Source: Candidatus Micrarchaeota archaeon (GTDB taxonomy: Archaea > Micrarchaeota > Micrarchaeia > Anstonellales > Anstonellaceae). Taken from it: a DNA stretch of 64,000 bases. The notes under the pieces are model-generated. The model was not told the origin of the DNA. It was given only the letters and a program-made list of their open reading frames with translations, and did not search any database. Numbering within the stretch: position 1 is the first letter of the stretch; every line of letters begins with the position of its first letter. The stretch covers positions 79,730 through 143,729 of the forward strand of contig CAZOMB010000001.1 of NCBI GenBank assembly GCA_964581105.1. The letters are read 5' to 3'. Positions 1 through 64,000 of this stretch are shown here, piece by piece. The position numbers and the translations under genes were made by a program.

Positions 1-743
1 GTGTATTCCTCAATAAGAGACTTTACCAGCCTGCCTGCAGGGTAAAATCTGAAGTTGCCTGGGTCTGATCCTTCTTCATAGTCAACAAGCTCAAGCCTGC
101 GCATAAGGGCAATGTGTGGGGGCTGTTTGTCAACTGCCCTGCTTTTTGCCATCTCATATTTTACCAATTGCTCAAGCTTGTCAATTTTGGACGCATCAAA
201 GCCAGATATTTTGTTGTTTTCAAGCGAGATTGGGTGCAGCTTTTTGTCATTTGGCTTGATTATGTACCATTTGGACGTGAGCTTTTTCTCTTTTTTCAGT
301 GCTTCTGGCTCTTCTTCTTTTGCTTGCGAGCTGATTTGCGCTGAAAGCTCTGACAAAGGGTGCCCCTTGCAGCTTATTTCAAATGACTTGTACCAGCCAA
401 ATGGAGAACGGATTGTTGGTATTGATTTTGCCTTTAAAGAAGCTTCTAGCCCGCGAAGGATTTTTACTGCTGATTCTGGCCCGGCAAGGTCTGAGGAAAG
501 GTGGGCATAGGGGTAAAGAACAACAAGCTTTGCTTTTACTGCCTTGAAGTTTTTTTCTATCTTTTCTGCTGCGTTTTTTATTGTCCCTTGCTGGTCTTTT
601 TCATCAGGCTTTTCAACTGATGTAAATACTACCAGGGCTTGCTCTGCCCTTTGTTTGCCTTTTTTTGCTTCTTCTGCTGACCTTATTGCCTTGCTTTTAG
701 GCTCCCACTCCATGTGGTCAGAGTGTATCATCAGTATTTTCAT
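1..743 (-). CDS. thrS: threonyl-tRNA synthetase, partial (N-terminal archaeal editing domain plus start of class II catalytic core); continues beyond the window start
   Basis: Minus-strand translation from the ATG at 741-743 reads MKILMIHSDHMEWEPKSKAIRSAEEA..., matching the archaeal ThrRS editing-domain start. It continues into ...PPHIALMRRLELVDYEEGSDPGNFRFYPAGR, the motif at the start of the ThrRS catalytic domain. There is no stop before position 1. The plus-strand ORFs 112-510 and 544-783 are low-complexity antisense artefacts. Confidence 0.7.
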   Translation of the reverse strand, partial: MKILMIHSDHMEWEPKSKAIRSAEEAKKGKQRAEQALVVFTSVEKPDEKDQQGTIKNAAEKIEKNFKAVKAKLVVLYPYAHLSSDLAGPESAVKILRGLEASLKAKSIPTIRSPFGWYKSFEISCKGHPLSELSAQISSQAKEEEPEALKKEKKLTSKWYIIKPNDKKLHPISLENNKISGFDASKIDKLEQLVKYEMAKSRAVDKQPPHIALMRRLELVDYEEGSDPGNFRFYPAGRLVKSLIEEY

Positions 744-779
744 GGGCTCATCCCTGTGTATGTGTAAAAGGATGAAAAG

Positions 780-1034
780 TTAAAAAGAGCTTTGCCTTAA
801 CTGCCGGCTATCCTTTTTTATCAGGGCAAAATATGAGAGATTTGGGATTCCTAGTTTGTCAAGTAGATTGCCCTTGTCATTGTAAAGCCTCCGGTAAAGG
901 CTTGGGAAAATCCTTTCAAGCTCTAGCAGGGATTTTATGTTCCCTTGTTTTATGATATTTTTTGCGTATGATATTTTTTGTCCAGGTGTCATTAAGCTCC
1001 ATGGTTTATCTAGCTTGAAGCGTGCAGACCTCAT
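780..1034 (-). CDS. hypothetical small protein (84 aa)
   Basis: ORF only; no recognisable motif. Sits between thrS and the pilus platform gene. Confidence 0.25.
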   Translation of the reverse strand: MRSARFKLDKPWSLMTPGQKISYAKNIIKQGNIKSLLELERIFPSLYRRLYNDKGNLLDKLGIPNLSYFALIKKDSRQLRQSSF

Positions 1035-1091
1035 TTGAAGACCTTATTGAAAAGTAGGAGAGAGACACTTAAAAATGCGGCACTTGCTTGG

Positions 1092-2135
1092 CTAAATGAG
1101 CGTGCCGACAAAACCGCTTATCATTGTCTTGAAAAGCCAGAAGAAAAGCCAGGATGCTATTGCAAGAGGCGGGAAATACTTTAAGCCATACAAAAGCCTG
1201 CCTTCTGCTATTACTCCGACAAGTATTGCTGTGAGTATTGATGTGCCGATTATTATTATGACTGTCATCTGGTCTATGAAATTGACATCAACTTTTATTT
1301 TAGGGGCAGAAAGGCCGGCTATTCCGCTTGCTGATGCCTCTCCAAGGCTGCTCTGAATTGAGGCAAATACTGCCAAGAACTGGGTTGAGATTGCCAAAAG
1401 AAGCGGCAAGCCAAACAATAGTATGAATACCACGAATATTGCGTATGTTTTTGTGTTTATGACCATCTGCCTTTTCATTTCCTCGTTTCCCCTTATCTCT
1501 TCTGCAGAGGTTTCAAGCAAGTACGCAAGCCTGCCGCCTGACTTTAGCCCGTTTTCAAAAAAGACAACCATGCGCCGCAGCATTGAGCTGTCAATTGTTT
1601 TTGTAAGGGCCTTTAGCGCCCCTGAGAATGACTCGCTTCCAAGCGAGAGTGAGGAAACATAGGTTATTTCAGACTGGAGTGGGCCGAATTCTGGCCTTGC
1701 TGACGCCTGGAATGCTGCAAATGGGGTCATTCCTGAGCGGAGGTTTGCCGCAACCATGAGCAAAAAGTCTGGCAATACCTTTTCAACCCTCTGGGTGCGC
1801 TCTGCAACAAGGTAATACAAGTGCATGTAAATCAAGGCAGCAGCAACAAAGGAAAAAGCAGCGCCAAATGCAATGCTGACTGCCAGCTTTACAAAAAAGC
1901 TTTCGCTTTCAAGCAAAGGATATTGCGCCAGGTCAAGAAACTGGAAAAGTGAAAGAGGGATAAGAAAGCCTATTATTCCGACTAAGAGGACCAAAAGGAT
2001 CCTTGAGCCCATCCATATTTCCGGGTTTGTGTCTATTCCTGCAAAAGTCAAAAGCTTTGCAACCTTGTCCTTGCCGCGAGGCTTGAAAAAGGAAGAAAAG
2101 CGCTTGCCAATAATGTATTTTGCCATAAATACCAC
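1092..2135 (-). CDS. type II secretion system F-domain membrane protein (TadC/FlaJ-like pilus platform, C-terminal-type half)
   Basis: Multi-TM protein with a cytoplasmic T2SSF-like helical domain (..LRRMVVFFENGLKSGGRLAYLLETSAEEIRGNEEMKRQ..). Adjacent to a second T2SSF-like gene and a FlaI/TadA ATPase. Confidence 0.6.
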   Translation of the reverse strand: MVFMAKYIIGKRFSSFFKPRGKDKVAKLLTFAGIDTNPEIWMGSRILLVLLVGIIGFLIPLSLFQFLDLAQYPLLESESFFVKLAVSIAFGAAFSFVAAALIYMHLYYLVAERTQRVEKVLPDFLLMVAANLRSGMTPFAAFQASARPEFGPLQSEITYVSSLSLGSESFSGALKALTKTIDSSMLRRMVVFFENGLKSGGRLAYLLETSAEEIRGNEEMKRQMVINTKTYAIFVVFILLFGLPLLLAISTQFLAVFASIQSSLGEASASGIAGLSAPKIKVDVNFIDQMTVIIIIGTSILTAILVGVIAEGRLLYGLKYFPPLAIASWLFFWLFKTMISGFVGTLI

Positions 2136-3032
2136 TTACATGAACATGCTTGGCCTCTTGAGCTTTACATAGCCGATTATTGCCAGCTGCCCCAAAAAGC
2201 TCAGGGCGATTATTCCTGCAAATACTTCTGGGCTTATGCCAAGCAAGCCAAATACTGAGAATATTACCAATACTGTTGTGCCTATTGTTGGCAAAACTGC
2301 TGCTGCCATCAAGTATATGAGTATAATGAAATTCAGCTCTGCATTGAAGGACTTGCTCAGGGAAAACTGGTAGTCAACAAGAAGCTTTACTATGCTGCGC
2401 AGTGTTGTTGTAAGGTTTGCGCCTGACCTGATTGCAGTGACAAGCTGCCAGGTTATTTTCTTCAAATATTCTGACTGGGTCCTGATTGCCATGTTCTCAA
2501 GCTCCTGAAGAAGGGGCGAGCCGCCTTTTACCTTGCGCGAGACAATCCTGAACTCCTCGCTTATGTTCTCATAGCTTGAGTTGCCTATATTTTCTATGAC
2601 AGTAAAAAGGGGTATTCCTGAGCTTATCTGTATAAGCATGTCACGCATTGCAAATATGAGCTCCTTGTCGATTTTTGCTGCCATGCCCTTGCCAATCATC
2701 CGCGGATAGGCAAGGTGGAGCACAAGGAAAAATAAAAGCACAACAAAGAATGCAAGGATAGGGAAAAGAAGCTTCAGTGCAGCTGGGGTTGATGCACTTA
2801 CTGAAAGCAGCAGGCCAACAAAAAGCGAGATAAGCAAGGCCCATACTGCTGCTGAAAAGAATGCGATTGCCCCATAGTATTCTGCCTTTATTCTTATGCC
2901 TATGTTCACAAGGTCATAGCGCACGCTTGGGTAAAAGGAAACCAGTTTTACTCCCACTCCCCTGAAGCGCGGGCCAAGTGTTTGCGCGCTTGAAAGCGGG
3001 AAAAGCATGAGGGGAATTCTTTTTATGTCCAT
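2136..3032 (-). CDS. type II secretion system F-domain membrane protein (TadB/FlaJ-like pilus platform)
   Basis: Multi-TM protein with a T2SSF-like cytoplasmic domain (..FAMRDMLIQISSGIPLFTVIENI..SPLLQELENMAIRTQSEYLKKITWQ..). Abuts the previous gene stop-to-start, consistent with a split FlaJ/PilC arrangement. Confidence 0.6.
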   Translation of the reverse strand: MDIKRIPLMLFPLSSAQTLGPRFRGVGVKLVSFYPSVRYDLVNIGIRIKAEYYGAIAFFSAAVWALLISLFVGLLLSVSASTPAALKLLFPILAFFVVLLFFLVLHLAYPRMIGKGMAAKIDKELIFAMRDMLIQISSGIPLFTVIENIGNSSYENISEEFRIVSRKVKGGSPLLQELENMAIRTQSEYLKKITWQLVTAIRSGANLTTTLRSIVKLLVDYQFSLSKSFNAELNFIILIYLMAAAVLPTIGTTVLVIFSVFGLLGISPEVFAGIIALSFLGQLAIIGYVKLKRPSMFM

Positions 3033-3051
3033 TAATGCACCCTAAAAGGGA

Positions 3052-4779
3052 TTACTTTTTTGCGTGGGCCTTTTTCGCAATCTCAAGTATTTCAGCTGGC
3101 TTGCTGTAATAAAGTGCCATTATCCTGCCAACGCTTTCAATGTCAGTGAGCTTGTTTGCAATCATCCATTTGATTATCGTTGCCCTGTTCTTGATGTCAT
3201 GGTTTATTTCCTCTTTTGTCATCCCGGTATGAAGGTTAAGCTCCTTCAGGTACTTGTTTGGCTCGCCAACCTTGTCAAAGCTGTCTGTTCTTGGCCTCCA
3301 GCGGTATACTACGTTTGTTGAAAGGTACTCGTCTTTTGCTCCTGGCACTATTTCTGATATTTCCAATGTTCTCCTGATGTTTTTCCTCCTGTCCCTGTAC
3401 TGGACGACGAGTAGGTTTATTGACTCAAGGTCAGACGGGGGCAGATTAATTGGAGGGGTTGTAAGCCTCCGCAAAGCCTGTGTCCCTGTGTCTGCGTGAA
3501 GGGTTGAGCACACCGCATGCCCAGTGTGCATTGCCTCAAACAAAACTTCTGCTTCCCTCTGCCTTCTCATTTCACCCAATATTATCCTGTCAGGCCTCAT
3601 CCTAAGCGAGGTTACCAGCAAGTCAAGCATTGCAACTTCGCCAAGCCCCTCTGTGTTTTTGTTCCTTGTAAGCAAAGGGATCCAGTTCCACTGGTAAGGG
3701 GCAAGCATAAGTTCCCTTGTGTCCTCAATCGTCACTATCCTCTGGTTTGGCGGTATGAATGCTGCCAATGCATTGAGTGAAGTTGTTTTTCCTGATGCTG
3801 TGCCGCCTGCTATTATCACATTCATTTCATAGTGGATTGCCTGCCAGAGCATGCCTGCCATTTCAGGGGTCATTGAGTTTCCTGGCTCTCCAACAAGGTT
3901 TGCAATTGTCCATGGGCTTCTTGCAAACCTCCTTATTGTTATGGTATTGCCATGTGATGAGACTGGGGACAAAGTTGCGCATACCCTGTCGCCTGTTTCA
4001 AGCCTTGCGTCAAGTATTGGTGTTAACGTTGCAATCTGCCTGCCGACCCTTCTCCCTATTTGCGCTGCATAGTTGAATATTGACTCCTCATCTGGCATGA
4101 AAAGATTTGTTTTCAGCCAGCCAAGCTTCCTGTGGTAAACTCCTATTGGGCTTTTGCCATTGTTTATTATTATTTCCTCGAGCCAGTCATCATGGTTAAG
4201 TATTTCTATTTCCCCAAGGCCAAATAACTTGTGAAGCAATACCCCGGCTATGACGCTTTCAACTTCCTTTTCAAAGCCAAATTGCGCAAGGTACTTTTTT
4301 ATGAGCCTCTTGAATTCTTGTCTTGCCTTTGCAGCCTTTTCAATATCAGAAACATCGCTTTGTAAATTTGCAGGCATTGCACGGAGAAGCTCATCTTTTA
4401 TCAAATCAAGGAATATTTTTGTTGCAGTGCCAAATTCAATAAGGTTGATTGTATATTGCTTTTCCTTTTCAGTGTCTGTAATAACTACTTTTGTTGGCAC
4501 CCCGTCTGCAATAAAAGTATAGCTTGAAATTGTCTTTCCCTTGCCTGTATCTGCACTTTCCTTTGGAGGCTCAGAGGGCAGTGTCCTAAATGAAATTGAG
4601 GGCTTTTCAGTTATGTTTATTGGGTAGTTTATGTCAAGTATTCCCCCTTTTTCCAAAATTGCGCAAATGACCTCAACTGTCTGGTCCTTCATGTGAAGCT
4701 GCTTTGAAAGCTGGCCCAAGCCTATTGACTTTTTCTTTTTCACTGTTGAAACCAGATGGTCTATCTTTGTCTCAAGCAT
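3052..4779 (-). CDS. type II/IV secretion family ATPase (FlaI/TadA/VirB11-like pilus assembly ATPase)
   Basis: Walker A GGTASGKTTSLNALAAF; Walker B/Asp box RIILGEMRRQREAEV; His box HTGHAVCSTLHAD. Length 575 aa with an N-terminal domain typical of archaeal FlaI-like ATPases. Confidence 0.85.
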   Translation of the reverse strand: MLETKIDHLVSTVKKKKSIGLGQLSKQLHMKDQTVEVICAILEKGGILDINYPINITEKPSISFRTLPSEPPKESADTGKGKTISSYTFIADGVPTKVVITDTEKEKQYTINLIEFGTATKIFLDLIKDELLRAMPANLQSDVSDIEKAAKARQEFKRLIKKYLAQFGFEKEVESVIAGVLLHKLFGLGEIEILNHDDWLEEIIINNGKSPIGVYHRKLGWLKTNLFMPDEESIFNYAAQIGRRVGRQIATLTPILDARLETGDRVCATLSPVSSHGNTITIRRFARSPWTIANLVGEPGNSMTPEMAGMLWQAIHYEMNVIIAGGTASGKTTSLNALAAFIPPNQRIVTIEDTRELMLAPYQWNWIPLLTRNKNTEGLGEVAMLDLLVTSLRMRPDRIILGEMRRQREAEVLFEAMHTGHAVCSTLHADTGTQALRRLTTPPINLPPSDLESINLLVVQYRDRRKNIRRTLEISEIVPGAKDEYLSTNVVYRWRPRTDSFDKVGEPNKYLKELNLHTGMTKEEINHDIKNRATIIKWMIANKLTDIESVGRIMALYYSKPAEILEIAKKAHAKK

Positions 4780-4815
4780 GATAATGCCTCTCTTTGTTGT
4801 TTATTAATACTTTTG

Positions 4816-7800
4816 CTAGTCATGCGACGCCACAATACTGCCTTGCTTAACCAGGGCAGAATCTGCATAAAGCCCTGTTATTTCCTGTGCTGAGAAAGAG
4901 CGGTTGAACAGCCTTACCTCGTCTATTGTGCCCTCCCATTCACCTGTGTCTGTGCTTAAGGCTGAAAAGTCGCCTATAATCAGCTCTTCCTGGTTTGGGT
5001 TTGAAAATGTTGATGAATTGTTTACAGTGCCTTGTGCCTGGCCGTTAACATAAAGCTCTTTTGATGTGCCATTGAATGTGAAGGCTATGTGGTACCAGAC
5101 ATCTATTGTAAGGTTGGGGCTGAATGAGAGCGGGTTTTGCAGGTCTGTGTAAGCGTTTCCTGTTCCAAATACATAGCCTATCGCGCCATTGTCGCGGACA
5201 AATAATGTGAAGGGATTGTCAGATGAGTATGCGCCATAGTCAATTGACACAATCCTGTTGTATTTGTTTGAAAATGCAAATGATGCTGCGTTTACCCATG
5301 CGCTGACAGTAAATGTTGTGTTTGGGATTGGCTGGCTTGCAAGCTCTATGAAATCATCTCTGCCATCAAATGTATATGCCCCGCCAATTTTGCCGTTTTG
5401 TGTCCATGTTGGTGAGCTTGATGCCCCTAAAGTTCCATGGCATGCCTTTGAAGAATAGTCTGTTACCATTCCCTTGTTTGAAGAGGAGACATTTGAGTCA
5501 AACGGGAAAAGAGAAACAGCATAAGGTGAGCGGGACCTTACCCTAAGCTCTGCATTGTAGTTTGCTAAAAGTTCCATTGCCTGAAGAGAGGAATTGCTGT
5601 AAGAGGCTGTCAGGTTTATTGTGCATGTGTCCTGGTACTTGCCCTTATAGTGGTCATAAACCTGCGAGTGGCTCAAAAGCCTCTTGTATAGCCTTATCTC
5701 ATCTATCATTCCATTGAAAGTGGCGCCGCCAAGCTCGTTTGAGCCTATTAAAAACTGGGAAGAGGTGTTTATTGTGCCTAAGTTTTGCGCGCCTGCCTGC
5801 AGCACAAGCGAGCCGTCAAGGTATGCTGAATAATTGCCTGTCCTGTTTACAGCAAGGCAGAGCATGTGCCATCTGCCATCAGCAACCTTTATGCTTGGCG
5901 TGATGTTAACCCCGCTGCTGTAAATCCCAAGTGAAAGGTTTTCACTGCTTGCCATTGCAAAGTCAATCCCCTGTGCATTGCCAAATTCATCTGTTCCATA
6001 CTGGTAAATCAAGGATGAGCCTGAGGGCAGCTCCTGGGACTTTACCCATGCAAGCACTGTAAAGTCATATACTTGGGTTATTGAGGCATCGTCAACATAA
6101 GCAACATCTGTCAAAGGAACAGGCACATAAAAGCGTATTTGTATTATTCCTGTGCCTGTGTTGTTTGTCATGAAATTCTGCGTGACTTTTGTGTAATCAG
6201 CTTCAACTAGTGTGCTCAATACTACTGTCCCTCCGTCAGAGGGCTGCCACTGGCCTGATGAGTTAAGGTAATTGTCGTTTGAAACGTCATATATTGCATA
6301 CCTTATGTTCCCTCCTTCGCCTGCGCCTATTATTTTTGCCCAGAATTGCAAGGAGTATTTTGTGCTGTTTTTCAGGGCAAGCTGTGAATTTGCTATGTAT
6401 GAGCCTGAGTTGTTGGCATCATTTTCCATTTTCAGGCCTGCAGTGCCTGAGTGGTTGTGCGTTGTTTCAACTGAAAATGCGCTTCCTGCCCCCACTGCCC
6501 AGTTGTTAAAGTCTGGGCCAGAGTAATACTCAAAGCCCCCGTTGAAGTTTGTGGAATTGTAAAAAGTTACATTGTCAACATAGAAAATATACTCATCTCC
6601 CCCGCTTGTTGCAGGCACAAATTCTATGTCAATTGTTGATGAGCCTGTTGGCACTACAAATTCTTTTTCAATTTGCTGCCATGTTGAACCAGATACTCCT
6701 GTGTCAAGTGGAGTGGCTTCACCGCTCCAGCTGCCATCATCCTGAAGGTAGTTGCCAGTGTCCTCGTCATAAACCCTGTATTTTCCTGTTGTGGAGCCAT
6801 CCCCCCTTGTCCAGAATGAGACCATATACCTGGCATTTTGAACAAGTGAAACCTGCTGGTAAATCCTGTCAGTGTCAGGGCTGTCTGTGCTGTATATTTT
6901 TACTGCGTTTGAGCCGCTTTGCGCTGTTGCTGTTGAATCAAAGTAAATGTTTGGGGCTGTCGGGTTTTCCATTCCCCAGTTCTCAAATGTGTCTGTTTCC
7001 CCATCATCCTGCGTGCCTTCATATGTTTCAAAGTCATTGTTTGAGAGCAGGTTTGCTGTTGGGGGAAATGAAACTTCTGCTTGCGTGAAATCAATATTTG
7101 ACCTGTTTATATAATCGTCCGAGCCGTCAAACCTGTAGCAGCCATATCCTCTTATGCAGCCAGGCTCCCATAACGGGGCATTTGCCTGCGTGCCTCCCCC
7201 TAGCGTCATATTATTTGCAAATTGCGAATAATCAAGAATAGCACCTGTGTCTGTTGAGCTTACATTTGAGTCAAATGTAAGAACCAGATGGGCACTTGGG
7301 CTTTTTGTATATGAAACTGTTGTAAGGTTGCCATCTGCGCTCAAATTTGATATGAAAGACAGGTTTGTGCCATCAGAAAAGTTGACTGAGTAACTGGTTA
7401 TGCTCACTGGGTCTGCAAGTATTGAGGTAGTTTCCTTGCTCCCAAGATCAGAGTAAGCCACTGTGTAGTTTATTGCAGGGCTGCCCCCTCCAGATGCTGC
7501 AAGTGGCACTATTGACTCGTAGTTTTTTTCACAGTAAATTGAAAGGTCAATATAAGCAGGGCTCCAGCCTTGCGGATGAGTATAAGATATGTTGTCTGTA
7601 TTGTTTTGCCCATTGTTGCTGTGGGAATAGGCACCAGAGTCAGGCAAGTTTACAACTGTTGCCTGCTGGCCCATAAATCCGTTTGAAACCAGGACCAGTT
7701 CATATGGGTGCTCTTTTACAAGCATTGGGATTTGCCTTGAATATTTTGACAGGTTTGCCAAAGCAAGGCCCTCTTTGCTGAAGGGGAAAGTTGTTTGCAG

Positions 7801-8040
7801 GCTAACAGAAGCATGGGTGCCATTCTTGCTTATTTGCGTGCTTTGGCCTATTAGTGAAGAAAAGTCATAGCCAATTATCCCTGAAAGCCGCAAGGCTTGT
7901 GTTGCATGGGCAAGGTTTGCCTGTGCCTGGCCCTGGCTTTTTCGCCACTCAAGGGCAAATGCTGCAAGAGTTATTATTGCAGCTGAGATTAGGATTATGG
8001 AAATCGTGAATGTGTAGCCCTTTTTTCCAATTGCCCTCAT
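4816..8040 (-). CDS. giant secreted pilin-like protein with class III signal peptide and multiple LamG (concanavalin-A-like lectin) domains, heavily N-glycosylation-sequon-rich
   Basis: Probable start MRAIGKKG|YTFTISIILISAAIITLAAF, a prepilin-type motif (K-G then a hydrophobic stretch). Laminin_G_3-type signatures IDEIRLYKRLLSHSQVYDHY and IDEVRLFNRSFSAQEITGLY. Dozens of NxS/T sequons. The ORF-track start at 8061 is an alternative codon; the ATG lies at 8038-8040. Confidence 0.6.
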   Translation of the reverse strand: MRAIGKKGYTFTISIILISAAIITLAAFALEWRKSQGQAQANLAHATQALRLSGIIGYDFSSLIGQSTQISKNGTHASVSLQTTFPFSKEGLALANLSKYSRQIPMLVKEHPYELVLVSNGFMGQQATVVNLPDSGAYSHSNNGQNNTDNISYTHPQGWSPAYIDLSIYCEKNYESIVPLAASGGGSPAINYTVAYSDLGSKETTSILADPVSITSYSVNFSDGTNLSFISNLSADGNLTTVSYTKSPSAHLVLTFDSNVSSTDTGAILDYSQFANNMTLGGGTQANAPLWEPGCIRGYGCYRFDGSDDYINRSNIDFTQAEVSFPPTANLLSNNDFETYEGTQDDGETDTFENWGMENPTAPNIYFDSTATAQSGSNAVKIYSTDSPDTDRIYQQVSLVQNARYMVSFWTRGDGSTTGKYRVYDEDTGNYLQDDGSWSGEATPLDTGVSGSTWQQIEKEFVVPTGSSTIDIEFVPATSGGDEYIFYVDNVTFYNSTNFNGGFEYYSGPDFNNWAVGAGSAFSVETTHNHSGTAGLKMENDANNSGSYIANSQLALKNSTKYSLQFWAKIIGAGEGGNIRYAIYDVSNDNYLNSSGQWQPSDGGTVVLSTLVEADYTKVTQNFMTNNTGTGIIQIRFYVPVPLTDVAYVDDASITQVYDFTVLAWVKSQELPSGSSLIYQYGTDEFGNAQGIDFAMASSENLSLGIYSSGVNITPSIKVADGRWHMLCLAVNRTGNYSAYLDGSLVLQAGAQNLGTINTSSQFLIGSNELGGATFNGMIDEIRLYKRLLSHSQVYDHYKGKYQDTCTINLTASYSNSSLQAMELLANYNAELRVRSRSPYAVSLFPFDSNVSSSNKGMVTDYSSKACHGTLGASSSPTWTQNGKIGGAYTFDGRDDFIELASQPIPNTTFTVSAWVNAASFAFSNKYNRIVSIDYGAYSSDNPFTLFVRDNGAIGYVFGTGNAYTDLQNPLSFSPNLTIDVWYHIAFTFNGTSKELYVNGQAQGTVNNSSTFSNPNQEELIIGDFSALSTDTGEWEGTIDEVRLFNRSFSAQEITGLYADSALVKQGSIVASHD

Positions 8041-9149
8041 CAGCTTACACCCCTGTACCATGCCTTGATGATAGCATAATAGTAAATGTCCTCATCCTGG
8101 TTTGCGTTGTGTGCAAATGGGAATTTCAAAACCTGCTGCTCTCCTTTTGAATAAGTGCAGTTGTGCTTGTTCACTGTATAAGCAAGGTTTTTGCTGTTTG
8201 AGTAAAGCTCATTTATTTCTGATTGAGAAAGCGGCTTGCTGTAAAGCCTGATTTCATCAATTGCGCCTATTAATCCATTTGAAAATGTGCCATTGAAATA
8301 GTCTGCCCCAATCCATGCATTGTTTGTGTTGTTTATTGGCAATGCTGAGCCAAAGCCTGTTGAAATTGAGCTCTGGTTTTGAGAATCAATGTACATTGTG
8401 AGGTTTCCTGTTGACTTGTCAAATACTGCGACAATGTGCTTCCACCCTGCCCCTGATATGCTTGAGTCTGCAGAAACAACAGTGCCATCATCATTGCAGT
8501 CATTTGATGATGAGTAAAAGCATGCACATGGCTTTCCTGATGAGTTGTCATAATATATCCTGTAGCCAGGGTAAAAGCCAGATTGGGGATATTTTCCGAA
8601 TATTGTTGGAGTTGAAGGGTTTTGGCTTGAAGTTACATTCAGCCAAAGGCTTATTGAAAAGCTGTCATTTTCTGGGTTTAAGTCAGGGGAATCTGTTATG
8701 TTTATTACTTGGGAGCCATTGAAATTAATTGCCCCTCCTGCTTTTCCCTTGAGCAAAGAGTAAGGCGAGCCAAATATTCGCCCAATATTCCTGTTGCCTG
8801 ATGAGTCTTCTGCGTTTTTTCCTGTTTCATCAAGCTTCCAGTATGCAACAAGCCCGTCTTTTACAGCTATCCCATACACAGAAACCTGCATGCACACTGA
8901 TTGCGGTGTTTTTCTCAATACCTGCCTTATCCCAGATGTGTTTGAGTTGTTAACAGAGTCAAAAGGGTCTGACAAATAGCCTTTTTCAGACATTATTGTT
9001 GCAGCATCTTGCATGTATTGGGAAAGAAGAGTGCCTGAAAGCGTGCTTTTTTGCGGCGCAGAAAAATAATAGGCAGCCAGGGCTATTACTGCAAATAAAA
9101 GCAGGAGAGCAAGCACAATGTCAAATGTCAGGAAAAAGCCTTTTTTCAT
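8040..9149 (-). CDS. pilin-like protein with class III signal peptide and C-terminal LamG domain
   Basis: True ATG at 9147-9149 gives MKKG|FFLTFDIVLALLLLFAVIALAAYY. LamG signature IDEIRLYSKPLSQSEINELY. The stop/start ATGA overlap with the upstream pilin gene suggests translational coupling. Confidence 0.55.
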   Translation of the reverse strand: MKKGFFLTFDIVLALLLLFAVIALAAYYFSAPQKSTLSGTLLSQYMQDAATIMSEKGYLSDPFDSVNNSNTSGIRQVLRKTPQSVCMQVSVYGIAVKDGLVAYWKLDETGKNAEDSSGNRNIGRIFGSPYSLLKGKAGGAINFNGSQVINITDSPDLNPENDSFSISLWLNVTSSQNPSTPTIFGKYPQSGFYPGYRIYYDNSSGKPCACFYSSSNDCNDDGTVVSADSSISGAGWKHIVAVFDKSTGNLTMYIDSQNQSSISTGFGSALPINNTNNAWIGADYFNGTFSNGLIGAIDEIRLYSKPLSQSEINELYSNSKNLAYTVNKHNCTYSKGEQQVLKFPFAHNANQDEDIYYYAIIKAWYRGVS

Positions 9150-9664
9150 AAAATCCTTCCTTTTTTGCCCCAAACCTGCACTTTTAGGGTTGCAATCGAA
9201 TCGTTCATCAGCACAAGCCTTTCTGTGCTTATTGCCAGTGTTGTGCTGTTGTTAAGGTCTGCTGAAATTCCAAATGAATAAAGCAGGGCTGTTGAGTTGT
9301 TCAAAGCAATGTAAATGTCAAACCTTCCTGCCCCCATGCTTTCCTTAATGTCCTGGTAATTGGTTGCATTCAATGACTCAAGCTTTGAGAATTTTGTTGG
9401 GGAAAGCCTGTTGCTTCTTGTTGCAAGGCCTATTGCGCTTGCATTTTCCATTTCACTTTGTTCCCAGCCAGAAGGCTCTCCAGGCGAAAGCACAAGCATG
9501 TCTGATATTCCGAAAAGCACTGTCTGCATTTCCCTTTCCATTTTCTCTTCTGAGTAAGCAGAGTGCATTGCAGCCCATATTGCAACAAAAAGCATTAAGG
9601 CGCCTATGAAAAGGGCAGATGCAATTACCAGCTCTGCTGAAAATATTTGCGCCTTTTTTTCCAT
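9146..9664 (-). CDS. pilin-like protein (class III signal peptide)
   Basis: N-terminus MEKKA|QIFSAELVIASALFIGALMLFVAIW has the shape of an archaeal type IV pilin signal peptide. Lies in an operon with the other pilins. Confidence 0.5.
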   Translation of the reverse strand: MEKKAQIFSAELVIASALFIGALMLFVAIWAAMHSAYSEEKMEREMQTVLFGISDMLVLSPGEPSGWEQSEMENASAIGLATRSNRLSPTKFSKLESLNATNYQDIKESMGAGRFDIYIALNNSTALLYSFGISADLNNSTTLAISTERLVLMNDSIATLKVQVWGKKGRIL

Positions 9665-9666
9665 AA

Positions 9667-10077
9667 TCATAACTCTCCAATATAAATTGTGCCTTCAGTG
9701 TTGTTTACATATATGTTAGAATTCAGGGGGATTGTGCTGCCTGAAAGAATTGTGTTGTTTGTGGAAAGCGGAACAGATACATAGCATCCTGCCTTGCATG
9801 CTGCTTTTACTGCCCTGCCCCCGTAAATCGTGATGTTGCTCACTCCTTTTGCAGCTGAATTGAAAAATACAATCTTGCTCCCGTTTCCTGCTGCTGCAAC
9901 CTTGTTTATTGCAATTGCAACCTGGCTTGCTGCTGCTGATGCCTGGAGGCTTTGCCCAAGTATGGCATTTTGCTGCTTTAGATGCCCGCTTGCAATGTAA
10001 ACTGAAAGCAGGAAAAACAGCATCACGCCTGCAACAAGCACTGCCTCAGGGGCAATCTGCGCTTTTTTGCCCTTCAT
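9667..10077 (-). CDS. pilin-like protein (class III signal peptide)
   Basis: N-terminus MKGKKA|QIAPEAVLVAGVMLFFLLSVYIA; 136 aa; 4-nt overlap with the downstream pilin gene. Confidence 0.5.
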   Translation of the reverse strand: MKGKKAQIAPEAVLVAGVMLFFLLSVYIASGHLKQQNAILGQSLQASAAASQVAIAINKVAAAGNGSKIVFFNSAAKGVSNITIYGGRAVKAACKAGCYVSVPLSTNNTILSGSTIPLNSNIYVNNTEGTIYIGEL

Positions 10078-10080
10078 CTC

Positions 10081-10959
10081 CTACCCCGCATTAACATCTG
10101 CTGTTATTGGAATTGTGAATGTCTCCTCAATGCCAGTTGCCTGCGATACTCCTGTTATGACCAGCTCAGAGTTGTATAGGCCTGCTGCGCTGGTGTTTGA
10201 TGCAAATGACAAGTTAATTGCTGTGTCAGAATCAATTGAAACATTAAATGAGGATGAAGAAAGGGTGAGGCCAACATTTTCATATGCCCATGAGCAATCT
10301 ATTGAAACTGCTACAGACTCGTTTGAAGCAGCGCTGAATGTGATAGTTTCATTTCTTGTCTCATTCCTTGCCATGCTCTTGTAAACAGAGCCTTTGTCAA
10401 CATCAAAAAAGTGCGTGCCTATTGCAACATAGCTTCCTTTTGAAACAACGAGCATTGTGTATACCCCGTCAGAGGCAGGGAAAGAGCCTGAAACCGGGGC
10501 TTTTGTTCCTGCAAATACGTCAGTATCCTGCACTTTTATGTTTATTAGAGTGGAAGCTGTTGAGGAAGAGGCGCTTGGCGGCCTTCCTATATATGTTGCA
10601 TTAGGGCTCAGGTTTGCATTTGTAGGAAGGGTTATCTTGACTTTTGCGCTTGCTCCTTCCCCTTGGGCATAGACTGAGTCTGCTGCATTTGCCAGTTTTT
10701 GCACTGAGTCTTTTGCGTCATCATAGTTCCTTTGTACCCCAATATCTGAGAGAAGGTCTGCTGAAAGCACTGCAAAAATCAGGATTACCACAAGGGAGAT
10801 TCCAAGTATTGAGATAAGCTCTATGCTTGCCTGCCCAGGCACTCTGCCTGCTCTTATGTGCCTTGGGCTGGCACCTGCCTGCCCGCTGTGTGCCATTTGC
10901 ATGGGAGTGTAAACCATGCTGTGCTTTAAATATTTTCTATCAGAGGCATTAGCATGCAA
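10081..10959 (-). CDS. pilin-like secreted protein (class III signal peptide); true start probably an internal Met
   Basis: ..RAGRVPG|QASIELISILGISLVVILIFAVL is a prepilin-like hydrophobic N-domain followed by a Ser/Thr/Asn-rich body. The ORF start overlaps the divergent ligase start, so an internal start is likely. Confidence 0.4.
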   Translation of the reverse strand: MHANASDRKYLKHSMVYTPMQMAHSGQAGASPRHIRAGRVPGQASIELISILGISLVVILIFAVLSADLLSDIGVQRNYDDAKDSVQKLANAADSVYAQGEGASAKVKITLPTNANLSPNATYIGRPPSASSSTASTLINIKVQDTDVFAGTKAPVSGSFPASDGVYTMLVVSKGSYVAIGTHFFDVDKGSVYKSMARNETRNETITFSAASNESVAVSIDCSWAYENVGLTLSSSSFNVSIDSDTAINLSFASNTSAAGLYNSELVITGVSQATGIEETFTIPITADVNAG

Positions 10960-12681
10960 TTCTCAGAGGCTGCACAGTATTTTGAGGAAATTGAGAATAC
11001 TGCCTCAAGGCTTTCAATGTCAGGCATTGTGTCAGAGCTTCTCTCAAAGTGCTCAAAAGAAGAGGTCAAGCCCCTAATATATATAATAGAGGGAAATGTT
11101 GCGCCTTCCCATGAAGGGCTTGACATTGGCATAGGCGAAAAGTTTGCAATAAGGGCAATTTCAAAAGTATCTGGCTTTAATGAAGGGAAAGTTGCGGAAG
11201 ATTACAAGAAATCCGGTGACTTGGGAACAACTGCTGGCAACTTTATGTCAAAAAAGGCGCAGCAGTCTCTTGCCTCGTCACCAAATTCTGTGCTCAAGGT
11301 TTACTCCTCTTTTGTGAAAATAGCCAAGCTTTCAGGCTCTGGAAGCCAGGAAAGCAAGATTTCGCTGCTTTCTGAGCTTTTGAATGGAGCAACACCTGTT
11401 GAGGCAACCTATTTGGTGCGCTTTTGCTTAGGAAAGCTGAGATTAGGGGTTGGCGACCCTTCAATAATAGATGCTCTTTCAATGCTCAAAAAAGGGGACA
11501 AGAGCGACAAGGAGAAACTTGAACGCGCATTTAACCTGTGCTCTGACTTGGGAACTGTTGCAAAGGCATATATTGATGGTAGGGGATTGTCCTCTTTTTC
11601 TGCAGCTCCATTCAAGCCAATAAGGCCTGCCCTTGGTGAAAGGCTGCCAACTGCAGAGGAGATAATAAAGAAAATAGGAAAATGCGCTGTTGAGGCAAAG
11701 TATGACGGCTTGAGAATGCAGGTGCATGTGCAAGGGGAAAAAGTGGAGATATATTCCCGAAAGCTTGAGAAAATGACGCACATGTTCCCTGAGATAGTAA
11801 AAGCAGCAAAAAGCCTGAAAATAAAGTCAGCAATATTTGAAGGGGAAGCTCTTGCCTATAACTCAAAGGAAAACAAATATTATTCATTCCAGCAGACCAT
11901 ACAAAGGAAAAGAAAGTATGGCATAAGCGCAATGGCAAAGGATTTTCCTTTGCGGCTTTTCATATTTGACTTGCTTTTTTTGGATGGCAAGGATTTGACG
12001 CTTGCAAAATATTCGCAAAGGAGGAAAAAGATTGAAAGGCTGTTTGGCAAATCAAAAGTTCTAATTCCATCTGAGCAGATAATTACAGACAAGCCAAAAA
12101 AACTTGAGTCATTTTTCAAAAAATGCATAAAACAGGGGCTTGAGGGAATAATTGCAAAAGACCTTGACCAGCCTTATGTTGCAGGAGCAAGGAAATTTGC
12201 CTGGATAAAGCTGAAAAAGTCATACGGGGCAATGGCAGATACAGTTGATGCTGTTATAGTTGGCTACTACTTAGGAAAAGGAGCAAGGCAGGAATTTGAG
12301 TTTGGGGGCTTACTTACAGCTGTGCTCAATGAAAAGACAGGGGAGCTTGAGACAATAGCAAAAGTGGGCAGCGGCTTTTCAGAGGAAGAAATGCAATCAT
12401 TTGAAAAAATGCTTGGGAAAATAACCGTAAAGAAAAAGCCTGTAAAAGTAAAGTCAAAACTTGTGCCAGACTTCTGGGTAATTCCAAAGTATGTCATAAC
12501 AGTTGCAGCTGATGAGATTACGCTTTCGCCAATGCATACATGCGGCATGAAGGGGGATAAGGGATATGCATTGCGCTTTCCCAGGATGATGCATCTGCGC
12601 GAAGACAAGGGAATAGCTGAGGCAACCACAACAAAGGAAATAATTTCACTGTTTGAAATGCAGAAAAAAAGGTTAGGCTAG
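10954..12681 (+). CDS. lig: ATP-dependent DNA ligase
   Basis: Motif I KYDGLRMQVHV (KxDG adenylation lysine); motif EGIIAKDLDQPYVAGARKFAWIKLK; N-terminus MQFSEAAQYFEEIENTASRL typical of archaeal LigI-family ligases; 575 aa. Confidence 0.9.
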   Translation: MQFSEAAQYFEEIENTASRLSMSGIVSELLSKCSKEEVKPLIYIIEGNVAPSHEGLDIGIGEKFAIRAISKVSGFNEGKVAEDYKKSGDLGTTAGNFMSKKAQQSLASSPNSVLKVYSSFVKIAKLSGSGSQESKISLLSELLNGATPVEATYLVRFCLGKLRLGVGDPSIIDALSMLKKGDKSDKEKLERAFNLCSDLGTVAKAYIDGRGLSSFSAAPFKPIRPALGERLPTAEEIIKKIGKCAVEAKYDGLRMQVHVQGEKVEIYSRKLEKMTHMFPEIVKAAKSLKIKSAIFEGEALAYNSKENKYYSFQQTIQRKRKYGISAMAKDFPLRLFIFDLLFLDGKDLTLAKYSQRRKKIERLFGKSKVLIPSEQIITDKPKKLESFFKKCIKQGLEGIIAKDLDQPYVAGARKFAWIKLKKSYGAMADTVDAVIVGYYLGKGARQEFEFGGLLTAVLNEKTGELETIAKVGSGFSEEEMQSFEKMLGKITVKKKPVKVKSKLVPDFWVIPKYVITVAADEITLSPMHTCGMKGDKGYALRFPRMMHLREDKGIAEATTTKEIISLFEMQKKRLG

Positions 12682-13647
12682 ACCCTGGACTTCTGAAAAC
12701 TGGAGGAAGAAAATTGTTGCAAGGTAAATCACATACAGTGCAAGCATTACAAAGCCGCCTCTTGCTTTTACCCTCTTGTTTACTGCTGCCAGGTAGAAGA
12801 ATACTATGTTTGCAACAACTGCGAAAAGCAAGGCTGCCATAAATACTTTTAGCTGGACAAACATTGGGCTGATTGCAGCGCCAGCCCCAAGAACCAGTGT
12901 CAGGTTTGCCATATTTGAGCCAATTGCATCTCCAATTGCAAGCCCATATTCCTTTCTCCTTAAAGCCTGAAGGTCTATTGATATCTCAGGAAGGGATGTG
13001 CCAATCGCTATTATTGTTGCGCCTATGAAGCTTTTTGCAAGCCCGAAAATGTTAGCAAGCTGTACTGCTGAGCCCACAACAAAGCTTGAGCTTATTATAA
13101 CAATCAGGACTCCTGCCCCAAAAAATAGGAATGCCTTAAAGCCCTCATGCATTGAAAGCTTTCCTTCTTTTGGCATTTGCTCTATTGTCTTTTTTCCAAG
13201 TATCCTAAATGCATACCATGCGCCTATTATGAGAAGCAAAAGCCCTTCGTAAAAGCCAAGAGCATCCCCAAAAACTTGCGAGTGGAGTATTATATATGCA
13301 GAAATTATAGTAGTGAGAAGCAGGGCAAGCCCAATGTCTGGCAATATCTTTTTTGAGACCTTAAGCCCATAAATAATTGCCCCTAACCCAAGAACAAGAA
13401 GCACATTTGCTATATTTGAGCCAAATACGTTTCCTGCTGCAATTGCGCCTTCTCCTGCTGCTGATGAAATCACTGAAACAGAAAGCTCTGGGAGGGAAGT
13501 TGTTACAGAGATGAGAAGAAGCCCTATTGCAAGCTGGCTTACTCTGAAAAATCTTGCCAATTTAGAGGCATTTGTAACAACCAATGAAGCTGACTTTGCA
13601 AGAATAACTGTGGAAATGATTAGTATCAGAAGCTCCTGGAGTGCCAT
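12673..13647 (-). CDS. Ca2+/cation antiporter (CaCA family, YrbG/NCX-like)
   Basis: Two alpha-repeat signatures, GNVFGSNIANVLLVLGL and GDAIGSNMANLTLVLGAG, in a ~10-TM protein. Confidence 0.75.
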   Translation of the reverse strand: MALQELLILIISTVILAKSASLVVTNASKLARFFRVSQLAIGLLLISVTTSLPELSVSVISSAAGEGAIAAGNVFGSNIANVLLVLGLGAIIYGLKVSKKILPDIGLALLLTTIISAYIILHSQVFGDALGFYEGLLLLIIGAWYAFRILGKKTIEQMPKEGKLSMHEGFKAFLFFGAGVLIVIISSSFVVGSAVQLANIFGLAKSFIGATIIAIGTSLPEISIDLQALRRKEYGLAIGDAIGSNMANLTLVLGAGAAISPMFVQLKVFMAALLFAVVANIVFFYLAAVNKRVKARGGFVMLALYVIYLATIFFLQFSEVQGLA

Positions 13648-13699
13648 AAGAGTAAAGCTCGGGTTGTGAATTTAATTGTTATGGGAGTTTAGGTCATAT

Positions 13700-13951
13700 T
13701 CACCCCTTCTTTTTCTTCCACTGCTTCTCGTGCCATCTAGCAATGTCCTTGTTTATTTTCCTTGAGATCTCCATGACATCTTTCTCAGTAGCCTTGCTGT
13801 TGGCAGTGAGCCGGTTGAGAAGCTCCAGCTGCTCTGCTTTCTGCCTCCAAGCCTGTCTTGCAACCTCTGACCAGTTCATCTCTGGGTACTTGTCCAGGAG
13901 TTTCTTCAGTTCCACATCCATTGAGATTGTCATGTTCACCATTTTTATCAC
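13700..13951 (-). CDS. small ribbon-helix-helix-like DNA-binding protein (putative transcriptional regulator)
   Basis: N-terminus ..MTISMDVELKKLLDKYPEMNWSEVARQAWRQKAEQLE resembles an RHH beta-strand plus two helices, followed by a basic C-terminus. A palindrome GTGTATACAC sits between its TATA box and start codon. Confidence 0.35.
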   Translation of the reverse strand: MIKMVNMTISMDVELKKLLDKYPEMNWSEVARQAWRQKAEQLELLNRLTANSKATEKDVMEISRKINKDIARWHEKQWKKKKG

Positions 13952-13964
13952 CTAGTGTATACAC

Positions 13965-13987
13965 ATACTTACACATATATAAATGTG
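13965..13987 (-). promoter_or_regulatory. TATA box (ATTTATATAT on the minus strand) plus perfect palindrome GTGTATACAC, a candidate operator, upstream of the RHH gene
   Basis: The AT-rich TATA-like element lies ~27-36 nt upstream of the ATG at 13951. The 10-bp palindrome occupies 13965-13974, between the TATA box and the start codon. Confidence 0.35.
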
Positions 13988-14068
13988 TATGCACGAGATG
14001 CAAACATATGACTAAAAATCGGCTTTTACCCTTTATAAATGCGAGCAGACGGTAGGATGCCGGTGGAG

Positions 14069-15655
14069 CTATCTTTTTGCAAGCGAGTAGATGTCCCATT
14101 TTATTGTTTTTTTCTTTTCAAGCTCTTGCCCAAGCTGGTCAAGGACTGATTGTTTTGCCTTTTTGTAATCATCCTTTGGAATTTCAGCATTTCCTATAGC
14201 ATTTCTCTTGTTTTTTGTGTTAAAGCAGAACATAGAGTCATGCACATTTTCACAGTTGTGGGAAAAATACAAATCAGTGCATTCCTCGCAGTTGTCAACC
14301 TCAAAGCACCGGACAAGCCGCTTTGAGCGGAATGCCTTCATGCAAAAGGATGACTGCCATACTGATGAAGAGCCGAAAATGTTCTCTGATTCCCTTGGCC
14401 AGAATGAGTAGGCGCACTTTTTTGAGTGGACAGTTGCCTCGCAGCGATAGCAGTTTTCAGAGTATCCCATTGCAAAGCAGTCAATCATGTTATGGACTTT
14501 TCCTATCCTGTCATCAAGAGAGCAGTATGCAACAGGGTGGAATATTTCTGCCAATTCTTTTGGGTCAGGAATGATTTTCCCAGTATCAAGTTTACTCAAT
14601 GGTACTTTGCCGATTTCATTGATTTCATCCTCTGAAACAAATCTGCCATTCAGCTTGAACTTTTTACCAATGTACGCAAGGTAGCCTCCAAGAAGCACTT
14701 TTCTCCCTGTGAATGGGGAGGTAAATTGCATTCCCTGCAAAACATCCCTTTGCAGGAATTTTTCATATTGTTTTATTCCTGCTAGTGGCTTTGCAACAAG
14801 GATGGATGAGGTTTTTGTGAAGCTTTCTTCAATTGGCTTCAAATTCCCTTTTTCAGGCTCTGGTGGTATTGCTATTTTTATCTCTGGCTTTTTTTCCCTT
14901 GCAAAGTCAAGTATTTCAAAAATGGAGAAAACCTTTTTTTCTTTTTTCAGGGAACCAACAATTTCTTCAAGAAGCTTTGATTTTACTGCTAGGTATTTTT
15001 CCTTTCCAACTTCAAGATTGCCAATAAGATATGACTTGTTCCTTGGACCAAAAGAAAACATGCATTCGCGGCAGTTTTTGCACTGGACTGAGTAATAGCA
15101 GTCGCTGCTTGCCATTAGTGTGCAGCACTCAAAGCATCTTTTTCCCTTGTGGTTGTCAACTGAATTTATTGTGAATGAGGACTGGGCATCTGCAGTTGAG
15201 CCAAACATGTATTCGCAAAAGCGAATCATTGTGCAAAAAGCAATGTATTTTGAGTCAGAAACTATTGTTGAGCCAAGGACATAGTGGCTGTCAACAACAT
15301 TGCTTGATTCTTCCACGAATTTTGAATTTCCAAGCACTATGTTCCCAGTATAATGGATTCTTTCCTGCATTGCCGATATTATGCTGTCTATGTCCTTGAT
15401 TTCATTTATTGAAAGTGGAGTGAAGCTTTTGCTGAAATCAACCTCATCAGAGCCCAAAAAGTTAGCGCCATGCTTGAATGATTCTGATGGCATTATAACT
15501 TTTTTCCCAGAAACTGTTGAGCTTTCAACAAACCTTTTTCCTGCATATGCTGAAAGGTATTCTGAAAACTCGTCAAGCTCTCCTATTTCCTGGCTGAAAA
15601 TGGCCTTGCAGGTTGCTTTCCAAGCCCTATTCAGGTAGTCATGTGTGCTTAACAT
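14069..15655 (-). CDS. Cys-rich two-module protein, paralog A of an unrecognised family (~528 aa from the internal Met)
   Basis: Collinear homology over the full length with ORFs 18172-19773 and 23926-25478. Shared blocks include NRAWKATCK, IKDIDSII, YTGNIVLGNS, CKNCRECMFSF, IGNLEVGKEKY and the C-terminal CEECTDLYFSHNCENVHDSMFCFNTKNKRNAIGN..IYS. No signal peptide. The likely start is MLSTHDYLNRAW (15653-15655), by alignment with the paralogs. Confidence 0.6.
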   Translation of the reverse strand: MLSTHDYLNRAWKATCKAIFSQEIGELDEFSEYLSAYAGKRFVESSTVSGKKVIMPSESFKHGANFLGSDEVDFSKSFTPLSINEIKDIDSIISAMQERIHYTGNIVLGNSKFVEESSNVVDSHYVLGSTIVSDSKYIAFCTMIRFCEYMFGSTADAQSSFTINSVDNHKGKRCFECCTLMASSDCYYSVQCKNCRECMFSFGPRNKSYLIGNLEVGKEKYLAVKSKLLEEIVGSLKKEKKVFSIFEILDFAREKKPEIKIAIPPEPEKGNLKPIEESFTKTSSILVAKPLAGIKQYEKFLQRDVLQGMQFTSPFTGRKVLLGGYLAYIGKKFKLNGRFVSEDEINEIGKVPLSKLDTGKIIPDPKELAEIFHPVAYCSLDDRIGKVHNMIDCFAMGYSENCYRCEATVHSKKCAYSFWPRESENIFGSSSVWQSSFCMKAFRSKRLVRCFEVDNCEECTDLYFSHNCENVHDSMFCFNTKNKRNAIGNAEIPKDDYKKAKQSVLDQLGQELEKKKTIKWDIYSLAKR

Positions 15656-15780
15656 AAAACTCCGGGAAAAACTTGAAGATGGGAAAATAAAAAGCTGCGT
15701 GCCTTTTTCTGCAAAATGATACGAAAAACCCATTTAACGTCGTAAAAGCAAAAATTCTCAGAACGCGCGGGTTCGGGAAC

Positions 15781-15793
15781 GTATATAAATTTA
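15781..15793 (+). promoter_or_regulatory. TATA box and leader of ftsZ1 (GTATATAAATTTA), preceded by the GC-rich box GAACGCGCGGG
   Basis: TATA-like element ~30 nt upstream of the ftsZ1 ATG. The whole ~55-nt promoter/leader is ~75% identical to the region upstream of ftsZ2. Confidence 0.45.
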
Positions 15794-15820
15794 ATTGCAG
15801 TATTAGGTTCGGCGATCAGC

Positions 15821-16885
15821 ATGGACAGTTTAGTAAAATCAGTCCTAGGAGAGCAAGAGTCAGCTCAACAGCCGGAATCTTTTGGCTCAGACCAGATTAA
15901 GATTGTGACACTCGGTGTAGGAGGAGGCGGAAACAACACAATAAACAGGCTTATTCGCTCAGGAGTAAAGGGATGCGAGCTTGTGGCAGTTAACACTGAC
16001 AGGCAGCACCTGAATATGATCCACGAAAAAGCCAAAAAGGTCCTCATCGGAAAAACCATTACCAAGGGGCTTGGGGCCGGCGGATACCCGGAAACAGGCA
16101 CCAAGGCAGCAGAAATTGACAGGCCACTTCTTGAGAAAGAGCTTGAAGGGGCTCACCTGTGCTTTATCTGCGCAGGAATGGGCGGAGGCACTGGAACCGG
16201 AGCAGCACCTGTAATTGCAGAGGTTGCAAAGGAGCAGGGAGCCATCGTCGTTGCAATGGTAACATATCCCTTTAACCTTGAAAGGGCACGAAGGGTAAAA
16301 GCCGATGAAGGAATCGCAAAACTTCGCAAGAATGTTGATTCAGTCATTGTTCTTGACAACAACAGGCTGGTAAAGCTTGTGCCAAACCTTCCAATGAACG
16401 AGGCGTTTGCAGTTGCAGACGAAATTCTCGCAAAGGCAGTTGGAGGACTTGTTTGGACAATTACCCAGCCAAGCCTGATAAACATCGACTTTGCTGATGT
16501 GCGAGCAATCGTACAGGGCGGAGGCGTTGGCTTTATTGCTGTCGGCGAAGGAAAGGGAACCGACAAAGTCAGGGGAGCTTCTGAAGGAGTTCTCAAGAAC
16601 AGGCTTCTTGATGTTGACTATGAGGGTGCAAATGGCGCGCTCATACACATATCAGGCGGTGCTGACCTGACACTTGGGGATGCCATCAAAGCAGGTGAAA
16701 TAATCACTGAAAGGATGGACCCGCAGGCAAATGTCAAGTGGGGAGCAAGGCTCATACCAGGATACGATGGAAAACTGGAAATAGTTGCCATTGTAACCGG
16801 GGTAAAAGGAGCAAACATCTTTGGCGCAGGAGCAGACGAGCCAAAGAAAGAGGCATCCTACCAGGACATAGAAATTATCGGCTAA
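15821..16885 (+). CDS. ftsZ: cell division GTPase FtsZ (paralog 1)
   Basis: Tubulin/FtsZ signature [11 protein letters not shown] and [20 protein letters not shown]; 354 aa. Confidence 0.9.
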
Positions 16886-16910
16886 GCAACAATTTGTTTC
16901 AATCTGCAAT

Positions 16911-17012
16911 CCAGCGCTTGGATCCGCATACTTCGGCAGAAGTTGCGGAGACAGTGGAATCGCAATTCCACTGGAATTCCTAACCCTCCTGGCGCTGGTT
17001 GTTTGTTTTTTA
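16911..17012 (+). other. compound multi-hairpin structured element plus U-tract downstream of ftsZ1 (terminator and/or small ncRNA)
   Basis: A perfect 7-bp closing stem CCAGCGC...GCGCUGG (16911-16917 / 16992-16998) encloses two perfect hairpins, CCGCAUACUUC-GGCA-GAAGUUGCGG and CAGUGGAAU-CGCA-AUUCCACUG. A U-run follows (UUGUUUGUUUUUU). Confidence 0.35.
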
Positions 17013-17047
17013 TTAAGGATTAGCGGGAGCTAGATTTTTGAAATCGA

Positions 17048-18040
17048 TTACTTGTTTAGCTCAGGAAACTCAACAGGAATGTCCCTAAACTGGTCTATTT
17101 TGTAAATGTAAGTCGGCTCAACCCTTTGTATTATGTCTGAGAACTTGTATTTCATCTCATGCATTATTTTCCTGAAAGGCTCCCCCCTTTCAACTTCAAC
17201 ATCAATTACCAAATCCCAGTAGCCAAGCACGCGAAGGTGGTGGACTATGTTTGGGTGCATCTGGCAATATGTAAACAGCATTTTTTCCTTTTGCGAAGTC
17301 ATATTAGCAAGCTTGAAAAGGACCCTGTGGCGCGGCTTTCCTATAAGCACATGGTCTGGCAAAATGGTATAGCTTTGTATTATGCCTGTGCTCTCAAGCT
17401 TTTTGATTATGTTTTTTGCAGACATTATTGATATACCCGTATTTGCCGCTATTTTTACAAGAGATACCCTGGCATTGTGGTTTACCATTGACAGGACTTT
17501 TCTTTCGGTTTCCTTAAGCTGTATTTGCTTTACGTCTGCGCCTGTGAACGCTGTGTATTCCTTTTTTGGCTGGGCTTTTTCCTTGATAAGGTATGAGCGG
17601 TGGAACTGCGTAAAGCCTATTGGTATTGTTGTGTCATATTCCCTGAAGTTTTTGCTGAACTTGTTGTTAAGCTCAGTGATTATCTGCTGCAAATGGAATA
17701 TTCCTTTTGCACATATTGCTATGATAAGGTCAGCATATCCCTCCCCCCTCATTATTATCGGGATAAACCTGTGCCTGTTAAGATAAGTATAAAGCTCTTT
17801 TTCAGATTTTTCATCCATGTTCTGCAGCTTGAAAAAATACTGGCCGAAAAAATAGCCTGCTTTCCTGTACTCCACCATTGGCCAGCAGTACTGCAATACT
17901 CCTGACTCGTACAGGTTTTCAACCCTGTACTTTACTACTTGCGGGCTGGTGCGAAGTGATTTTGCTATAAAGCTATAGGACTTTCGCGAGCCCTGGTCAA
18001 GCAGATACAGAATTTTCCTGTCCAAAGTATCAATGCCCAT
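17048..18040 (-). CDS. tandem (duplicated) Lrp/AsnC-family transcriptional regulator
   Basis: Two HTH_AsnC-like segments (LDRKILYLLDQGSRKSYSFIAKSLRTSPQVVKYRVENLYESGVL and ERKVLSMVNHNARVSLVKIAANTGISIMSAKNIIKKLESTGII), each followed by a RAM-like domain; 330 aa. Confidence 0.65.
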   Translation of the reverse strand: MGIDTLDRKILYLLDQGSRKSYSFIAKSLRTSPQVVKYRVENLYESGVLQYCWPMVEYRKAGYFFGQYFFKLQNMDEKSEKELYTYLNRHRFIPIIMRGEGYADLIIAICAKGIFHLQQIITELNNKFSKNFREYDTTIPIGFTQFHRSYLIKEKAQPKKEYTAFTGADVKQIQLKETERKVLSMVNHNARVSLVKIAANTGISIMSAKNIIKKLESTGIIQSYTILPDHVLIGKPRHRVLFKLANMTSQKEKMLFTYCQMHPNIVHHLRVLGYWDLVIDVEVERGEPFRKIMHEMKYKFSDIIQRVEPTYIYKIDQFRDIPVEFPELNK

Positions 18041-18171
18041 ACTTTTAAATAATCAATTAAAACTTATAAATTTAACTAATTTTTAAAAAAAATGAGCCAG
18101 AAATTATAAATATAGGATTATACCCAATAGGACACACGAGAAGACACTGATAATAACATAAGAGGGAGCTT

Positions 18172-19773
18172 ATGGGCATAAACAGCGCATGGAAATCAAC
18201 CTGCAAGGTTCTCCTGAAAGAGGAGATTGGCGACCTCAAGGGCTATGAGTATTACCTGAAAAAATTTATGGGCCCTGTGAGCGCAAAAAGAAAGTCAGTG
18301 CTGTCAGGAAAACAAGTGACAACTGCTGATGATGATTTTGGGCTGCCAACCAGGTTTATCTCAAATTCAGAGAGGGAGCAATATGCTAAGCTGTACTCAA
18401 AGCCTTTTGACATCAACAGGATAAAAGACATTGACTCTGCCATCCAGGAGCTTGAAGAGCGCTTCATTTACTCAGGAGACATTGTGCTTGGAAAGTCAGT
18501 GGCTGTTGAAAACTGCCAAAGGTGCACAGATGTTTCAGATACTTATTGGTCACAGGATGTTTCTGACAGCAGGAATATTGCCTATTGCTCAATGCTGCGC
18601 TATTCAACTTTTGTTTTCGGGTCAGACTGCACAGGGGAAATAGATTTTGTTATCAAGAATTTCCAGGGCTGGAAGAGCAGAAGGCTTATGGAAACAACAA
18701 ATACCCAGTACTGCTCAGATGTTTACTTTAGCGCAAACATGAGGTACTCTGCAGAGTGCATGTTCTGCTTTAATCAGGAAGGAAAAAGAAATATGATAGG
18801 GAATTTGCAGCTTGGCAAAGATGAATATTCTAAGCTCAAGCAAAAGCTGGTTGAAGATATTAGAGGAGAGCTTGGGTCAAAAAAAGATATTGTGTCAATA
18901 AATGAGCTTCTTGGCGCGCCTCCAAGGGCAGGCAAATGCGAAAAAAGGCCTGCAACCTGGGATGTTGGTGGAAAAAAACATTTTGCAAGTGATTGCCCGC
19001 AAGAGCTGGACAAGGCATTTGCTTCTGCCTGCTCAGTGCTTTTTGGAAGAAAGCTATCAGGAAAAATGACTGATTATGAGAAATGGCTCATGAAAAATGT
19101 GCGTGCGCCGCCTAAGTCAAAAAGTAAGTTATCAGGAAAAAGCCTTTACATTTTGCCAATCCTGTTCAATGAGCCTGTGAGAGACACGCACATAAGCCTT
19201 GAGGAGGCAAGGCAGGCGTCACGACTTCATATTTCTGAAGAGGATGCACAAAAGCTGTGCATCTCAAATGCAAAGCAAATACTAAAGCCAGTTGCACTTT
19301 TCACGTCAGATGTAAAGCTGGGGGAAAATGTCCAGGTAAAAGACACTGTGAGCTTTGCTGATTCAATAAATATTTTTGGCAGCTCAACAATGTATGGCTC
19401 AAAAAACTGCGCATATGGCTGCTGGGTGTCGCACAATGCTGAAAATATGTTTGGCTGCGACCACACCTTTTACTCAAAATTCTGCATTCATGCATACAGG
19501 TCCCTAAAGCTTGTAAGATGCTTTGAAATCAGCGACTCAAAGGACTGCTCTGACTGCTTTTTTTGCCACAACTGCGAAAACTGCCATGAATGCATGTTCT
19601 GCTTCAACGTGAAATCAAAGCGCTATGCAATAGGCAATGTTGAGGTGGGAAGGGAAAAATATTCCAAAATCAAGAAGATGCTGCAGCAGGAGATTGCAAA
19701 AAGGCTTGAAGAAAAAAAGGAAATTGGCATTGGAATTTACAATATAGGGTGTCAAATCAAGGGAAAAAAGTGA
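18172..19773 (+). CDS. Cys-rich two-module protein, paralog B of the same unrecognised family (533 aa)
   Basis: Homologous to 14069-15655 and 23926-25478. Motifs SAWKSTCKVLLKEEIGDL, IKDIDSAIQ, YSGDIVLGKS, ECMFCFNQEGKRNMIGNLQLGKDEY. The C-terminal module contains a regular C-x2-C array, DCSDCFFCHNCENCHECMFCFNVKSKRYAIGN, ending IYNIGC. Confidence 0.6.
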   Translation: MGINSAWKSTCKVLLKEEIGDLKGYEYYLKKFMGPVSAKRKSVLSGKQVTTADDDFGLPTRFISNSEREQYAKLYSKPFDINRIKDIDSAIQELEERFIYSGDIVLGKSVAVENCQRCTDVSDTYWSQDVSDSRNIAYCSMLRYSTFVFGSDCTGEIDFVIKNFQGWKSRRLMETTNTQYCSDVYFSANMRYSAECMFCFNQEGKRNMIGNLQLGKDEYSKLKQKLVEDIRGELGSKKDIVSINELLGAPPRAGKCEKRPATWDVGGKKHFASDCPQELDKAFASACSVLFGRKLSGKMTDYEKWLMKNVRAPPKSKSKLSGKSLYILPILFNEPVRDTHISLEEARQASRLHISEEDAQKLCISNAKQILKPVALFTSDVKLGENVQVKDTVSFADSINIFGSSTMYGSKNCAYGCWVSHNAENMFGCDHTFYSKFCIHAYRSLKLVRCFEISDSKDCSDCFFCHNCENCHECMFCFNVKSKRYAIGNVEVGREKYSKIKKMLQQEIAKRLEEKKEIGIGIYNIGCQIKGKK

Positions 19774-19810
19774 ATTCCTACGAACGCGCGCGCGTGCGCA
19801 TTTAGGAAAT

Positions 19811-19850
19811 CTATTTAAATGTGCTTGCAGTAGTAAATGCGGCGACCAAG
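19811..19850 (+). promoter_or_regulatory. ftsZ2 promoter/leader paralogous to the ftsZ1 promoter (TATA CTATTTAAAT, conserved TTGCAGTA..CGGCGA.CA..ATGGA); the ATG homologous to the ftsZ1 start opens an 8-codon uORF at 19851
   Basis: Base-by-base alignment with 15761-15825 gives ~75% identity including spacing. The ATG at 19851 is followed by an in-frame TAA at 19875. The real ftsZ2 ORF begins 81 nt downstream, in the same frame. Confidence 0.4.
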
Positions 19851-19931
19851 ATGGAATGCTTTGTAACGTCTGAGTAATAATGCAAGGCGTTAGCGGAAGC
19901 ATCATCCAGGTTACAAAACAAAAGATGGGGG

Positions 19932-20987
19932 TTGGGCTATATGTTTGAAAGCGTATCTTCGGAAAAAAAGGAAACAGAAACACTCATGAGCAATGAGGAG
20001 GTAAGAATAGCTGTAATTGGAGTCGGCGGAGCGGGCTGTAACACTGTTGGAAGGATGATGAGAAGCGGGATAAAAAGTGCCCAGACAATCGCTGTTAATA
20101 CTGACCAGCTTCATTTGAAAGTCACAAATGCGCACAAAAGGGTTTTGATTGGCTCAAATATCACAAAAGGGCTTGGGGCAGGAGGATTTCCTGAGGTTGC
20201 CACAAAATGCGCTGAAATGAGCAAAGGAAAACTTACAGAAGTAATTGGCCCCCGTGAACTTGTTTTCATTGCAGCAGGAATGGGAGGAGGCACTGGAACC
20301 GGAGCAGCACCTGTAATTGCAGAGGTTGCAAAAAACCAGGGAGCAACAGTTGTTTCTGTTGTTACAATCCCATTCAGGCTTGAAAGGGCAAGAGTGCAAA
20401 AGGCAAAATGGGGCCTTGAAAGGCTTGCAGCAGTTTCAGACACTGTTATAGTGATTGAAAATGACAGGCTTGTGAATTATGTGCCTAACCTTCCTATCAA
20501 TGATGCATTTAACCTGGCAGACGCAATCACTGGCAAGGCAATTACAGGGATTGCTGACACCATAATGTTCCCGTCACTTATGAACATTGACTTTGCAGAT
20601 GTTAAATCTGTGATGGACAATGGGGGCTTTGCCTTGATTTCAATGGGTGAGGGCAGAGGGCCTGACAGGATTGAGCAGGTTGCAAGAAGCACTCTTGAAA
20701 ACCCTCTGCTTGATGTTTCTGCTGAAGGCGCAAAAGGGGCATTGCTTCACATTGGAGGAGGCCCGCAGCTTACCCTTGGAGAGGGAATTGACATTGGAGA
20801 GAAGATTTCAGAGAGCTTTGACCTGAATGCTGACGTAAAAATAGGCGCAAGGCTTGACCCAACCCTTGGAGACGGGCTTTCAGTAACTGCAATAGTAACT
20901 GGCATACACAACCCATATGCACAAGGGACAGCAAAAGCAGACAAGCAAGCCGAAAAAGTCGTGGAAATGGATGTAATCAACTTCTGA
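19932..20987 (+). CDS. ftsZ: cell division GTPase FtsZ (paralog 2); first ATG at 19941 (the ORF-track start at 19932 is TTG)
   Basis: GVGGAGCNTVGRM and [23 protein letters not shown]; 351 aa. A 48-nt tract within the GGGTGTG region is identical to ftsZ1. Confidence 0.9.
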   Translation: MGYMFESVSSEKKETETLMSNEEVRIAVIGVGGAGCNTVGRMMRSGIKSAQTIAVNTDQLHLKVTNAHKRVLIGSNITKGLGAGGFPEVATKCAEMSKGKLTEVIGPRELVFIAAGMGGGTGTGAAPVIAEVAKNQGATVVSVVTIPFRLERARVQKAKWGLERLAAVSDTVIVIENDRLVNYVPNLPINDAFNLADAITGKAITGIADTIMFPSLMNIDFADVKSVMDNGGFALISMGEGRGPDRIEQVARSTLENPLLDVSAEGAKGALLHIGGGPQLTLGEGIDIGEKISESFDLNADVKIGARLDPTLGDGLSVTAIVTGIHNPYAQGTAKADKQAEKVVEMDVINF

Positions 20988-21028
20988 TTCCACTTTCTTT
21001 TTCTTTATTTTTTCCATCAAAAAGGATA

Positions 21029-21161
21029 GTGGACTGAGGGGGATTTTCAGTCCTTTTTCCAGTTTTTGGTGAAGCTTTTTGCGCCAAAGGCGGAAAAAGG
21101 TTCTTTGAACCCCCGGCCTCGTCGTTGCGAACGACGCGCTCTACCGCTGAGCTATCAGCCC
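21029..21161 (-). tRNA. tRNA-Ala (anticodon CGC) with a ~60-nt intron in the T-loop
   Basis: Minus strand: GGGCUGA-UA-GCUC-AGCGGUA-GAGC-G-CGUCG-UUCGCAA-CGACG-AGGCC-GGGGG-UUCA[intron]AAU-CCCCC-UCAGUCC-A. The G3:U70 pair is the Ala identity element. The intron GAACCUUUUUCCGCCUUUGGCGCAAAAAGCUUCACCAAAAACUGGAAAAAGGACUGAA shares its core with four other tRNA introns in the window. Confidence 0.7.
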
Positions 21162-21224
21162 GTGAATTTGAAATTTGCTTGAAGAGTTTAAAAAGCACTT
21201 CCTCTCTAATAATATCGTGTTCAC

Positions 21225-21869
21225 ATGAAAGTCGCTGTTTTGTTTTCAGGGGGCAAGGACTCTGTTTTTGCTGCGTTTTGCTGCCTTTTTTCTGGCTGGG
21301 AGCCAATTCTTCTTACTATTGAGCCTGAAAAGCACTCAACTATGTTCCATCATCCTAATGTAAAATGGTGCAAAAACCAGGCAAAAGCCATGAAACTTCC
21401 AATAGTCAGCATAAAGGCTGATGGAAAAGGGGAAGAAAAAGAGCTTCTTGCAATGAAAAATGCCCTCAAGAAACTGAAAGTACAGGGAGTTGTGTCAGGG
21501 GCAATTGAAAGTGAGTACCAAAAGCAGAGGATTGGCAAAGTGGCGCATGAGCTTGGCATAACAAGCTTTTGCCCTGTCTGGAGGACTGGCAAAGCTTTGC
21601 TTGAAGAGCAGTGCAAATACTTTGAAACTTATTTGGTTTCTGTTGCTGCACAAGGGCTTGGCAAAGGGATGCTTACTAAGAGGTTTGATGCTGACTTTGT
21701 TGAGAAGCTTGGGAAACTAAAGCCTCAGGTCGCAAAAAACCTTGAAGGGGGGGAAGGCGAGACATTTGTTGCAAATGCCCCATTCTTCAAAAAAAGGCTG
21801 AAAATAAAAAAATGGAAAACCTCGTTTGACGGCTCTCAGGGGGCTGCAGAAATTTCCAAATTAACCTGA
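21225..21869 (+). CDS. PP-loop ATP pyrophosphatase (MJ0570/diphthine-ammonia-ligase-like, COG2102 family)
   Basis: N-terminal PP-loop VAVLFSGGKDS; C-terminal EGGEGETFVANAPFFKKRLKI resembles the MJ0570-family motif; 214 aa. Confidence 0.55.
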   Translation: MKVAVLFSGGKDSVFAAFCCLFSGWEPILLTIEPEKHSTMFHHPNVKWCKNQAKAMKLPIVSIKADGKGEEKELLAMKNALKKLKVQGVVSGAIESEYQKQRIGKVAHELGITSFCPVWRTGKALLEEQCKYFETYLVSVAAQGLGKGMLTKRFDADFVEKLGKLKPQVAKNLEGGEGETFVANAPFFKKRLKIKKWKTSFDGSQGAAEISKLT

Positions 21870-22517
21870 TTTTCCTGCTATTGACTCAAGCTTGTCTATT
21901 ATCCCATTAAGCTCCTGGCCATATGCTGCTCTTACGCTTATTGATGAGGAAAATATTGCCTCTACTGGGAGCTCCTTTTTCAAATGAATTGTATTGTCGC
22001 CAAATGCTGTTTCGCTTGATATTGGTATTGTTGCCTTTATCGGCACGTTTTCATCAAGGAAAAAGGAAACAGGCTGGCCAGTGCTGCTTATGCCGACAAC
22101 CTGTGCGTCAACTGGTATTACAAAGTCTAAAGGCAAATCAAATGTTTTTGGGAAAAGGTCCTTTATTGGGTATTGCCTGTCAAGAACAATTGTTGTTTGC
22201 ACTGGGGCAGACATTGTTATATCCCTGTCCTGCAGGGCCTTGAGGTCTTCTGCTATGCCAAGAAGCTTTTCTTTTTGCGACTCTGAAAGCTGCTTGTCTG
22301 CAAAAAATGCCCCATAAAAGCTGGCAAGTGCAATGACAAGCGCAATTGCTGCCAAAAGAAGCGGAAGGTTGCTTTCTGCAGGAAACTGCATCCTTTGTTG
22401 TGGTTGTGGGCTTTTCTGCCCGCCTGCAGGCGGAGAATAAGAATAAGGCTTGCTCTCTGCTTTCCCTGTGTTGCTTGAAAATCTGCTTGGAAGGGTTGAA
22501 ACCATGAATACCACCAA
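21861..22517 (-). CDS. hypothetical membrane-anchored protein
   Basis: Pro/Gln/Ser-rich N-terminus, a single TM helix (LPLLLAAIALVIALASFYGAFF), then a coiled-coil-like segment. No known motif. Confidence 0.4.
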   Translation of the reverse strand: MVVFMVSTLPSRFSSNTGKAESKPYSYSPPAGGQKSPQPQQRMQFPAESNLPLLLAAIALVIALASFYGAFFADKQLSESQKEKLLGIAEDLKALQDRDITMSAPVQTTIVLDRQYPIKDLFPKTFDLPLDFVIPVDAQVVGISSTGQPVSFFLDENVPIKATIPISSETAFGDNTIHLKKELPVEAIFSSSISVRAAYGQELNGIIDKLESIAGKSG

Positions 22518-22576
22518 GCAGATTCCTCAGGGGAGGATTATAAATGTTAAGTGAGGATTTTTTGCGAGGGGTTTGT

Positions 22577-22855
22577 ATGCCAAAAATAGTTTTCAAAAGC
22601 GACGGAAAGGAAATAGAGGTTGAAAAAGGAACGCCGCTGGTTCAGGCTGCAGAGGATGCCGGCGCAAGCATAACATTTTCATGCAAGGCAGGTGTATGCG
22701 TTTCATGTATCATAAATGTAGTCAAAGGAATGGAAAACTTAGGGGAGAAAACCGAGAATGAAAAGGCCACTTTGGAAGGGTTTGGGGCAAAGCCAAACCA
22801 GAGGCTTGCCTGCCAGTGCACAGTGAACGGCGACGTGGAAATTGAGAATCCGTAA
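22577..22855 (+). CDS. [2Fe-2S] ferredoxin-like protein
   Basis: CKAGVCVSC (C-x4-C-x2-C) plus a distal ..ACQC.. cysteine, with a beta-grasp-like layout; the start MPKIVFKSDGKEIEV is inferred. Confidence 0.55.
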   Translation: MPKIVFKSDGKEIEVEKGTPLVQAAEDAGASITFSCKAGVCVSCIINVVKGMENLGEKTENEKATLEGFGAKPNQRLACQCTVNGDVEIENP

Positions 22856-22966
22856 TTTTTTGCTTTTGCTTTTCTGAACTGTTTTAAACTCTTCTTAGCC
22901 TAACTTCCACCATGCCGAGTTGGCAGTTATAGTGCTGAGGCACTGCCTGCCAACATCGTCAAAATT

Positions 22967-23050
22967 GCCGAGTTGGCAGAATCCGGTATTGCGCTAGACT
23001 TGAGATCTAGTGCCCTTCGGGGCTTAGGAGTTCGAATCTCCTACTCGGCG
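22967..23050 (+). tRNA. tRNA-Ser (anticodon UGA), intron-less, type II
   Basis: GCCGAGU-UG-GCAG..CCGGU..-CUAGA-CUUGAGA-UCUAG, long variable arm UGCCCUUCGGGGCU, T arm AGGAG-UUCGAAU-CUCCU, acceptor 3' ACUCGGC-G. A T-run follows. A 14-nt direct repeat of its 5' end (UGCCGAGUUGGCAG) lies 53 nt upstream, at 22913-22926. Confidence 0.75.
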
Positions 23051-23053
23051 TTT

Positions 23054-23812
23054 TTATTTGAAAGGCTTGCTTTTCTTCCAGAATTCCTCAAAATAGGCCA
23101 TAAAGCTATCTGCAACCTCCTGGCTAACTATCTCTATTGTTATTGGCTTTGAAGAAATTACGCAAATTGCTGCAGTGTCCTTGTAGCACATGTACCAGGT
23201 AGGGCTGTTCAGCTCTATTGGCATGTACCTGGCTTCATTTCCCTTGAAGCTGTTCCTGTTAACAAGCACTTTTCTCAAGGTTTTTGGATGGAAAAGCATC
23301 TTGCTTTTTATGCCTGCCTTTATTCTCCTTAAATGGTCGCGCTGCCAGTATGCATGGTGCGCCTCTGGCTGGCCATAATGAATCCCAAAGTAAACATAGG
23401 TTTCCCCCCTTTTCAGCTTCTGGTATGTGTGCTCATGGGCAGTTATCATGCCTTTCATGCCCTCATAGATTGTTACTTTGCTCCTTTCCCCTAAATTCTG
23501 CAATGCTGCAAATGAAGGCATCTGCTTTTCAAGCTCTTTGTGGCACAACACCATTTCCTGTTGCTTCTTGCCAATATAATCAAGAAGCTGGTTTGGGGCA
23601 GAAGCCTGGTAATATTTTATCTTTCTCTTTATTATGTGAGAAACAAGCCCTTTTTCTGTAAGGCGTGAAAGTATCTGGTATATTATTGAGCGGGAAACGC
23701 CTGCCTTTTGGGCTGCCTTGCCTGCTGATGAAAGGCCTGCCTCAAGCAAAGCAAGATATACTTTTGATTCGCCGCCTGTAAGCCCTGCTTTTTTGAGAAG
23801 ATCTTCCCTCAT
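23054..23812 (-). CDS. TrmB-family transcriptional regulator
   Basis: N-terminal winged HTH LTGGESKVYLALLEAGLSSAGKAAQKAGVSRSIIYQILSRLTEKGLV is typical of TrmB; 252 aa with a C-terminal sensor-like domain. Confidence 0.7.
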   Translation of the reverse strand: MREDLLKKAGLTGGESKVYLALLEAGLSSAGKAAQKAGVSRSIIYQILSRLTEKGLVSHIIKRKIKYYQASAPNQLLDYIGKKQQEMVLCHKELEKQMPSFAALQNLGERSKVTIYEGMKGMITAHEHTYQKLKRGETYVYFGIHYGQPEAHHAYWQRDHLRRIKAGIKSKMLFHPKTLRKVLVNRNSFKGNEARYMPIELNSPTWYMCYKDTAAICVISSKPITIEIVSQEVADSFMAYFEEFWKKSKPFK

Positions 23813-23925
23813 GAAAGTGGTTTGTCTTTAGACCTATTTAATGCTTTGCATAATGTGCACCAGTGGTGGTGTGCTATTATATAAATATAAGGCAGGTGAA
23901 ATTAAGTGTTAGGAGAAGGATTTAT

Positions 23926-24714
23926 ATGGATACAACAGCAGAGAAAACCGCTGTGCTTGCAGCCCTTGAAAGAGCATGGGCAGGCACTTGCAGGGTTGTG
24001 CTCATGGGAGAGGTTGGGCCATTGATGGAATTTGAGCCTTACTTAACTAGGAGGAAGGAGAAGTGCAGGCTTGAAAAGTCATTAATATCTGGAAAGCGGG
24101 TTGCAGTGATTGGCACTTACCCAAAAGGAAGCAGATTCATATCTGACAAAGAGGCTAAACAATACCTGGAAAAAACCAAGGGCATGAAGCTGGACATAAA
24201 TTCAGTAAAAGACATTGACTCTGCTATTGGAGCATTCTCAGAAATTGCAGCATATGCAGGAGATGTAGTGCTTGGAAGGTCATACGGGGTTTTGGAATCA
24301 ACAAAAGTTGTTGAGTCAAGCTATGTGTTTAGCTCATCTGATGCGATTTACAGCAAGTTCATAGCATTCACGCAAATAGCCAAATACTCTGAAAATGTTT
24401 TTGGATGCATAAGCGCTGGAAAAAACTCCCGCTTTGCAATAGCCTGCGCAGAGTCTTATGAGTCTGCACGAACATTTGAGTGCTTTTATGTGTACCATGC
24501 TTCAGACTGCGTTTACAGTGCAAACGTTGAAAACTGCCAGGACTGCATTTTCAGCTTTAACTTAAGGGGAAAGAGGAGGTGCATTGGCAACCTTGAGCTT
24601 GCCCCTGACAAATACAGGCAGTTAAAGGAAAAGCTGCTCTCAGAGGCAAGGCAAATGCTGTCGGAAAAGAAGAGCCTGCCATCAATATATGACATTGTGA
24701 GGGGAAAAACATGA
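23926..24714 (+). CDS. Cys-rich family paralog C, N-terminal module (split gene, part 1)
   Basis: Aligns along its length with the N-terminal halves of paralogs A and B (ERAWAGTCRVVLMGEVGPLMEFEPYL, INSVKDIDSAI, YAGDVVLGRS, CQDCIFSFNLRGKRRCIGNLELAPDKYRQLKEKL). It ends in the inter-module linker with a TGA that overlaps the next ATG (ATGA). Confidence 0.6.
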   Translation: MDTTAEKTAVLAALERAWAGTCRVVLMGEVGPLMEFEPYLTRRKEKCRLEKSLISGKRVAVIGTYPKGSRFISDKEAKQYLEKTKGMKLDINSVKDIDSAIGAFSEIAAYAGDVVLGRSYGVLESTKVVESSYVFSSSDAIYSKFIAFTQIAKYSENVFGCISAGKNSRFAIACAESYESARTFECFYVYHASDCVYSANVENCQDCIFSFNLRGKRRCIGNLELAPDKYRQLKEKLLSEARQMLSEKKSLPSIYDIVRGKT

Positions 24715-25478
24715 GGGAAATAGAAAAGAACTTTGAAACTGTGGCTTCAGTCATACTGGGAAAGCCAGTTGGCCAGCTTCAGGACTATGAAGAGTGGCTG
24801 CTTTCCTGTTCTCCAGAGGCAAGGATAGTTGAAAAAAAGTCAGTTGATAGTGGAAAAAGCGTATACTCATGCTCTGCCCCTTTCTTTTTGGACCTTGGTG
24901 ACAGGGTGGTAAGGGTTGATGAAGCCCTGAAAAGAGGGCAAATGAAGCTTGGCGAAAAGGATGTCAATTCACTTTCCATTTCCAATGCTCCAAAGCTCCT
25001 TTCAGAAATAAGCATAACAACCCCTGAGATAGTTTACGGGGAGAACTTTGGAACTGAAGAATGCTCTGCATATGGCCCGACTCAGCAATGCTTTAGGACA
25101 ACTACATGCTGGTTTTGCAAGCACATAGCATACAGCTACTGGACAAGGACCAGCAACAACTGTTTTGGCTGCTCGCTTGTGACAGACTGTTCATTTTGCA
25201 TAAAGTGCTACAACTCAACAAAGCTTTTGCGCTGCTTAGAGGTAGATACTAGCAACAGCTGTGCAGACTGCCTGTTTTGCCATAACTGCGAAAATCTTTC
25301 TAACTGCATGTTCTGCTTTAATGTGAAAAATTTGAGGTATGCTGTTGGAAATCAGGTGGTTGGGAAAGAGGAATACCTTAGGATAAGGGGCATCTTGTGC
25401 AGCAATATACTTGAAAGCCTTGAGAAAAAGAAAAAGTTTGACCTTAGCATCTACAACATTGGATGCAGGAAGAATTAG
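24711..25478 (+). CDS. Cys-rich family paralog C, C-terminal module (split gene, part 2)
   Basis: Aligns with the C-terminal halves of paralogs A and B (FETVASVILGKPVGQLQDYEEWLL; CADCLFCHNCENLSNCMFCFNVKNLRYAVGNQVVGKEEY; ..LSIYNIGC). Confidence 0.6.
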   Translation: MREIEKNFETVASVILGKPVGQLQDYEEWLLSCSPEARIVEKKSVDSGKSVYSCSAPFFLDLGDRVVRVDEALKRGQMKLGEKDVNSLSISNAPKLLSEISITTPEIVYGENFGTEECSAYGPTQQCFRTTTCWFCKHIAYSYWTRTSNNCFGCSLVTDCSFCIKCYNSTKLLRCLEVDTSNSCADCLFCHNCENLSNCMFCFNVKNLRYAVGNQVVGKEEYLRIRGILCSNILESLEKKKKFDLSIYNIGCRKN

Positions 25479-25479
25479 C

Positions 25480-25785
25480 TTATTCAAGAGAGATTTTCAC
25501 CTGTACATTGTCAGGCACGCGCACTCTCATTATCTGCCTTAGGGTTCTTTCATCCCCAGCAACGTCAATAATGCGCTTGTGGACCCTCATCTGCCAGTGC
25601 TCATAAGTGTCTGAGCCGTCTCCGCACGGGGTCCTTCTGGTTGTGATTTCAAGCTTTTTGGTGGGAAGCGGAACTGGGCCTTTTATTTCAACTCCTGTCA
25701 TTCTTGCAATTTCAACTATTTGCTTGCATACTTCCTCAAGCTCCTCAGGCGACTTGCCAATCAGCTTGATTCTTGCTTTTCCCAT
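25480..25785 (-). CDS. rps10: 30S ribosomal protein S10 (uS10)
   Basis: MGKARIKLIGKSPEELEEVCKQIVEIARMTGVEIKGPVPLPTKKLEITTRRTPCGDGSDTYEHWQMRVHKRIIDV matches the archaeal uS10. Lies immediately downstream of tuf. Confidence 0.9.
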   Translation of the reverse strand: MGKARIKLIGKSPEELEEVCKQIVEIARMTGVEIKGPVPLPTKKLEITTRRTPCGDGSDTYEHWQMRVHKRIIDVAGDERTLRQIMRVRVPDNVQVKISLE

Positions 25786-25899
25786 GAAAATTTCCCCTGG
25801 AAATTTTCAGACATGCCCAAGGGCATGCTGATCAATCCACCAATCGCTGTTCCAATCCTTTTGACCGGACACAACCAAAAAATCCATAAAATAAAAAAT

Positions 25900-27168
25900 T
25901 TACGCCTTTGGAGTTACATCAAGCACAACGCCTGCTGCAACTGTCTGGCCCATGTCCCTGATTGCAAACCTGCCAAGCGGAGGGAATTCTGAGAATTTTT
26001 CCACAACTACTGGCTTGAGTGGCTTGATTTTCACTATTGCCACATCCCCTGACTTGAGAAAGTCTGGGTTTTTTGCAACAGTCTGGCCTGTTTTTGGGTC
26101 TTTTTTCTCCAAAAGCTCCACAAATGTTGCTGCTATCTGAGATGTGTGCAAGTGGAACACAGGAGTATAGCCCTTTCCAATTGCTGTTGGATGCTCAAGA
26201 ACAACTATTTGTGCCTTGAATTCAGCTGCAACTGTTGGCGGCTTGTCAACAGGGCCTACGACCTCTCCCCTTCTGACATCCTTTTTGTCGACGTTCTTTA
26301 CATTAAAGCCAACATTGTCACCAGGCTTTGCCTCTTGCATCTCCTGGTGGTGCATTTCAATTTTCTTTACTTCGCCTTTTGCGCCAGAAGGCATGAAAAC
26401 AACGTTCTGGTTGATTTTTAGAACTCCTGTCTCAACCCTTCCTACTGGCACTGTTCCATGCCCTGTGATTGTAAACACGTCCTGCACCGGGAGCCTGAGG
26501 GGCTTGTCAACAGGCTTTTCAGGCGCAATAAACTTGTCAAATGCCTCAAGCAGACTCGGGCCTGCATACCAGGCCATGTCCTTTGACTTTTCCTTGATGT
26601 TTGCCCCTGTGAAGCCAGAAATAGGTATTATTGGCACGCCATCCATCTTATAGCCAATGTTCTTGAGAAGGGTGGTGATGTTCATTTTCACCTCGTCAAA
26701 CTTCACATGGTCATAGTTGATTGCATCCATTTTGTTGACTGCAACTATTATCTGGTTGATTCCAAGCACTTTTGACAGGAAAGCATGCTCTTTTGTCTGT
26801 GCCTGCACTCCTTCCTTTGCAGAGCAGACAATGACAGCTGCGTCTGCCTGTGATGCGCCTGTAATCATGTTTTTTACAAAGTCCCTGTGGCCAGGGGCAT
26901 CAATGATTGTAAAGTAGTGCTTGTTTGTTTGGAACTCCTTGTGCGTAAGGTCAATTGTCACTCCTCTTTCCCTTTCTTCCTTGAGGGTGTCCATGGTAAA
27001 GGCAAACTCAAAGGTTGCCTTTCCTACCTTTTCTGCCTCTTCTTTGAGCTTTCTTAGCTGCTGCTCAGTAAGAGCCCCTGTCTCATACAGTATTCTTCCA
27101 ACTGTAGTTGACTTGCCATGGTCCACGTGCCCGATAAATATCAGGTTAATGTGCTCTTTTTCTGCCAT
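25900..27168 (-). CDS. tuf: translation elongation factor 1-alpha (aEF-1alpha)
   Basis: [32 protein letters not shown]-motifs; 422 aa. Confidence 0.95.
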
Positions 27169-27358
27169 TTACATGCACCTCCAAATTTGCATAAACATTA
27201 CTTTGACCAAAACTTGACTCAACGTCAGTATTTAAGCCGAAGCAGGCTATATATTAGGGGTTGATTTTATAAACGTTGCGTAGGCGTGACAGAAGAGGGC
27301 TCATTTCTTTTTCTTCAGAGTGGAACTCGCTTCGCTCGCTCCACTTCAGAGAAAATCC

Positions 27359-27814
27359 TTAGGATTTTTTCTTGCCAAAGTTCCCTCTTGGCTTTGGGGC
27401 TTTTATCTCTGGGAATGTTTTGGAGAGGGTTTGCCTGTCCAAATTGGTTTTAAAGCCCAAGGAGTCAAGCATGCTTTTTACAAGGTAGTTTTCTGCTATT
27501 GGCAAATGCGCTGGGGTTGGGCATGCTGCCAAAAGCTCATTTTTCAGTTCAGTTGGCTTAAGTGTTGAGAGAGACTCAGAAAGAGATGTGAATGATTTTC
27601 TTTTTCCTTTAGTGAGCTTTTCTGCCATGGCTTCTATCTTTTGCTGGTTTATCCCAGTGAATTCATATGATTTCCTGCTCATTGTCTCTTCTATTCCTGC
27701 AAGTATTGCTGCTACTTCCTGGGGCGTTGTATTTTCCTCAATAAGTAGCTTTTTTATTACCATCCAGTCCTTGTAGCGGGCAGTGAATATTACTTCTTCA
27801 CTCATTGGCGGCAC
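27359..27814 (-). CDS. hypothetical protein (151 aa)
   Basis: ORF with coding-like composition, between eL40 and tuf on the same strand. No recognisable motif. Confidence 0.35.
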   Translation of the reverse strand: MPPMSEEVIFTARYKDWMVIKKLLIEENTTPQEVAAILAGIEETMSRKSYEFTGINQQKIEAMAEKLTKGKRKSFTSLSESLSTLKPTELKNELLAACPTPAHLPIAENYLVKSMLDSLGFKTNLDRQTLSKTFPEIKAPKPRGNFGKKKS

Positions 27815-27967
27815 CTTACTTTTTGACCCTGATGTCCTTTCTCTTTGGCCTCATCCACTTTGAGCCGCATTTCCTGCACTTTTCTGCTCCTCTCTTGTTC
27901 CTTGACTTGCATTTGCGGCATATGAATATGTTCATTATCTCTGCGTCTGCTTCTGGAAACTTACCCA
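27815..27967 (-). CDS. rpl40e: 50S ribosomal protein L40e (eL40), 50 aa; not in the ORF track (below length cutoff)
   Basis: Hand translation of the minus strand gives MGKFPEADAEIMNIFICRKCKSRNKRGAEKCRKCGSKWMRPKRKDIRVKK. This matches the eL40 pattern FPEA..I....IC.KC.ARN.....KCRKCG...RPK. Confidence 0.65.
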
Positions 27968-28027
27968 TGCTTTCACCTGTGTTTGTGTTTTCTTTTTACC
28001 AAAGTTTAAATGCTTATGCACGAACAA

Positions 28028-28157
28028 AGAAAGGTATGCCCCTGTAGCTCATCGGTAGAGCGGCTGCCTTGTAAGCAGCAGGTAGTGGGTTCAATGGACC
28101 TTTTTCGGGATGCCTAAAAAGCTCCACCAAAAAGGTCTGAAAATCCCATCGGGGGCT
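28028..28157 (+). tRNA. tRNA-Thr (anticodon UGU) with a ~47-nt T-loop intron
   Basis: GCCCCUG-UA-GCUC-AUCGGUA-GAGC-G-GCUGC-CUUGUAA-GCAGC-AGGUA-GUGGG-UUCA[AUGGACCUUUUUCGGGAUGCCUAAAAAGCUCCACCAAAAAGGUCUGAA]AAU-CCCAU-CGGGGGC-U, then a T-run. The intron termini (GGACCUUUUU / AAAAAGGUCU) are complementary. Confidence 0.7.
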
Positions 28158-28179
28158 TTTTTTCCCTAGTGAAGACCTT

Positions 28180-29886
28180 TTATCTTACCCTTCTTTTTCT
28201 TTGGAGCTTAAAGGCATGCCTTATGATGTCCCACAGGAAAATTAGTGCTACCAAAAAGAGAACCTCATCAAGAAAACCGAATGGGAAAGGCAGCCTGAAG
28301 TATGAGACTGTTTCTGGCACAATTTCTGACATCAGGATAAACAGGGCTGCAATTGCCAAATCCCTAAGTATTATGCTCTTGCTGCTTGCGTTTCTCTTGT
28401 GCCTTGCTATTGAGCTTGAAAGCTTGTCAATGACCGGCCTGATTCCTATGAATATTTCAATTGCAAAGTAGGCAATCAGCAAAAGGCCTAAAACAAGGGT
28501 AGATGCCTTTAGCTGGGCTTCAAGTTCTGCTGAAAGGCCGATAGAGCCTGCTAAAATGCGCAATACAACAAGTATTATTGCTATTATTGCAATTCTCCCT
28601 ATTTTTGGCCTGATATTTCTGCAGCATGAGATTGAAACTTTCCAAAAGCTGCCTGACTGGGAAAAGTCCCTAACAATTCCTGTCAAGTATAATGAAAGAG
28701 AGTTAGCAGCAACCTTTAGCCTGGCCGGCACTTTTTTCTGGCCAAATTCATATAGTGATTCTTGCCTTCCAAGCAAAAGGGACGAGACTATTGCAGTTGC
28801 AACAACTCCGAATGAGCCGACTGCTATGAGAAGTGAAGAATACTCACCAACATATATTGAGGCAATGATAAGCGAGAACTCCCCGAGCACAACCATTGAG
28901 CTTGCACCAAATACCGCGTTTTTGCCTGCAGAGCCTGTGAGGTAAAGAAGAATAAGGACTGAGAAAAAGCAGACAAGCAAAAATGCTGCAACAAGAGTTA
29001 GGGACAATGGAAGATTTGCAAGGACTGCTGACGGGTCTACTCTCATGCCCAAGGAAAGGAAGAAGAAAGCTGCAAACATGAGGAGCAATGGCTTTATTGT
29101 CCTTTCAATTGAACGCGAGTTTGGAAGTGATGATACTATGCTTCCTGCAAGAAATGCGCCAATTACAGGGGAAAGGCCAAATAGCGCAGTTATCATGCTC
29201 ATAATAAGGCATAAGGAAAATGAGACAAAGATTGTGATTTCCTGGTTAAGGGTTGAGGTGAGCTTGTATATTGCATCTGCAACCGGCTTTCTTACAAGCA
29301 TGTAAAATGCGCCTATAAGCCCTAAAGATATCAGGATTGACTGGAACTTGTCGCCATATTCTGCCGTCCCTTCAAGGCTGGAAAAGAAGGTAATTGCCCC
29401 AACTGCCACCAAGTCCTCAACTATGAGCATTGAAATCAAAAGAGGCAGAGTCTTGTGCTTGCCAAACCCTTTTCCCCAAACCACTTTGAAAAGGACTGCT
29501 GTGCTTGTGATTGCAATCATTGCGCCAATGAAAAGCGCTACTGTCAAGTCAAACCCAAAGTAAAGGGCAATTTCATAGCCAAAGAAAAAGAGGAGCCCCA
29601 TTTTGAAAAGGGTTATTAGCACTGCCCTGAAGCCTGATTTTATTATCCTGAAAACTGAAAATTCTATTCCAACTGCAAAAAGAAGAAGTATTGCGCCAAG
29701 CTCAGAAAATGTCATTATCAGCTCATGGTCATCCACAAAGCCAAGCATGTTTGGCCCTGCAAGCATGCCAAATATCAGAAGGCCGACAACATAGGGCTGG
29801 CGCAGCTTTATTGAGAGTATTGTGCCAAGCAGGGCAAATATTATGAAAAAGGAAAACTGGAGAACTGTTGGGGATGTGATATCCAT
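28180..29886 (-). CDS. monovalent cation:proton antiporter (CPA2/Kef-type Na+(K+)/H+ exchanger)
   Basis: ~13 TM helices; N-terminal region ..LGFVDDHELIMTFSELGAILLLFAVGIEFS.. is typical of CPA2 transporters; 568 aa. Confidence 0.65.
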   Translation of the reverse strand: MDITSPTVLQFSFFIIFALLGTILSIKLRQPYVVGLLIFGMLAGPNMLGFVDDHELIMTFSELGAILLLFAVGIEFSVFRIIKSGFRAVLITLFKMGLLFFFGYEIALYFGFDLTVALFIGAMIAITSTAVLFKVVWGKGFGKHKTLPLLISMLIVEDLVAVGAITFFSSLEGTAEYGDKFQSILISLGLIGAFYMLVRKPVADAIYKLTSTLNQEITIFVSFSLCLIMSMITALFGLSPVIGAFLAGSIVSSLPNSRSIERTIKPLLLMFAAFFFLSLGMRVDPSAVLANLPLSLTLVAAFLLVCFFSVLILLYLTGSAGKNAVFGASSMVVLGEFSLIIASIYVGEYSSLLIAVGSFGVVATAIVSSLLLGRQESLYEFGQKKVPARLKVAANSLSLYLTGIVRDFSQSGSFWKVSISCCRNIRPKIGRIAIIAIILVVLRILAGSIGLSAELEAQLKASTLVLGLLLIAYFAIEIFIGIRPVIDKLSSSIARHKRNASSKSIILRDLAIAALFILMSEIVPETVSYFRLPFPFGFLDEVLFLVALIFLWDIIRHAFKLQRKRRVR

Positions 29887-29898
29887 TTTGATTACCTG

Positions 29899-31287
29899 TT
29901 ATTTGAAAAGCCCTGATAAAGATGATAAGGAAACCATCTTCAGGAGCCTGCCTATTGACATTTTCAGGAGCCTTGCCTTGCCATCCTTGCAAAATACAAG
30001 CCATTTTTTCAAAAGCTTTATCATTGCCCTGCGCTTGAAAAGGCTCTTTTTCCTCTTGAGGAGCTTTTTGTAAAGCTGTGCCGGAAGCATGCCCTTTACG
30101 ATTTTCTTTACCCTTTCTTCACTTTCCTCATCAAGCTGGGAAAGCCTGTATATTGTTTCATTCAGCTCTTTTTCAATCTCTTCATATTTCTTTATTAGTT
30201 CCTCTCTTCTTGCTATTATTTCCTTTACTACTGGTGGAGGTATGTTAAGCTCCCTTGCCTGTGCCATTATTTTCTGCTCCTCCTCCTGTGAAACTATGAT
30301 TAGCTGCTGTTCTTTTTGTGCCTGCTGTATTGCCTGCTTCTCAACAGGCAGTGCTGCTTTTTCAGCTTGTTTGGCTTCCTGCTTTACCTTTTCCTCTACA
30401 GCCGTTTTTTCAGCAATTGCCTTTTCCTCTACAGCCGTTTTTTCAGCAATTGCCTTTTCTTCTGCTTTCTTTTGCTCAGTTGCCTGCTTTTGCATGATTT
30501 GCTGCTCTTTTTGAGGCTGCTGTGCCTCAAGGTGCGCAAGCTGCTTCTTTTTCTCCTCTGTTGCAATCCTGTATTGCTCGCTTTCCATTTTTTCTGCTGC
30601 CATCTGAACGCAGTAAATGACAGCAGCATTCTGAGCCTTGCTTTCAAGCCCCATTGCAACAGCCTCTTCAGGGCTTGCTGGAAGCTGTGCCTTTGACTGT
30701 GATTCAAGCATTTCCTTGTCAGTCATGATTTCTGTCTTTGTTGCCTGTGCCTGCGTCTGCTTGAGGTCCTCATTGTAAAAGCTCCACACAGCCTGTGTTG
30801 TTTCCCTCTTTTTCTGCGGCTGGTCAGATACCTGGCTCTGCACGCTCTCAACAACTGTCCGGCTCCTTCCCAGCTGGTCTGCTGCGTTCTTTACCTGCTC
30901 AAGCTTCATGGCATTTTGCACATACTTTATTGCCCTTTCATAGCCCCAGATGAAAGAGGCTGCATAGATTGCATTCTGTGCTCCAGGGGTAAGGGTCGAC
31001 ATAAAGCTTGATATTCCCCCCTTTTTGAACATCTTTTCTGTTTCTGAAAGCACTGCCACTATCTCATCATCTGTCCCAGAAGCAAGCTTATCGCTTGGAA
31101 GGTGAGCCTTGAGAAACTGCTTTATTTTGCCTGCCTTTACCTTGAGAATATAGTCTTTTCTTTCCTCTTCATCCTCGTCATCCCTTTTCTTTGCATAGAG
31201 CTGGAAGGCAAACATCTTGCGCACCTTTGTATTTTTCCCGCTTCGCAGGAAAAAATGCGGAGAATTGTCCTTGCAGACAAAAACCAC
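29899..31287 (-). CDS. hypothetical coiled-coil protein, Glu/Lys/Gln-rich, with an internal perfect tandem repeat
   Basis: Long heptad-like E/K/Q/A-rich central region (..QKQATEQKKAEEKAIAEKTAVEEKAIAEKTAVEEKVKQEAKQAEK..). No catalytic motifs. The true start may be the internal MFAFQLY. Confidence 0.4.
   Translation of the reverse strand: MVFVCKDNSPHFFLRSGKNTKVRKMFAFQLYAKKRDDEDEEERKDYILKVKAGKIKQFLKAHLPSDKLASGTDDEIVAVLSETEKMFKKGGISSFMSTLTPGAQNAIYAASFIWGYERAIKYVQNAMKLEQVKNAADQLGRSRTVVESVQSQVSDQPQKKRETTQAVWSFYNEDLKQTQAQATKTEIMTDKEMLESQSKAQLPASPEEAVAMGLESKAQNAAVIYCVQMAAEKMESEQYRIATEEKKKQLAHLEAQQPQKEQQIMQKQATEQKKAEEKAIAEKTAVEEKAIAEKTAVEEKVKQEAKQAEKAALPVEKQAIQQAQKEQQLIIVSQEEEQKIMAQARELNIPPPVVKEIIARREELIKKYEEIEKELNETIYRLSQLDEESEERVKKIVKGMLPAQLYKKLLKRKKSLFKRRAMIKLLKKWLVFCKDGKARLLKMSIGRLLKMVSLSSLSGLFK
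30388..30453. repeat. perfect 33-nt tandem duplication (2 copies) inside the coiled-coil gene
   Basis: cttttcctctacagccgttttttcagcaattgc at 30388-30420 is repeated exactly at 30421-30453; it encodes AIAEKTAVEEK twice. Confidence 0.8.
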
Positions 31288-31304
31288 ATTTTTCTATCGA
31301 AAAA

Positions 31305-31464
31305 TGCGGAGAGGAGGATTTTTAGGCGAGTGTTTTTTTGGTGAAGCTTTTTAGGCATCCCAAAAAAGGTTCTCGGAACCCCCGTAGTCACTAGGACACA
31401 AGGTCCTAAGCCTTGCGCATTTGACCAGATTGCAGCACCACAAGGGCGACTCTGCCATCTCCGC
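31305..31464 (-). tRNA. tRNA-Leu (anticodon UAG) with two introns: ~20 nt in the D-loop and ~52 nt in the T-loop
   Basis: GCGGAGA-UG-GCA-GAG[UCGCCCUUGUGGUGCUGCAA]UCUGGUCAAA-UGC-G-CAAGG-CUUAGGA-CCUUG-UGUCCUAGUGACUAC-GGGGG-UUC(C)[GAGAACCUUUUUUGGGAUGCCUAAAAAGCUUCACCAAAAAAACACUCGCCUA]AAU-CCUCC-UCUCCGC-A. After removing the 20-nt insert, the D-loop has the same length as the D-loop of tRNA-Leu(GAG) in this window. Confidence 0.6.
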
Positions 31465-31526
31465 AGCAATGATTGTGGCGGGTAAGCGTTAAAAATGCTG
31501 CATCCAAATTGTATTCTGGTGTATTT

Positions 31527-32696
31527 ATGTCAAATGCATGGCTTGCAATCATCTGCTCTCTTCTGCTTTTTGCATACGGCTGCCCGCAGAAAACTGGGCC
31601 TGTTGTTGTGCAGGAGCCTGTTGTCACTGAGCAGGAGCCTGAAGAACCAGAAGAAGCACAGTTGTGTGGCACTGGCAATATCCTGCAAAAGGATGAGTGC
31701 TTTTTTGAGCTTGCAAAAAGCAACTCAAACCCTGAAACTTGCAAGAACATATATTCTCTTGGCACCCTTGATTCATGCTATGCCTTTTTTGCAGACTCTG
31801 ACCTTGAGGTTTGCAAGAAAATCACTGACTCTGAAATGAAAGCATCATGTCTTACTGAAAATGCAAAAAATGAGGAATCAGAAGATATTTGCAAGCTCAT
31901 TGAAGACATAGCGGCCAGGGAAAACTGCTTAAAAGAGGTTTTGCCCCCTTGCATGCTGATTGCAGATGTTGAAGAAAGGCAGCTTTGCCTTGCATATGAG
32001 AACAATGATTATTCGCTCTGCAAGACAGACTGGTGCCTTTTCGAGTATGCGCAAAACATGTCTGAAGAAGATGCCTGTGAAATGATAGCAACGCAGTCTG
32101 AAAGGTTTGCCTGTACAGCAGTTTCAAGAAAAGATGTTTCTGCATGCTTTGATGCATCGCTTTCCCCAATACAGGATGCTTGCATTGAAATTGCATCAAA
32201 AGAGCTTGACAAGCCTGAGGGCTGCGACCTTGCAACAAACGGGAGCGACTACAAGAACAGCTGCTATCTTTATTTTGCAGTTGAAAACCTTGACACTAGC
32301 TTTTGCAAAAAGGCAGCCCCAGAAGAAGAGAGGGACCAGTGCTATTCTGACTACTCAATAAGGACTGCGACTGTTGATGCATGTCCAGATATAATTGAGT
32401 CATTGAACAGGATTGGATGCTACTACCAGTCAGCATTGCAAAACAGGATGCCGTCCCTTTGCAACCCGCTTGAAAACTCTGCCCAAAGGACAGACTGCTA
32501 CTCAAAGGGGACATTCTCAAAAGAAGGGCCTGCGCCGATTGACTGTGCATTTGTTGAAAGCGAGGTTTGGAGGGACAAGTGCTATTACCAGGCAGCAGTG
32601 AAAAACCAGGAAAGCAGCCTGTGCGCATTCATAACTCCTGGCCATGACAAGGATGCCTGCGAATCACTTTTTGGAGGACCTGCAACAACGCACTGA
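31527..32696 (+). CDS. secreted/lipoprotein-like Cys-pair repeat protein (~13 tandem ~20-aa units, each with 2 Cys)
   Basis: Signal peptide plus lipobox-like LLFAYGC, then a Pro/Glu/Val-rich linker. Repeats have the form [DE]xC[YF]xx[AL]....x5-9..C..I (e.g. RDQCYSDYSIRTATVDACPDI, RTDCYSKGTFSKEGPAPIDCAFV). 26 Cys in the mature part. The ORF track starts at 31473; the internal Met at 31527 is preferred. Confidence 0.45.
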   Translation: MSNAWLAIICSLLLFAYGCPQKTGPVVVQEPVVTEQEPEEPEEAQLCGTGNILQKDECFFELAKSNSNPETCKNIYSLGTLDSCYAFFADSDLEVCKKITDSEMKASCLTENAKNEESEDICKLIEDIAARENCLKEVLPPCMLIADVEERQLCLAYENNDYSLCKTDWCLFEYAQNMSEEDACEMIATQSERFACTAVSRKDVSACFDASLSPIQDACIEIASKELDKPEGCDLATNGSDYKNSCYLYFAVENLDTSFCKKAAPEEERDQCYSDYSIRTATVDACPDIIESLNRIGCYYQSALQNRMPSLCNPLENSAQRTDCYSKGTFSKEGPAPIDCAFVESEVWRDKCYYQAAVKNQESSLCAFITPGHDKDACESLFGGPATTH

Positions 32697-32710
32697 AGGG
32701 ATGTGAGTAA

Positions 32711-33658
32711 ATGATTGATATATACTATGAGGAAAAAGGCAAGGTCAAGTCAGCCAAGGCAGGCTCTTTGAAAAGCCTGAAGGGCAAAAAGATGTGGCTG
32801 GACATAACAGGCATGACTGAAAAGGAGAACAAACTGATACAGGAAATATTTGAATTGCACGCCCTGACAGCAGAGGACCTTTTTGACACAAACAACAGCA
32901 GGATAAAGCTTGAAGAGTTCCCAGAATACCTGTTTTGCGTTTTTTATGGAATCCAAAAGGAAAAGACAATAAAACTGAATGAGATTGATTTCATAATAGG
33001 CAAGAATTTCCTCATTACAAACCATAAAAAGGCAGTTGATTCGTTTGAAACACTGAAAAAAAAGACTGAAAAGCTCGACATGCTGTTCTCAAAAGGTCTT
33101 GATTTTGTATTCCACAAGCTTCTTGACCTGGAAATAGACAATTATTACCCGATTTTGGAGATGATTGACGACCAGATTGAGGCAATTGAGGATGAAGTGA
33201 CAAAAAAGGTCAGGCCCGGCTCATTGAGCAGGATACTCAGCCTGAAAAGGAAAATCATATCAATAAAGCGGGTTGTCATTCCGCAGAGGGAAAAGATTTC
33301 TATGCTGACAAAGGGAGACAGGAAGTTCATATCAAAAAAATCTGTCCCCTATTTCAGGGACATTTATGACCATTCGATAAGGGTTGCTGATACTGTTGAC
33401 AATTACAGGGAGGCTGTTGGCAGCACATTTGACGCCTATATGTCTGCTGTTTCAAATAACATGAATGAAGTCATGAAAATATTGAGCATAATTGCAACAA
33501 TCGCCCTGCCGCTTGTTGTGGTTTCAGGCATATATGGAACAAACTTTGACGTTCTGCCAGGAAAGGACCACCCATATGGGTTTTGGATTATGATAGGGTC
33601 AATGCTTGCGCTGGCTGGCTACATGGTTCATATTTCCAGGAAAAAAGGCTGGTTCTAA
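32711..33658 (+). CDS. corA: CorA-family Mg2+/Co2+ transporter (GTN variant of the GMN motif)
   Basis: Two C-terminal TM helices flank YGTNFDVLP (the CorA signature YGMNF with M replaced by T), preceded by a long cytoplasmic alpha/beta plus coiled-coil domain; 315 aa. Confidence 0.7.
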   Translation: MIDIYYEEKGKVKSAKAGSLKSLKGKKMWLDITGMTEKENKLIQEIFELHALTAEDLFDTNNSRIKLEEFPEYLFCVFYGIQKEKTIKLNEIDFIIGKNFLITNHKKAVDSFETLKKKTEKLDMLFSKGLDFVFHKLLDLEIDNYYPILEMIDDQIEAIEDEVTKKVRPGSLSRILSLKRKIISIKRVVIPQREKISMLTKGDRKFISKKSVPYFRDIYDHSIRVADTVDNYREAVGSTFDAYMSAVSNNMNEVMKILSIIATIALPLVVVSGIYGTNFDVLPGKDHPYGFWIMIGSMLALAGYMVHISRKKGWF

Positions 33659-34494
33659 CTCTTGCTTTGCTTTTCAGGCTTGCTCTCTTTTCCTGCTTGG
33701 GGAGGTTTTTCTTCCCCTTCATCAGAAAGCTTCACATCTTTCTTTTCTGGCTTTTGCTCCGGCTTTTTAACTTCTGGCTTTGGCTGCCCTTGTGTTTTCT
33801 CAGGAGGCTTTTGCTCTGGTTTTTTTTCAGCTGGCTTTGCTGCCACTGGCTTTTGTTCTGACTTTTTTCCAGCTGGTTTCTCAGTTTCGTCTTCTGGCTC
33901 CTGCTCTTCCTCAAATTGCGGAAGGGTGGCAGTGAACTCGTCATATGAGGAAATCCTGTTCCTTCCCATCATGTATTCCCTTGCCAAAAGATAGAATATG
34001 AGCGCAAGAGAGCGCCTGCCCTTGTTGTTGCAAGGCACAGCAAGGTCTATGAACATTGTTATGTTGTCAGTGTCGCAAAGGCCTATTGTGGATATTCCCA
34101 TTTTTCCTGCTTCAACTACTGCCTGCCTTTCTCCTTTTGGGTCGCATACAAGAAGAAGTTTTGGCTCTTTGAAGTCATCCCTGTGGACATTTGTCAGTAT
34201 TCCAGGGATAAACCTGCCATAATATGCATTTATTCCAGTCAGCTTGGAAAAGGTTGACGCAGCATTGCCTGAATATGTCCTTGATGCCACTACCAGTATT
34301 TCAGATGACTCGTATTTTGCGAGGATTTTTCCTGCAAGCCTTATTCTTTCGTCTATTTTCCTCAGGTCAAGGACATAAAGACCGTCATTTCTCCTCCTGT
34401 AAATAAAGGGGTCCATGTCAATTACCTTGAGCCTTGTGCCGATGTGTATTCCTGCCTCAAGGTATGTTTCCTGCTTTATCAGAAAGTTTTCCAT
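33655..34494 (-). CDS. rps2: 30S ribosomal protein S2 (uS2) with ~100-aa Lys/Pro/Glu-rich C-terminal extension
   Basis: ILVVASRTYSGNAASTF, GRFIPGILTN, LLLVCDPKGERQAVVEAGKMGISTIGLCDTDN. The start MENFLIKQ is inferred at 34494. The tail reads ..KPAEKKPEQKPPEKTQGQPKPEVKKPEQKPEKK.. Confidence 0.85.
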   Translation of the reverse strand: MENFLIKQETYLEAGIHIGTRLKVIDMDPFIYRRRNDGLYVLDLRKIDERIRLAGKILAKYESSEILVVASRTYSGNAASTFSKLTGINAYYGRFIPGILTNVHRDDFKEPKLLLVCDPKGERQAVVEAGKMGISTIGLCDTDNITMFIDLAVPCNNKGRRSLALIFYLLAREYMMGRNRISSYDEFTATLPQFEEEQEPEDETEKPAGKKSEQKPVAAKPAEKKPEQKPPEKTQGQPKPEVKKPEQKPEKKDVKLSDEGEEKPPQAGKESKPEKQSKS

Positions 34495-34580
34495 GTTTTC
34501 ACCTTTTGGATTCCCGCATGCCCTTGTTGATGGCAACTCTCGGAACAATCCTATTACAATAAAATGGGACCATCGAGATT

Positions 34581-34803
34581 TGAATTCTCGGGCTCGCGTT
34601 GCTCGCCCGTTTAGAGCCTTTCGGCTCCAAATCTGCCCAAGCCCTTAAGGCTTGAGCATTTCGCGCCCATTCAGCGCAGAGCCACTCGAATCGCCGACAC
34701 CCCAAGCCGGAAGGATAGCCAGGTTACCCCATGGCCCCATCAGTATGGTGGGGACAGCAGTGGCAACAGCCACTCAATGGCCCCAGTCTTTTTTTCAGCG
34801 TGG
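34581..34803 (+). ncRNA. candidate signal recognition particle RNA (7S/SRP RNA), compact (~225 nt)
   Basis: Contains CCAAGCCGGAAGGAUAGCCAGG, resembling the conserved SRP helix-8 motif (GGUCCGGAAGGAAGCAGCC). The 5' end UGGGACCAU pairs with the 3' end AUGGCCCCA. There are multiple internal hairpins (CGAGAUUUGAAUUCUCG; CCCCAUCAGUAUGGUGGGG) and a U-run after 34803. No protein-coding signal on either strand. Confidence 0.4.
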
Positions 34804-34839
34804 CTATGTTCAGCAATGAAAGCTTTTTAAGAGAAATGC

Positions 34840-35772
34840 CTAAGCTGCCCTTTTGAAAGTGTTTAAGGGAACAGACTTGCGCGAGGCTTTTTTCTGCAAA
34901 TCTGAAACTTTTGTGTGCTCTTTCTGCAGCATCTCAAGCAGCTTCAGCTTTTCCTTGTCTTGCAGCTGCTGCATCCCGATTCCGCGGGAAACACAGTTTG
35001 CGTATTTTTTTATCATTGCCTGCACTCGCGGAATTTCACCTGCCACTACTGCATAGCTTTTGGTCTGGTCAACCACTGTGAAGGAGATTATCCTGCCTGA
35101 TGGGTCAATAATGAGGAGCGGAAGTTTTCTTGTGTACATCTTGTTGCTCCCCTTTGCCCTGACAACTGAACTTTTCGAGTAAGCCAAGAGCCTTTTCATT
35201 AGCTCAGGAGAATAGAACGCATCAAAATCATATTTCAAGGAGTCCATGCTCTGCACCTTGACAGTGCTGCCAGAGATTTGTATTTCATCTAAGCCAGAGC
35301 TTTCCATTATTTTTCTCTCAACATGGCGGGCACTGTCTTTTCCCCCAAGTATCTTGCTCAGCTCAGATATCGCAGGTTCTGAGCCTGAATTGGTCAGTAT
35401 TTGGTAATTGTTCTTGAATATTTTGCCGTCAGGCTGAAGGACAAGTGAAACCTTGACGCTGCTGCCATGCTCTTTATTGAATCTTTTCAGGTCTTCTGAA
35501 ACCTCTTCATAGGGCACCGGGTTCTGCTTCACATAGTAGCTCGGAATGTCACCGCTTTCAACCCTGCCTTTAAGTTCACCTACTTTCTTCTTAAGCTCCT
35601 GCTTATCCTCAGGGGTGGCATAGCTTTCTTCTGTTGACTCTGTTTTCCCTCTTGTTTTGAATTCGCTCTCAACTTCCTTGTTTGTTTGGTCTCTGTTGAA
35701 AAAAATCGAGTAAATACCTCCGAAGAAAACGGACACAGCAACTACTATAAGCGCATATGGCTTCCATTTCAT
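34840..35772 (-). CDS. hypothetical membrane-anchored protein (N-terminal TM, extracytoplasmic body)
   Basis: Single N-terminal TM helix (YALIVVAVSVFFGGIYSIFF) then a 280-aa soluble domain; no known motif. It occupies the position where rpoK/eno lie in many archaea. Confidence 0.4.
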   Translation of the reverse strand: MKWKPYALIVVAVSVFFGGIYSIFFNRDQTNKEVESEFKTRGKTESTEESYATPEDKQELKKKVGELKGRVESGDIPSYYVKQNPVPYEEVSEDLKRFNKEHGSSVKVSLVLQPDGKIFKNNYQILTNSGSEPAISELSKILGGKDSARHVERKIMESSGLDEIQISGSTVKVQSMDSLKYDFDAFYSPELMKRLLAYSKSSVVRAKGSNKMYTRKLPLLIIDPSGRIISFTVVDQTKSYAVVAGEIPRVQAMIKKYANCVSRGIGMQQLQDKEKLKLLEMLQKEHTKVSDLQKKASRKSVPLNTFKRAA

Positions 35773-35905
35773 AGGGCTGTTTTTATCTTTTTCAGGACTG
35801 CGTGATTTGTAATCCTTCCCATAAGGACCATCTTGATACTTGGAGTTGCCAGACGTATAACCACTTCTTATCTATTAGCAGTAAGAGGAAATAAAAAGCA
35901 GTTGG

Positions 35906-36103
35906 CTATTTTTTCCTGTATTTCGAGATTTTGTCCATTACTTCCACGTGTGAGAGAAACATTCTCCTGCAGCAGTAGCGGTCAATTCCCATTTTTTCAA
36001 GTATTTGCGCAGGGTTTTTTCCTGCCTTTACCTGCATTGCATATTCCTCATAAAGATTGCCTATCACTGCGCCGCATGTAAAGCACCTGATTGGAAAATA
36101 CAT
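35906..36103 (-). CDS. rpoN: DNA-directed RNA polymerase subunit N (RpoN/Rpb10)
   Basis: MYFPIRCFTCGAVIGNLYEEY...DRYCCRRMFLSHVE carries the CxxC...CC zinc motif; 65 aa; sits in the conserved rps9-rpoN position. Confidence 0.85.
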   Translation of the reverse strand: MYFPIRCFTCGAVIGNLYEEYAMQVKAGKNPAQILEKMGIDRYCCRRMFLSHVEVMDKISKYRKK

Positions 36104-36157
36104 AAATGCACCTCTTCTCTAGTTTTCCGTTAACGCTTTTAGGCAACCCAAAAAGGG

Positions 36158-36595
36158 TTATCTATAAGATTTCTGGAACCTTGCGCGTGCTTTTGGCCCT
36201 TTGTATTTTTTGGGCTCAACACGCCTTGAGTCTTCTGCAATCATGAACCTGTCATATTCAAGTATCTTTTTCTTTAAATTGTCATCCTTTGAAAAGCCAA
36301 CCAATGCCCTGGCAATTGCAACCCTTGCTGCCTGTGCCTGGCCCATCTGGCCGCCGCCAATTACATTGACTGAAATATTTACCTGTGATGCTATTTGCGG
36401 GGCCAAATGAAGGGGCTCTGATACAATGTCCCTTACATATTTGTTGTCAATTGCCCCTAATCTCACGCTGTTTATCCTTATTATCCCCTTTCCTTTTGAA
36501 ACTGAGGCCCTTGCAATGCTCTGTTTTCTTTTTCCCCTGTAAATATTGGGGGAAATGAGCTTCTTTTTCTTTGCTTTTCCCTTCTTTTTTGCCAT
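36158..36595 (-). CDS. rps9: 30S ribosomal protein S9 (uS9)
   Basis: C-terminus ..GPKARARFQKSYR and GGGQMGQAQAARVAIARALV. The start MAKKKGKAKKKK is inferred at 36595; the longer ORF-track N-terminus overlaps rpl13. Confidence 0.85.
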   Translation of the reverse strand: MAKKKGKAKKKKLISPNIYRGKRKQSIARASVSKGKGIIRINSVRLGAIDNKYVRDIVSEPLHLAPQIASQVNISVNVIGGGQMGQAQAARVAIARALVGFSKDDNLKKKILEYDRFMIAEDSRRVEPKKYKGPKARARFQKSYR

Positions 36596-36603
36596 AAATG
36601 CAC

Positions 36604-37020
36604 CTATTCTGCCTTGTGGCCAAGCTGGTTGCAAAGCTCTTTTATTGTGAACATGCCATGCTTTGCCTCTGAGCTTGCCTCTGGAATTTTCTTTGGCTTT
36701 CCCTCTTTTGCCTGCCCTGCTGATACCCTGAGCCTTTTGTATGCGTCGCGACCCCTCTGGCTTTTGTATGGGAGCATGCCGCGAACCATTTTCCTGAGGA
36801 AAAGGTGCGGGAGCCTTGGCCATTTTGGCGAGTGCTCAGGGTTTTGCTTATCTGTTTGCAGCCTCCTTTTAAGGTACTTTTGCTTTGCAGCAGTGAGCTT
36901 TCCGAGCATAACTGCCTTTTCTGCATTGACTATTTCAACTTTTTGGCCTGCAAGCAGGAGCTTTGCAACCCTTGCGCTAAGCCTTCCTGCAACAGCCCTG
37001 TCTGCGTCAATAAGAACCAT
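36604..37020 (-). CDS. rpl13: 50S ribosomal protein L13 (uL13)
   Basis: MVLIDADRAVAGRLSARVAKLLLAGQKVEIVNAEKAVMLGK.. matches the archaeal uL13 N-terminus; in conserved gene order. Confidence 0.85.
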   Translation of the reverse strand: MVLIDADRAVAGRLSARVAKLLLAGQKVEIVNAEKAVMLGKLTAAKQKYLKRRLQTDKQNPEHSPKWPRLPHLFLRKMVRGMLPYKSQRGRDAYKRLRVSAGQAKEGKPKKIPEASSEAKHGMFTIKELCNQLGHKAE

Positions 37021-37029
37021 AGTTCCACC

Positions 37030-37383
37030 TTATTTTATTATCACGAAATCCTTGCCTGTCGGGCTCTTTTTTGCAGCCTCAACAATTGAAATCGCCTTCC
37101 CGCCTGCAGACTCAACCATCTTTTTTGCTGATTCTGAAAACGAAAGAGCTGCAATTGTAATCTTTTCCTTAAGCAAGCCTGCCCCAAGGACCTTGTCAGG
37201 CACAACAATGGTTGAGCCGGCTTTTGCATATTTGGCAATCCTGCTCAGGTTTACCCCTGGCTTTTTCCTGGCAGATGAACAAACAAGCTCAATTACCCTT
37301 TTCCAGAAGGGCGCTTTTCTTGCCTGGGCTGGCATACTTGCAAGGACTTTGATTGCTTTTGGAGAATATTTTTTCTTTGCCAT
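37030..37383 (-). CDS. rpl18e: 50S ribosomal protein L18e (eL18)
   Basis: ..VVPDKVLGAGLLKEKITIAALSFSESAKKMVESAGGKAISI.. matches eL18; in the conserved position between rpoD and rpl13. Confidence 0.8.
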   Translation of the reverse strand: MAKKKYSPKAIKVLASMPAQARKAPFWKRVIELVCSSARKKPGVNLSRIAKYAKAGSTIVVPDKVLGAGLLKEKITIAALSFSESAKKMVESAGGKAISIVEAAKKSPTGKDFVIIK

Positions 37384-37405
37384 TTTCTACACCTTGTTAG
37401 GAAAA

Positions 37406-37538
37406 TGTGGGGGAAGGGATTTTTAGGCAACGATTTTTGGTGGAGCTTTTTAGGCACCCAAAAAAGGTCCGAACCCTCGAAGCCCTAAGGCACCAACCCC
37501 TCAAGCTGGCGCATTTGACCTAGCTCTGCCACCCCCAC
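37406..37538 (-). tRNA. tRNA-Leu (anticodon GAG) with a ~48-nt T-loop intron
   Basis: GUGGGGG-UG-GCA-GAGCUAGGUCAAA-UGC-G-CCAGC-UUGAGGG-GUUGG-UGCCUUAGGGCUUC-GAGGG-UUCG[GACCUUUUUUGGGUGCCUAAAAAGCUCCACCAAAAAUCGUUGCCUAAA]AAU-CCCUU-CCCCCAC-A. Confidence 0.65.
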
Positions 37539-37570
37539 GCATCCGCATGAATTATTCATCAACCCCATAT

Positions 37571-38155
37571 TTATTTCTTGATTTCTGACAGCTGCTTTTC
37601 AAGCTCATTGCACCTTTCAATCACTATGTCTGCTGCGTGAGAAAGGAACTTTTTTGGCTCAAGCTGCATGAATGACTCGACTTTGAACTTGAATTCGTTT
37701 GGCTTGAGAATTTCATAGGAAATAAGGCCTGGCTGGAATTTTGCATGCTTTCTTCCAATCCCCATTCTTGCCTTTGCCTCAAGCCTGACATTCTGGCCTT
37801 CAAGAAGCTTGAGAAGTGGAATGTCTGCAAGGGCAGACTTTATCTTTGAGTCATTGCTCTTGAGCTGCTTTGAGTATATTGTTCCTGGGCCTTGCGCATC
37901 AAGAGTGAATGCTATCTCATCTGATTGCCTTGCTGAGTCTGAAGCCAAAGGAATCTGGCCAAGCCTGTGTGCCAGGTACTCGTCAAACATTGAGGAGCTG
38001 TTCTCATAAAAGGTCACATTGTCAATTGCAAATACAGGGACCTTGCCTATGCCATACCTTCTTATCAAATTGGCAAACGCAGCAGGGGCCCCTTTGAGCC
38101 TGAACTCGAGCCTGTTTTTCTTTTCAAGAGACATTTCAATATCCATAAAAACCAC
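37571..38155 (-). CDS. rpoD: DNA-directed RNA polymerase subunit D (RpoD/Rpb3)
   Basis: ..RLEFRLKGAPAAFANLIRRYGIGKVPVFAIDNVTFYENSS.. has the RpoD N-terminal signature. In the conserved rps11-rpoD-rpl18e order. The true start may be the internal MSLEKK. Confidence 0.8.
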   Translation of the reverse strand: MVFMDIEMSLEKKNRLEFRLKGAPAAFANLIRRYGIGKVPVFAIDNVTFYENSSSMFDEYLAHRLGQIPLASDSARQSDEIAFTLDAQGPGTIYSKQLKSNDSKIKSALADIPLLKLLEGQNVRLEAKARMGIGRKHAKFQPGLISYEILKPNEFKFKVESFMQLEPKKFLSHAADIVIERCNELEKQLSEIKK

Positions 38156-38167
38156 CTGGCAGGTTCT

Positions 38168-38887
38168 TCAGACCCGCCTGCCTCTCCTTCCGCCTGCCTT
38201 TTTGGTTGTGTCAGTCGGAATTGGCGTAACATCCTCAATTTTTCCTATCCTAAGCCCAAGCCTTGCAAGAGAGCGGACAACTGCCTGTGCTCCTGAGCCA
38301 GGGCTCTTTGCCCCATTGCCCCCAGGTGCGCGTATCCTTATGTGCAATCCGGTTATTCCCCTGTTCTTTGCCTCGTTTGCTACTTTTGCTGCTGCTTGCA
38401 TTGCTGCGTATGGCTTTCCTTCTTCCCTGTCAGCCTTTACAATCATTCCACCTGATGCTTTTGCAATTGTTTCTGCCCCTGACATGTCTGTTACTGTGAT
38501 TATTGTGTCATTTTTTGATGAGAACACATGGCACACTGCCCACTTGTATTCGCGCTTAAATCTCCTGGGTGGAACTGCGGTGGTTGCAGCTGGCTTTGTT
38601 GCTGCTGGTTTTTGTTCCACTTTCTGTGCTGGAGGTTTTTGCCCTGGTTTTGCTGCTGGTTTTTTCTCATCTGGCTTTTGCTCCTTTTTTTGCTCTGGTT
38701 TTGGTTCTGGCTTTGTTGCCACTGGCTTTGGTAATGGTTTTTTCTCTGACTTTTGCTCTGGCTTAGAGTGTTCCTTTTTTTCAGCTGGCTTTTGGTGCTC
38801 CTTTTTTGGCTCTGGCTTTGGCTCATGCTTTGGCTTTTTCTCATCTTTTTTCTTTTCAATTGGTTTTTCTGCCACCATAATCACCAT
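38168..38887 (-). CDS. rps11: 30S ribosomal protein S11 (uS11) with ~100-aa Lys/Pro/Glu-rich N-terminal extension
   Basis: C-terminal core ..[63 protein letters not shown].. The N-terminus reads [29 protein letters not shown]... Confidence 0.85.
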
Positions 38888-39486
38888 TAGCCTGCTGCTT
38901 GTGGAGCCTTTGCATCAGGAACAACAGCCTCTTCCTTTTTCTTCTCTTGCTTTTTTGGCTCCTCTTTGCTTTCTGCTTCTGGAGCAGCAGGCTTTTCTTC
39001 ATGAACTGAAATGTCAATTGGTTTTCTGTGTGAAATTTCCTTCTCCTCATCAACCTTGACCAAATAGCTTGGCACTGTCACTTTCTTGCCTTTTACTGAT
39101 ATGAAACCATGGGTAATGAGCTGCCTTGCCTGCCTTGGGGTCCTTGCAAGCCCTTTTTTCATTACAATTGTCTGCAGCCTTCTTTCAAGGAAGCTTTCAA
39201 CACTCAGTGAAAGAATGTCATCAACCTTTGCATCTGCAGAGATTATGCCCAGCCTTGCAAGCCTTGCCATAAGCGGCTTTGCCATTTCAATTCCCTCTTT
39301 GCCAAGGGAAAGGTATTTCATTGCGCCCCTTCTTGCCTTTTTGAGATCCTGCAAAGTCACCCAAATTTCTTTTGTGTTCTTCAATCCATATGCCACTGCA
39401 AGCTTTCTTTCGGTCTTTATCCTGTCAGCATCCCAGATTTTCCGGGGTGATTCGTACTTGTTCTTGAGTTTTCTCGGGTCTCCCAT
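38887..39486 (-). CDS. rps4: 30S ribosomal protein S4 (uS4) with acidic/basic C-terminal extension
   Basis: [42 protein letters not shown].. matches the archaeal uS4 N-terminus. An S4 domain follows, then the tail ..[24 protein letters not shown].. Confidence 0.85.
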
Positions 39487-39491
39487 TCAAA

Positions 39492-40211
39492 TCACTTTTT
39501 TGGCTCTGGCTTTTTTTCAGCTGGCTTTGGGGCAGGCGCTGCTGCTTTTTTCTCTGGAGCTGGCTTTTCACCTGAAGCTGCTGCAGGCGCTGCTTCTGGG
39601 GCTGCCCTTCCTTTGCCGCCTTTTTCCTCTGCCTTGATTTCCTTTGCCTTTTCAAGCACTGCCTTTCTCAGAACGCCGACAGTCATTCCTGTCCTTCCTG
39701 TGCTCCTTGTCCTCTGGCCGCGAACCTTTTGGCCATACTGGTGCCTGTAGCCCCTCCATGTGTAAGCATCCTTTTCATGGTCAATGTCCTGCCTTACAGA
39801 AAAAACCAGGTCTGCGCCAATAAAGTGCTTGCTCTGGCCGGTCATAATGTCATTCTGCCTGTTGAACATCCATGAAGGAATCCCGTATTTGTCAGGGTTT
39901 TGCAAAATTCCCTCAAGCTTTGCTATCTGCTCCTCAGAAAGCTCTCCAACCATTGTCTTTTCATCTATTCCAAGCTGCTCGCAGGCAATCTTGGAAATCA
40001 CTCCGCCAAGGTTTATCCCTATTCCTTTTACAGAAGTGACTGCCCTTTTCAATGGGAATGAGCCCCTTAAGTCCCTTCCAGCAAGCCTTACAATGCCTTT
40101 TACTTCCTTTCCAGAGGCAGACACTATTGGCTTTGCTGCCTGTGGCTGCCTTTTTCCAGGGCCATGGCCTTTTTTGGTTTTTCCTTTTCCGAATTTTGGT
40201 TTTCCAGGCAT
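39492..40211 (-). CDS. rps13: 30S ribosomal protein S13 (uS13) with Lys/Pro/Ala-rich extensions
   Basis: ..IVRLAGRDLRGSFPLKRAVTSVKGIGINLGGVISKIACEQLGID.. is the uS13 core. The C-terminal tail reads ..EKPAPEKKAAAPAPKPAEKKPEPKK. Confidence 0.8.
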   Translation of the reverse strand: MPGKPKFGKGKTKKGHGPGKRQPQAAKPIVSASGKEVKGIVRLAGRDLRGSFPLKRAVTSVKGIGINLGGVISKIACEQLGIDEKTMVGELSEEQIAKLEGILQNPDKYGIPSWMFNRQNDIMTGQSKHFIGADLVFSVRQDIDHEKDAYTWRGYRHQYGQKVRGQRTRSTGRTGMTVGVLRKAVLEKAKEIKAEEKGGKGRAAPEAAPAAASGEKPAPEKKAAAPAPKPAEKKPEPKK

Positions 40212-40236
40212 GTTGAATCAACTTTTAATTGGGAAG

Positions 40237-40438
40237 CGCCGGGAATGGGATTTTTGGGCAAGAACCTTTTTCAGTTTTTGGTGAAGCTTTTTAGGCACCC
40301 CAAAAAAGGTTCTCCGAACCCATACGGCCTTGCGACCACATGCTTGCCGATATTTCACCTTTTCCGTCCACGCTTTTGCGCCGAAGGCGGAAAAGGGTGG
40401 TTCCAGGCATGCGCACTACCAGGTTATGCGACCCCGGC
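40237..40438 (-). tRNA. tRNA-Ser (anticodon GGA), type II, with two introns: ~57 nt at the canonical 37/38 position and ~52 nt in the T-loop
   Basis: GCCGGGG-UC-GCAU-AACCUGGUA-GUGC-G-CAUGC-CUGGAA[CCACCCUUUUCCGCCUUCGGCGCAAAAGCGUGGACGGAAAAGGUGAAAUAUCGGCA]A-GCAUG-UGGUCGCAAGGCCGU-AUGGG-UUCG[GAGAACCUUUUUUGGGGUGCCUAAAAAGCUUCACCAAAAACUGAAAAAGGUUCUUGCCCAAA]AAU-CCCAU-UCCCGGC-G. Confidence 0.55.
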
Positions 40439-40460
40439 ATTTTTCAAAAGTGCTTCCCAG

Positions 40461-41363
40461 TTACTTCCAGCTTTTTGGATATTTTCCTTGTTCCATAATT
40501 GTTGTTTCGGGCTTTGCAATTGCGCCCTTTTTCCTTTCTTTCATCTCCTCTGAGGGAATTTCGGCGCACCCAACGCCAATGAATTCCCCAATTTCAGTCA
40601 TAAATGCAACTTTGCCATTCTTTTTTATTCCCATGTCAAATGATACAAGGCCAGGCGCATAAAGCGCTGAGCCAGCGCACAAGGCACCAACAGCAGAGCC
40701 TGCAATCACAACCTTTGGGATGCCAAGCGCCTTTTCAGGAGGGATAAGCAATTCCCTTATTCTTGATTCATCCCCTTTCTCCTTTGCAAGCCACATTGCA
40801 TCAGATATCTTCTGAAGCATGTGTGATGATTGCTCAGGCATGCCCCCAACTGAGATTCTTCTCAGCTCAAGCATTTCTGCTTTGCCGCAGAACCTTCCGA
40901 ATTCTGAAACAAGCACGCGGACATAGGTCCCGGCTTCGCAGTGCACCTCGAAAAGTACCCTGTTGGGCTTTATTTGGATGAGCTTAATATAATAAACCTT
41001 TCTCTTCCTTGGCTTTTTTGCAACTGCGCTTTGCTTCGGCGGAGTTTGGGTTATTGTGCCTGTGAATTGCCTGAAAATTGCCTTTATTTTCTTTTCGGTG
41101 ACTTTTTCGCCTGTTTTCATTAAGCACACGTACCTTTTGTCCCTTTTTGTAAGGTATGGGAGAAGCCTTGTTGCTTTCCCTATGCCTACTGGCAGCACCC
41201 CTGATACTTGTGGGTCAAGTGTTCCGCAGTGGCCTGACTTGTTTGCGCCAAGTATTTTTTTCACCCAGGAAGACACTTCATGCGAAGAGGGCCCCCTGGG
41301 CTTGTCAACTATCACAAAAGAGCATGAGAGCAAACTTTGAAGGGCTTTTTTGGATGGAAACAT
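40461..41363 (-). CDS. cbf5: tRNA/rRNA pseudouridine synthase Cbf5 (TruB family, H/ACA RNP catalytic subunit)
   Basis: TruB motifs VDKPRGPSSHEV and GHCGTLDPQVSGVLPV (catalytic Asp); C-terminal PUA-like region; 300 aa. Confidence 0.85.
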   Translation of the reverse strand: MFPSKKALQSLLSCSFVIVDKPRGPSSHEVSSWVKKILGANKSGHCGTLDPQVSGVLPVGIGKATRLLPYLTKRDKRYVCLMKTGEKVTEKKIKAIFRQFTGTITQTPPKQSAVAKKPRKRKVYYIKLIQIKPNRVLFEVHCEAGTYVRVLVSEFGRFCGKAEMLELRRISVGGMPEQSSHMLQKISDAMWLAKEKGDESRIRELLIPPEKALGIPKVVIAGSAVGALCAGSALYAPGLVSFDMGIKKNGKVAFMTEIGEFIGVGCAEIPSEEMKERKKGAIAKPETTIMEQGKYPKSWK

Positions 41364-41386
41364 GCAAAAGCACCAGGAATTAATGC

Positions 41387-42028
41387 TCAGTAGAGCTTTT
41401 TAGCATATTCTAGCTGGAGACGCAACAAATTATTTTTTATTTGAGTTGTTTCAGCAAGCCTCCCACCTGCTTTTAGCCATTCAAGACAGTTTTTGTTTAG
41501 GTAAAGGTCTGCAAACGAGCTTTCTACTCCGTTTGTGGCAACATGGAGAAAAAAGAGCGCTGTTGCAATGTCTTTTGAGGTTGCTGTCTTTGGCAGTTTA
41601 CCAGAGCCAAGAAGGTTAAGAAAAACAGTCTTAGTTTTCTCTGTCAATTTGATTCTGAAAAAATGTGAAAAGAATGCTGCCCCTAAAGCCCCTTTCTTGG
41701 AAAGGAAAAGGGTGCGGGAGTCTGGCTCAAAAGACGGCCTTGAAGAAGTCGATACATTCAACCCAAGGATCTGAGATACATTAGACAAATCTCTTACAGG
41801 CTTAAGTTCAGAAAGAGTTTTGCTGACAACCCTTTTTGATTCTGTTACTGGTTTTTCATATGTTATATATTCTCCAAGAAAGACCATTTTCCCTTTTTTA
41901 TATGTCTGTTTTTCCCTTAGCTCAATTGGAGAACTGGGGATTTTCTCAAGAAGCTTGTTTATGTTTGAAAACCTTGGATTTGATCTCACAAACTCGTGCA
42001 TTATCTGCTGTGTGATTACGTTTTTCAT
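41387..42028 (-). CDS. hypothetical protein (213 aa)
   Basis: ORF with coding-like composition; 4-nt overlap with the giant gene upstream; no motif recognised. Confidence 0.35.
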   Translation of the reverse strand: MKNVITQQIMHEFVRSNPRFSNINKLLEKIPSSPIELREKQTYKKGKMVFLGEYITYEKPVTESKRVVSKTLSELKPVRDLSNVSQILGLNVSTSSRPSFEPDSRTLFLSKKGALGAAFFSHFFRIKLTEKTKTVFLNLLGSGKLPKTATSKDIATALFFLHVATNGVESSFADLYLNKNCLEWLKAGGRLAETTQIKNNLLRLQLEYAKKLY

Positions 42029-45000
42029 TCAGATCCCCCCATCTGGCTTTTGACTCCTCTTGAAAAATCTTCCCATGCCTTTTCAGGGCTATTGCCTAAA
42101 CTCTCCCTAATCCTGCCCAAATGTTCCTCGCCCAGCAAATCCAACAATTCTTTCTCCTTAGAACTGAAATTCTTTCTCATTTGTCCCCATGATTGTTTGA
42201 AACTTGCTTCTATTAATTTCCACTCATCTGGGTTAATTCCTTTTGGTCCTTCTTTAAGCAGAAACAATTCCTCAAAATCTCTCAGATCATCATGGAAAAG
42301 CCCTGCCCCCTCATAATCAATTCTTGTAAGACTTCCGTCTTCCCTTATTAAATAATTATTTTGATGAGTATCATCAAGGCCAAATGCATCCTGATATGCC
42401 ATGCATTTGCTAATACTTTCAAGGTAAGCCTTTCTTTTTGGCCCTCCTTGCATTATGTCTTTGAGTTTTACTTTGCCATAACTTTCTGCTGTGTAAAATT
42501 TGCCAAGAGACATTCCATCTGCAACAGTTATTATGCTGTAATTTTCAAAAGGATAAATTGAATAATCCGAATCAAGTCCCATAAGCTTCATTGACTCCAA
42601 TGCATTTGCCTCTTTGGACAGTTCATCAAAGTCTCCAAATTTTACTATTGTTGTCTTTTCTCCTGTTAATGGTATTTCAAAAACAACAGAACCTCCATCC
42701 AGACGTTTTGCTGTCCTGCTAAAATCATATTGTGGTACCAAGCCTTTTGATTCCGGGAAAACAACATTAAGTTTTGAATTGATATCCGCAATTTGATTTG
42801 CCAATTGGTGGGGAAGATTGTTTGAAATCAGGTAATCCATGAAGTCATTTATTCCTTTGCCAGAATTCTCCAATGCCCAAGAATCAAAAGAAGTTTGAAG
42901 ACCATCCAATGACCATATTAGACCATCACCAGATATATTCTCATATTTTTCAAGGTAACTAATGGCATGTTCCTTAAAAGCTTCCAGTTCACTTTCTGGC
43001 AGCTCGAGGATTTTCCACCTCTTTTTCTTGCTATTGAGCCCTATATATAACGAACAATTTCCTTTTCCATCAGGAACAAATTCCATTAATGACATGGAGC
43101 CCCGGTCAAAGTTGAGCTCATTTAAGTCGTTCCCTTTCAGTGATTCTTTAATCCACCCGTCTTTTGGCTTGAACTCTATCCCAGTACTAACATTATAATG
43201 ATAAGTCTCATGCAAATCTCCGCTTGGCTCAAATTTGACCAGCTTTTTGCCCCTGTACTCTTTGAGCCTTTTTTCTATAGTTGCCCCTCTGTTGGTAATC
43301 CCCCCAACATTGCTGAATTTCTTTGGGAAGTAAAGCGAAAGATTGTTTTCAGATGCATAGTTATAGACTTCTTCCATAAGCCAGTCTGTTAGCTCAACCT
43401 GCTTCTGAGAAGAAAGCAAAGTTGAGCCATTGCCAAGGACTTTCTCTGAAGGGTCAACAGAGAGGATGATAAGCGATGGCTTGCCTTCCACCTCACGCAT
43501 CAGGAAAAGAACCCCCCCAGCAATCTCGTTGTTTTGGAACAAGGTTGCAGTGCATATGTCCGGCCTTGCAAGAGAATAGCCGGGGTTATCGCCCAAGCAG
43601 GTACCAGAGTAGCTTCCGAAGAAAGTGTTGAGAAGGGAGTTGTTTTTTCCGAAAACCAGTCGAAGTTCTCGCGTGACTGATTGCTGTTTTTGCGAAGACT
43701 CGATGATGCTTGCCCTGGCTTTGATAATCTGCTGGTAAGCCGGACTTTTTCTTACAGATGGGAGAAGGGCTGAAAGGCCGTTTTCATCAAGCACCTCTGA
43801 AAGAAAATTGTCAAACTCATTCAGAGTAACAAGAAGCTGAGTGTTTTCTGCCTTTGTGAGCTTGCCTCCCTGCACATAGGTTAAGAAAATATCCCTATTG
43901 CCAGAGCGCATGCAGGCATCCCAAACCATGCCTGACATGTCGCCAAGCTCACTGTTCTTCAAAGCCTGCCGCAAAGCCCCCTCTTCTGATTTGTCGACAA
44001 GGCTATCATCAAGTTTGAGGTTGCGCATCAGGCCCTTTTTGTCTTCCAAGCTTCCTTCCAAGAATATATTCAAGACTTTGTCATGCCCTTGCTTTATCAT
44101 TTGCATATAATTCTCTGCTGCAGCAGACTCCTTTGCCTCCAAGAGAGCTGTTCGAAGGCTGACATCTATGCTTTCAGAAAGAGACACATTGACTCCCTCT
44201 ACCTGAAATTTGAGCTGCACGACTTTTTTGGGGATATCAAAAACCAATCCATTTTCAAGCGCATCTGCGTACATTTCAAGAGCATCCTTGTACGCCCCTG
44301 CAATATCATGAGAGTTTACTTTCGGGCTGAAATGGGAACCAAACTTGTTCATTACTGCATAGATGTTTTTCTCAAAATCGCTTCCTTGAATTTTTCTGAG
44401 AAGGGGATCCATATATCTTCTCAAGTTTTCAGGTATTTCCTCCCCATTCATAAGCAGAAGCTTAAATTCATTGTTCTCTCGAGCTACTTTCATGCTGATG
44501 TTTGAAAAAGCCTTTTGAAGCTGCTTGTCTTTCAGACTGTGCAATATCTTTTCAGAACCCATAAGCTCTTCCATGAATATGCTATAGCCACTTCCATGCA
44601 GATTTTTGAGAAGCTGGGGCTGGGAAGAGAGCTTTTCTGTTATGAACTGGAGGAATTCACGTTTCTCAGGCATACCGACAAAATATTCATAGAAAGAGGA
44701 TAGGAACTCTGGCTGGGGGTTTTCCTTCATAAGGAAACTCTCCGACATCTCCAGCGCATCAATGAGCTTTGTGACATCAGGCCATACTGCATTTGAATGC
44801 ACTATTGAATTAAGGATTGTAGATGCTGAGAGTTCCTTGTGCGACCTGATGAATTTTTCCAATTGGCTTGCATCCATGCTGTGGAAATTTGATAGATATC
44901 CATCTGGATTAGAATCCATTTCATCAGAAACTCCCTTGTATTCGAGTATAAATTCATCGAAATTTTCAAGGATTCCTGTAGCTTCTGAATTGGGAGAGTT

Positions 45001-48000
45001 TTCCAGGATGCTGTTGAGCAGGGAGACGAACTTATAGTCTTCTGTTTCCCCAAGATAGGAGAAGTCATCTGCAAGATCGTGGAGCAGTTTTGCATAGTTC
45101 TGCAGCTCTTCATCACTCGCAGACTCGGCTATGAAAGAAAGATTAATGTCATTTATAAGCTTCATCTCTTTGTTAAGAATAGCCCCATCGACCTCAGATT
45201 TGGAAAGTCCTGATTTTTTTACAACATAATCTTTCACTTTTTGCACTGCTGGAGATTCAGACTCCCTGTACAGCTCGAACGTCCCACCGTGGGTCTTCGT
45301 GAACTTCTTGTCTATGAAGCCGTCCAGCTGCTCTTTGGCATTGTAAAGGCCTGGGATTTTTGCGTCAAGCCGGATGCCAAAGCCATTGAAGACTGTCGTT
45401 GTAAGGCTCTTTACCATTTCAGGATTCTGATTGCAAAGCTCGTAGAATTTCTGGTAGTCGCTTGCAGTAAGGCTGGACGCATTTTTTTCGGCATTTCTCA
45501 TTATGATTGAGTTGCTTCCGCATTTGATATATATCTTTACAAGCTTGTCGTTTTGCGCCAGCTTAAAGAGTCCCCTTGCATCGTTGTTTATCAGATAGGG
45601 GGCGATTTTGTGCAATATATAGTCTACTTCCGGTGCCCCTAATTTTTTGGCCTGGAACAGAAATAAAGCGCTTTGCCATGCATTTTCCATGGACAGAGTT
45701 CGGGGCTTGCCAGGAGTATAGCCTTTGTACAATTCAAGGAAGTTTTTCACGTGGCGCATGCCAAAGAGCTCTTTGTTGTCTTGGCCTATTAGCCCTTGTA
45801 TATATCGCTCGTTTTTAACCACGCCAGCAACCAGAATGTTCATCCCAATTTCTTTGTTGGCTTCAACAAATGACTGCAGTCTTGTTACTCCAGACAAAAT
45901 CTGTGGCGAGGTAAACTGTCGAATATATGGCTCTATATTCTCATAAGTTTTCTTGTACTCGTTTGGCTTGTTAACTGAAGCGATTACTTCCTGAATTGTT
46001 TTTTCCCTGATTGTCTGGCTCTTGTTCAGAAAATTATGAACATCTGCAAAGGTCATTGGTTCTGTATTGCGCAGTTCGAGTGCAATTCCAGCGTCAACGT
46101 TCCTGCTTACAGCGATTATGAAAGTCTGCATCTGCTTGTTGAGTTTTGCCTGTTTGAAAAGCTCTGTGGAAACATTGCCTTGGTCAGGCTTTACCGAGTA
46201 AAGCTCTTGCTTGAATGACTCAGTAAAGCTATTTTTCATTGGTTTTTGAGTTCTGAGAACAGAGGAGGTGAAATCCCTTGGTGGGTTTTTAATTTTCAGC
46301 AATGGCTTCAGCTTTATCCTTGGCCCTATGTTTTCAATATACCACTTCTCCAGGAATTTTTGGACTTTTGGTGAGCCGTTTTTTGTCAATATATCTTTTG
46401 TTTTAATCAGCCCGTCAGTTGATTTTAGCTTCATGAATTGCTCTTCTGTTAATTTCATGAAGTTTGAATATCTTTCATACCCGACTATTGGACTGAATTC
46501 TTTTTGTGACATTATTTTTCCAAAATCCTTTACTGCCTTCTCAAGTGCTACTACTCTTGCCTTTGGGATTGTGATTCCTGGGTTTTCTAAAAGGGCAAGC
46601 TCATACTCAATGTTCAGAAGTTCATTAAACAGCCTCCTCATAAAAGTAGTCTTTGTAACTAAGCCCATGTTTTTGGCTATTTTTACATATGCTGACTCTG
46701 GAACCAAAATAAGAGAGAACATTGTATAGCCAAGAGTATTGAGGCCTTTGTTTTCAGCCTCATTTATCGCATGGACAATCTCATCCAGTTTACCTGTTTT
46801 CAATGATTCATCTATTGCTATGTCTGTGTCATAAAGGGGCACAAGAACATTAAGTCCTGGAACTATTGGAAGAACATATCTCATGGCAAAATCAGATATG
46901 TCTTCCTTTAATGTACTTTCAGTCTTTGGTAAGTTTGAGTCAGCTAATGAAGAAGGAGAAATAAGCTTCCAATAGCTGCCAATATCATAAACAAGTCCAT
47001 CATAACTTGTAAATTGCCTGTCCATAAGCTTTTTTGTCTTTAGAGGGTCTGCTGCTTCAATCAGGGATTCATAGACAGCTCTATTCTCTTTAAAGTATTT
47101 GCTAAGAACCGGGGAAAGGTTGTTGTCAGTAACAAAACTTGAGAGAATAAAATCCGCTTTTTCAAGTACAATGGAATTCATAACCTTTTGGCTGTCAATG
47201 TCTCTTTGCTCATATGGCTTAAGTTCATTGTTTGAGAAATACTTGATGTGCTCTGGATTGTTTTCATAGTGAAGCTCCATTGCTTCCTGTGACTCATAAA
47301 GGCATTTGCCAATAAGCTCAAGCACCTGCTGATTGGTTATTCCTGCTGGGAGCTTTCCCTCTTTGAGGATTTTCGAATATAAGTTGTCGATTTTTTTATT
47401 CTGCGTGTCTTGTTGCTCTTTTTCTTGCACAGGAGCTAGGACTTGCTCTCCAGAGGGAAGAGTAACTACCTGCCTTGGCGCTTGACCAGGATATTGGTTT
47501 TTCATATAATTTTTATAAGAATGGCTTTTCTTGAGTTTTTTTAGCTCTTTTTTCTGTTTTTGAATTCTTTTTCTTCTTTTTTTCTTGTATTTTGGCTCAT
47601 CATCATCAGCTCCTGCGCTTGTGCCTCCTTTTTCTTCTTTAGCATCAGTGAAAAAGCCGTCTGTTTTGGTTTTTTGCAGATTGCTTGCTGCTGTTGCTCC
47701 CTCCACAAATTCTACAAGGACCCCAATAGTTTTGCTGAAGTCTGGAATATTACTTTTGATAGGGATTTTGCTCGCTTTAAGGGCAGTTGCTATGTTTTGA
47801 TAATCTGGCTCAAATAACTGGTTTTCTGATAGGTGGATGAAATCCCTTTCAATTGCCTTTAGGGCTGTTTCTATTGTTTTAAGAGATGAACTAAAAGAAG
47901 GAAGATCTCCTTTAACAAGCTGTTTTTTTGCTTCAATTGCTTTTTGCCCAATCAAATTGAATTTTTCAATGGTTGGAAGGTTGCTTTGACCAACAAAGCC

Positions 48001-48120
48001 ATCATATTGGTTGCGCAGAGCATCTATTGCCCTTTCTATTGGAGCCAAAATTCTGTTAAGTTCGCTAAGCAGGGTTCGCTTTGCAGATCCGCGAAACTCA
48101 ACCAGCTTGAATAGGAACAT
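42025..48120 (-). CDS. giant protein (2031 aa) with C-terminal protein-kinase-like domain; inserted in the ribosomal gene cluster
   Basis: Single uninterrupted 6.1-kb ORF. The N-terminal ~150 aa is coiled-coil, followed by a Lys-rich stretch (KYKKKRRKRIQKQKKELKKLKK). The C-terminal ~300 aa has a catalytic-loop-like LDDTHQNNYLIRE (D-x-H-x-x-N) followed by LTRIDYEGAG (DFG/IDxE-like), as in choline/aminoglycoside/PI-kinase-like folds. Confidence 0.5.
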   Translation of the reverse strand: MFLFKLVEFRGSAKRTLLSELNRILAPIERAIDALRNQYDGFVGQSNLPTIEKFNLIGQKAIEAKKQLVKGDLPSFSSSLKTIETALKAIERDFIHLSENQLFEPDYQNIATALKASKIPIKSNIPDFSKTIGVLVEFVEGATAASNLQKTKTDGFFTDAKEEKGGTSAGADDDEPKYKKKRRKRIQKQKKELKKLKKSHSYKNYMKNQYPGQAPRQVVTLPSGEQVLAPVQEKEQQDTQNKKIDNLYSKILKEGKLPAGITNQQVLELIGKCLYESQEAMELHYENNPEHIKYFSNNELKPYEQRDIDSQKVMNSIVLEKADFILSSFVTDNNLSPVLSKYFKENRAVYESLIEAADPLKTKKLMDRQFTSYDGLVYDIGSYWKLISPSSLADSNLPKTESTLKEDISDFAMRYVLPIVPGLNVLVPLYDTDIAIDESLKTGKLDEIVHAINEAENKGLNTLGYTMFSLILVPESAYVKIAKNMGLVTKTTFMRRLFNELLNIEYELALLENPGITIPKARVVALEKAVKDFGKIMSQKEFSPIVGYERYSNFMKLTEEQFMKLKSTDGLIKTKDILTKNGSPKVQKFLEKWYIENIGPRIKLKPLLKIKNPPRDFTSSVLRTQKPMKNSFTESFKQELYSVKPDQGNVSTELFKQAKLNKQMQTFIIAVSRNVDAGIALELRNTEPMTFADVHNFLNKSQTIREKTIQEVIASVNKPNEYKKTYENIEPYIRQFTSPQILSGVTRLQSFVEANKEIGMNILVAGVVKNERYIQGLIGQDNKELFGMRHVKNFLELYKGYTPGKPRTLSMENAWQSALFLFQAKKLGAPEVDYILHKIAPYLINNDARGLFKLAQNDKLVKIYIKCGSNSIIMRNAEKNASSLTASDYQKFYELCNQNPEMVKSLTTTVFNGFGIRLDAKIPGLYNAKEQLDGFIDKKFTKTHGGTFELYRESESPAVQKVKDYVVKKSGLSKSEVDGAILNKEMKLINDINLSFIAESASDEELQNYAKLLHDLADDFSYLGETEDYKFVSLLNSILENSPNSEATGILENFDEFILEYKGVSDEMDSNPDGYLSNFHSMDASQLEKFIRSHKELSASTILNSIVHSNAVWPDVTKLIDALEMSESFLMKENPQPEFLSSFYEYFVGMPEKREFLQFITEKLSSQPQLLKNLHGSGYSIFMEELMGSEKILHSLKDKQLQKAFSNISMKVARENNEFKLLLMNGEEIPENLRRYMDPLLRKIQGSDFEKNIYAVMNKFGSHFSPKVNSHDIAGAYKDALEMYADALENGLVFDIPKKVVQLKFQVEGVNVSLSESIDVSLRTALLEAKESAAAENYMQMIKQGHDKVLNIFLEGSLEDKKGLMRNLKLDDSLVDKSEEGALRQALKNSELGDMSGMVWDACMRSGNRDIFLTYVQGGKLTKAENTQLLVTLNEFDNFLSEVLDENGLSALLPSVRKSPAYQQIIKARASIIESSQKQQSVTRELRLVFGKNNSLLNTFFGSYSGTCLGDNPGYSLARPDICTATLFQNNEIAGGVLFLMREVEGKPSLIILSVDPSEKVLGNGSTLLSSQKQVELTDWLMEEVYNYASENNLSLYFPKKFSNVGGITNRGATIEKRLKEYRGKKLVKFEPSGDLHETYHYNVSTGIEFKPKDGWIKESLKGNDLNELNFDRGSMSLMEFVPDGKGNCSLYIGLNSKKKRWKILELPESELEAFKEHAISYLEKYENISGDGLIWSLDGLQTSFDSWALENSGKGINDFMDYLISNNLPHQLANQIADINSKLNVVFPESKGLVPQYDFSRTAKRLDGGSVVFEIPLTGEKTTIVKFGDFDELSKEANALESMKLMGLDSDYSIYPFENYSIITVADGMSLGKFYTAESYGKVKLKDIMQGGPKRKAYLESISKCMAYQDAFGLDDTHQNNYLIREDGSLTRIDYEGAGLFHDDLRDFEELFLLKEGPKGINPDEWKLIEASFKQSWGQMRKNFSSKEKELLDLLGEEHLGRIRESLGNSPEKAWEDFSRGVKSQMGGSE

Positions 48121-48183
48121 GTGTGTATTTTGGGTTTTGGGATTTAAATTAGTGTGTTGTTTTGGGGGTTAAATGAGAAGAGG

Positions 48184-48411
48184 CTACTTGGCTTTGTCTT
48201 GCTTTTTTGCTGGTTTTGATTGCTTTTCGCCTTTTCTTGCTGTTGGCTCAAGGTGAAGCACTGAGCATTTTCTCTCCTTGCCCCTGAGAGGAGAGCTTAT
48301 CATTACAAAATTCTCGTCAATTACTTTTGTTATCACTACTTCTTCTCCTGAGTCTCGGCCTTTGGTTTTTATGCAGATGCGACCTGGTTCAATTGCTGGC
48401 ATTTTAATCAC
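48184..48411 (-). CDS. rpl14e: 50S ribosomal protein L14e (eL14)
   Basis: MPAIEPGRICIKTKGRDSGEEVVITKVIDENFVMISSP..KCSVLHLEPT matches the eL14 KOW-domain protein. Confidence 0.8.
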   Translation of the reverse strand: MIKMPAIEPGRICIKTKGRDSGEEVVITKVIDENFVMISSPLRGKERKCSVLHLEPTARKGEKQSKPAKKQDKAK

Positions 48412-49001
48412 TTCCTCTTTTTTCTCTTTTTCTTGCTCTTTGTTTTCTTTTTTCTTGATTTCTTTCTTGGCTTTTTCTTTTGCTTTGCCATTTTTTCAGT
48501 TGCAGCCTGTGCTATTATTGCTGCTGACTGGCTTGGCATGAAATTCCTGCTGTTTATTACAATGTCAAAGCCAGAATGGTCATAAATGTCAATTTTGTAA
48601 ATGTCAAGGTAGCGCAGCCTGTTGCTCTCATCCCTTTCATTTATGTGCCTGAGCGCCTCTTCTGGCCCCATCTTGTCGCGAAGAGCTACGCGGGCTGCCC
48701 TTGCTGCTCGAGGTGCATAGAGCCATACTTTTATGTCTGCATTTTTTACCATCCACGGGCCAAGCCATGTTGTTACAACGCAGTTGCCTTTTGTTGCAGC
48801 TGCCATGAGCCTTTTGTCAAAGTCCTTGTCTATCCTGTGTTCTGCTTCTGCCTTTTTGTGAAAGTCAAGTAAATCCATTTTCTTTTTTGCTGCCAATGTC
48901 TTAAAGGTTGGGTTTACAAGCCTTAAGCCAAGCTTTTTTGCTACAAGCGAGCCAACTGAGTTTTTTCCGCTTCCTGAAAGCCCAGATATGCAGATAATCA
49001 T
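48408..49001 (-). CDS. cmk: cytidylate kinase (archaeal type) with poly-Lys C-terminal tail
   Basis: P-loop IICISGLSGSGKNSVGSLVAKKLG; conserved position between rpl34e and rpl14e. The tail reads KQKKKPRKKSRKKKTKSKKKRKKRK. Confidence 0.8.
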   Translation of the reverse strand: MIICISGLSGSGKNSVGSLVAKKLGLRLVNPTFKTLAAKKKMDLLDFHKKAEAEHRIDKDFDKRLMAAATKGNCVVTTWLGPWMVKNADIKVWLYAPRAARAARVALRDKMGPEEALRHINERDESNRLRYLDIYKIDIYDHSGFDIVINSRNFMPSQSAAIIAQAATEKMAKQKKKPRKKSRKKKTKSKKKRKKRK

Positions 49002-49011
49002 TTTAGCACCG

Positions 49012-49338
49012 TTATTTCTTGTTTAGGAGCCTTTTTACATATGGCAGCATTCTTATGTCAACTTCATCAATAGAAAGCTCGCCTTCTTTTACCCTCGAGG
49101 CTATTATGAGCACGCGGGAGCTTGCAACTGTTGAGAGATTGCCGCCAAATTTCCTGTTTGGCCTTTTTGGCTTTCCCTGTGTTGAGATTACTGCCTGAAG
49201 CCTTTTGCCTGTTATTGAGCACGAATGCCTTTTGCCCTTTTTCCTCCTCTTGTAATGGACAGTTATGCCTTTAGGGGTGCGCTTTTTTATCTTGCGCACA
49301 GACCTTGACCTGTTTTTTGGCAGAGGCATTTCAAACAC
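49012..49338 (-). CDS. rpl34e: 50S ribosomal protein L34e (eL34)
   Basis: MPLPKNRSRSVRKIKKRTPKGITVHYKRRKKGKRHSCSITGKRLQAV.. matches the eL34 N-terminus. Confidence 0.75.
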   Translation of the reverse strand: MFEMPLPKNRSRSVRKIKKRTPKGITVHYKRRKKGKRHSCSITGKRLQAVISTQGKPKRPNRKFGGNLSTVASSRVLIIASRVKEGELSIDEVDIRMLPYVKRLLNKK

Positions 49339-50200
49339 CCTTTTTTGTGATTTTGCTGTAGACTGCCCTTAAGATGCTGAAGGACATACTCAGGGCAAAT
49401 GCACATAATATGAAAAATCCGTAGGAGCCGATTATGCGGCTGATGTTTAATAAAGGTATTGCGAAGGGCAGGTCAACGAAAAAGAAGGTGCCTGCGTTGA
49501 GCACTGCCTCAAGCCTTGTGCCTTGCTCAAGGGGGGGCTTTGTGCTTGCCTGTATTGTAACTGTTTGGCCTGCTGACACATTTTGGCTGCTTGAAGAGGC
49601 ATTTATTTTGTATGCTGTCTTTCCAAAGAGAATGTCAATAAGCCCGCCTTGCGATAAATTCTGGAGCCACAAATCCTTTGGCAAGCCATTTTCATAGTAA
49701 AATGGCATTCCTGATTTTGCCAAAGACTCGTTTTGCTCATTATAAATGTGCACTTCTGCAGCCCATGCTCCCTTTATGCCGTCATTTCCAAATTCATAGC
49801 AAGTTGAGTAAATGCCGTCAGATGAAACAAGGTCGCAATGCTCTGAAAGGCCGTCATCAAAAAGAGGCAGATGTATGTCATCAACTGCTCCTGGCTCAAT
49901 AAGCGGGAACACAAACATCAGGCCAACAAAAATTACAATAATTACTGCAAACATCCTCATTTGCACTGACATTATCTGCGAGGTGATTTGCCAGTTTTTT
50001 GAGATTATTTCATTAAGCTCTTTTTCATCATTCCTTTTTGCAGCCTCATTCATTTTCTTGTGAAGCTCTTTCATTTCTGCCTGAAGCCCTTTGAGCTTGT
50101 CTTTTCCGCCTATGTTTGCCTGCAGGAACATGCTTAATGCAACATAAGCCAGAGAAAGCAGCACAATGAATATCCAGTAGTCTGCAAGTTCGAAAAACAT
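49331..50200 (-). CDS. DUF106/EMC3-like membrane protein (archaeal Oxa1/YidC-superfamily insertase candidate) with a large extracytoplasmic insertion
   Basis: TM1, then a coiled coil (KDKLKGLQAEMKELHKKMNEAAKRNDEKELNEI), then TM2 and a C-terminal TM, in the usual adk-proximal position. A ~150-aa insert lies between TM2 and the last TM. Confidence 0.45.
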   Translation of the reverse strand: MFFELADYWIFIVLLSLAYVALSMFLQANIGGKDKLKGLQAEMKELHKKMNEAAKRNDEKELNEIISKNWQITSQIMSVQMRMFAVIIVIFVGLMFVFPLIEPGAVDDIHLPLFDDGLSEHCDLVSSDGIYSTCYEFGNDGIKGAWAAEVHIYNEQNESLAKSGMPFYYENGLPKDLWLQNLSQGGLIDILFGKTAYKINASSSSQNVSAGQTVTIQASTKPPLEQGTRLEAVLNAGTFFFVDLPFAIPLLNISRIIGSYGFFILCAFALSMSFSILRAVYSKITKKGV

Positions 50201-50211
50201 GTAATTTCACC

Positions 50212-50754
50212 TTATTTTAGCAAAGCCAGAAGCTTTTTCTGGGCCTCTTCCAATTTTCCTGTCCTGTTGTGTATTATCAGGGCAGGAGCTCCTGTCAAGC
50301 AGGAGTATGCTGCCAAATACGAGCGGTTTATTGACTCATGCTCTGAGAGTGATTCTGATGACTCTGGGTCGCGTATCCTGGTCTTGTCAGAGCTTCTCCT
50401 TTCTGAGATTTCCTTTGCAGGCGCTGTTACCAGAACAAGGAATTGCACTTTGAGCTGCGAAAGAAGGGAAAAGGGAAGGCCTGGCAAATAGCCTTTGGGT
50501 GTTGAAATCGAGCAATGGGTGTCAAGTATCAGCTTTGCATCCATTTTTGAAAGCGCTTTTCCCACTTCTGACTGCACTTTTTTCTGTGTCTTTGTATCCA
50601 TCTTGCGGATTTCATCGCGTGTTTTTATCCCGACAGACTTTGATGCTATTTCAAACATCAGGTCCCCATAATTCACAATTTTGCAATCAGTTTCCTTTGC
50701 TGCAGAAAGGACTGTTGACTTTCCTGCGCCAGGCAGGCCCATTACAATAATCAT
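50212..50754 (-). CDS. adkA: adenylate kinase (archaeal type)
   Basis: P-loop MIIVMGLPGAGKSTV; 180 aa; immediately downstream of secY, as in archaeal spc operons. Confidence 0.8.
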   Translation of the reverse strand: MIIVMGLPGAGKSTVLSAAKETDCKIVNYGDLMFEIASKSVGIKTRDEIRKMDTKTQKKVQSEVGKALSKMDAKLILDTHCSISTPKGYLPGLPFSLLSQLKVQFLVLVTAPAKEISERRSSDKTRIRDPESSESLSEHESINRSYLAAYSCLTGAPALIIHNRTGKLEEAQKKLLALLK

Positions 50755-50764
50755 TCAAATCCCC

Positions 50765-52258
50765 CTATCTCCCTAGAATGCTGCCAAGCCCTGAGTAGGA
50801 CTCAAACAGCCTCTGGTTTTCAAGGTCCTGGTACATCCTGTATAGGATGCCAACTGTCAAAAGTATTCCTGTTCCTGTGCCAAGCGCTCCTGTCAAGTCT
50901 GCCAAAGCTGCCAAAAGCCCGACAAATGCGCTTCCAAGAACTGTAATATATGGTATATAGCGGCCAAGAAGGCTTTCAACTATCCTTGGGTCGCGCCTGT
51001 GGCCAGGAATTTGCAACCCTGATTTATTGAGATTCTCTGCAACCTGCTTTGCCCCTAATCCTGTTGTATCAACCCAAAATTGGCCGAAAATTATACATAA
51101 TACCACCATGAATATTATGTAGGAGATTACATGCACCCACTCAGGAATTCCAAATAGCGGGGTTGTTCCATTCAAGAGCTGGCCAAAGTATGCCCCATAA
51201 TTTCCTTGTAAAGGCCGGTAAATAGGCGAAATTAAGTAAAAGAATCCATCGCGGAGCTGGTTTCCTGAGTCAACAAATGCCAAAGATTGCACCAGGTCTA
51301 TTCCGCCATTGCACTTGTCAATGCCTGGTGCCTCAGGGTTAAACTCCCCTGTTACGCACAAATGCTGGCCTTGAAGGCCTATTGCAAAAAACTGGATGTT
51401 CAAAAGAAGCGCTGAGGCAAGTATGACTGGTATGTTTGATACATATAAGAATTTTATTGGAAATCGGCTTCCTAATCCCCTTGCCCTGTCAAATGCAAGC
51501 GGGATTTCTACTTTTATGCCTTCTGCATATGACACTACCAGGAATACTATTGCAGTGAAAAAGAGTGGAAGCAGGGCTATTATTGCAATTGGCAATGCTT
51601 CTGCGCTTCCTGATGAAAGCGCCTCAATTACCCCTCCTGAGCCTGTGAAAAGGCTGAATGTGCCTGCAACTATTGCAAATGAAACCCCTGCTGCTATGAA
51701 AAGGGAAATTCCGCTCCCTATCCCGTGCTTTGACACCACTTCATCAAGGTAAAGCAATACCAAAGAGCCCATTGAAATTTGCAGGATTATGAAAAACTGG
51801 GTGAACAGCATGCTTCCAAAAAGAGGGGCGTCAACTACCGCCAGGCGTGCAAAAAGGACAAATACTGCTGCCTCGAAAAAGCAAAGCAATATTGCCAGTA
51901 TTTTCTGTGCTCCTTGGAATGTCCTTTTTTGCTCTGGGTCTGACATGTCAACCTTGATTATCTTTGCGCCTGAGAAAAGTTGCAAAAAGATGCTTGCAAG
52001 CACAATGGGGCCGATTCCAACTGTAATAAGCGAGCCAATGTTTGATGCAGTTACAACCTGGAGGAAGTCGGCACCGCCTGTGGACGGTTTTACCCCCACT
52101 GCAATAACATTGTACATAATAAAGAATACTGCCAGGGCTATTATGGTCCACATGATTTTCTCAGAAAGAGGCGGCGGCCTGTCAGGCGCCTTTACCTCTG
52201 GCAAAAGGTGGAGGTATGGCTTTAGAAAATCAAGTGAGCTCCCCATTAATTTCACCAA
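50765..52258 (-). CDS. secY: preprotein translocase subunit SecY (Sec61alpha)
   Basis: 10-TM, 497-aa protein with SecY-like loops, in the conserved position after rpl15. Confidence 0.9.
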   Translation of the reverse strand: MVKLMGSSLDFLKPYLHLLPEVKAPDRPPPLSEKIMWTIIALAVFFIMYNVIAVGVKPSTGGADFLQVVTASNIGSLITVGIGPIVLASIFLQLFSGAKIIKVDMSDPEQKRTFQGAQKILAILLCFFEAAVFVLFARLAVVDAPLFGSMLFTQFFIILQISMGSLVLLYLDEVVSKHGIGSGISLFIAAGVSFAIVAGTFSLFTGSGGVIEALSSGSAEALPIAIIALLPLFFTAIVFLVVSYAEGIKVEIPLAFDRARGLGSRFPIKFLYVSNIPVILASALLLNIQFFAIGLQGQHLCVTGEFNPEAPGIDKCNGGIDLVQSLAFVDSGNQLRDGFFYLISPIYRPLQGNYGAYFGQLLNGTTPLFGIPEWVHVISYIIFMVVLCIIFGQFWVDTTGLGAKQVAENLNKSGLQIPGHRRDPRIVESLLGRYIPYITVLGSAFVGLLAALADLTGALGTGTGILLTVGILYRMYQDLENQRLFESYSGLGSILGR

Positions 52259-52305
52259 TTAAATTCTCAGGCATTCTACACAGCATGCTGTCTTAGAATT
52301 TATAT

Positions 52306-52797
52306 TCATTTGTCACCAGGTTTTGGAGCTGGTTTGTTTTCAGCTGGTTTTTCTTGTTTGGGTTTTTCAGGCTGCTTTTCTGGCTTTTTTGCGAATGTTT
52401 CTGCAGCTCCGCCTGCTTTTTTTATTTTTTCTGCTGCGCCTTTTGAGAATGATTGCGCTTTTACTGTTACTGGGGCGGTTATCTGGCCTGTGCCAAGCAC
52501 TTTGCCGTCAAATTCAAAGTAATCCTTTCCTTCACGCTCTTTTAGCTTTCCTTTTTGTGCTAGCTGGTCTATCTGAAAAAGGTTGATTGTCCTTATTTTT
52601 GCTTTTGGCAATGGGGAAAAACCTTGTACACCGAAATAATTTGGCTCATAGCGCGTAATATATGTGAAGCGGTGCTTTTGCATTCCTGCCCTTCCCCAGC
52701 CGCCTTTGCTGCCCTTGCCCCTCTTGTTCTTTGTGTTACCTGTGCCATGGCTGCGGGTCCCGTGGAACTTTCTGCTTCTTTTTCTTTTCCTTTTCAT
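52306..52797 (-). CDS. rpl15: 50S ribosomal protein L15 (uL15) with Lys/Pro/Glu-rich C-terminal tail
   Basis: MKRKRKRSRKFHGTRSHGTGNTKNKRGKGSKGGWGRAG is the uL15 N-terminus. The tail reads ..KKPEKQPEKPKQEKPAENKPAPKPGDK. Confidence 0.85.
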   Translation of the reverse strand: MKRKRKRSRKFHGTRSHGTGNTKNKRGKGSKGGWGRAGMQKHRFTYITRYEPNYFGVQGFSPLPKAKIRTINLFQIDQLAQKGKLKEREGKDYFEFDGKVLGTGQITAPVTVKAQSFSKGAAEKIKKAGGAAETFAKKPEKQPEKPKQEKPAENKPAPKPGDK

Positions 52798-52806
52798 GAA
52801 ACACAC

Positions 52807-53247
52807 CTATGCCATTCTCAATATAAGCTCTGCTATTTTGCTGTTCTTCCCTATTGGGCCAAATGGAACCTGGGCTTTTCTTTTGCCAAATCCGCCTTTG
52901 GGAGGGGAAAGGAAAAATACTGGCATTATTCCTAATTCTGAGAGCTTTTTGCCTGACAAAACTTCTTGCGCAATTTTCTTTATGGCATCTGGCTTTTTTT
53001 CTTTTGAGAGCCTTTTTCCTTCTTTTGTCCTGCCCCTTTTTTGAAGCAAAAGCTCAACTGTTGCCTCATCAACCCCGCCAAATGAAACACAATCCTTGCA
53101 AACTTTCAGCATCCCTTTAGTAGTTGGGGAATCTGGTATCAGGGTGCATGAGTAAAGCCTGTTGAGCTTTAGGCTGTCAAGTGTACTGTCTACTTCCTGG
53201 GGGACTGAAAATCTCCCTTTTAGCCTTATTACTGCTATTTTGCTCAT
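52807..53247 (-). CDS. rpl30: 50S ribosomal protein L30 (uL30)
   Basis: MSKIAVIRLKGRFSVPQEVDSTLDSLKLNRLYSCTLIPDSPTTKGML matches uL30. Confidence 0.85.
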   Translation of the reverse strand: MSKIAVIRLKGRFSVPQEVDSTLDSLKLNRLYSCTLIPDSPTTKGMLKVCKDCVSFGGVDEATVELLLQKRGRTKEGKRLSKEKKPDAIKKIAQEVLSGKKLSELGIMPVFFLSPPKGGFGKRKAQVPFGPIGKNSKIAELILRMA

Positions 53248-53942
53248 GATGGCACCTTTTCCTCTTTATTTTCCTTTGGCTTGTTGCCCCAGCCGCTTAC
53301 CCTCATGGTATTGAGCTTTTCAATTGCCCTGAAGGTTGCCATTGCTGTATTGTATATGTTCCTTGTGTGGCCGCGTGAAAAGCTCCATATGTCCTTTACC
53401 CCTGCATATGAGAGAACCTTTTTCACTACTTCGTTTGCTGCCAGGCCCACGCCTCGCGGAGCTGGCTTGAGGGTAACTGTCACGCTTCCTGACTTTCCAT
53501 TAACTGTTATTGGGATTGAGTTTTTGAAGCCTGGCCCTGATTCCCATGAGCCGCAGCCAAATGGAACTGAAATGAAATTCCTTTTTGCGTTCTTGATTGC
53601 AGTCTCTATTGCTGGCCTTACTTCCTCGCTTTTTCCTGCTCCTATTCCAAAGTGGCCGTTCTTGTCCCCAACAAGGACAATTGCCCTGAATTGCATTTTC
53701 CTTCCGTTTTTTGTCATCCTCTGCGTGCTTGACACTGAAAGGGTTTCCTCTTCAATGTTCGGGTAAAGGTGGTCTATCATCTCATGCTCAAGCACCTGCT
53801 TTCCCATTCCAAATATCTCTTCAAGTGAAGTTATCTGGCCTGTTTTCACCATTTTGCCTACTTCTGTTTTTGGAACCCACTCTGGCTTGGGCTCGTCGTC
53901 CCGTCTTTTCCTTCTTCCCCTTCCTCTGCCAAATCTTGCCAT
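53244..53942 (-). CDS. rps5: 30S ribosomal protein S5 (uS5)
   Basis: ..RMTKNGRKMQFRAIVLVGDKNGHFGIGAGKSEEVRPAIETAIKNAKRNFISVP.. is the uS5 core. Confidence 0.9.
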   Translation of the reverse strand: MARFGRGRGRRKRRDDEPKPEWVPKTEVGKMVKTGQITSLEEIFGMGKQVLEHEMIDHLYPNIEEETLSVSSTQRMTKNGRKMQFRAIVLVGDKNGHFGIGAGKSEEVRPAIETAIKNAKRNFISVPFGCGSWESGPGFKNSIPITVNGKSGSVTVTLKPAPRGVGLAANEVVKKVLSYAGVKDIWSFSRGHTRNIYNTAMATFRAIEKLNTMRVSGWGNKPKENKEEKVPS

Positions 53943-53952
53943 TTTTTCACCA

Positions 53953-54534
53953 TCAGCCTATTATTTTTTCCTTCACAGAGTTGAATTTTTCAACCATTTT
54001 CCCGGGGTCAAACCCCTCTTTTATATATGAGGAAAATATCTTGCTGTACTTGTTTTCATCAGACTGTTTTAGGGCTTTTGCATATTTTTCAATCGCTGCC
54101 CCGGTTATCCTTTCATCTGCAATCATGCCTTCCGAGTAATTTGTCTTTAATCCTGAGTCAATTGCCCCCCTGAGCGCTGCAAATGCAATTGAGCCTTTTG
54201 AAGGCTTTTGCATTCCCATGTCAAGGTTGAAGTTTTTCACTCCCTTTTTTGCTGCAGACTTTCCTGCCAAAAGCCCGCACAAGTATGCTGTTGGCGAATT
54301 GCAGCGCGGCTGCCAGCCATGCTGCTTAAGTGACTTTGAGCCTGCTGCTGCTATTACTTTGTCCCCTTGTTTTGAAAACTCAACAAACTGCACAAGGATT
54401 CCCTTTGATGAGCTTCTGACAACCATGCGCGGAGCCATCCCTTTTACCAGTGCCAAGCGCTTGGCGTAGTTTGTCAGGCCTTTTCTCCTTCGCCTGAAAG
54501 CCACTTTGTATGCAGGCCCTGTTGCCTTTGCCAT
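53953..54534 (-). CDS. rpl18: 50S ribosomal protein L18 (uL18)
   Basis: MAKATGPAYKVAFRRRRKGLTNYAKRLALVKG.. is the archaeal uL18 N-terminus. Confidence 0.9.
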   Translation of the reverse strand: MAKATGPAYKVAFRRRRKGLTNYAKRLALVKGMAPRMVVRSSSKGILVQFVEFSKQGDKVIAAAGSKSLKQHGWQPRCNSPTAYLCGLLAGKSAAKKGVKNFNLDMGMQKPSKGSIAFAALRGAIDSGLKTNYSEGMIADERITGAAIEKYAKALKQSDENKYSKIFSSYIKEGFDPGKMVEKFNSVKEKIIG

Positions 54535-54539
54535 TCAAA

Positions 54540-54989
54540 TCACTTTTTGAGCATTTTGCTTTCCTTGAGGTGTGCCTCAAGCATCCTTATCCCCTTGAAT
54601 GCATTGCCTTTTACCATCATGTAAGCCTTGCGGAAGTGCTTGCGGTCCAGCCTCTTTTTTTCCAAAAGTTGCCTCAGGTATTTCCTTTGTGCGCGTACTT
54701 TTGCAACCCATGCGTCCTTTGTCCTTAATCTTGAGTTTGGAGTGCCTTTCCTGCTTCCTTTTCCTTTTCTCCTGCCTTTTCTTTTTTGCTCCTGCTTTTT
54801 CCTTCCGCGGACCCTGCAGACACCGCGTTTTGCCAGGGCATATATTGCCCCGTCTTTTATGAGCGCGCGAACGTCCTCTCTGGTAAGTGCCTCTGATATT
54901 TTTTTGTGGGACTCTGGCTTGAACTTGATTTTTGACCTTCCTGCCTTTAGCATGCGTGCCGAAATCCTTCTTACTGTTGACATTGCCAT
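54540..54989 (-). CDS. rpl19e: 50S ribosomal protein L19e (eL19)
   Basis: MAMSTVRRISARMLKAGRSKIKFKPESHKKISEALTREDVRALIKDGAIYALAKRGV.. matches eL19. Confidence 0.85.
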   Translation of the reverse strand: MAMSTVRRISARMLKAGRSKIKFKPESHKKISEALTREDVRALIKDGAIYALAKRGVCRVRGRKKQEQKRKGRRKGKGSRKGTPNSRLRTKDAWVAKVRAQRKYLRQLLEKKRLDRKHFRKAYMMVKGNAFKGIRMLEAHLKESKMLKK

Positions 54990-54994
54990 TCAAA

Positions 54995-55594
54995 TCACTT
55001 TTTTTGAGGGACATCATACTTTATTTCCTGCTTTTTCTCAGCAGGCTCTGGCTTTTTTTCAGCTGGCTTTTCCTGCTTTGGCTTTTCTGCTTTTTCTTCA
55101 CCTTTTTTTGGAGCGTGTTCTTTTTTCGCTTCTGGTTTTGGCTTTTCTTCCTTTTTCTTTTCAGGTTTTGGAGCTCCTTGCTTCTTTTTCTCTTTTTTTT
55201 CTGGCTTTTTTACTCTCTTTTTCTTTTGCTTTTGTTTTTTCTCCCTGTTAAGCACACGAAGCTTTGCTAAATCTGCAAGCTTGATTATCTCCTGCCTTTT
55301 CCTTTTGCCAACACCTGAAGCTATCCTTATCAGGACATTCTTGAGGCTAGAAAGCTCTTTTGCTGACTGCACAAGCACCTCAGGCATGCCACGCGGGTGC
55401 AAATTCCTTATTTTTGACGGCTGGCTGTAGCCTATTGATGGGGATGCGCCCATGTATGCGAATTTCCTCCTTTTCTTGTTGTCAGTGCCCCTCTGGCTTC
55501 TCCAGTTCTTTTTTATCCTGCTCCTGCAGCTCCTTCCGTAATTGGGCCTCCTGAATTTTGGGTGCTTTCTTTTCTTTATTTCCATTTTTATCAC
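54995..55594 (-). CDS. rpl32e: 50S ribosomal protein L32e (eL32) with ~90-aa Lys/Glu/Pro-rich C-terminal tail
   Basis: ..KKRKHPKFRRPNYGRSCRSRIKKNWRSQRGTDNKKR.. is the eL32 N-terminus. The tail reads ..KKPEKKEKKKQGAPKPEKKKEEKPKPEAKKEHAPKKGEEKAEKPKQEKPAEKKPEP.. Confidence 0.85.
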   Translation of the reverse strand: MIKMEIKKRKHPKFRRPNYGRSCRSRIKKNWRSQRGTDNKKRRKFAYMGASPSIGYSQPSKIRNLHPRGMPEVLVQSAKELSSLKNVLIRIASGVGKRKRQEIIKLADLAKLRVLNREKKQKQKKKRVKKPEKKEKKKQGAPKPEKKKEEKPKPEAKKEHAPKKGEEKAEKPKQEKPAEKKPEPAEKKQEIKYDVPQKK

Positions 55595-56073
55595 TCAACT
55601 ATGTAAAACCCATCCTGGAACACACGCGAGTCGCGGTTCCTTATCTTTGTTGCAGACTTTATGTTTGCCACTGTCTGACAGACATCTTCTTTTGAAATTC
55701 CTGTTATTGTGACCTGCTGGCCTTTTGCCTCAACTTTTGCCTGGCCTGCGATTTTTGCCTTTCTTGGCTGCTTTTCGCCAAGGAAGTTCTTTATCAGGAT
55801 TTGCTTCCCCTTTACCTCTACTGCAATAGGGAAGTGGGAATAAATTATCTTGAGCTTTTTCTCATAGCCGGATATTACCCCGTTTGCCATGTTTGAAATG
55901 TGGGATATGACTGTGTTTGCCATTGCCTTTTGGCCTGTCACTTGAACTTCATCTTCTTTCACAGAGATTTTCACTTCTGGGTGGCTAAAGTCGCGCACAA
56001 TGCTGCCTTTTGCTCCGCTTACTGTGACCTTAAAGCCGTCAACAGTTATTTTTGATCCTTTGGGCATTTTCAT
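55591..56073 (-). CDS. rpl6: 50S ribosomal protein L6 (uL6)
   Basis: MKMPKGSKITVDGFKVTVSGAKGSIVRDFSHPEVKISVKEDEVQV.. matches uL6. Confidence 0.9.
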   Translation of the reverse strand: MKMPKGSKITVDGFKVTVSGAKGSIVRDFSHPEVKISVKEDEVQVTGQKAMANTVISHISNMANGVISGYEKKLKIIYSHFPIAVEVKGKQILIKNFLGEKQPRKAKIAGQAKVEAKGQQVTITGISKEDVCQTVANIKSATKIRNRDSRVFQDGFYIVE

Positions 56074-56082
56074 AATAACTAC

Positions 56083-56469
56083 CTAGTAAATGAATGCTAT
56101 CAGCCTTCCTCCTATTCCTTCTTGCTTTGCCTCCTCATTTGTCATGAGCCCTAATGGGGTTGAGACAACAAACATTCCAAAGCCTGCGCCTGGCAGGTAT
56201 TTCTTCTCCCAGTCATTCCACTCTGCCTTTTTGACTGCAAAGCGCGGCTTGACTGCGCCGCATTGGTTTACCCTTCCAAGCAGCCTTATCCTGAAAAATC
56301 CTGTTTTCCCGTCGTCAACGAATTCAAAGTCCCCTATGAATCCCTTGCGCTGGAGTATTTTCAGGGTTTCCCTTACCAGCTTGCTTGGCTGGACTTCGCA
56401 TGCAGGCTTGCCAAACATTTCATGCGTCTTTATTGTGTTCAGCGCATCAGCCAGTGGGTCGTTTGCCAT
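56083..56469 (-). CDS. rps8: 30S ribosomal protein S8 (uS8)
   Basis: MANDPLADALNTIKTHEMFGKPACEVQPSKLVRETLKILQRKGFIGDFEFV.. matches uS8. Confidence 0.9.
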   Translation of the reverse strand: MANDPLADALNTIKTHEMFGKPACEVQPSKLVRETLKILQRKGFIGDFEFVDDGKTGFFRIRLLGRVNQCGAVKPRFAVKKAEWNDWEKKYLPGAGFGMFVVSTPLGLMTNEEAKQEGIGGRLIAFIY

Positions 56470-56481
56470 AATATCTCCTCA

Positions 56482-56670
56482 TTAATATTTCCTGAATCCT
56501 ATTTCCTCTCCTACTTCGCGAAAGCATCTTCTGCAGATGCGAAGGCCGTATGAGCGTATCAATGCCCTTGCAGAGCCGCAAAACCTGCACTTGCGAAGGC
56601 CCTTGCCCTGGAACCTGTGCTCCAGCGGAACTTTTCTCTTCTTTCGTTTTTTGTCTTTTTCTGCCATCAA
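56482..56670 (-). CDS. rps14: 30S ribosomal protein S14 (uS14, zinc-binding type)
   Basis: ..[28 protein letters not shown].. carries the CxxC...CxxC motif; 62 aa. Confidence 0.9.
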
Positions 56671-56677
56671 ATCCTCC

Positions 56678-57220
56678 TTATTCCACTTTTATCTCAAGAA
56701 CTGACTTTGCAAATTCAATTCCATCCTGCTTTGTGAGCCTGTGCTTTGCGCCAAGCTTTGCCTTTGCCCTTCTTCTTTTTGCAACGCGAAACCCCCTGCG
56801 CCTTAGGGTAACTGAAACATCAAAGCCAAGCATTCCAATGTTTGGGTCGTACTTTGCGCCTGGAAACTCAATGTACTCAGGAACTCCAAATGAGAAATTG
56901 CCTTCCCTGTCAAATGAGCGAGAAGAGAGGGTGAAGTTTTTTACCTTGAGTGCCTTTTTCAAAAAGTCAAGGGCATTTTTCTTTCTCAAAGTTGTTTTTG
57001 TGCCTATTATGTCTCCCTTTCTTATGTGGAAAACAGGGTTTCTCACTTTTGCGTGAGTAGGCACAGCCTTTGCTCCTGAAAGCTTTTGCAGCAAGCCTTT
57101 TGCGTTTTCCAGCTCCTGGCCTGCCCTGCCCACGCCTATGTTCAGCGTCACTTTGTCAACCACTACTTCTTTCATCCTGTTCATCTCCATCCACCTATTC
57201 ATAGTCCTTGTCAACTGCAA
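56678..57220 (-). CDS. rpl5: 50S ribosomal protein L5 (uL5)
   Basis: ..[55 protein letters not shown].. matches uL5. Confidence 0.9.
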
Positions 57221-57896
57221 ACAAATATTTCACAAGAGTGACGAACTCCCCGGAGGCTCCTGAAAGATGCGCCTCTGCCCCGTGAGAGCCTGTCCTTTCA
57301 ATTATTTTGTCAAGCTTTGCAAGCTCGCCTGTGTGCTTTCCTTTTATTACCAGGCATTGCACGCCTGGCTCAAGCTTGATGTGGGACTCTAATTTGAACT
57401 GCGGAACTGAAAGAACGCAGGTGTCACCAACCTTTATGTGCTTGTCACCTGCATGAGCCCTGCCGTCGTGGAATGTTATTGCTGTTTTGCCGCCTTTTGC
57501 AGTGTGCTTTTTTGTAACTCGCAAATACTTTTTTGAAGCGGCTTTTTGGCTTAGCTCTTTTGGCACCATGTTTGGTCCTGAAAGAGACATTCTGTATGAT
57601 ATTTTTTGCGCTGGAAGGGTGACTATGTCCATAAGCCCAATGGGGAATCTTTTGTCTTTTATTTTCCTGCCGTCAACCAAAAGGTTGCCTGAGTTCAGGA
57701 TTTTCTGGACTTCGTGGAGGTTTCTTGCCTTTTCAAGTATGTCACGCAAAAGGACCCCTGCTGAAATGCTTTCTTCCCTTTTGTGGGCCCCTGGGCAGGG
57801 GGCAAGAAGCCACTTTATCCCTTTCCTGTGCTTTATGCCTATCCTCTTTTGAGCGCCTATGCGCAGAGCATGTCTTGAACCGCCTTTTTTTGACAT
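57195..57896 (-). CDS. rps4e: 30S ribosomal protein S4e (eS4)
   Basis: MSKKGGSRHALRIGAQKRIGIKHRKGIKWLLAPCPGAHKREESISAGVLLRDIL.. matches eS4. Confidence 0.9.
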   Translation of the reverse strand: MSKKGGSRHALRIGAQKRIGIKHRKGIKWLLAPCPGAHKREESISAGVLLRDILEKARNLHEVQKILNSGNLLVDGRKIKDKRFPIGLMDIVTLPAQKISYRMSLSGPNMVPKELSQKAASKKYLRVTKKHTAKGGKTAITFHDGRAHAGDKHIKVGDTCVLSVPQFKLESHIKLEPGVQCLVIKGKHTGELAKLDKIIERTGSHGAEAHLSGASGEFVTLVKYLFAVDKDYE

Positions 57897-57905
57897 AATA
57901 CCAAC

Positions 57906-58283
57906 CTATTTGTTTTTTTCTGACCTTTCAACTGCCTTTAGCCTGTCTTTTACAAATTCCCCTTCAATTATCATGAGGTTTGAAGGGTCAATTGGCTGCA
58001 GCTTTTCAACCCCTTTTGCAGTCCTCCTTGTTGTCCCTTCAACATATGCCTTCAGGTCTGACAGGTCAACTTCAACCACTTTTCCTGTGCTGCCTTTCTT
58101 TTCACCGCGAAGCACCTTTACCTTGTCCCCTTTTCTCAATGCTATGCTGCGCCTTTTTGTGCCAAGCTTTTGCCTTAGCTCCTTGCTGATGTGGGAAGCG
58201 ACCATCCTTCTCCTTAAATGCAACGGCGCCTTGTACCTGAATTTCCTCTGTTTTCTTGGTTTTCCTGATTTCATAAATATCAC
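57906..58283 (-). CDS. rpl24: 50S ribosomal protein L24 (uL24)
   Basis: ..RKGDKVKVLRGEKKGSTGKVVEVDLSDLKAYVEG.. is the uL24 KOW domain. Confidence 0.9.
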   Translation of the reverse strand: MIFMKSGKPRKQRKFRYKAPLHLRRRMVASHISKELRQKLGTKRRSIALRKGDKVKVLRGEKKGSTGKVVEVDLSDLKAYVEGTTRRTAKGVEKLQPIDPSNLMIIEGEFVKDRLKAVERSEKNK

Positions 58284-58678
58284 ACAACTGCTGCTGCAAT
58301 TGCAGCAACTTTTGGGAACCTTGTCGCAACCTCTCTTGCTATTACCCCTTTGATTTCTGTTCCAACAGGAAGCCCTTGGTCATCTATTATCACGCATGCG
58401 TTGTCCTCAAATGAAATCCGCATTCCGCTCGGCCTTCTGAAGCCCTGCTTTTGCCTGACTATCAAGCCCTTGAGCACTTTCTTTTTCATTGATGCATTTC
58501 CCTTTTTGACTGCAACTGTGACAACGTCTGAAACCCCGACTTTTGGGTACATCCCCCTTTTTGCCCTGTATCCTTTGACCCCTATTATCTCCACTATCTT
58601 TGCCCCTGAGTTGTCATTGCAGACAAGCCTTGAGCCAACCTGCAGGCCTTTTGTGATTCTGCTTCCAAGCCCTTTCAT
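58280..58678 (-). CDS. rpl14: 50S ribosomal protein L14 (uL14)
   Basis: MKGLGSRITKGLQVGSRLVCNDNSGAKIVEIIGVKGY.. matches uL14; the internal start is inferred (the ORF-track start would overlap rps17). Confidence 0.9.
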   Translation of the reverse strand: MKGLGSRITKGLQVGSRLVCNDNSGAKIVEIIGVKGYRAKRGMYPKVGVSDVVTVAVKKGNASMKKKVLKGLIVRQKQGFRRPSGMRISFEDNACVIIDDQGLPVGTEIKGVIAREVATRFPKVAAIAAAVV

Positions 58679-58682
58679 TTTT

Positions 58683-59132
58683 TCACTCCTTTTTCTCCTT
58701 TGCTGGGCCCCTCTTTTCCAGGACCTCTGTTTCCTCTTCAGGTTTGTCGGAGGCAAGCTTGTCCCTTTTTACCTCTGATTTTTTGAGCCTGTCTTCCTCT
58801 TCATCAAGGGCGCGGCCGCCTTTCTGGTCAATCACAACAATGCCCTTGACTTTTTTGAGTATTTTTGTGACAACCCATGCCTTTGTTTTTGAGATTTTCC
58901 TGCATTCTGCTATTTCAACTGTGTCTCCAAGCTTTGCGCCTATTGAATCTGGGTTGTGGACATGGATTCTTGACTTGCTTCTTGCTGAGCGCTTGTATTT
59001 TGGGAAATACTCCAAAGATTCTATCTCAACTATAATTGTTTTTTTGGAGCGGTCGCTGACCACTAGACCTGCGCTTGTGTGGCCCCTTGCCACAATCGGC
59101 CCCTTTCTGTTTGAATCCATTCCCATAATCAT
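58683..59132 (-). CDS. rps17: 30S ribosomal protein S17 (uS17) with acidic/basic C-terminal tail
   Basis: ..GLVVSDRSKKTIIVEIESLEYFPKYKRSARSKSRIHVHNP.. is the uS17 OB-fold. Confidence 0.85.
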   Translation of the reverse strand: MIMGMDSNRKGPIVARGHTSAGLVVSDRSKKTIIVEIESLEYFPKYKRSARSKSRIHVHNPDSIGAKLGDTVEIAECRKISKTKAWVVTKILKKVKGIVVIDQKGGRALDEEEDRLKKSEVKRDKLASDKPEEETEVLEKRGPAKEKKE

Positions 59133-59455
59133 TACCTCACTTTTTTCGGCCTGTCATAAGGGCGATACGCGATTTTTGCCCCTTTAAGCAGGACTTTTTT
59201 CCTGCCTGGCAGAGTGAACTGGAAAGTGCAGCCCTTTTTTGGGACTCTTTTTTCCATTCCCTTGCACATGAGCACAATTGTGTTCTTTGTCTCATCAACA
59301 ACTGTTCCGCAAAGCCCAATATATGGAAGCGAAAGGCTTGATGCAACCCTTGCCTTCAGACCTATAAGCTCATGAATTGGCAGGTTCTGCTCTGTTATCA
59401 TTTTTTCCACCTTTTGCTTTGTTGCAAACAGCAAGGAATTACTGCAGGCCTTCAA
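59132..59455 (-). CDS. rnp1: RNase P protein component Rpp29 (Pop4/Rnp1)
   Basis: ..LIGLKARVASSLSLPYIGLCGTVVDETKNTIVLMCKGMEKRVPKKGCTFQFTLPG.. matches archaeal Rpp29; lies in the conserved rpl29-SUI1-rpp29-rps17 order. Confidence 0.75.
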   Translation of the reverse strand: MKACSNSLLFATKQKVEKMITEQNLPIHELIGLKARVASSLSLPYIGLCGTVVDETKNTIVLMCKGMEKRVPKKGCTFQFTLPGRKKVLLKGAKIAYRPYDRPKKVR

Positions 59456-59756
59456 GGATTGTTATGCTGTTTTCAGGGTAGCCGCTTTTCACAAGCAGGC
59501 CCTTTATGTTCCTCCTGTGGTCCCCCTGAAGGACAATCAATCCTTCTTTTGCCGTGCCTCCGCATGCAAGCCTTTGCTTGAGTTCCCTCCCTGTGTCAAC
59601 AAGCTTGCTCTTGTCAATGCCTTCAACAACAGTGACAAGCTTGCGGAACTTCTTTTTTGTTGCATATACGCGGATTCTCTGCGTATCCTCTTTTTCAAGG
59701 ATGTCGCAGGAGCATATTTCCTTTATCAGTCCGCATTTTGGGCATATGTCAGCCAA
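59439..59756 (-). CDS. sui1: translation initiation factor SUI1 (aSUI1/eIF1)
   Basis: ..IRVYATKKKFRKLVTVVEGIDKSKLVDTGRELKQRLACGGTAKEGLIVLQGDHRRNIKGLLVKSGY.. is the SUI1 fold, with an N-terminal CPKCG..CSC zinc knuckle. Confidence 0.8.
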   Translation of the reverse strand: MADICPKCGLIKEICSCDILEKEDTQRIRVYATKKKFRKLVTVVEGIDKSKLVDTGRELKQRLACGGTAKEGLIVLQGDHRRNIKGLLVKSGYPENSITILEGLQ

Positions 59757-59762
59757 CTACTT

Positions 59763-60143
59763 TCACCTTCCGGCTGCTTTTGCAGCCTGATTTTCGCCAT
59801 CTTTTTTTCCAGCCCCTTTTTCATCAGTTTTTTGGGCTGGCTTTTTCTCCTCCTTTTTCTCATTTTCGCCAGTTTTGCTGGCGATTTGTGAAGCTTTCGG
59901 CTTCACATCTTGCTTTTTGATGCCTGGCATTTTCTTTGCAATGCCGAGCTTTCTTGCGTGGAGCATGGTCTTTATCCTTGCAACCGCCTTTTTGAGCTCG
60001 TTTATTTTCCCGGGGTTTGATGTCCTTCCGCCTGTTGCAAGCATTCCCCTTTCTGAGTTGAGCTCCTTTTGGAACTCAAAAAGCCTCGTCTGAAGCTTGT
60101 CGTCATCAAGCTCCTTTATCTCGCTTTTTTTGATGATTGCCAT
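59763..60143 (-). CDS. rpl29: 50S ribosomal protein L29 (uL29) with Lys/Glu-rich tail
   Basis: ..IKELDDDKLQTRLFEFQKELNSERGMLATGG.. is the uL29 helix. Confidence 0.85.
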   Translation of the reverse strand: MAIIKKSEIKELDDDKLQTRLFEFQKELNSERGMLATGGRTSNPGKINELKKAVARIKTMLHARKLGIAKKMPGIKKQDVKPKASQIASKTGENEKKEEKKPAQKTDEKGAGKKDGENQAAKAAGR

Positions 60144-60148
60144 TCATA

Positions 60149-60910
60149 TCACTTTCTTCTCCTTGGTCCCCTGCCAGTCGGCCTTCCCCGCCTTCTTGGG
60201 GGCTGCCTTTTTTTCAGGGGCTGCACTCTCTTCTTCTCTGCAACCTCCATCGGGGTTGATGAAGTCACGTCATCAGCAGATGCAATCACTTTTGGAATTT
60301 CTATTTTTGCGTCCTTTTCCTTGTCAGGGAATACTGTGCCGGGAAGAACGATTCTCACAAGCACTCCTATTGCGCCTGACTTTGGGTATGCTGTAACATG
60401 GTCCATTGCCACCATTCTTGCAGGCTCACCTGCCTTTGGTATGTAGCCTGACATTACCCTGAAGGATTTGCAGCGGCCGCCTTTTGCAGCAATTTTGCCT
60501 GATGCAACTATTTCTGCCCCTAAAGCCCCTGCCCTCATTATGTCGCGCAATGAAGCATGGAGTATTGCCCTGACTTTCTTCCCCATTTCAATGAACCGGC
60601 AGATTTTCTTTGCAACAAGCCTTGGCTCAAGGTTCTGGTTTGCTGATTCAACAACAGATATTTGCGGGTTGTCGATTTTGAACTCCCTTTTTATTGAGTC
60701 AGTAAGCTCTTGTATGCTTCTTCCCCTTTTGCCTATTACCCTGCCCGGGTTTGTCACTTCAACCGCTATCCTTGTTACCATTGGCGTGCGCTGTATTGCA
60801 ACCCTTGAAAACCCAGCCCTGTCAAGCTCGCTTTCCAGGAATTTTGACACCCTGTAGCGGGTGATTGCGTCTTCAATGAATTTTTCCTCAACTTTGTTCT
60901 TGTTTCCCAT
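60149..60910 (-). CDS. rps3: 30S ribosomal protein S3 (uS3) with Arg-rich C-terminal tail
   Basis: KH domain, then the uS3 C-terminal domain (..VLVRIVLPGTVFPDKEKDAKIEIPKV..). The tail reads ..KKRQPPRRRGRPTGRGPRRRK. Confidence 0.9.
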   Translation of the reverse strand: MGNKNKVEEKFIEDAITRYRVSKFLESELDRAGFSRVAIQRTPMVTRIAVEVTNPGRVIGKRGRSIQELTDSIKREFKIDNPQISVVESANQNLEPRLVAKKICRFIEMGKKVRAILHASLRDIMRAGALGAEIVASGKIAAKGGRCKSFRVMSGYIPKAGEPARMVAMDHVTAYPKSGAIGVLVRIVLPGTVFPDKEKDAKIEIPKVIASADDVTSSTPMEVAEKKRVQPLKKRQPPRRRGRPTGRGPRRRK

Positions 60911-60919
60911 TAACCCATC

Positions 60920-61558
60920 TCATGCCTTTGCAGGCTCTAATTTTTCAGCAGCAGGCGCCCCTTTTTTCTCTTCTGGCTGTTTTTCATTCTTTTTCTCCTG
61001 CGGCTTTTCTGGCTTTTCTTGTTTTGGAGCTTCTTCTTTCTTTTCTTCAGGTTGCTTTTGCTCTTTTTTCTTTTCATTCTTTTTCTCTTCTTTCTTTTTT
61101 TCAACTGGTTTTTCCTGTACCTCTTCAAGAACCACTTCAACAAATGCTGTCTCATAATCATGCCTCATTCTTCTTCCCTTTGGAGCAAGCCGCGGAAAAG
61201 AGGCTTGCTTGTTTGCCATTATGTGAACAACTTTTGTGCTGCCAAGCTGCAGCCTTGCTGCATTTGCTGCGGCGCTTTTTACAATCTCAAGAACTATTTT
61301 CACTGACTTTACAGGCCAGCCCCCTTTCCTTCCACCAAGCTGCTTCCTGTGGCCCATCCTCTTGTTGTGCCTTGCAAAGTAAATTGGGACTTTTTTCTCT
61401 GCTGCCAATGCAAGGAAATTGATTGCATCCTCTGTTGCCATGCCCCTGACATTGTTGCAGACCTCGCACAAGTCCTTGAACGAGGCATTGACCCCAGTAA
61501 TCCTTGCGCAGGCAATGCGCTTTGATTTTCCCTTGTATGCATATTCCATTTGAACCAC
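60920..61558 (-). CDS. rpl22: 50S ribosomal protein L22 (uL22) with ~70-aa Glu/Lys/Pro-rich C-terminal tail
   Basis: ..ARITGVNASFKDLCEVCNNVRGMATEDAINFLALAAEKKVPIYFARHN.. is the uL22 core. The tail reads ..EKKKEEKKNEKKKEQKQPEEKKEEAPKQEKPEKPQEKKNEK.. Confidence 0.9.
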   Translation of the reverse strand: MVQMEYAYKGKSKRIACARITGVNASFKDLCEVCNNVRGMATEDAINFLALAAEKKVPIYFARHNKRMGHRKQLGGRKGGWPVKSVKIVLEIVKSAAANAARLQLGSTKVVHIMANKQASFPRLAPKGRRMRHDYETAFVEVVLEEVQEKPVEKKKEEKKNEKKKEQKQPEEKKEEAPKQEKPEKPQEKKNEKQPEEKKGAPAAEKLEPAKA

Positions 61559-61960
61559 TTATTTGAGCGGGATGAACTTTGAGCTTCTTGTTGCCCCCAC
61601 TCCTGGCCCTGAGTGAAGGACCCTTTTTGTTGTGTGGGCAAAGTCACCAAGCCTGTAGCCTATTTTGTCAACAGTAATTTCTACACTCTTGAATTCTTTT
61701 CCGTCATAAACAGCAAATGTCAGGCCAAGCCAGTCAGGAAGTATTACTGCAGCCCTAACATGCGTCTTTATTGGCTTTTTGCTGTCTTTTTGCCTTAATT
61801 TTGCGATTTTTTTCACGAGCTTTTTGAATTCAATTGACTTTGACATTGCCCTTTTTAGCGCCCTTCTTGCCCTTGATGTCAAAAGAGGGATTGTTTGCTC
61901 CTGGCTTAGCTTTGAAAGCTCTTCTTCTGACTTTCCGCGGTACTTGTTTATCCTTGGCAT
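61559..61960 (-). CDS. rps19: 30S ribosomal protein S19 (uS19)
   Basis: ..KKPIKTHVRAAVILPDWLGLTFAVYDGKEFKSVEI..HSGPGVGATRSSKFIPLK matches uS19. Confidence 0.9.
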   Translation of the reverse strand: MPRINKYRGKSEEELSKLSQEQTIPLLTSRARRALKRAMSKSIEFKKLVKKIAKLRQKDSKKPIKTHVRAAVILPDWLGLTFAVYDGKEFKSVEITVDKIGYRLGDFAHTTKRVLHSGPGVGATRSSKFIPLK

Positions 61961-61964
61961 TAAT

Positions 61965-62741
61965 TCACCTTAATCGTTTTTTCTCGTCTTTCTCAGTTGC
62001 TTTTTTCTCCTCGACATGGGCTTTTTTCCTTCCAACGCTCCTTGCTGCAATGTGGCCAACTTTCCTTCCTGGCGGGGCATTCCTTGATGTCATGCTGCTT
62101 CTTCCATGGTGATGCTGCTTTCCGCCAAACGGATGTGAATATGGGGACATGTGAACTCCGCGCACAACCGGCCATTTCCTGTTCTGTGCATGCTTTTTGT
62201 GGAAATTTACGCCGGCCTTAAGAAGGGGCTTTTCCAGCCTTCCTCCTCCGCAGACAATCCCAAGCTGTGCCCTGCATGAGCTGTCAAGCGCAAGTGTCCT
62301 TTTGCTTGGGAGCTTGACATAAACTCTCCCTTTTTCCTTTGAAACCACTGATGCATATGAGCCGGCGGCGCGGACAACCTTTCCTCCGTCGCCAGGGGAA
62401 AGCTCAATATTGTAAATTGGAGCACCGTCAGGGAACTTTGAAAGCGGGATGCAGCTTCCAAGCTCAAGATTTGCTTTTGCGCCTGTGAATATTTGCTGGC
62501 CTATGAAAGAGCCTTCTGGCGCAAGCATTTTGCTTTCGCTTCCATCCTCAAACTTCACATGCATTAAAAGGGCGCCTCTTGCAGGGTCGTCAATAAAATC
62601 AATTATTTGGCCCCTGAGAACTCCTGTTTTTTCAGTTCCCTCAAACCTTTTGTACTTAAGCTCTGCTTTGTAGCGGTGTGATGGGGCCTTGTATGAAACT
62701 GAGCCTTTTCCCCTCCTTTGCTGCCTTAGCAATTTTCCCAT
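61965..62741 (-). CDS. rpl2: 50S ribosomal protein L2 (uL2)
   Basis: MGKLLRQQRRGKGSVSYKAPSHRYKAELKYKRFE.. and ..VGHIAARSVGRKKAHV.. match uL2. Confidence 0.9.
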   Translation of the reverse strand: MGKLLRQQRRGKGSVSYKAPSHRYKAELKYKRFEGTEKTGVLRGQIIDFIDDPARGALLMHVKFEDGSESKMLAPEGSFIGQQIFTGAKANLELGSCIPLSKFPDGAPIYNIELSPGDGGKVVRAAGSYASVVSKEKGRVYVKLPSKRTLALDSSCRAQLGIVCGGGRLEKPLLKAGVNFHKKHAQNRKWPVVRGVHMSPYSHPFGGKQHHHGRSSMTSRNAPPGRKVGHIAARSVGRKKAHVEEKKATEKDEKKRLR

Positions 62742-62749
62742 TTTTACAC

Positions 62750-63001
62750 CTAAACTATCTTGAGCTTTGCAGCAACGTCGTCTGCCTTAAAGCCCTTTCC
62801 AAGCTTTACATATGCCCTCTTTTTCCCTGTTGGCGTTATCAGGGTATTGACTGAAGCCACCTTTACCTCAAAAAGCTCCTCAATGTCCTTTTTCACCTGC
62901 TGTTTTGTGGAAGCTTTTTCAACAACAAATGTCAGGGTGTTCTGGAACTCAATAAGCCCGATTGCCTTTTCATTTGTTATTGGGTATAAAATGCTGCCCA
63001 T
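62750..63001 (-). CDS. rpl23: 50S ribosomal protein L23 (uL23)
   Basis: MGSILYPITNEKAIGLIEFQNTLTFVVEKASTKQQVKKDIEELFEVKVASVNTL.. matches uL23; the internal start is inferred from the adjacent rpl4 stop. Confidence 0.85.
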   Translation of the reverse strand: MGSILYPITNEKAIGLIEFQNTLTFVVEKASTKQQVKKDIEELFEVKVASVNTLITPTGKKRAYVKLGKGFKADDVAAKLKIV

Positions 63002-63005
63002 AATA

Positions 63006-63785
63006 TCACAGTTTTGCAATTTCATCAAGCGCTGACACAGTATAGATTGCCAGCCTTCCAGGCTTTGCCCCTGGAGCAAGCTTTTCAACGGACAGGTCAG
63101 ATACTTTTACTGCCTCTATTCCTGGGATGTTTTTTGCTGCCTTTATTATCGGCGAGTCCTTTGAAACTGCAATTATCGCTGACTTTGCCCTCTTTTTGCT
63201 TGCTTTCCTTTTCCTTACCCCTGTCCTTTTCTTTGCTTTTTTAGCCCTTGTTAAATCTTCCTTTATCAATGCCATAAGCGTCTTGCAAGCCTGCGCTGTT
63301 TTTGAAACAGATTCAAATGAGTCCTCTATTACTATTGGGAGGTTTCCTGAGTGCTTGTGGCCCCTTTTTGCAACTGTTCCTTTGTCTGCTGTTGCTGCAA
63401 TTGCTGAAACCAGGGCAGCCTTGTACTCTTTTTTGTTGATTTTTTCAATTATGTTTTTGTTCGCTTTTGGAGGGTGCGCCCTTCTCCCCTTTACTGCTGA
63501 AGGGATTCTTTTTACCTTTCCAAGCCTTCCTTTTGGGAGAATTTCGTGGGGAAGCATTGCTTGCCCCCTGTTTTTCCCAGAGCCAAAGTCGCCTTTTCTT
63601 CCCCTGTAGCGGGCAGAGGTTTCCATTCCTGCCCTTGGGTAGTTTCCTTTTGGCTGGTAATGCTTTGTCTGGTCAGATATTGCTGCCCTTGCTATCAATT
63701 CTGGCATTATTTGTGATGAGAACTGTGCTGGGAGCTGGACTTCCTTGACAGGCTTTCCATCAGTTGAGTAAACTTGCGCTTTCAT
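63006..63785 (-). CDS. rpl4: 50S ribosomal protein L4 (uL4)
   Basis: MKAQVYSTDGKPVKEVQLPAQFSSQIMPELIARAAISDQTKHYQPKGN.. matches uL4. Confidence 0.9.
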   Translation of the reverse strand: MKAQVYSTDGKPVKEVQLPAQFSSQIMPELIARAAISDQTKHYQPKGNYPRAGMETSARYRGRKGDFGSGKNRGQAMLPHEILPKGRLGKVKRIPSAVKGRRAHPPKANKNIIEKINKKEYKAALVSAIAATADKGTVAKRGHKHSGNLPIVIEDSFESVSKTAQACKTLMALIKEDLTRAKKAKKRTGVRKRKASKKRAKSAIIAVSKDSPIIKAAKNIPGIEAVKVSDLSVEKLAPGAKPGRLAIYTVSALDEIAKL

Positions 63786-63789
63786 AATA

Positions 63790-64000
63790 TCACTTTAACG
63801 AGACAAACCTTATTTCAGGTGTTTTTGGGGGGGAAGAAATCCTTGCTGCCTTTCTTAGCCTTATGAGCCTTTTTTGCGGGCCTGCCAAAGAGCCTTTTAT
63901 CAGTAAATAGTCGCTTTTCACAATTCCATAATGGGCAAAGCCGCCGTTTGGGCTTATTTCCTTTCCTTGGCCCATTTTCATTATCCTCTTGTTTATCTCA
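63790..64000 (-). CDS. rpl3: 50S ribosomal protein L3 (uL3), C-terminal part; gene start lies beyond the window end
   Basis: ..[32 protein letters not shown].. is the uL3 C-terminus. The reading frame is open to position 64000, and the gene sits in the conserved position upstream of rpl4. Confidence 0.75.

Follow-up and report, generated by a model that had tools for sequence, protein, structure and literature searches.

Can proteins that carry large lectin-like domains behind prepilin-like N-termini be pilin subunits, and what kind of filament would an archaeal operon with two such proteins build? This question was raised by the window analysed here, a 64-kb stretch of DNA from a MAG contig of a Candidatus Micrarchaeota (DPANN) member, a tiny archaeon of symbiotic type. 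The ATPase relatives with 74–83% identity all belong to Micrarchaeota/Anstonellaceae MAGs. Eight densely packed genes form an operon at positions 1092-10917 of the minus strand. Five of its products have class-III (prepilin-like) N-termini; the other three are an ATPase of the FlaI/GspE type and two TadB/TadC-like platform proteins, each with a single T2SSF domain. The gene junctions, which range from -4 to +57 nt, are consistent with one transcription unit; together with the ORFs and gene calls, they confirmed the single minus-strand operon proposed in an earlier, sequence-only reading. The genes and the ORF located downstream of them are as follows:

10081-10917, minus strand: pilin-like protein I, 278 aa (ORF and gene call; the longest ORF runs to 10959)
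9667-10077, minus strand: pilin-like protein H, 136 aa (ORF and gene call)
9146-9664, minus strand: pilin-like protein G, 172 aa (ORF and gene call)
8040-9149, minus strand: modular pilin F, 369 aa (ORF; Laminin_G_3, 1e-22; conserved fourth operon position)
4816-8040, minus strand: giant modular pilin E, 1074 aa (ORF, gene call and Pfam)
3052-4779, minus strand: secretion/assembly ATPase of the FlaI/GspE/TadA superfamily, 575 aa (Pfam T2SSE, 1.4e-32)
2136-3032, minus strand: membrane platform protein 1, TadB-like, one T2SSF domain, 298 aa (Pfam T2SSF, 2.8e-14)
1092-2126, minus strand: membrane platform protein 2, TadC-like, one T2SSF domain, 344 aa (Pfam T2SSF, 8.1e-12)
780-1034, minus strand: 84-aa ORF downstream of the operon

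The operon is of a conserved DPANN type. Its gene order, I-H-G-F-X-ATPase-TadB-TadC (F being the fourth pilin), is kept in more than 20 DPANN loci, along with cleavage motifs specific to each position, G↓QASxE, A↓QxSxE, G↓QIFSxD, G↓FVISLD and G↓FxFTIS (the arrow marks the predicted cleavage). In most relatives, the fourth and fifth pilins are about 140 and 290 aa long, compared to 369 and 1074 aa here. A bacterial Tad locus was considered and rejected, given the Micrarchaeota host and the recurrence of the operon order across DPANN. The 84-aa ORF probably lies outside the pilus system: it matches no family, carries neither a signal sequence nor a TM segment, and among 82 loci has homologues only as the two copies of this genome.

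The Pfam, NCBIfam and PDB matches agreed with the FlaI/TadA ATPase and the split TadB/TadC-like halves of the sequence-only reading. The ATPase scored 278 bits with the NCBIfam FlaI model (below its cutoff of 550) and 170 bits with TadA, and its best PDB match was A. fulgidus GspE (2oap, 5.5e-71), followed by FlaI and then CpaF. Platform protein 1, with about five hydrophobic segments, directly follows the ATPase in 75 loci, and platform protein 2 is conserved in 71. Machinery of this kind is generic to type IV filaments and would also suit a DNA-uptake or cell-bridging (material-exchange) filament, in which lectin pilins supply target recognition only; genome papers have speculated that pili of DPANN archaea take up DNA or nutrients (PMC5498576, PMC9563170). 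However, no product of the operon looks like a pilin that binds DNA, a ComEC-like channel or a retraction ATPase, and only a single ATPase is present, so that such a function appears very improbable. The product that we consider fairly probable is an adhesive type IV pilus of Micrarchaeota, with the modular lectin minor pilins E and F at its tip.

The five N-termini read as previously quoted, namely KKG↓YTFTIS (E), KKG↓FFLTFD (F), KKA↓QIFSAE (G), KKA↓QIAPE (H) and PG↓QASIEL (I), and a hydrophobic stretch of 20 residues comes after each motif (mean Kyte-Doolittle value 2.3–2.9). All six frames of the 64-kb window were scanned, in every ORF of at least 40 aa, for [KR][GA][QFY] followed by an acidic or S/T residue and a hydrophobic stretch; the matches were confined to genes of this operon, which argues that the cluster is not a chance pattern. 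Moreover, each of the five N-termini is conserved at its own operon position in more than 20 related DPANN loci. At the same time, no curated pilin or class-III profile of Pfam or NCBIfam gave a significant match to any of the five proteins, the best sub-threshold results being Class_IIIsignal for relatives of H (E = 0.02) and the archaellin N-terminus (E = 0.11). The sequence-only reading had named a lack of class III prediction together with a lack of pilin or T2SSF homology as evidence against itself; the T2SSF homology was found (2.8e-14 and 8.1e-12), but a curated pilin match was not. The predicted class-III assignment of the five proteins is thus based on the motif, its conservation and synteny.

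Among the three small proteins, I has Q at +1 and E at +5, matches no Pfam family, and has homologues at the first operon position in 34 related loci, where they usually measure 600–1054 aa. G has Q at +1 and E at +6, and its homologues in 46 loci bear G↓QIFS(T)D. H, likewise with Q at +1 and E at +5, belongs to a family with a conserved length of about 130 aa in 25 loci and the motif A/G↓QxSxE; it weakly matches Class_IIIsignal (four of ten members) and an archaellin N-terminus, with the E values given above. Of the operon's proteins, H would be the most plausible filament-forming (major) pilin. A stand-alone small major pilin of about 70 aa was not found in the 64-kb window. The lack of an obvious small major pilin in the operon or window would also fit a bindosome-like or pseudopilus-like assembly without a long fibre, in which carbohydrate-binding class-III proteins are held at the cell surface for polysaccharide or sugar capture, as in the Bas system of Sulfolobus. 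Two of the five substrates do bear CBM4_9 and/or LamG carbohydrate-binding modules, and residues 196-559 of the ATPase match the BasE model (8.8e-40). However, the BasE score of 137 bits is far under the cutoff of 1000 and under the FlaI score, the H-type proteins are pilin-sized, and the five-pilin set, with one member lacking the acidic residue, resembles a set of major and priming minor pilins. DPANN genomes are described as small and largely host-dependent (PMC11291902, PMC12710345), which would favour attachment over polysaccharide foraging. We regard such a surface assembly as a minor possibility compared to the adhesive pilus.

F (D at +6) has full-length homologues (33–40% identity) in close Micrarchaeota only. 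Both sides of its LamG domain were matched by a profile derived from fourth pilins of other DPANN archaea, which are roughly 140 aa long:

8847-9149, minus strand: N-terminal part of the F pilin module, aa 1-101, with signal, alpha-1 helix and first beta strand (fourth-pilin profile, 2.2e-24)
8202-8846, minus strand: LamG/ConA-like jelly-roll of F, aa 102-316, inserted in the pilin module (Pfam Laminin_G_3)
8043-8201, minus strand: C-terminal part of the F pilin module, aa 317-369 (fourth-pilin profile and AF2 strands)

On the C-terminal side, profile positions 90-136 match F 317-366 at 1.4e-5, and a conserved Cys flanks the insertion on each side. The AF2 model of F (pLDDT 61, moderate) has helices at 4-56, a strand at 85-95 and strands at 321-365, a topology that agrees, at this moderate confidence, with the insertion map from the profile. 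Foldseek searches with this model retrieved carbohydrate-binding ConA-like folds: AbnA domain 4 (3.4e-12), clostridial toxin Hc-N and CBM40. Judged from its sequence, F is a fourth pilin whose pilin module is interrupted by an inserted LamG domain. The arrangement of a pilin with an appended lectin was rejected for F, as the profile matches both flanks.

E has a more complex architecture, and the identical protein is found on at least four independent contigs:

7309-8040, minus strand: E pilin module, aa 1-244 (fifth-pilin profile matches E 5-244 at 8.4e-16)
7066-7308, minus strand: first strands of LamG domain 1, aa 245-325 (motif FDSNVSS...YRFDGSDDYI; likeness to LamG domain 2)
6556-7050, minus strand: CBM_4_9 domain 1, aa 331-495, nested in LamG domain 1 (Pfam PF02018, 1e-7, isolated segment)
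6073-6546, minus strand: CBM_4_9 domain 2, aa 499-656, nested in LamG domain 1 (Pfam PF02018, 4.7e-7, isolated segment)
5641-6072, minus strand: body of LamG domain 1, aa 657-800 (Pfam Laminin_G_3, 2.2e-21, from model position 14)
4858-5535, minus strand: complete LamG domain 2, aa 836-1061 (Pfam Laminin_G_3, 5.9e-27, model positions 1-150)

The profile, built from 15 fifth-position proteins of DPANN operons, identifies the N-terminus of E as a homologue of the roughly 290-aa fifth pilin, and the motif [KR]G[FY]TFT[IL]S is kept in all members of that family; no acidic residue is present at +5 or +6 of E. The start of LamG domain 1 is 43% identical to that of LamG domain 2 (E 836-898), and a profile of the LamG N-terminal part matches E at 245-321 and 837-902. 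In P0022, which carries no CBMs, the first-strand region runs uninterrupted into the LamG body. The body of domain 1 contains FTVLAWV at 660 and IDEIRLY at 779; domain 2 contains IDEVRLF at 1039 and shows a weak PDB sequence match to 4qvs. Whole-protein Pfam searches found two copies each of Laminin_G_3 (1.7e-44) and CBM_4_9, the latter pair being unmentioned in the sequence-only reading. The LamG content which that reading had assigned to both large proteins was confirmed by Pfam and, for F, by Foldseek. Translated in six frames, the window contains three copies of the core motif IDE[IV]RL[YF], all in E and F; the longer regular expression of the sequence-only reading fits only one copy exactly. 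Structure prediction for the 1074-aa protein failed (pLDDT 37) and that for F was of moderate confidence, so that the assignment of pilin modules in E and F is sequence-based.

Full-length homologues of E (P0002 and P0023, 39–40% identity) occupy the same operon position. In sister Micrarchaeota, the counterpart of E is divided between neighbouring genes, one for a pilin of roughly 500 aa and one for an adhesin secreted via Sec, which makes the window protein look like a fused form of this pair. E 6-513 aligns with the full length of 497-512-aa pilins of sister genomes, and E 506-1073 with the C-terminal part encoded by the gene that follows, whose product bears a Sec signal (L004, L009, L021, L028, L005); the split coincides with the boundary of CBM1 and CBM2 in E. 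The ATPase gene directly follows the fused forms (window, P0002, P0023), whereas a large LamG protein follows the split forms. It is reasonably likely, as part of the whole explanation favoured here, that E joins the roughly 500-aa pilin to the C-terminal CBM-LamG-LamG cassette of the sister adhesin, which would be covalently wired to the pilus.

That the distal half of E is a classical Sec-secreted protein in sister genomes could also mean that E and F are ordinary signal-anchor adhesins or envelope proteins encoded in a pilus operon, with an uncleaved hydrophobic N-terminus and no incorporation into a filament. The residue at +1, F or Y in E and F as against Q in I, H and G, and the lack of a significant pilin-profile match would be compatible with this. 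But [KR]G[FY]TFT[IL]S and KG↓F(V/F)(I/L)(S/T)xD are conserved at fixed operon positions, and the same motifs occur in many DPANN lineages in small proteins of 140 and 290 aa without any adhesin module, which is hard to explain for mere anchors. In addition, the LamG domain was inserted into a conserved small-protein scaffold rather than replacing it. Simple anchoring is accordingly judged unlikely, and E and F are treated below as modular minor pilins.

All five pilin-like proteins are enriched in NxS/T sequons, with 2.9 (I) to 4.1 (G, the highest) per 100 aa versus 0.36 in the other ORFs of the window, which corresponds to about 8–11 times and 2–5 SD above composition-matched shuffles. The enrichment previously noted for the two large pilins was therefore real but not restricted to them, and the pilin subunits are probably heavily N-glycosylated. 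The absence of a prepilin peptidase from the window, noted in the sequence-only reading, was borne out: no ORF of the 64 kb combines at least four TM segments with a GxGD-type motif. The suggested search farther out found no Peptidase_A24 among the genes called about 7 kb to the left and 10 kb to the right (about 81 kb of contig in all).

Tip location, processing, glycan binding, glycosylation and major-pilin identity are proposed by analogy with known systems. A peptidase encoded elsewhere would cleave the prepilins after G/A, and the ATPase and platform would pull the subunits from the membrane and polymerise them via their N-terminal helices. The small Q(+1)/E(+5) proteins, most likely H, would build the fibre. 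E, which like the tip pseudopilin GspK has no acidic +5/+6 residue, would prime assembly together with F, the two remaining at the tip. These tip pilins would both have turned into modular lectin pilins in this lineage, F through its LamG insert and E through a LamG domain with a nested CBM4_9 pair and a second LamG domain; these modules would most likely bind glycans of a host or partner cell, or a polysaccharide surface.

In the T2SS with GspK and in T4b pili with CofB/TcpB, as with E, the conserved acidic residue is missing from the largest minor pilin, which carries an extra domain in or on the pilin fold; GspK and CofB/TcpB are tip-placed and initiate assembly. The insert of GspK is an alpha-domain. 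CofB carries additional domains of beta-repeat and beta-sandwich type (PMC8179133). Neither GspK nor CofB/TcpB shows a sequence relationship to the window pilins. The Sec-secreted LamG protein of the sister genomes would be a non-pilin adhesin carried by minor pilins, like PilY1/PilC of T4a pili; unlike these, it has no beta-propeller (IPR008707), and the adhesin cassette of the window forms a single polypeptide with a pilin. Haloarchaeal TafC (NCBIfam NF052521) is matched weakly and in the LamG region only (49 and 40 bits, cutoff 410), but the Tat-fimbriae, whose subunits are secreted through the Tat pathway (PMC11821415), use a different assembly system, and the window proteins have class-III-type N-termini.

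In archaeal T4P loci that carry two TadC genes, large proteins with a ConA-like domain (DUF2341) have been predicted to act as tip adhesins (Makarova et al. 2016, PMC4858521). The window shares with the 'clade 1' T4P (Methanococcus Epd-type) of that study an ATPase with two separate TadC-type genes, several class-III minor pilins, two large ConA-superfamily proteins (predicted tip adhesins) and pilins with Q at +1. In contrast, its large proteins bear Laminin_G_3 and CBM_4_9 instead of DUF2341 and are themselves prepilin-like, and the locus lacks EppA, FleN/MinD and a small major pilin of about 70 aa; its ATPase scores higher on FlaI/afGspE than on CpaF/TadA and is assigned to no clade. Within Micrarchaeota, 'Ca. 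Mancarchaeum acidiphilum' Mia14 has expanded LamG-like jelly-roll proteins, some of them linked to T4P loci, and a single prepilin peptidase encoded away from these loci (Golyshina et al. 2017, PMC5498576), so the link between LamG proteins and pilus loci in this phylum has been in the literature since 2017. Compared by their description, the Mia14 loci share TadC genes, class-III pilins, LamG proteins and the absence of a peptidase from the locus; LamG domains embedded in pilins, a conserved order of five pilins and the fusion/split relation are not described in that paper.

A close parallel in design is bacterial. Modular pilins, including PF13385 fusions, have been proposed to sit at the pilus tip, as exemplified by S. 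sanguinis PilC (Raynaud et al. 2021, PMC8179133), and a glycan-binding minor-pilin complex involving PilC has been reported (PMC9934059). As in the window, an N-terminal pilin module bears a LamG/ConA-like lectin, the gene lies among minor pilins in a pilus operon, and the protein is proposed to be displayed at the tip and to adhere to glycans. Unlike their bacterial counterparts, the window proteins are archaeal, have class-III N-termini without an N_methyl/IPR012902 signature, and show no detectable sequence homology to PilC; the LamG domain of F is inserted instead of appended, and E combines four modules with nested insertions in 1074 aa. The locus would thus represent an archaeal counterpart of the lectin-pilin design already known in bacteria.

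All long ORFs called between positions 780 and 10959 lie on the minus strand. The nine genes listed here were taken from the gene calls on identical public contigs.

Genes of the pilus locus, in the order of transcription
10081-10917, minus strand, pilin-like protein I, 278 aa
9667-10077, minus strand, pilin-like protein H, 136 aa
9146-9664, minus strand, pilin-like protein G, 172 aa
8040-9149, minus strand, modular pilin F, 369 aa, with Laminin_G_3
4816-8040, minus strand, modular pilin E, 1074 aa, with two Laminin_G_3 and two CBM_4_9 domains
3052-4779, minus strand, ATPase, 575 aa, T2SSE at 1.4e-32
2136-3032, minus strand, TadB-like membrane platform protein, 298 aa, one T2SSF at 2.8e-14
1092-2126, minus strand, TadC-like membrane platform protein, 344 aa, one T2SSF at 8.1e-12
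780-1034, minus strand, 84-aa ORF after the operon

The gene junctions within the operon measure only -4 to +57 nt, so a single transcription unit is likely; it is flanked by a divergent ATP-dependent DNA ligase gene upstream and a threonyl-tRNA synthetase gene downstream. The sequence-only reading had taken the whole interval as one pilus operon, which holds for the eight genes from I to the TadC-like protein. The 84-aa ORF has no family match and no counterpart outside its own genome among the 80 related loci compared, and is unlikely to be a component of the pilus system.

The assembly machinery proposed in the same reading, a FlaI/TadA ATPase with split TadB/TadC-like halves, was recovered by the T2SSE match and by the T2SSF matches in two single-domain proteins. 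Among the NCBIfam models, FlaI was the best for the ATPase (1.5e-82; 278 bits, under the cutoff of 550), and TadA reached 170 bits. Comparison with PDB sequences placed Archaeoglobus fulgidus GspE (2oap) closest, at 5.5e-71, with FlaI at 1.6e-54 and CpaF structures lower than both. These scores bear on a possible placement of the ATPase in the CpaF/EpdL group (arCOG01819), the ATPase group of the Epd-type/clade 1 pili. The platform pair is encoded by two adjoining genes, each with 4-5 hydrophobic segments, and the location of two TadC-like genes beside the ATPase is as in the Epd-type/clade 1 systems.

Each of the five pilin-like proteins (I, H, G, F, and E) begins with a basic leader, followed by G/A at position -1 relative to the predicted cleavage site and a strongly hydrophobic 20-residue stretch; the five prepilin-type N-termini quoted earlier are all present and are conserved across the related loci. 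Class III signals were scored by our own rule, combining motif and hydrophobicity, and its application to the six-frame translation of the whole 64-kb window matched only genes of the pilus operon. No curated pilin model in Pfam or NCBIfam was significant for any of the five proteins, so the class III assignment rests on motif, conservation, and synteny. Matches under threshold were obtained for the H family, with Class_IIIsignal in four of ten members (best E 0.02) and, for the family profile against the PDB, an archaellin N-terminus (E 0.11). The predicted leader of protein I is atypical, with up to 28 residues and P at -2, and a TATA-like AATATTTAAA precedes the annotated ATG of its gene by 10-20 nt; the true start of I may therefore be an internal Met.

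A prepilin peptidase of the A24 type (FlaK/PibD/EppA) was found neither in the 64-kb window, in line with the initial observation, nor in ~17 kb of its flanks. In the Micrarchaeote Mia14, a single prepilin peptidase is encoded far from the pilus loci (PMC5498576). The NxS/T sequons, whose abundance had been assigned to the two large pilins, are indeed numerous there, but this is no property of those two only: all five pilin-like proteins carry 2.9-4.1 sequons per 100 aa against 0.36 in the rest of the window, at densities 2-5 SD over shuffles. The ATPase and platform proteins showed no such enrichment.

Searching species-representative genomes with the ATPase yielded 80 loci. Its nearest relatives (74-83% identity) belong to Candidatus Micrarchaeota/Anstonellaceae MAGs, and the remoter loci come from Iainarchaeum, Woesearchaeota, Aenigmatarchaeota, and other DPANN. 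ORFs were called in all of the loci and then labelled by phmmer against the window proteins, which gave the following recurrent operon; in some lineages, the I-type gene is missing or a small membrane-protein gene is inserted.

Recurrent operon of the DPANN loci (product, length, motif at the cleavage site)
I-type pilin, 250-1054 aa, QASxE following G
H-type pilin, ~130 aa, QxSxE following A or G at -1
G-type pilin, ~170 aa, QIFSxD/E following G
Fourth pilin, ~140 aa, FVISLD following G
Fifth pilin, ~290 aa, FxFTIS following G, without an acidic residue at +5/+6
Remainder: ATPase, TadB-like protein, TadC-like protein, and often a ~150-aa protein

Protein I measures 278 aa in the window and its close relatives, whereas most other DPANN loci encode a version of 600-1054 aa (L026, L031, L043, L044, L048, and others among the retrieved loci). 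Pilin 1 is shortened in the very lineage whose pilins 4 and 5 are enlarged. A KaiC/RecA-like P-loop protein of 226-238 aa is encoded just upstream of the I-type gene in L034 (5289-5969), L042 (5445-6152), and L046 (4886-5602). A two-TM protein of 76-87 aa is encoded upstream of the I-type gene in L026 (5139-5369) and L031 (4173-4424), and downstream of the fifth pilin in L066 (6656-6919); the window operon contains neither gene. The DPANN-type ATPase and operon were also present in bins labelled Falkowbacteria (L081), Thaumarchaeota (L026), and Methanosarcinales (L072), and these non-DPANN/CPR labels reflect either mis-binning or horizontal transfer.

Proteins F and E hold the fourth and fifth positions of this order and, judged by profile comparison, are modular versions of the corresponding pilins. 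A profile of thirteen ~140-aa fourth pilins matches F at 1-101 (2.2e-24) and 317-366 (1.4e-5), skipping Laminin_G_3, and a conserved cysteine is located on each side of the LamG region. LamG, with pilin-profile matches on both of its flanks, is therefore inserted within the pilin module and not appended to it. The AF2 model of F (mean pLDDT 61, to be read with caution) was used solely for the LamG fold and the order of secondary structures, which consists of long N-terminal helices, one strand, a beta-sandwich, and three strands. Foldseek matched this beta-sandwich to ConA-like carbohydrate-binding domains, namely, AbnA domain 4, clostridial toxin Hc-N, and CBM40.

For protein E, a profile built from fifteen fifth pilins gave a match to residues 5-244 (8.4e-16). 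The AF2 model of E, obtained with a 3-sequence alignment, had a mean pLDDT of 36.6 and was unusable, so the domain map given here is sequence-based, being derived from segment-wise Pfam scans and internal comparisons.

Domain map of protein E (residues)
1-244, pilin module
245-325, first strands of LamG domain 1
331-495, CBM4_9 domain 1
499-656, CBM4_9 domain 2
657-800, body of LamG domain 1
836-1061, complete LamG domain 2

Nesting of the two CBMs in LamG domain 1 is supported in three ways: residues 245-311 share 43% identity with the beginning of LamG domain 2, the Pfam match on the body of domain 1 begins only at model position 14, and the LamG-start and LamG body are contiguous in P0022, a 794-aa homologue without CBMs. 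The LamG signatures recognized initially in both large proteins correspond to one Laminin_G_3 in F and two copies in E; against PDB sequences, E and F gave weak LamG-type matches only, to 4qvs and a pentraxin.

E 1-290 was used for an exhaustive HMMER search of 1.84 billion representatives, which returned just 39 proteins, so the E family is rare and confined to a Micrarchaeota clade; word-indexed homologue searches with E, F, and an 18-sequence E-family alignment yielded only 4-8 proteins. Approximately five of the 39 are fused forms, with pilin and adhesin cassette in one gene (794-1086 aa, all with Y at +1); fourteen have 497-533 aa, a few basal forms have 275-326 aa, and several giant LamG-repeat proteins match the LamG-start segment only. 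An assembly artefact was ruled out for E, since the identical protein is present on at least four independent contigs and homologues of the same length exist at 39-40% identity.

In loci L004, L009, L021, and L028 (and, truncated, in L005), the fifth-position gene encodes a pilin of 497-512 aa, alignable over its whole length to E 6-513. In this split form, the gene after it specifies a partner of 814-1287 aa that carries a Sec-type signal and is Cys-rich in its N-terminal region, and the C-terminal part of this partner (~560 aa) aligns with E 506-1073; in L028, a pilin of 507 aa is paired with a partner of 814 aa. The ATPase gene comes directly next in the fused forms (the window and homologues P0002 and P0023); the gene that follows the split form P0029 encodes a 2990-aa beta-helix/LamG protein. 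Genes that are fused in some genomes and separate in others make a Rosetta-stone case for joint action of the pilus and the large secreted LamG proteins of Micrarchaeota.

Adhesin size is extremely variable in this Micrarchaeota clade. An ORF of at least 3200-3300 aa, located directly upstream of the pilus ATPase and running past the locus end, was found in the close relatives L007 (31-9939) and L074 (152-9805), and its C-terminus matches E 507-1073. Numerous LamG repeats of the E type occur in the metagenome proteins P0036 (6100 aa) and P0050 (4298 aa), with 11 stretches of P0036 matched in the search with E 1-290.

The split point in the sister genomes lies between the two CBMs, and the gene break thus interrupts LamG domain 1. 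In the split pilins, the LamG-start segment (FDSN...FDGxDDY) is retained, with a conservation of 0.51 compared to 0.52 for the pilin module and 0.45 for the CBM, and each partner has two LamG bodies but one LamG-start segment, that of domain 2. It is conceivable, albeit rather improbable, that an adhesin-docking system of two proteins, built on a split LamG domain, is present in the window in fused form, as the 1074-aa E. The pilin could then donate the missing strands by fragment/strand complementation, thereby attaching the secreted adhesin to the pilus tip. If true, this would be a previously undescribed way for a type IV pilus to be equipped with a non-pilin adhesin, and it would occur in DPANN archaea.

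Several other features of the window were recorded. A 2031-aa ORF (42025-48120, minus strand), with a 213-aa ORF and a kinase-like gene as its neighbours in a region that is otherwise of housekeeping type, matched no Pfam family at E <= 0.01; it was considered as a relative of the E/LamG adhesins and rejected, as no similarity was found. A paralogous family without a Pfam match comprises the genes at 14069-15733 (minus strand), 18172-19773, 23863-24714, and 24711-25478 (all plus strand). Its 554- and 533-aa members each contain two ~250-aa repeats that are 34% identical to each other, and the adjoining 283- and 255-aa genes are the two repeat halves as separate genes. Two members directly adjoin the FtsZ paralogues at 15821-16885 and 19932-20987, which suggests a link of the family to cell division. 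A third tRNA was indicated at 28038-28111 (plus strand) by Rfam with 32 bits, barely over the gathering score, and was not called by ARAGORN.

The interpretation given in the sequence-only reading is, with refinements, supported. A peptidase encoded elsewhere would process all five proteins, the fibre would be made of H or of an unlinked small pilin, and E and F would serve as priming or tip subunits displaying lectin modules; these modules may bind glycans on a partner cell or surface, and the pilin subunits would be N-glycosylated. The E-type N-termini carry no acidic residue at +5/+6, and GspK-type tip pseudopilins likewise lack it, an analogy that favors the putative incorporation of E at the tip. 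E and F could instead be merely membrane-anchored adhesins; an argument against this reading is that the same N-terminal modules are conserved in small proteins that have no adhesin domain at all. Two further rivals are a bindosome-like assembly without a filament and a filament that serves DNA uptake or cell bridging.

Under the preferred reading of a pilus with lectin-bearing priming or tip subunits, the locus is of interest for symbiosis. It offers candidates for the molecules of DPANN-host contact in the form of a conserved DPANN pilus and, in one Micrarchaeota clade, two predicted tip subunits that acquired LamG and CBM4_9 modules. The number of modules differs among close relatives (fused forms of 794, 910, and ~1075 aa, split forms, and neighbouring adhesins of >3000 aa), which is the pattern expected of determinants of host range or ligand specificity. 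The DPANN archaea cultivated to date are all ectosymbionts requiring direct contact with the host cell (PMC11291902).

The locus is not a new kind of machine. From the initial label "Tad/archaeal type-IV-pilus-like," the archaeal T4P-type machinery stands and the bacterial Tad components do not. The bacterial Tad (Flp) system was rejected: the host is archaeal, and no operon protein matched Flp_Fap, TadE, secretin, or TadV (one H relative gave TadE at E 0.37). Two other candidates were also rejected, namely, TafC of the Tat-fimbriae (scores of 49 and 40 bits, cutoff 410, in the LamG region only, the TafC system being Tat-dependent) and the Sulfolobus Bas bindosome (137 bits for the ATPase against BasE, cutoff 1000). 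The clade 1 model of Makarova et al. includes an ATPase, two TadC genes, and at least five minor pilins, together with two large DUF2341 (ConA-clan) predicted tip adhesins (PMC4858521). DUF2341 (PF10102) was not matched on E and F at E <= 0.1, and the related ConA-clan Laminin_G_3 is present instead. Two further components of the Epd-type/clade 1 systems, a dedicated EppA and small (~70 aa) major pilins, were not found in the window and may be encoded in another part of the genome.

As in the modular type IV pilins (Raynaud et al. 2021), F and E consist of an N-terminal pilin module and a non-T4P-specific module; unlike the bacterial proteins, they do not carry the bacterial IPR012902 signature. 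Modular pilins with PF13385/ConA-like lectin modules are widespread in bacteria, S. sanguinis PilC being an example (PMC8179133), and a glycan-binding minor-pilin complex was reported to involve PilC (PMC9934059). Two T4P loci were reported in Mia14, whose LamG-like proteins are expanded, with "some linked to type IV pili loci" (Golyshina et al., PMC5498576). The general picture of lectin modular pilins, archaeal tip adhesins, and LamG proteins near pilus loci is, thus, already known. At the same time, the order of the five pilins across DPANN with its position-specific cleavage motifs, the LamG insertion in the fourth pilin, the fifth pilin with its several nested modules, and the fusion/split relation of the latter to the neighbouring adhesin all appear undescribed in the literature examined, and the "modular pilin" principle is extended here from bacteria to archaea.

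Follow-up and report, generated by a model that had tools for sequence, protein, structure and literature searches.

Three cysteine-rich paralogs around the ftsZ genes of a Micrarchaeota archaeon: probable members of a large beta-solenoid family with no specific role with FtsZ

Do three cysteine-rich paralogs that bracket both ftsZ genes of a Candidatus Micrarchaeota archaeon belong to its division machinery? In the window, i.e., the whole 64-kb stretch of DNA that was analysed, open reading frames and alignment define copy A (528 aa; 14,069–15,655, minus strand), a fused two-module protein, copy B (533 aa; 18,172–19,773, plus strand), likewise fused, and a third copy in two parts, C1 (262 aa; 23,926–24,714, plus strand), which holds module 1 alone, and C2 (255 aa; 24,711–25,478, plus strand), which holds module 2 alone. 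All four reading frames were found where an earlier note made from the sequence had placed them; longer ones are possible for A (up to 15,733) and C1 (from 23,863), and homology with relatives begins at the starts that the note had chosen. The neighbours ftsZ1 (15,821–16,885, plus strand; Pfam Tubulin and FtsZ_C) and ftsZ2 (19,932–20,987, plus strand) were upheld by Pfam and are treated here as context.

The copies are collinear, full-length paralogs with 33–39% identity (tblastn; E=1e-85 for A against B, E=1e-77 to 1e-82 for A or B against C1+C2), as had been claimed, and tblastn found no further copy in the window. Each copy consists of two homologous modules of about 250 aa; in B, module 1 spans approximately aa 1–240, the linker 241–275 and module 2 276–533, and an alignment of the two modules over 243 aa gives 31% identity (E=1e-29). 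B contains 25 Cys and A 21. Of the motifs listed previously, SDC..C..CMF(C/S)FN and K/RxxxIGNxE/VxxxxY are present, whereas the terminal IYNIGC occurs only in B and C2, with IYSLA in A. The proteins have neither a signal peptide nor a transmembrane segment, because no 19-aa window exceeds a KD hydropathy of 1.21, in agreement with the note on the first of these points.

The divided copy had been described as split in a way that could be taken as damage, and a frameshifted pseudogene might indeed look like this: C1 and C2 lie in different frames and overlap by the four nucleotides ATGA (24,711–24,714), the stop of one and the start of the other, where the other copies run on unbroken. However, the break falls exactly at the variable linker, both halves keep all residues conserved in the family, and the nearest relatives of C1 and C2 (L018 and L023; 46–48% identity to C1) are themselves split at the same point. 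Eighteen same-strand gene pairs in other genomes show an N-half followed by a C-half, and split copies are mutual best matches between genomes: the top cross-genome match is itself split for 73–83% of split copies, compared with 2–5% of fused ones. A pseudogene is thus almost certainly the wrong explanation, and on these alignments C1/C2 is to be placed in an ancient, conserved two-gene subfamily, in which the same module pair would be built from two translationally coupled genes.

The earlier note had further suggested that the paralogs were co-duplicated with ftsZ1 and ftsZ2 or act with FtsZ, and several features of the locus speak for such division factors: A and ftsZ1 are transcribed divergently, B precedes ftsZ2 by about 160 bp, the identical arrangement was found in two independent samples of this organism, and one other locus (L013) carries two family genes convergent with ftsZ2. 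A neighbourhood survey had been named beforehand as the refuting test, and it showed that the linkage is absent from related genomes. The gene order in 80 metagenomic ftsZ1 loci (776 kb surveyed) is lig-ftsZ1-ftsZ2-Dph6, with ftsZ2 directly after ftsZ1 in 60 of them (median gap 246 bp), so that FtsZ1 and FtsZ2 are, as judged from gene order, an old tandem pair throughout the clade; the gap of 3.05 kb in this genome exists because an Lrp-type regulator and B lie between the two genes. Family sequence occurs in only two of the 80 loci, and in one of these (L094) it is a remnant of 124 aa, from an A-like gene, at A's position. Conversely, ftsZ lies within 10 kb in four of 75 family loci (L013, L040, L043 and L049); L040 and L043 are among them, with family genes 5–6 kb from ftsZ2, because family genes recur in one slot, that between S10 and Dph6, which C occupies in this genome. 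This is the only slot that is reused; orthologs of A, B and C are neither between nor directly beside ftsZ genes, and in close relatives the same gaps hold toxin-antitoxin-like and restriction-modification-like genes. Orthologs of B (60–63% identity; L001–L004) adjoin the Lrp regulator in arrays elsewhere, never ftsZ, the closest relatives of A (45–50% identity) lie within arrays of other genomes, and ftsZ2 has an AT-rich, TATA-like stretch of its own upstream, as read from the sequence. Since A, B and C are each nearer to orthologs elsewhere (45–66% identity) than to one another (33–39%), they predate the species split, which also argues against duplication together with ftsZ. A role as FtsZ-associated division factors is therefore very improbable and already close to refutation; the adjacency is peculiar to this genome, a local accident with no sign of a division role. 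Paralogs bracketing two ftsZ genes readily resemble a division module, and a tempting false lead is hereby removed. The same holds for a comparison with FtsZ partners such as SepF, ZapA, MinC and CdpB-type proteins: MinC has a beta-helix domain, but the likeness consists of the ftsZ adjacency, in this genome only and not conserved, and neither sequence nor fold matches.

The family to which the paralogs belong is large. It yielded 542 matches, every named one from Micrarchaeota, and about 2,000 representatives (1,994 clusters at 50% identity, E≤1e-3), of which about 1,250 are weak matches (E 1e-10 to 1e-3), so that the taxonomy rests on the named matches; the best 75 GTDB loci are likewise all from Micrarchaeota. 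As far as seen, the family seems confined to this lineage. The note had not recognised it, and neither did the libraries: Pfam gave no match at E≤1 for the four proteins and nothing usable in 70 members, NCBIfam and PADLOC gave no match for the four proteins, and PDB sequences were matched neither by the full-length profile nor by a solenoid-only profile. With no PADLOC match and no conserved defence-island context, the four proteins do not classify as anti-phage defence. A search of the literature, including Micrarchaeota papers, found no description of the family, and none of its roughly 2,000 distinct members in public data carries an annotation. A DNA mimic of the Qnr/MfpA type was also considered and discarded in view of a median pI of 7.7 and a net charge near zero.

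An AlphaFold (AF2) model of B (pLDDT 89.7, pTM 0.90) predicts that each module comprises an alpha/beta head, a narrow beta-solenoid and a long helix, and the high pTM suggests that the two modules are packed as an intramolecular pseudo-dimer. The predicted solenoid of module 1 (aa 100–212; 18,469–18,807, plus strand) is poor in Cys and was delimited from DSSP strands, the 12-residue register, the Cys/Ser ladder and covariation; that of module 2 (aa 379–491; 19,306–19,644, plus strand) contains the C-x2-C run DCSDCFFCHNCENCHECMFCFN and displays DSSP bridges every 12 residues, with ladder columns at 438/450/462/474 and 441/453/465/477. Covariation peaks at separation 12 (19 short-range pairs in the top 200, including 449–461 and 469–481), and sequence register, DSSP and covariation all point to a solenoid turn of 12 residues. 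With a regular coil repeat, a constant register and stacking contacts one period apart, it falls into the beta-solenoid class, and the guess of a beta-solenoid in the earlier note was right. Long-range covariation is mostly subfamily signal; the usable part consists of the peaks at separations 12 and 4 and the Cys pair 57–527. A small residue occupies every third position of a turn, and by likeness to the coil of the Tenebrio antifreeze protein these ladder residues would point inward. Foldseek searches of the predicted structure against PDB and BFVD returned nothing significant.

What, then, might these proteins do? The note had explained the cysteines by metal binding, and a function in metal or redox chemistry, with the C-x2-C arrays as zinc-ribbon, rubredoxin-like or Fe-S sites, finds some support in the C-x2-C...C-x2-C spacing, which falls on neighbouring coils, in the complete Cys sets of B and C2, in a Cys content of 4.5% compared with about 1% in genes nearby, in a moderate correlation of Cys at adjacent ladder positions (phi 0.4–0.6), and in a marginal Pfam zf-CXXC match in one of 70 members. 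The C-x2-C-x2-C pattern, however, is accounted for by the ladder of a 12-residue coil, which presumably faces inward and whose positions are filled chiefly by Cys or Ser. Among 303 non-redundant members, ladder Cys swaps chiefly with Ser, also with Ala, Val and Gly, but never with His or Asp, and full Cys quartets are a minority (462/465/474/477 in 24%, 459/462/465/468 in 25% and 181/184/193/196 in 21% of members), so that no set of four Cys/His ligands is conserved together family-wide, as a Cys4 metal site would be. Obligate metal binding is unlikely given the exchange of Cys with Ser and a full quartet in only 24%, the note's explanation of the cysteines is not supported, and a metal or redox role as the function of the family is distinctly improbable, although Cys-rich members such as B and C2 may still bind metal. 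Alternatively, the paralogs may be enzymes with variable substrate-binding heads and an active site formed by H466, N467, C477, E469 and K481 together with K85/D86/D88/S89 of module 1. These polar residues are 91–99% conserved (H466 99%) over the same 303 members, which are otherwise 30–45% identical; the modules are asymmetric, with His466 in module 2 only and KDxDS in module 1 only, and the order N-half to C-half is obligatory among split genes. H466, K85/D86/D88/S89 and C477 (90%) are conserved beyond the needs of a pure scaffold and might belong to a site of catalysis or ligand binding. On the other hand, several of these residues have a structural explanation, in that positions 449–461 and 469–481 covary at separation 12, as expected of inter-coil salt bridges, and N467 and N479 form an Asn ladder; no enzyme family is matched by sequence or fold, and substrate-type genes are not conserved near family genes. 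An enzymatic function is hence unlikely.

The genomic context offers another lead. A tandem Lrp/AsnC-type regulator with two wHTH domains (17,048–18,040, minus strand; Pfam HTH_24 and HTH_AsnC-type) is divergent from B, across an intergenic region of 130 bp, and a TrmB-family regulator (23,054–23,812, minus strand; Pfam TrmB) is divergent from C1/C2, across one of 113 bp; Pfam thus bore out both regulators that the note had named, and they are truly associated with family genes. Lrp-type orthologs (57–81% identical) directly adjoin B orthologs in L002–L004 and L034, every B ortholog in L001–L004 is paired with such a regulator, and in L010 a TrmB ortholog (48% identity) and a family gene diverge from each other. 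Regulators (tandem Lrp, TrmB, HTH_10) are the usual neighbours of family genes, adjacent in 26 of the 75 loci (tandem Lrp type in 11, TrmB in five). The family genes form either solo pairs with a regulator or tandem arrays of up to 10 genes (counted by tblastn), and the larger arrays mostly adjoin a gene for a HerA/FtsK-type ATPase (Pfam DUF87, FtsK_SpoIIIE and TrwB_AAD_bind; only generic HerA/mad8 models in PADLOC), in the recurrent order [family]n-HTH_10-family, then ATPase. This HerA/FtsK/VirD4-like ATPase could have the family as its cargo or partners, e.g., as transferred effectors in host interaction: in 25 of the 75 loci it is a direct neighbour of family genes or no more than two genes away, and these loci include most arrays of at least four genes whose end is on the contig; it is likewise found in Micrarchaeota, and the adjacency is kept though the orientation varies. 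Yet the ATPase gene is mostly convergent with the family genes and therefore not co-transcribed, and it is well conserved (about 50% identity), so the adjacency may be plain synteny; none occurs in the window, and genes for a membrane channel or pilin are not conserved beside it. The terminal IYNIG, ruled out as an export tag, is a fold element, because module 1 ends in the same motif. We regard a cargo or partner role as quite doubtful, and equally so the wider proposal of a Micrarchaeota-specific, ATPase-centred system of which the family would be the variable repertoire, its members being cargo, adaptors or structural subunits passed to or acting on the host. If this were true, dozens of individually regulated solenoid paralogs would serve the episymbiotic lifestyle, and in members with a full Cys ladder the core might be active in redox or metal chemistry.

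We consider it probable instead that A, B and C1/C2 parted long ago within a large family, hitherto undescribed, of soluble solenoid proteins of about 530 aa with no specific FtsZ role. In this genome they are three solo units, set in variable DNA that surrounds the conserved lig-ftsZ1-ftsZ2-Dph6 block. The proteins may be cytoplasmic binding or scaffold modules, whose constant core would be the conserved C-terminal coils, held by the inter-coil pairs R449–D461 and E469–K481 and the Asn ladder, whereas the heads and first coils, which vary more, would set paralog-specific partners; the neighbouring transcription factor would switch each paralog or array, and no specific role with FtsZ would be expected. 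Micrarchaeota genomes measure about 1 Mb, and a single 629-kb contig carries at least 12 family genes of about 1.6 kb, i.e., about 3% of its DNA. That a streamlined symbiont keeps so costly a family, together with regulators dedicated to it and a conserved neighbour from the DNA/protein-translocase superfamily, makes the family a good candidate for biology particular to the lineage, for instance in host interaction.

Among known folds, the nearest thin coils are those of the Tenebrio molitor antifreeze protein (1ezg) and the insect antifreeze beta-helices (1m8n). No sequence relationship to the Tenebrio protein exists (Pfam negative in the four proteins and the 70 members), and the TCTxSxxCxxAx repeat, the Thr-x-Thr face, the secretion signal and the Pfam AFP domain of that type were all missing. 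Unlike the insect proteins, the family lacks a T-C-T ice-binding face, its outward columns being R/E/F/H/N rather than Thr, it is not secreted, its Cys residues are not obligatorily paired and exchange with Ser, and its solenoid, flanked by an alpha/beta head and a helix, occurs twice in tandem. Further comparisons are with generic beta-solenoids: curli CsgA (8c50), the phi29 gp12 appendage (3gq7), and left-handed hexapeptide (LbH) acyltransferases and gamma-carbonic anhydrases (LpxA, 3r0s; QdtC, 3fs8). LbH transferases and gamma-carbonic anhydrases differ in their [LIV]-G-x4 hexapeptide with 18 residues per turn, compared with a period of 12 here; Pfam gave no LbH match, and Foldseek gave E≥0.84 and TM 0.1–0.2. 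Tblastn against INPHARED phages and a scan of IMG/VR contigs found no relative. The sole library family that matched is the phage family phrog_15341, found by 47 of the 70 members (the best at E=2.8e-9); the match falls on the solenoid of module 2 and is limited to the repeat region, and it gives no functional lead, because it is without annotated function. The family also supplies a natural example of a thin, probably cytoplasmic beta-solenoid whose core would be built of Cys and Ser.

The Cys-rich genes lie where the earlier note had placed them: copy A (14069-15655, minus strand; 528 aa from the Met matching homologs), copy B (18172-19773, plus strand; 533 aa) and a split copy made of C1 (23926-24714, plus strand; 262 aa) and C2 (24711-25478, plus strand; 255 aa), in which the tetranucleotide ATGA (24711-24714) is common to the TGA stop of C1 and the ATG start of C2. 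The four proteins are collinear in alignment at 33-39% identity (tblastn, E=1e-77 to 1e-87), and tblastn found no further family copy in the 64-kb window. Their description as two-module proteins is right, because the N-terminal and C-terminal halves of B are 31% identical across 243 aa (E=1e-29), and the reported lack of a signal peptide fits their hydropathy, which in no segment of A, B, C1 or C2 reaches the level expected of a signal peptide or TM helix. Among the neighbours, Pfam confirmed ftsZ1 (15821-16885) and ftsZ2 (19932-20987), TrmB (23054-23812, minus strand) and a protein of 330 aa (17048-18040, minus strand) in which two wHTH domains of the AsnC/Lrp type occur, along with a Na/Ca exchanger, a diphthamide synthase and a 2Fe-2S ferredoxin; the two FtsZ proteins share 53% identity. 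The window is micrarchaeal, judging from the identity of its FtsZ1 (90-93%) and EF-1alpha (84%) with their counterparts in Ca. Anstonella LFW-35 and a RIFCS Micrarchaeota MAG.

No model of Pfam, NCBIfam or PADLOC matches A, B, C1 or C2, Pfam returned nothing but one marginal zf-CXXC match on 70 relatives, and no PDB sequence matches the family. A word-indexed search found 542 relatives of B, all named ones being annotated as 'hypothetical protein' and assigned to Candidatus Micrarchaeota, Micrarchaeia or Anstonellaceae; when clusters at 50% identity were searched exhaustively with a profile, 1,994 of their representatives matched at E<=1e-3 (348 at E<=1e-30), and the best 75 loci in a species-representative genome collection all belong to Micrarchaeota MAGs (75/75). 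We found no description of the family in the literature searched, Micrarchaeota papers included. The fold class is already known. What appears to be undescribed is the family itself, together with its size, its architecture of two modules and its confinement to a streamlined DPANN phylum.

The structure of B was predicted with confidence by AlphaFold2 from a 70-sequence alignment (pLDDT 89.7, pTM 0.90). Each module is predicted to comprise, in order, an alpha/beta head of ~100 aa that is rich in helices, ~110 aa of successive short strands and a helix 22 residues long. Arranged in rows of 12 residues, the sequences of both modules fit a single register (e.g., S-x-x-C-S-D-C-Y-F-C-H-N / C-E-N-x-x-D-C-M-F-C-F-N) with small residues in columns 1, 4, 7 and 10, conserved aromatics in columns 8, 9 and 11, and an Asn/Asp ladder in column 12. 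DSSP bridges of the predicted model repeat at 12-residue intervals and, independently of the model, APC-corrected mutual information among 303 non-redundant members peaks sharply at a sequence separation of 12; the covarying pairs at this separation include 449-461 (Arg-Asp) and 469-481 (Glu-Lys; B numbering), which look like candidate inter-coil salt bridges. The antifreeze helix of Tenebrio has a 12-residue coil with a period-3 set of inward positions, and the small residues of the family follow the same pattern, which accounts for the C-x2-C repeat noticed earlier. A soluble two-module pseudo-dimer of thin beta-solenoids, each with a Cys/Ser ladder, is strongly supported. The phage protein family phrog_15341 (function unknown) matches the solenoid repeat in 47/70 members (best E=2.8e-9), falling in B on the module-2 solenoid (window 19306-19644); despite this match, tblastn found no family relatives in phage genomes or IMG/VR.

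The median Cys content of the family is 4.5%, versus ~1% in neighbouring genes, and a single Cys (C477) reaches 90% conservation. Ladder Cys is replaced chiefly by Ser, then by Ala, Val, Gly, Ile or Leu, and never by His or Asp; Cys and Ser account for 46% and 50% at position 456, 46% and 24% at 462, 46% and 36% at 474, and 38% and 59% at 199. All four cysteines of the best candidate Cys4 site (462/465/474/477) are present in 24% of members, and module 1 has a median of 8 Cys with a 5th percentile of 1, yet the same predicted fold. From the exchange with Ser, the few full Cys4 sets and the Cys-poor first modules we conclude that the main role of the cysteines is to pack the core of a very thin solenoid; metal binding, as proposed earlier, is unsupported as their general reason, and metal or disulfide chemistry may still occur in Cys-rich members, including B and C2. 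Cys57 in the module-1 head and Cys527 in the IYNIGC tail, 470 residues apart (window 18340-18342 and 19750-19752), co-occur with a phi of 0.77 (both in 69 and neither in 205 of 303 members), B itself having Gly57 with Cys527. This is the one Cys pair that behaves like a site, and it suggests that the C-terminal tail docks on module 1, whether by a tail-to-head contact, a disulfide or a shared site.

A functional link to FtsZ was the attractive headline of the earlier note, and it is unsupported: the family has no conserved tie to ftsZ, the outcome that the note itself had named as refuting it. Among 75 family loci from other genomes, only four (L013, L040, L043, L049) have ftsZ within 10 kb, and in L040 and L043 ftsZ2 directly adjoins ftsZ1, with the family genes 5-6 kb off in the slot between S10 and Dph6. 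The B orthologs of L001-L004 (60-63% identical) adjoin an orthologous Lrp regulator (57-81% identical where alignable) and are never followed by ftsZ, the next genes being further family members or the HerA/FtsK/TrwB ATPase described below. We also approached the question from ftsZ, surveying 80 metagenomic loci with FtsZ1 at 69-96% identity (776 kb in total). There ftsZ2 follows ftsZ1 on the same strand in 60 loci (median gap 246 bp, IQR 126-371) within the conserved order lig-(Na/Ca exchanger)-ftsZ1-ftsZ2-Dph6-orf218-ferredoxin, and family sequence occurs in two only. L089 has a full family gene upstream of lig, and L094 has a 124-aa ORF (5976-6350, minus strand; family HMM E=6e-52) that corresponds to the final coils of module 2 plus its helix, shares 65% identity with A and, like A in the window, is divergent and directly upstream of ftsZ1; it appears to be an A ortholog that has decayed. 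Co-duplication with the ftsZ pair, also raised earlier, is excluded, because each of A, B and C has orthologs elsewhere that resemble it more (45-66% identity) than the other two copies do (33-39%).

Gaps of >1 kb between ftsZ1 and ftsZ2 are confined to the seven closest relatives among the 80 loci. In the closest relatives, with FtsZ1 92-96% identical, either the spacer (normally ~250 bp) or the DNA upstream of ftsZ1 has grown to 1.3-6.8 kb (L079:7230-10413, L082:3953-6867, L087:11065-13712, L089:9148-12148, L090:2292-9092). By our reading, the five largest gaps hold putative toxin-antitoxin, nucleotidyltransferase/HEPN and type I restriction-modification genes, and the family HMM matched none of their ORFs. 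In these relatives an insertion hotspot lies between the two division genes. Given these expanded gaps with unrelated genes, the ftsZ neighbourhood in this clade is a variable region, which here holds three units of a family gene with or without a regulator. The B-ftsZ2 spacer (19774-19931) has a GC-rich run (CGCGCGCGTGCGC) and then TCTATTTAAAT, which, read from the sequence, is consistent with ftsZ2 having its own promoter.

In the 75 loci, tblastn with the window proteins placed family genes in same-strand tandem arrays of up to 10 (10 in L017 and L063; about 7 in L002, L026, L034, L060 and L065), and at least 12 copies lie on one 629-kb contig, spread over L009, L017 and L044. When all ORFs of these loci were clustered de novo, 203 belonged to the family and three types of neighbour recurred: a tandem-Lrp regulator (11/75 loci; in many cases divergent, as with B), an HTH_10 regulator (11/75; usually within arrays) and TrmB (5/75; more often divergent, as with C). 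A regulator touches a family gene in 26/75 loci. Both this recurrent pairing with transcription factors and an ancient paralogous expansion of the family are strongly supported. In the Lrp-B divergent spacer (18041-18171) the AT content is very high and several TATA-like boxes occur (TTTTAAATA, TTATAAATTT, TTATAAATATA).

A further recurrent neighbour is a soluble ATPase of ~600-900 aa from the HerA/FtsK/TrwB superfamily (Pfam DUF87, FtsK_SpoIIIE and TrwB_AAD_bind; PADLOC mad8 and HerA; best NCBIfam match CedD, far under cut-off), a conserved micrarchaeal gene at ~50% identity. Absent from the 64-kb window, it is present in 25/75 loci (L021:12320-14326, L063:14886-17078, L071:18048-19835 and 22 others), usually convergent, and most arrays of >=4 genes whose end is on the contig have it at that end or close by. 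Its Walker A is near residue 210, and a long acidic/Lys-rich tail is often present; in ATPase-ended arrays the HTH_10 regulator typically lies one gene before the last family gene. A gene that by eye resembles a tyrosine recombinase adjoins the ATPase in L001:~12075-13292 and L034:20354-21563, and from such neighbours some arrays might possibly lie in or beside integrated elements.

Half-genes, classed by HMM coordinates, recur in other genomes (24 N-half and 23 C-half), forming 18 N-half then C-half pairs on one strand; the rest lie where a contig ends or where ORF calling was problematic. The top five cross-genome matches of split halves are themselves split in 73% (N) and 83% (C) of cases, versus 5% and 2% for the modules of fused genes, and the nearest relatives of C1/C2 (L018 and L023, 46-48% identity) have the same linker split. 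For these reasons the split is an old and maintained architecture, and the fixed N-then-C order supports the idea that a module-1/module-2 pair is the functional unit.

Sequence entropy reaches its minimum in the helices and the final three to four coils; its highest values are those of the linker (2.9 bits), the module-2 head (2.5 bits) and the first coils. Because of this distribution, we infer that the family may be a constant scaffold bearing variable recognition surfaces, whose paralogs would be switched by the neighbouring regulators. We keep alive the reading that these proteins are enzymes, as H466 (99% conserved) and the K85-D86-x-D88-S89 motif are unexplained by a scaffold, and that of a link to translocation, for which the adjacency of the HerA/FtsK/TrwB ATPase speaks.

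Elsewhere in the window, a 2,031-aa ORF (42025-48120, minus strand) has no Pfam match at E<=1e-4. The minus-strand region 3052-9173, with a T2SSE/archaeal secretion-type ATPase (3052-4779) adjoining Laminin_G_3 proteins, one of 1,081 aa that has CBM_4_9 and carries two such domains (4816-8061) and one of 377 aa (8040-9173), is likely a pilus or surface-adhesion cluster. Between the Na/Ca exchanger and copy A, an 83-aa ORF (13700-13951, minus strand) without a Pfam match may encode a ribbon-helix-helix antitoxin-type protein; L090 has it conserved at 81%, and in L094 a partly conserved counterpart lies ahead of a RelE-like ORF.
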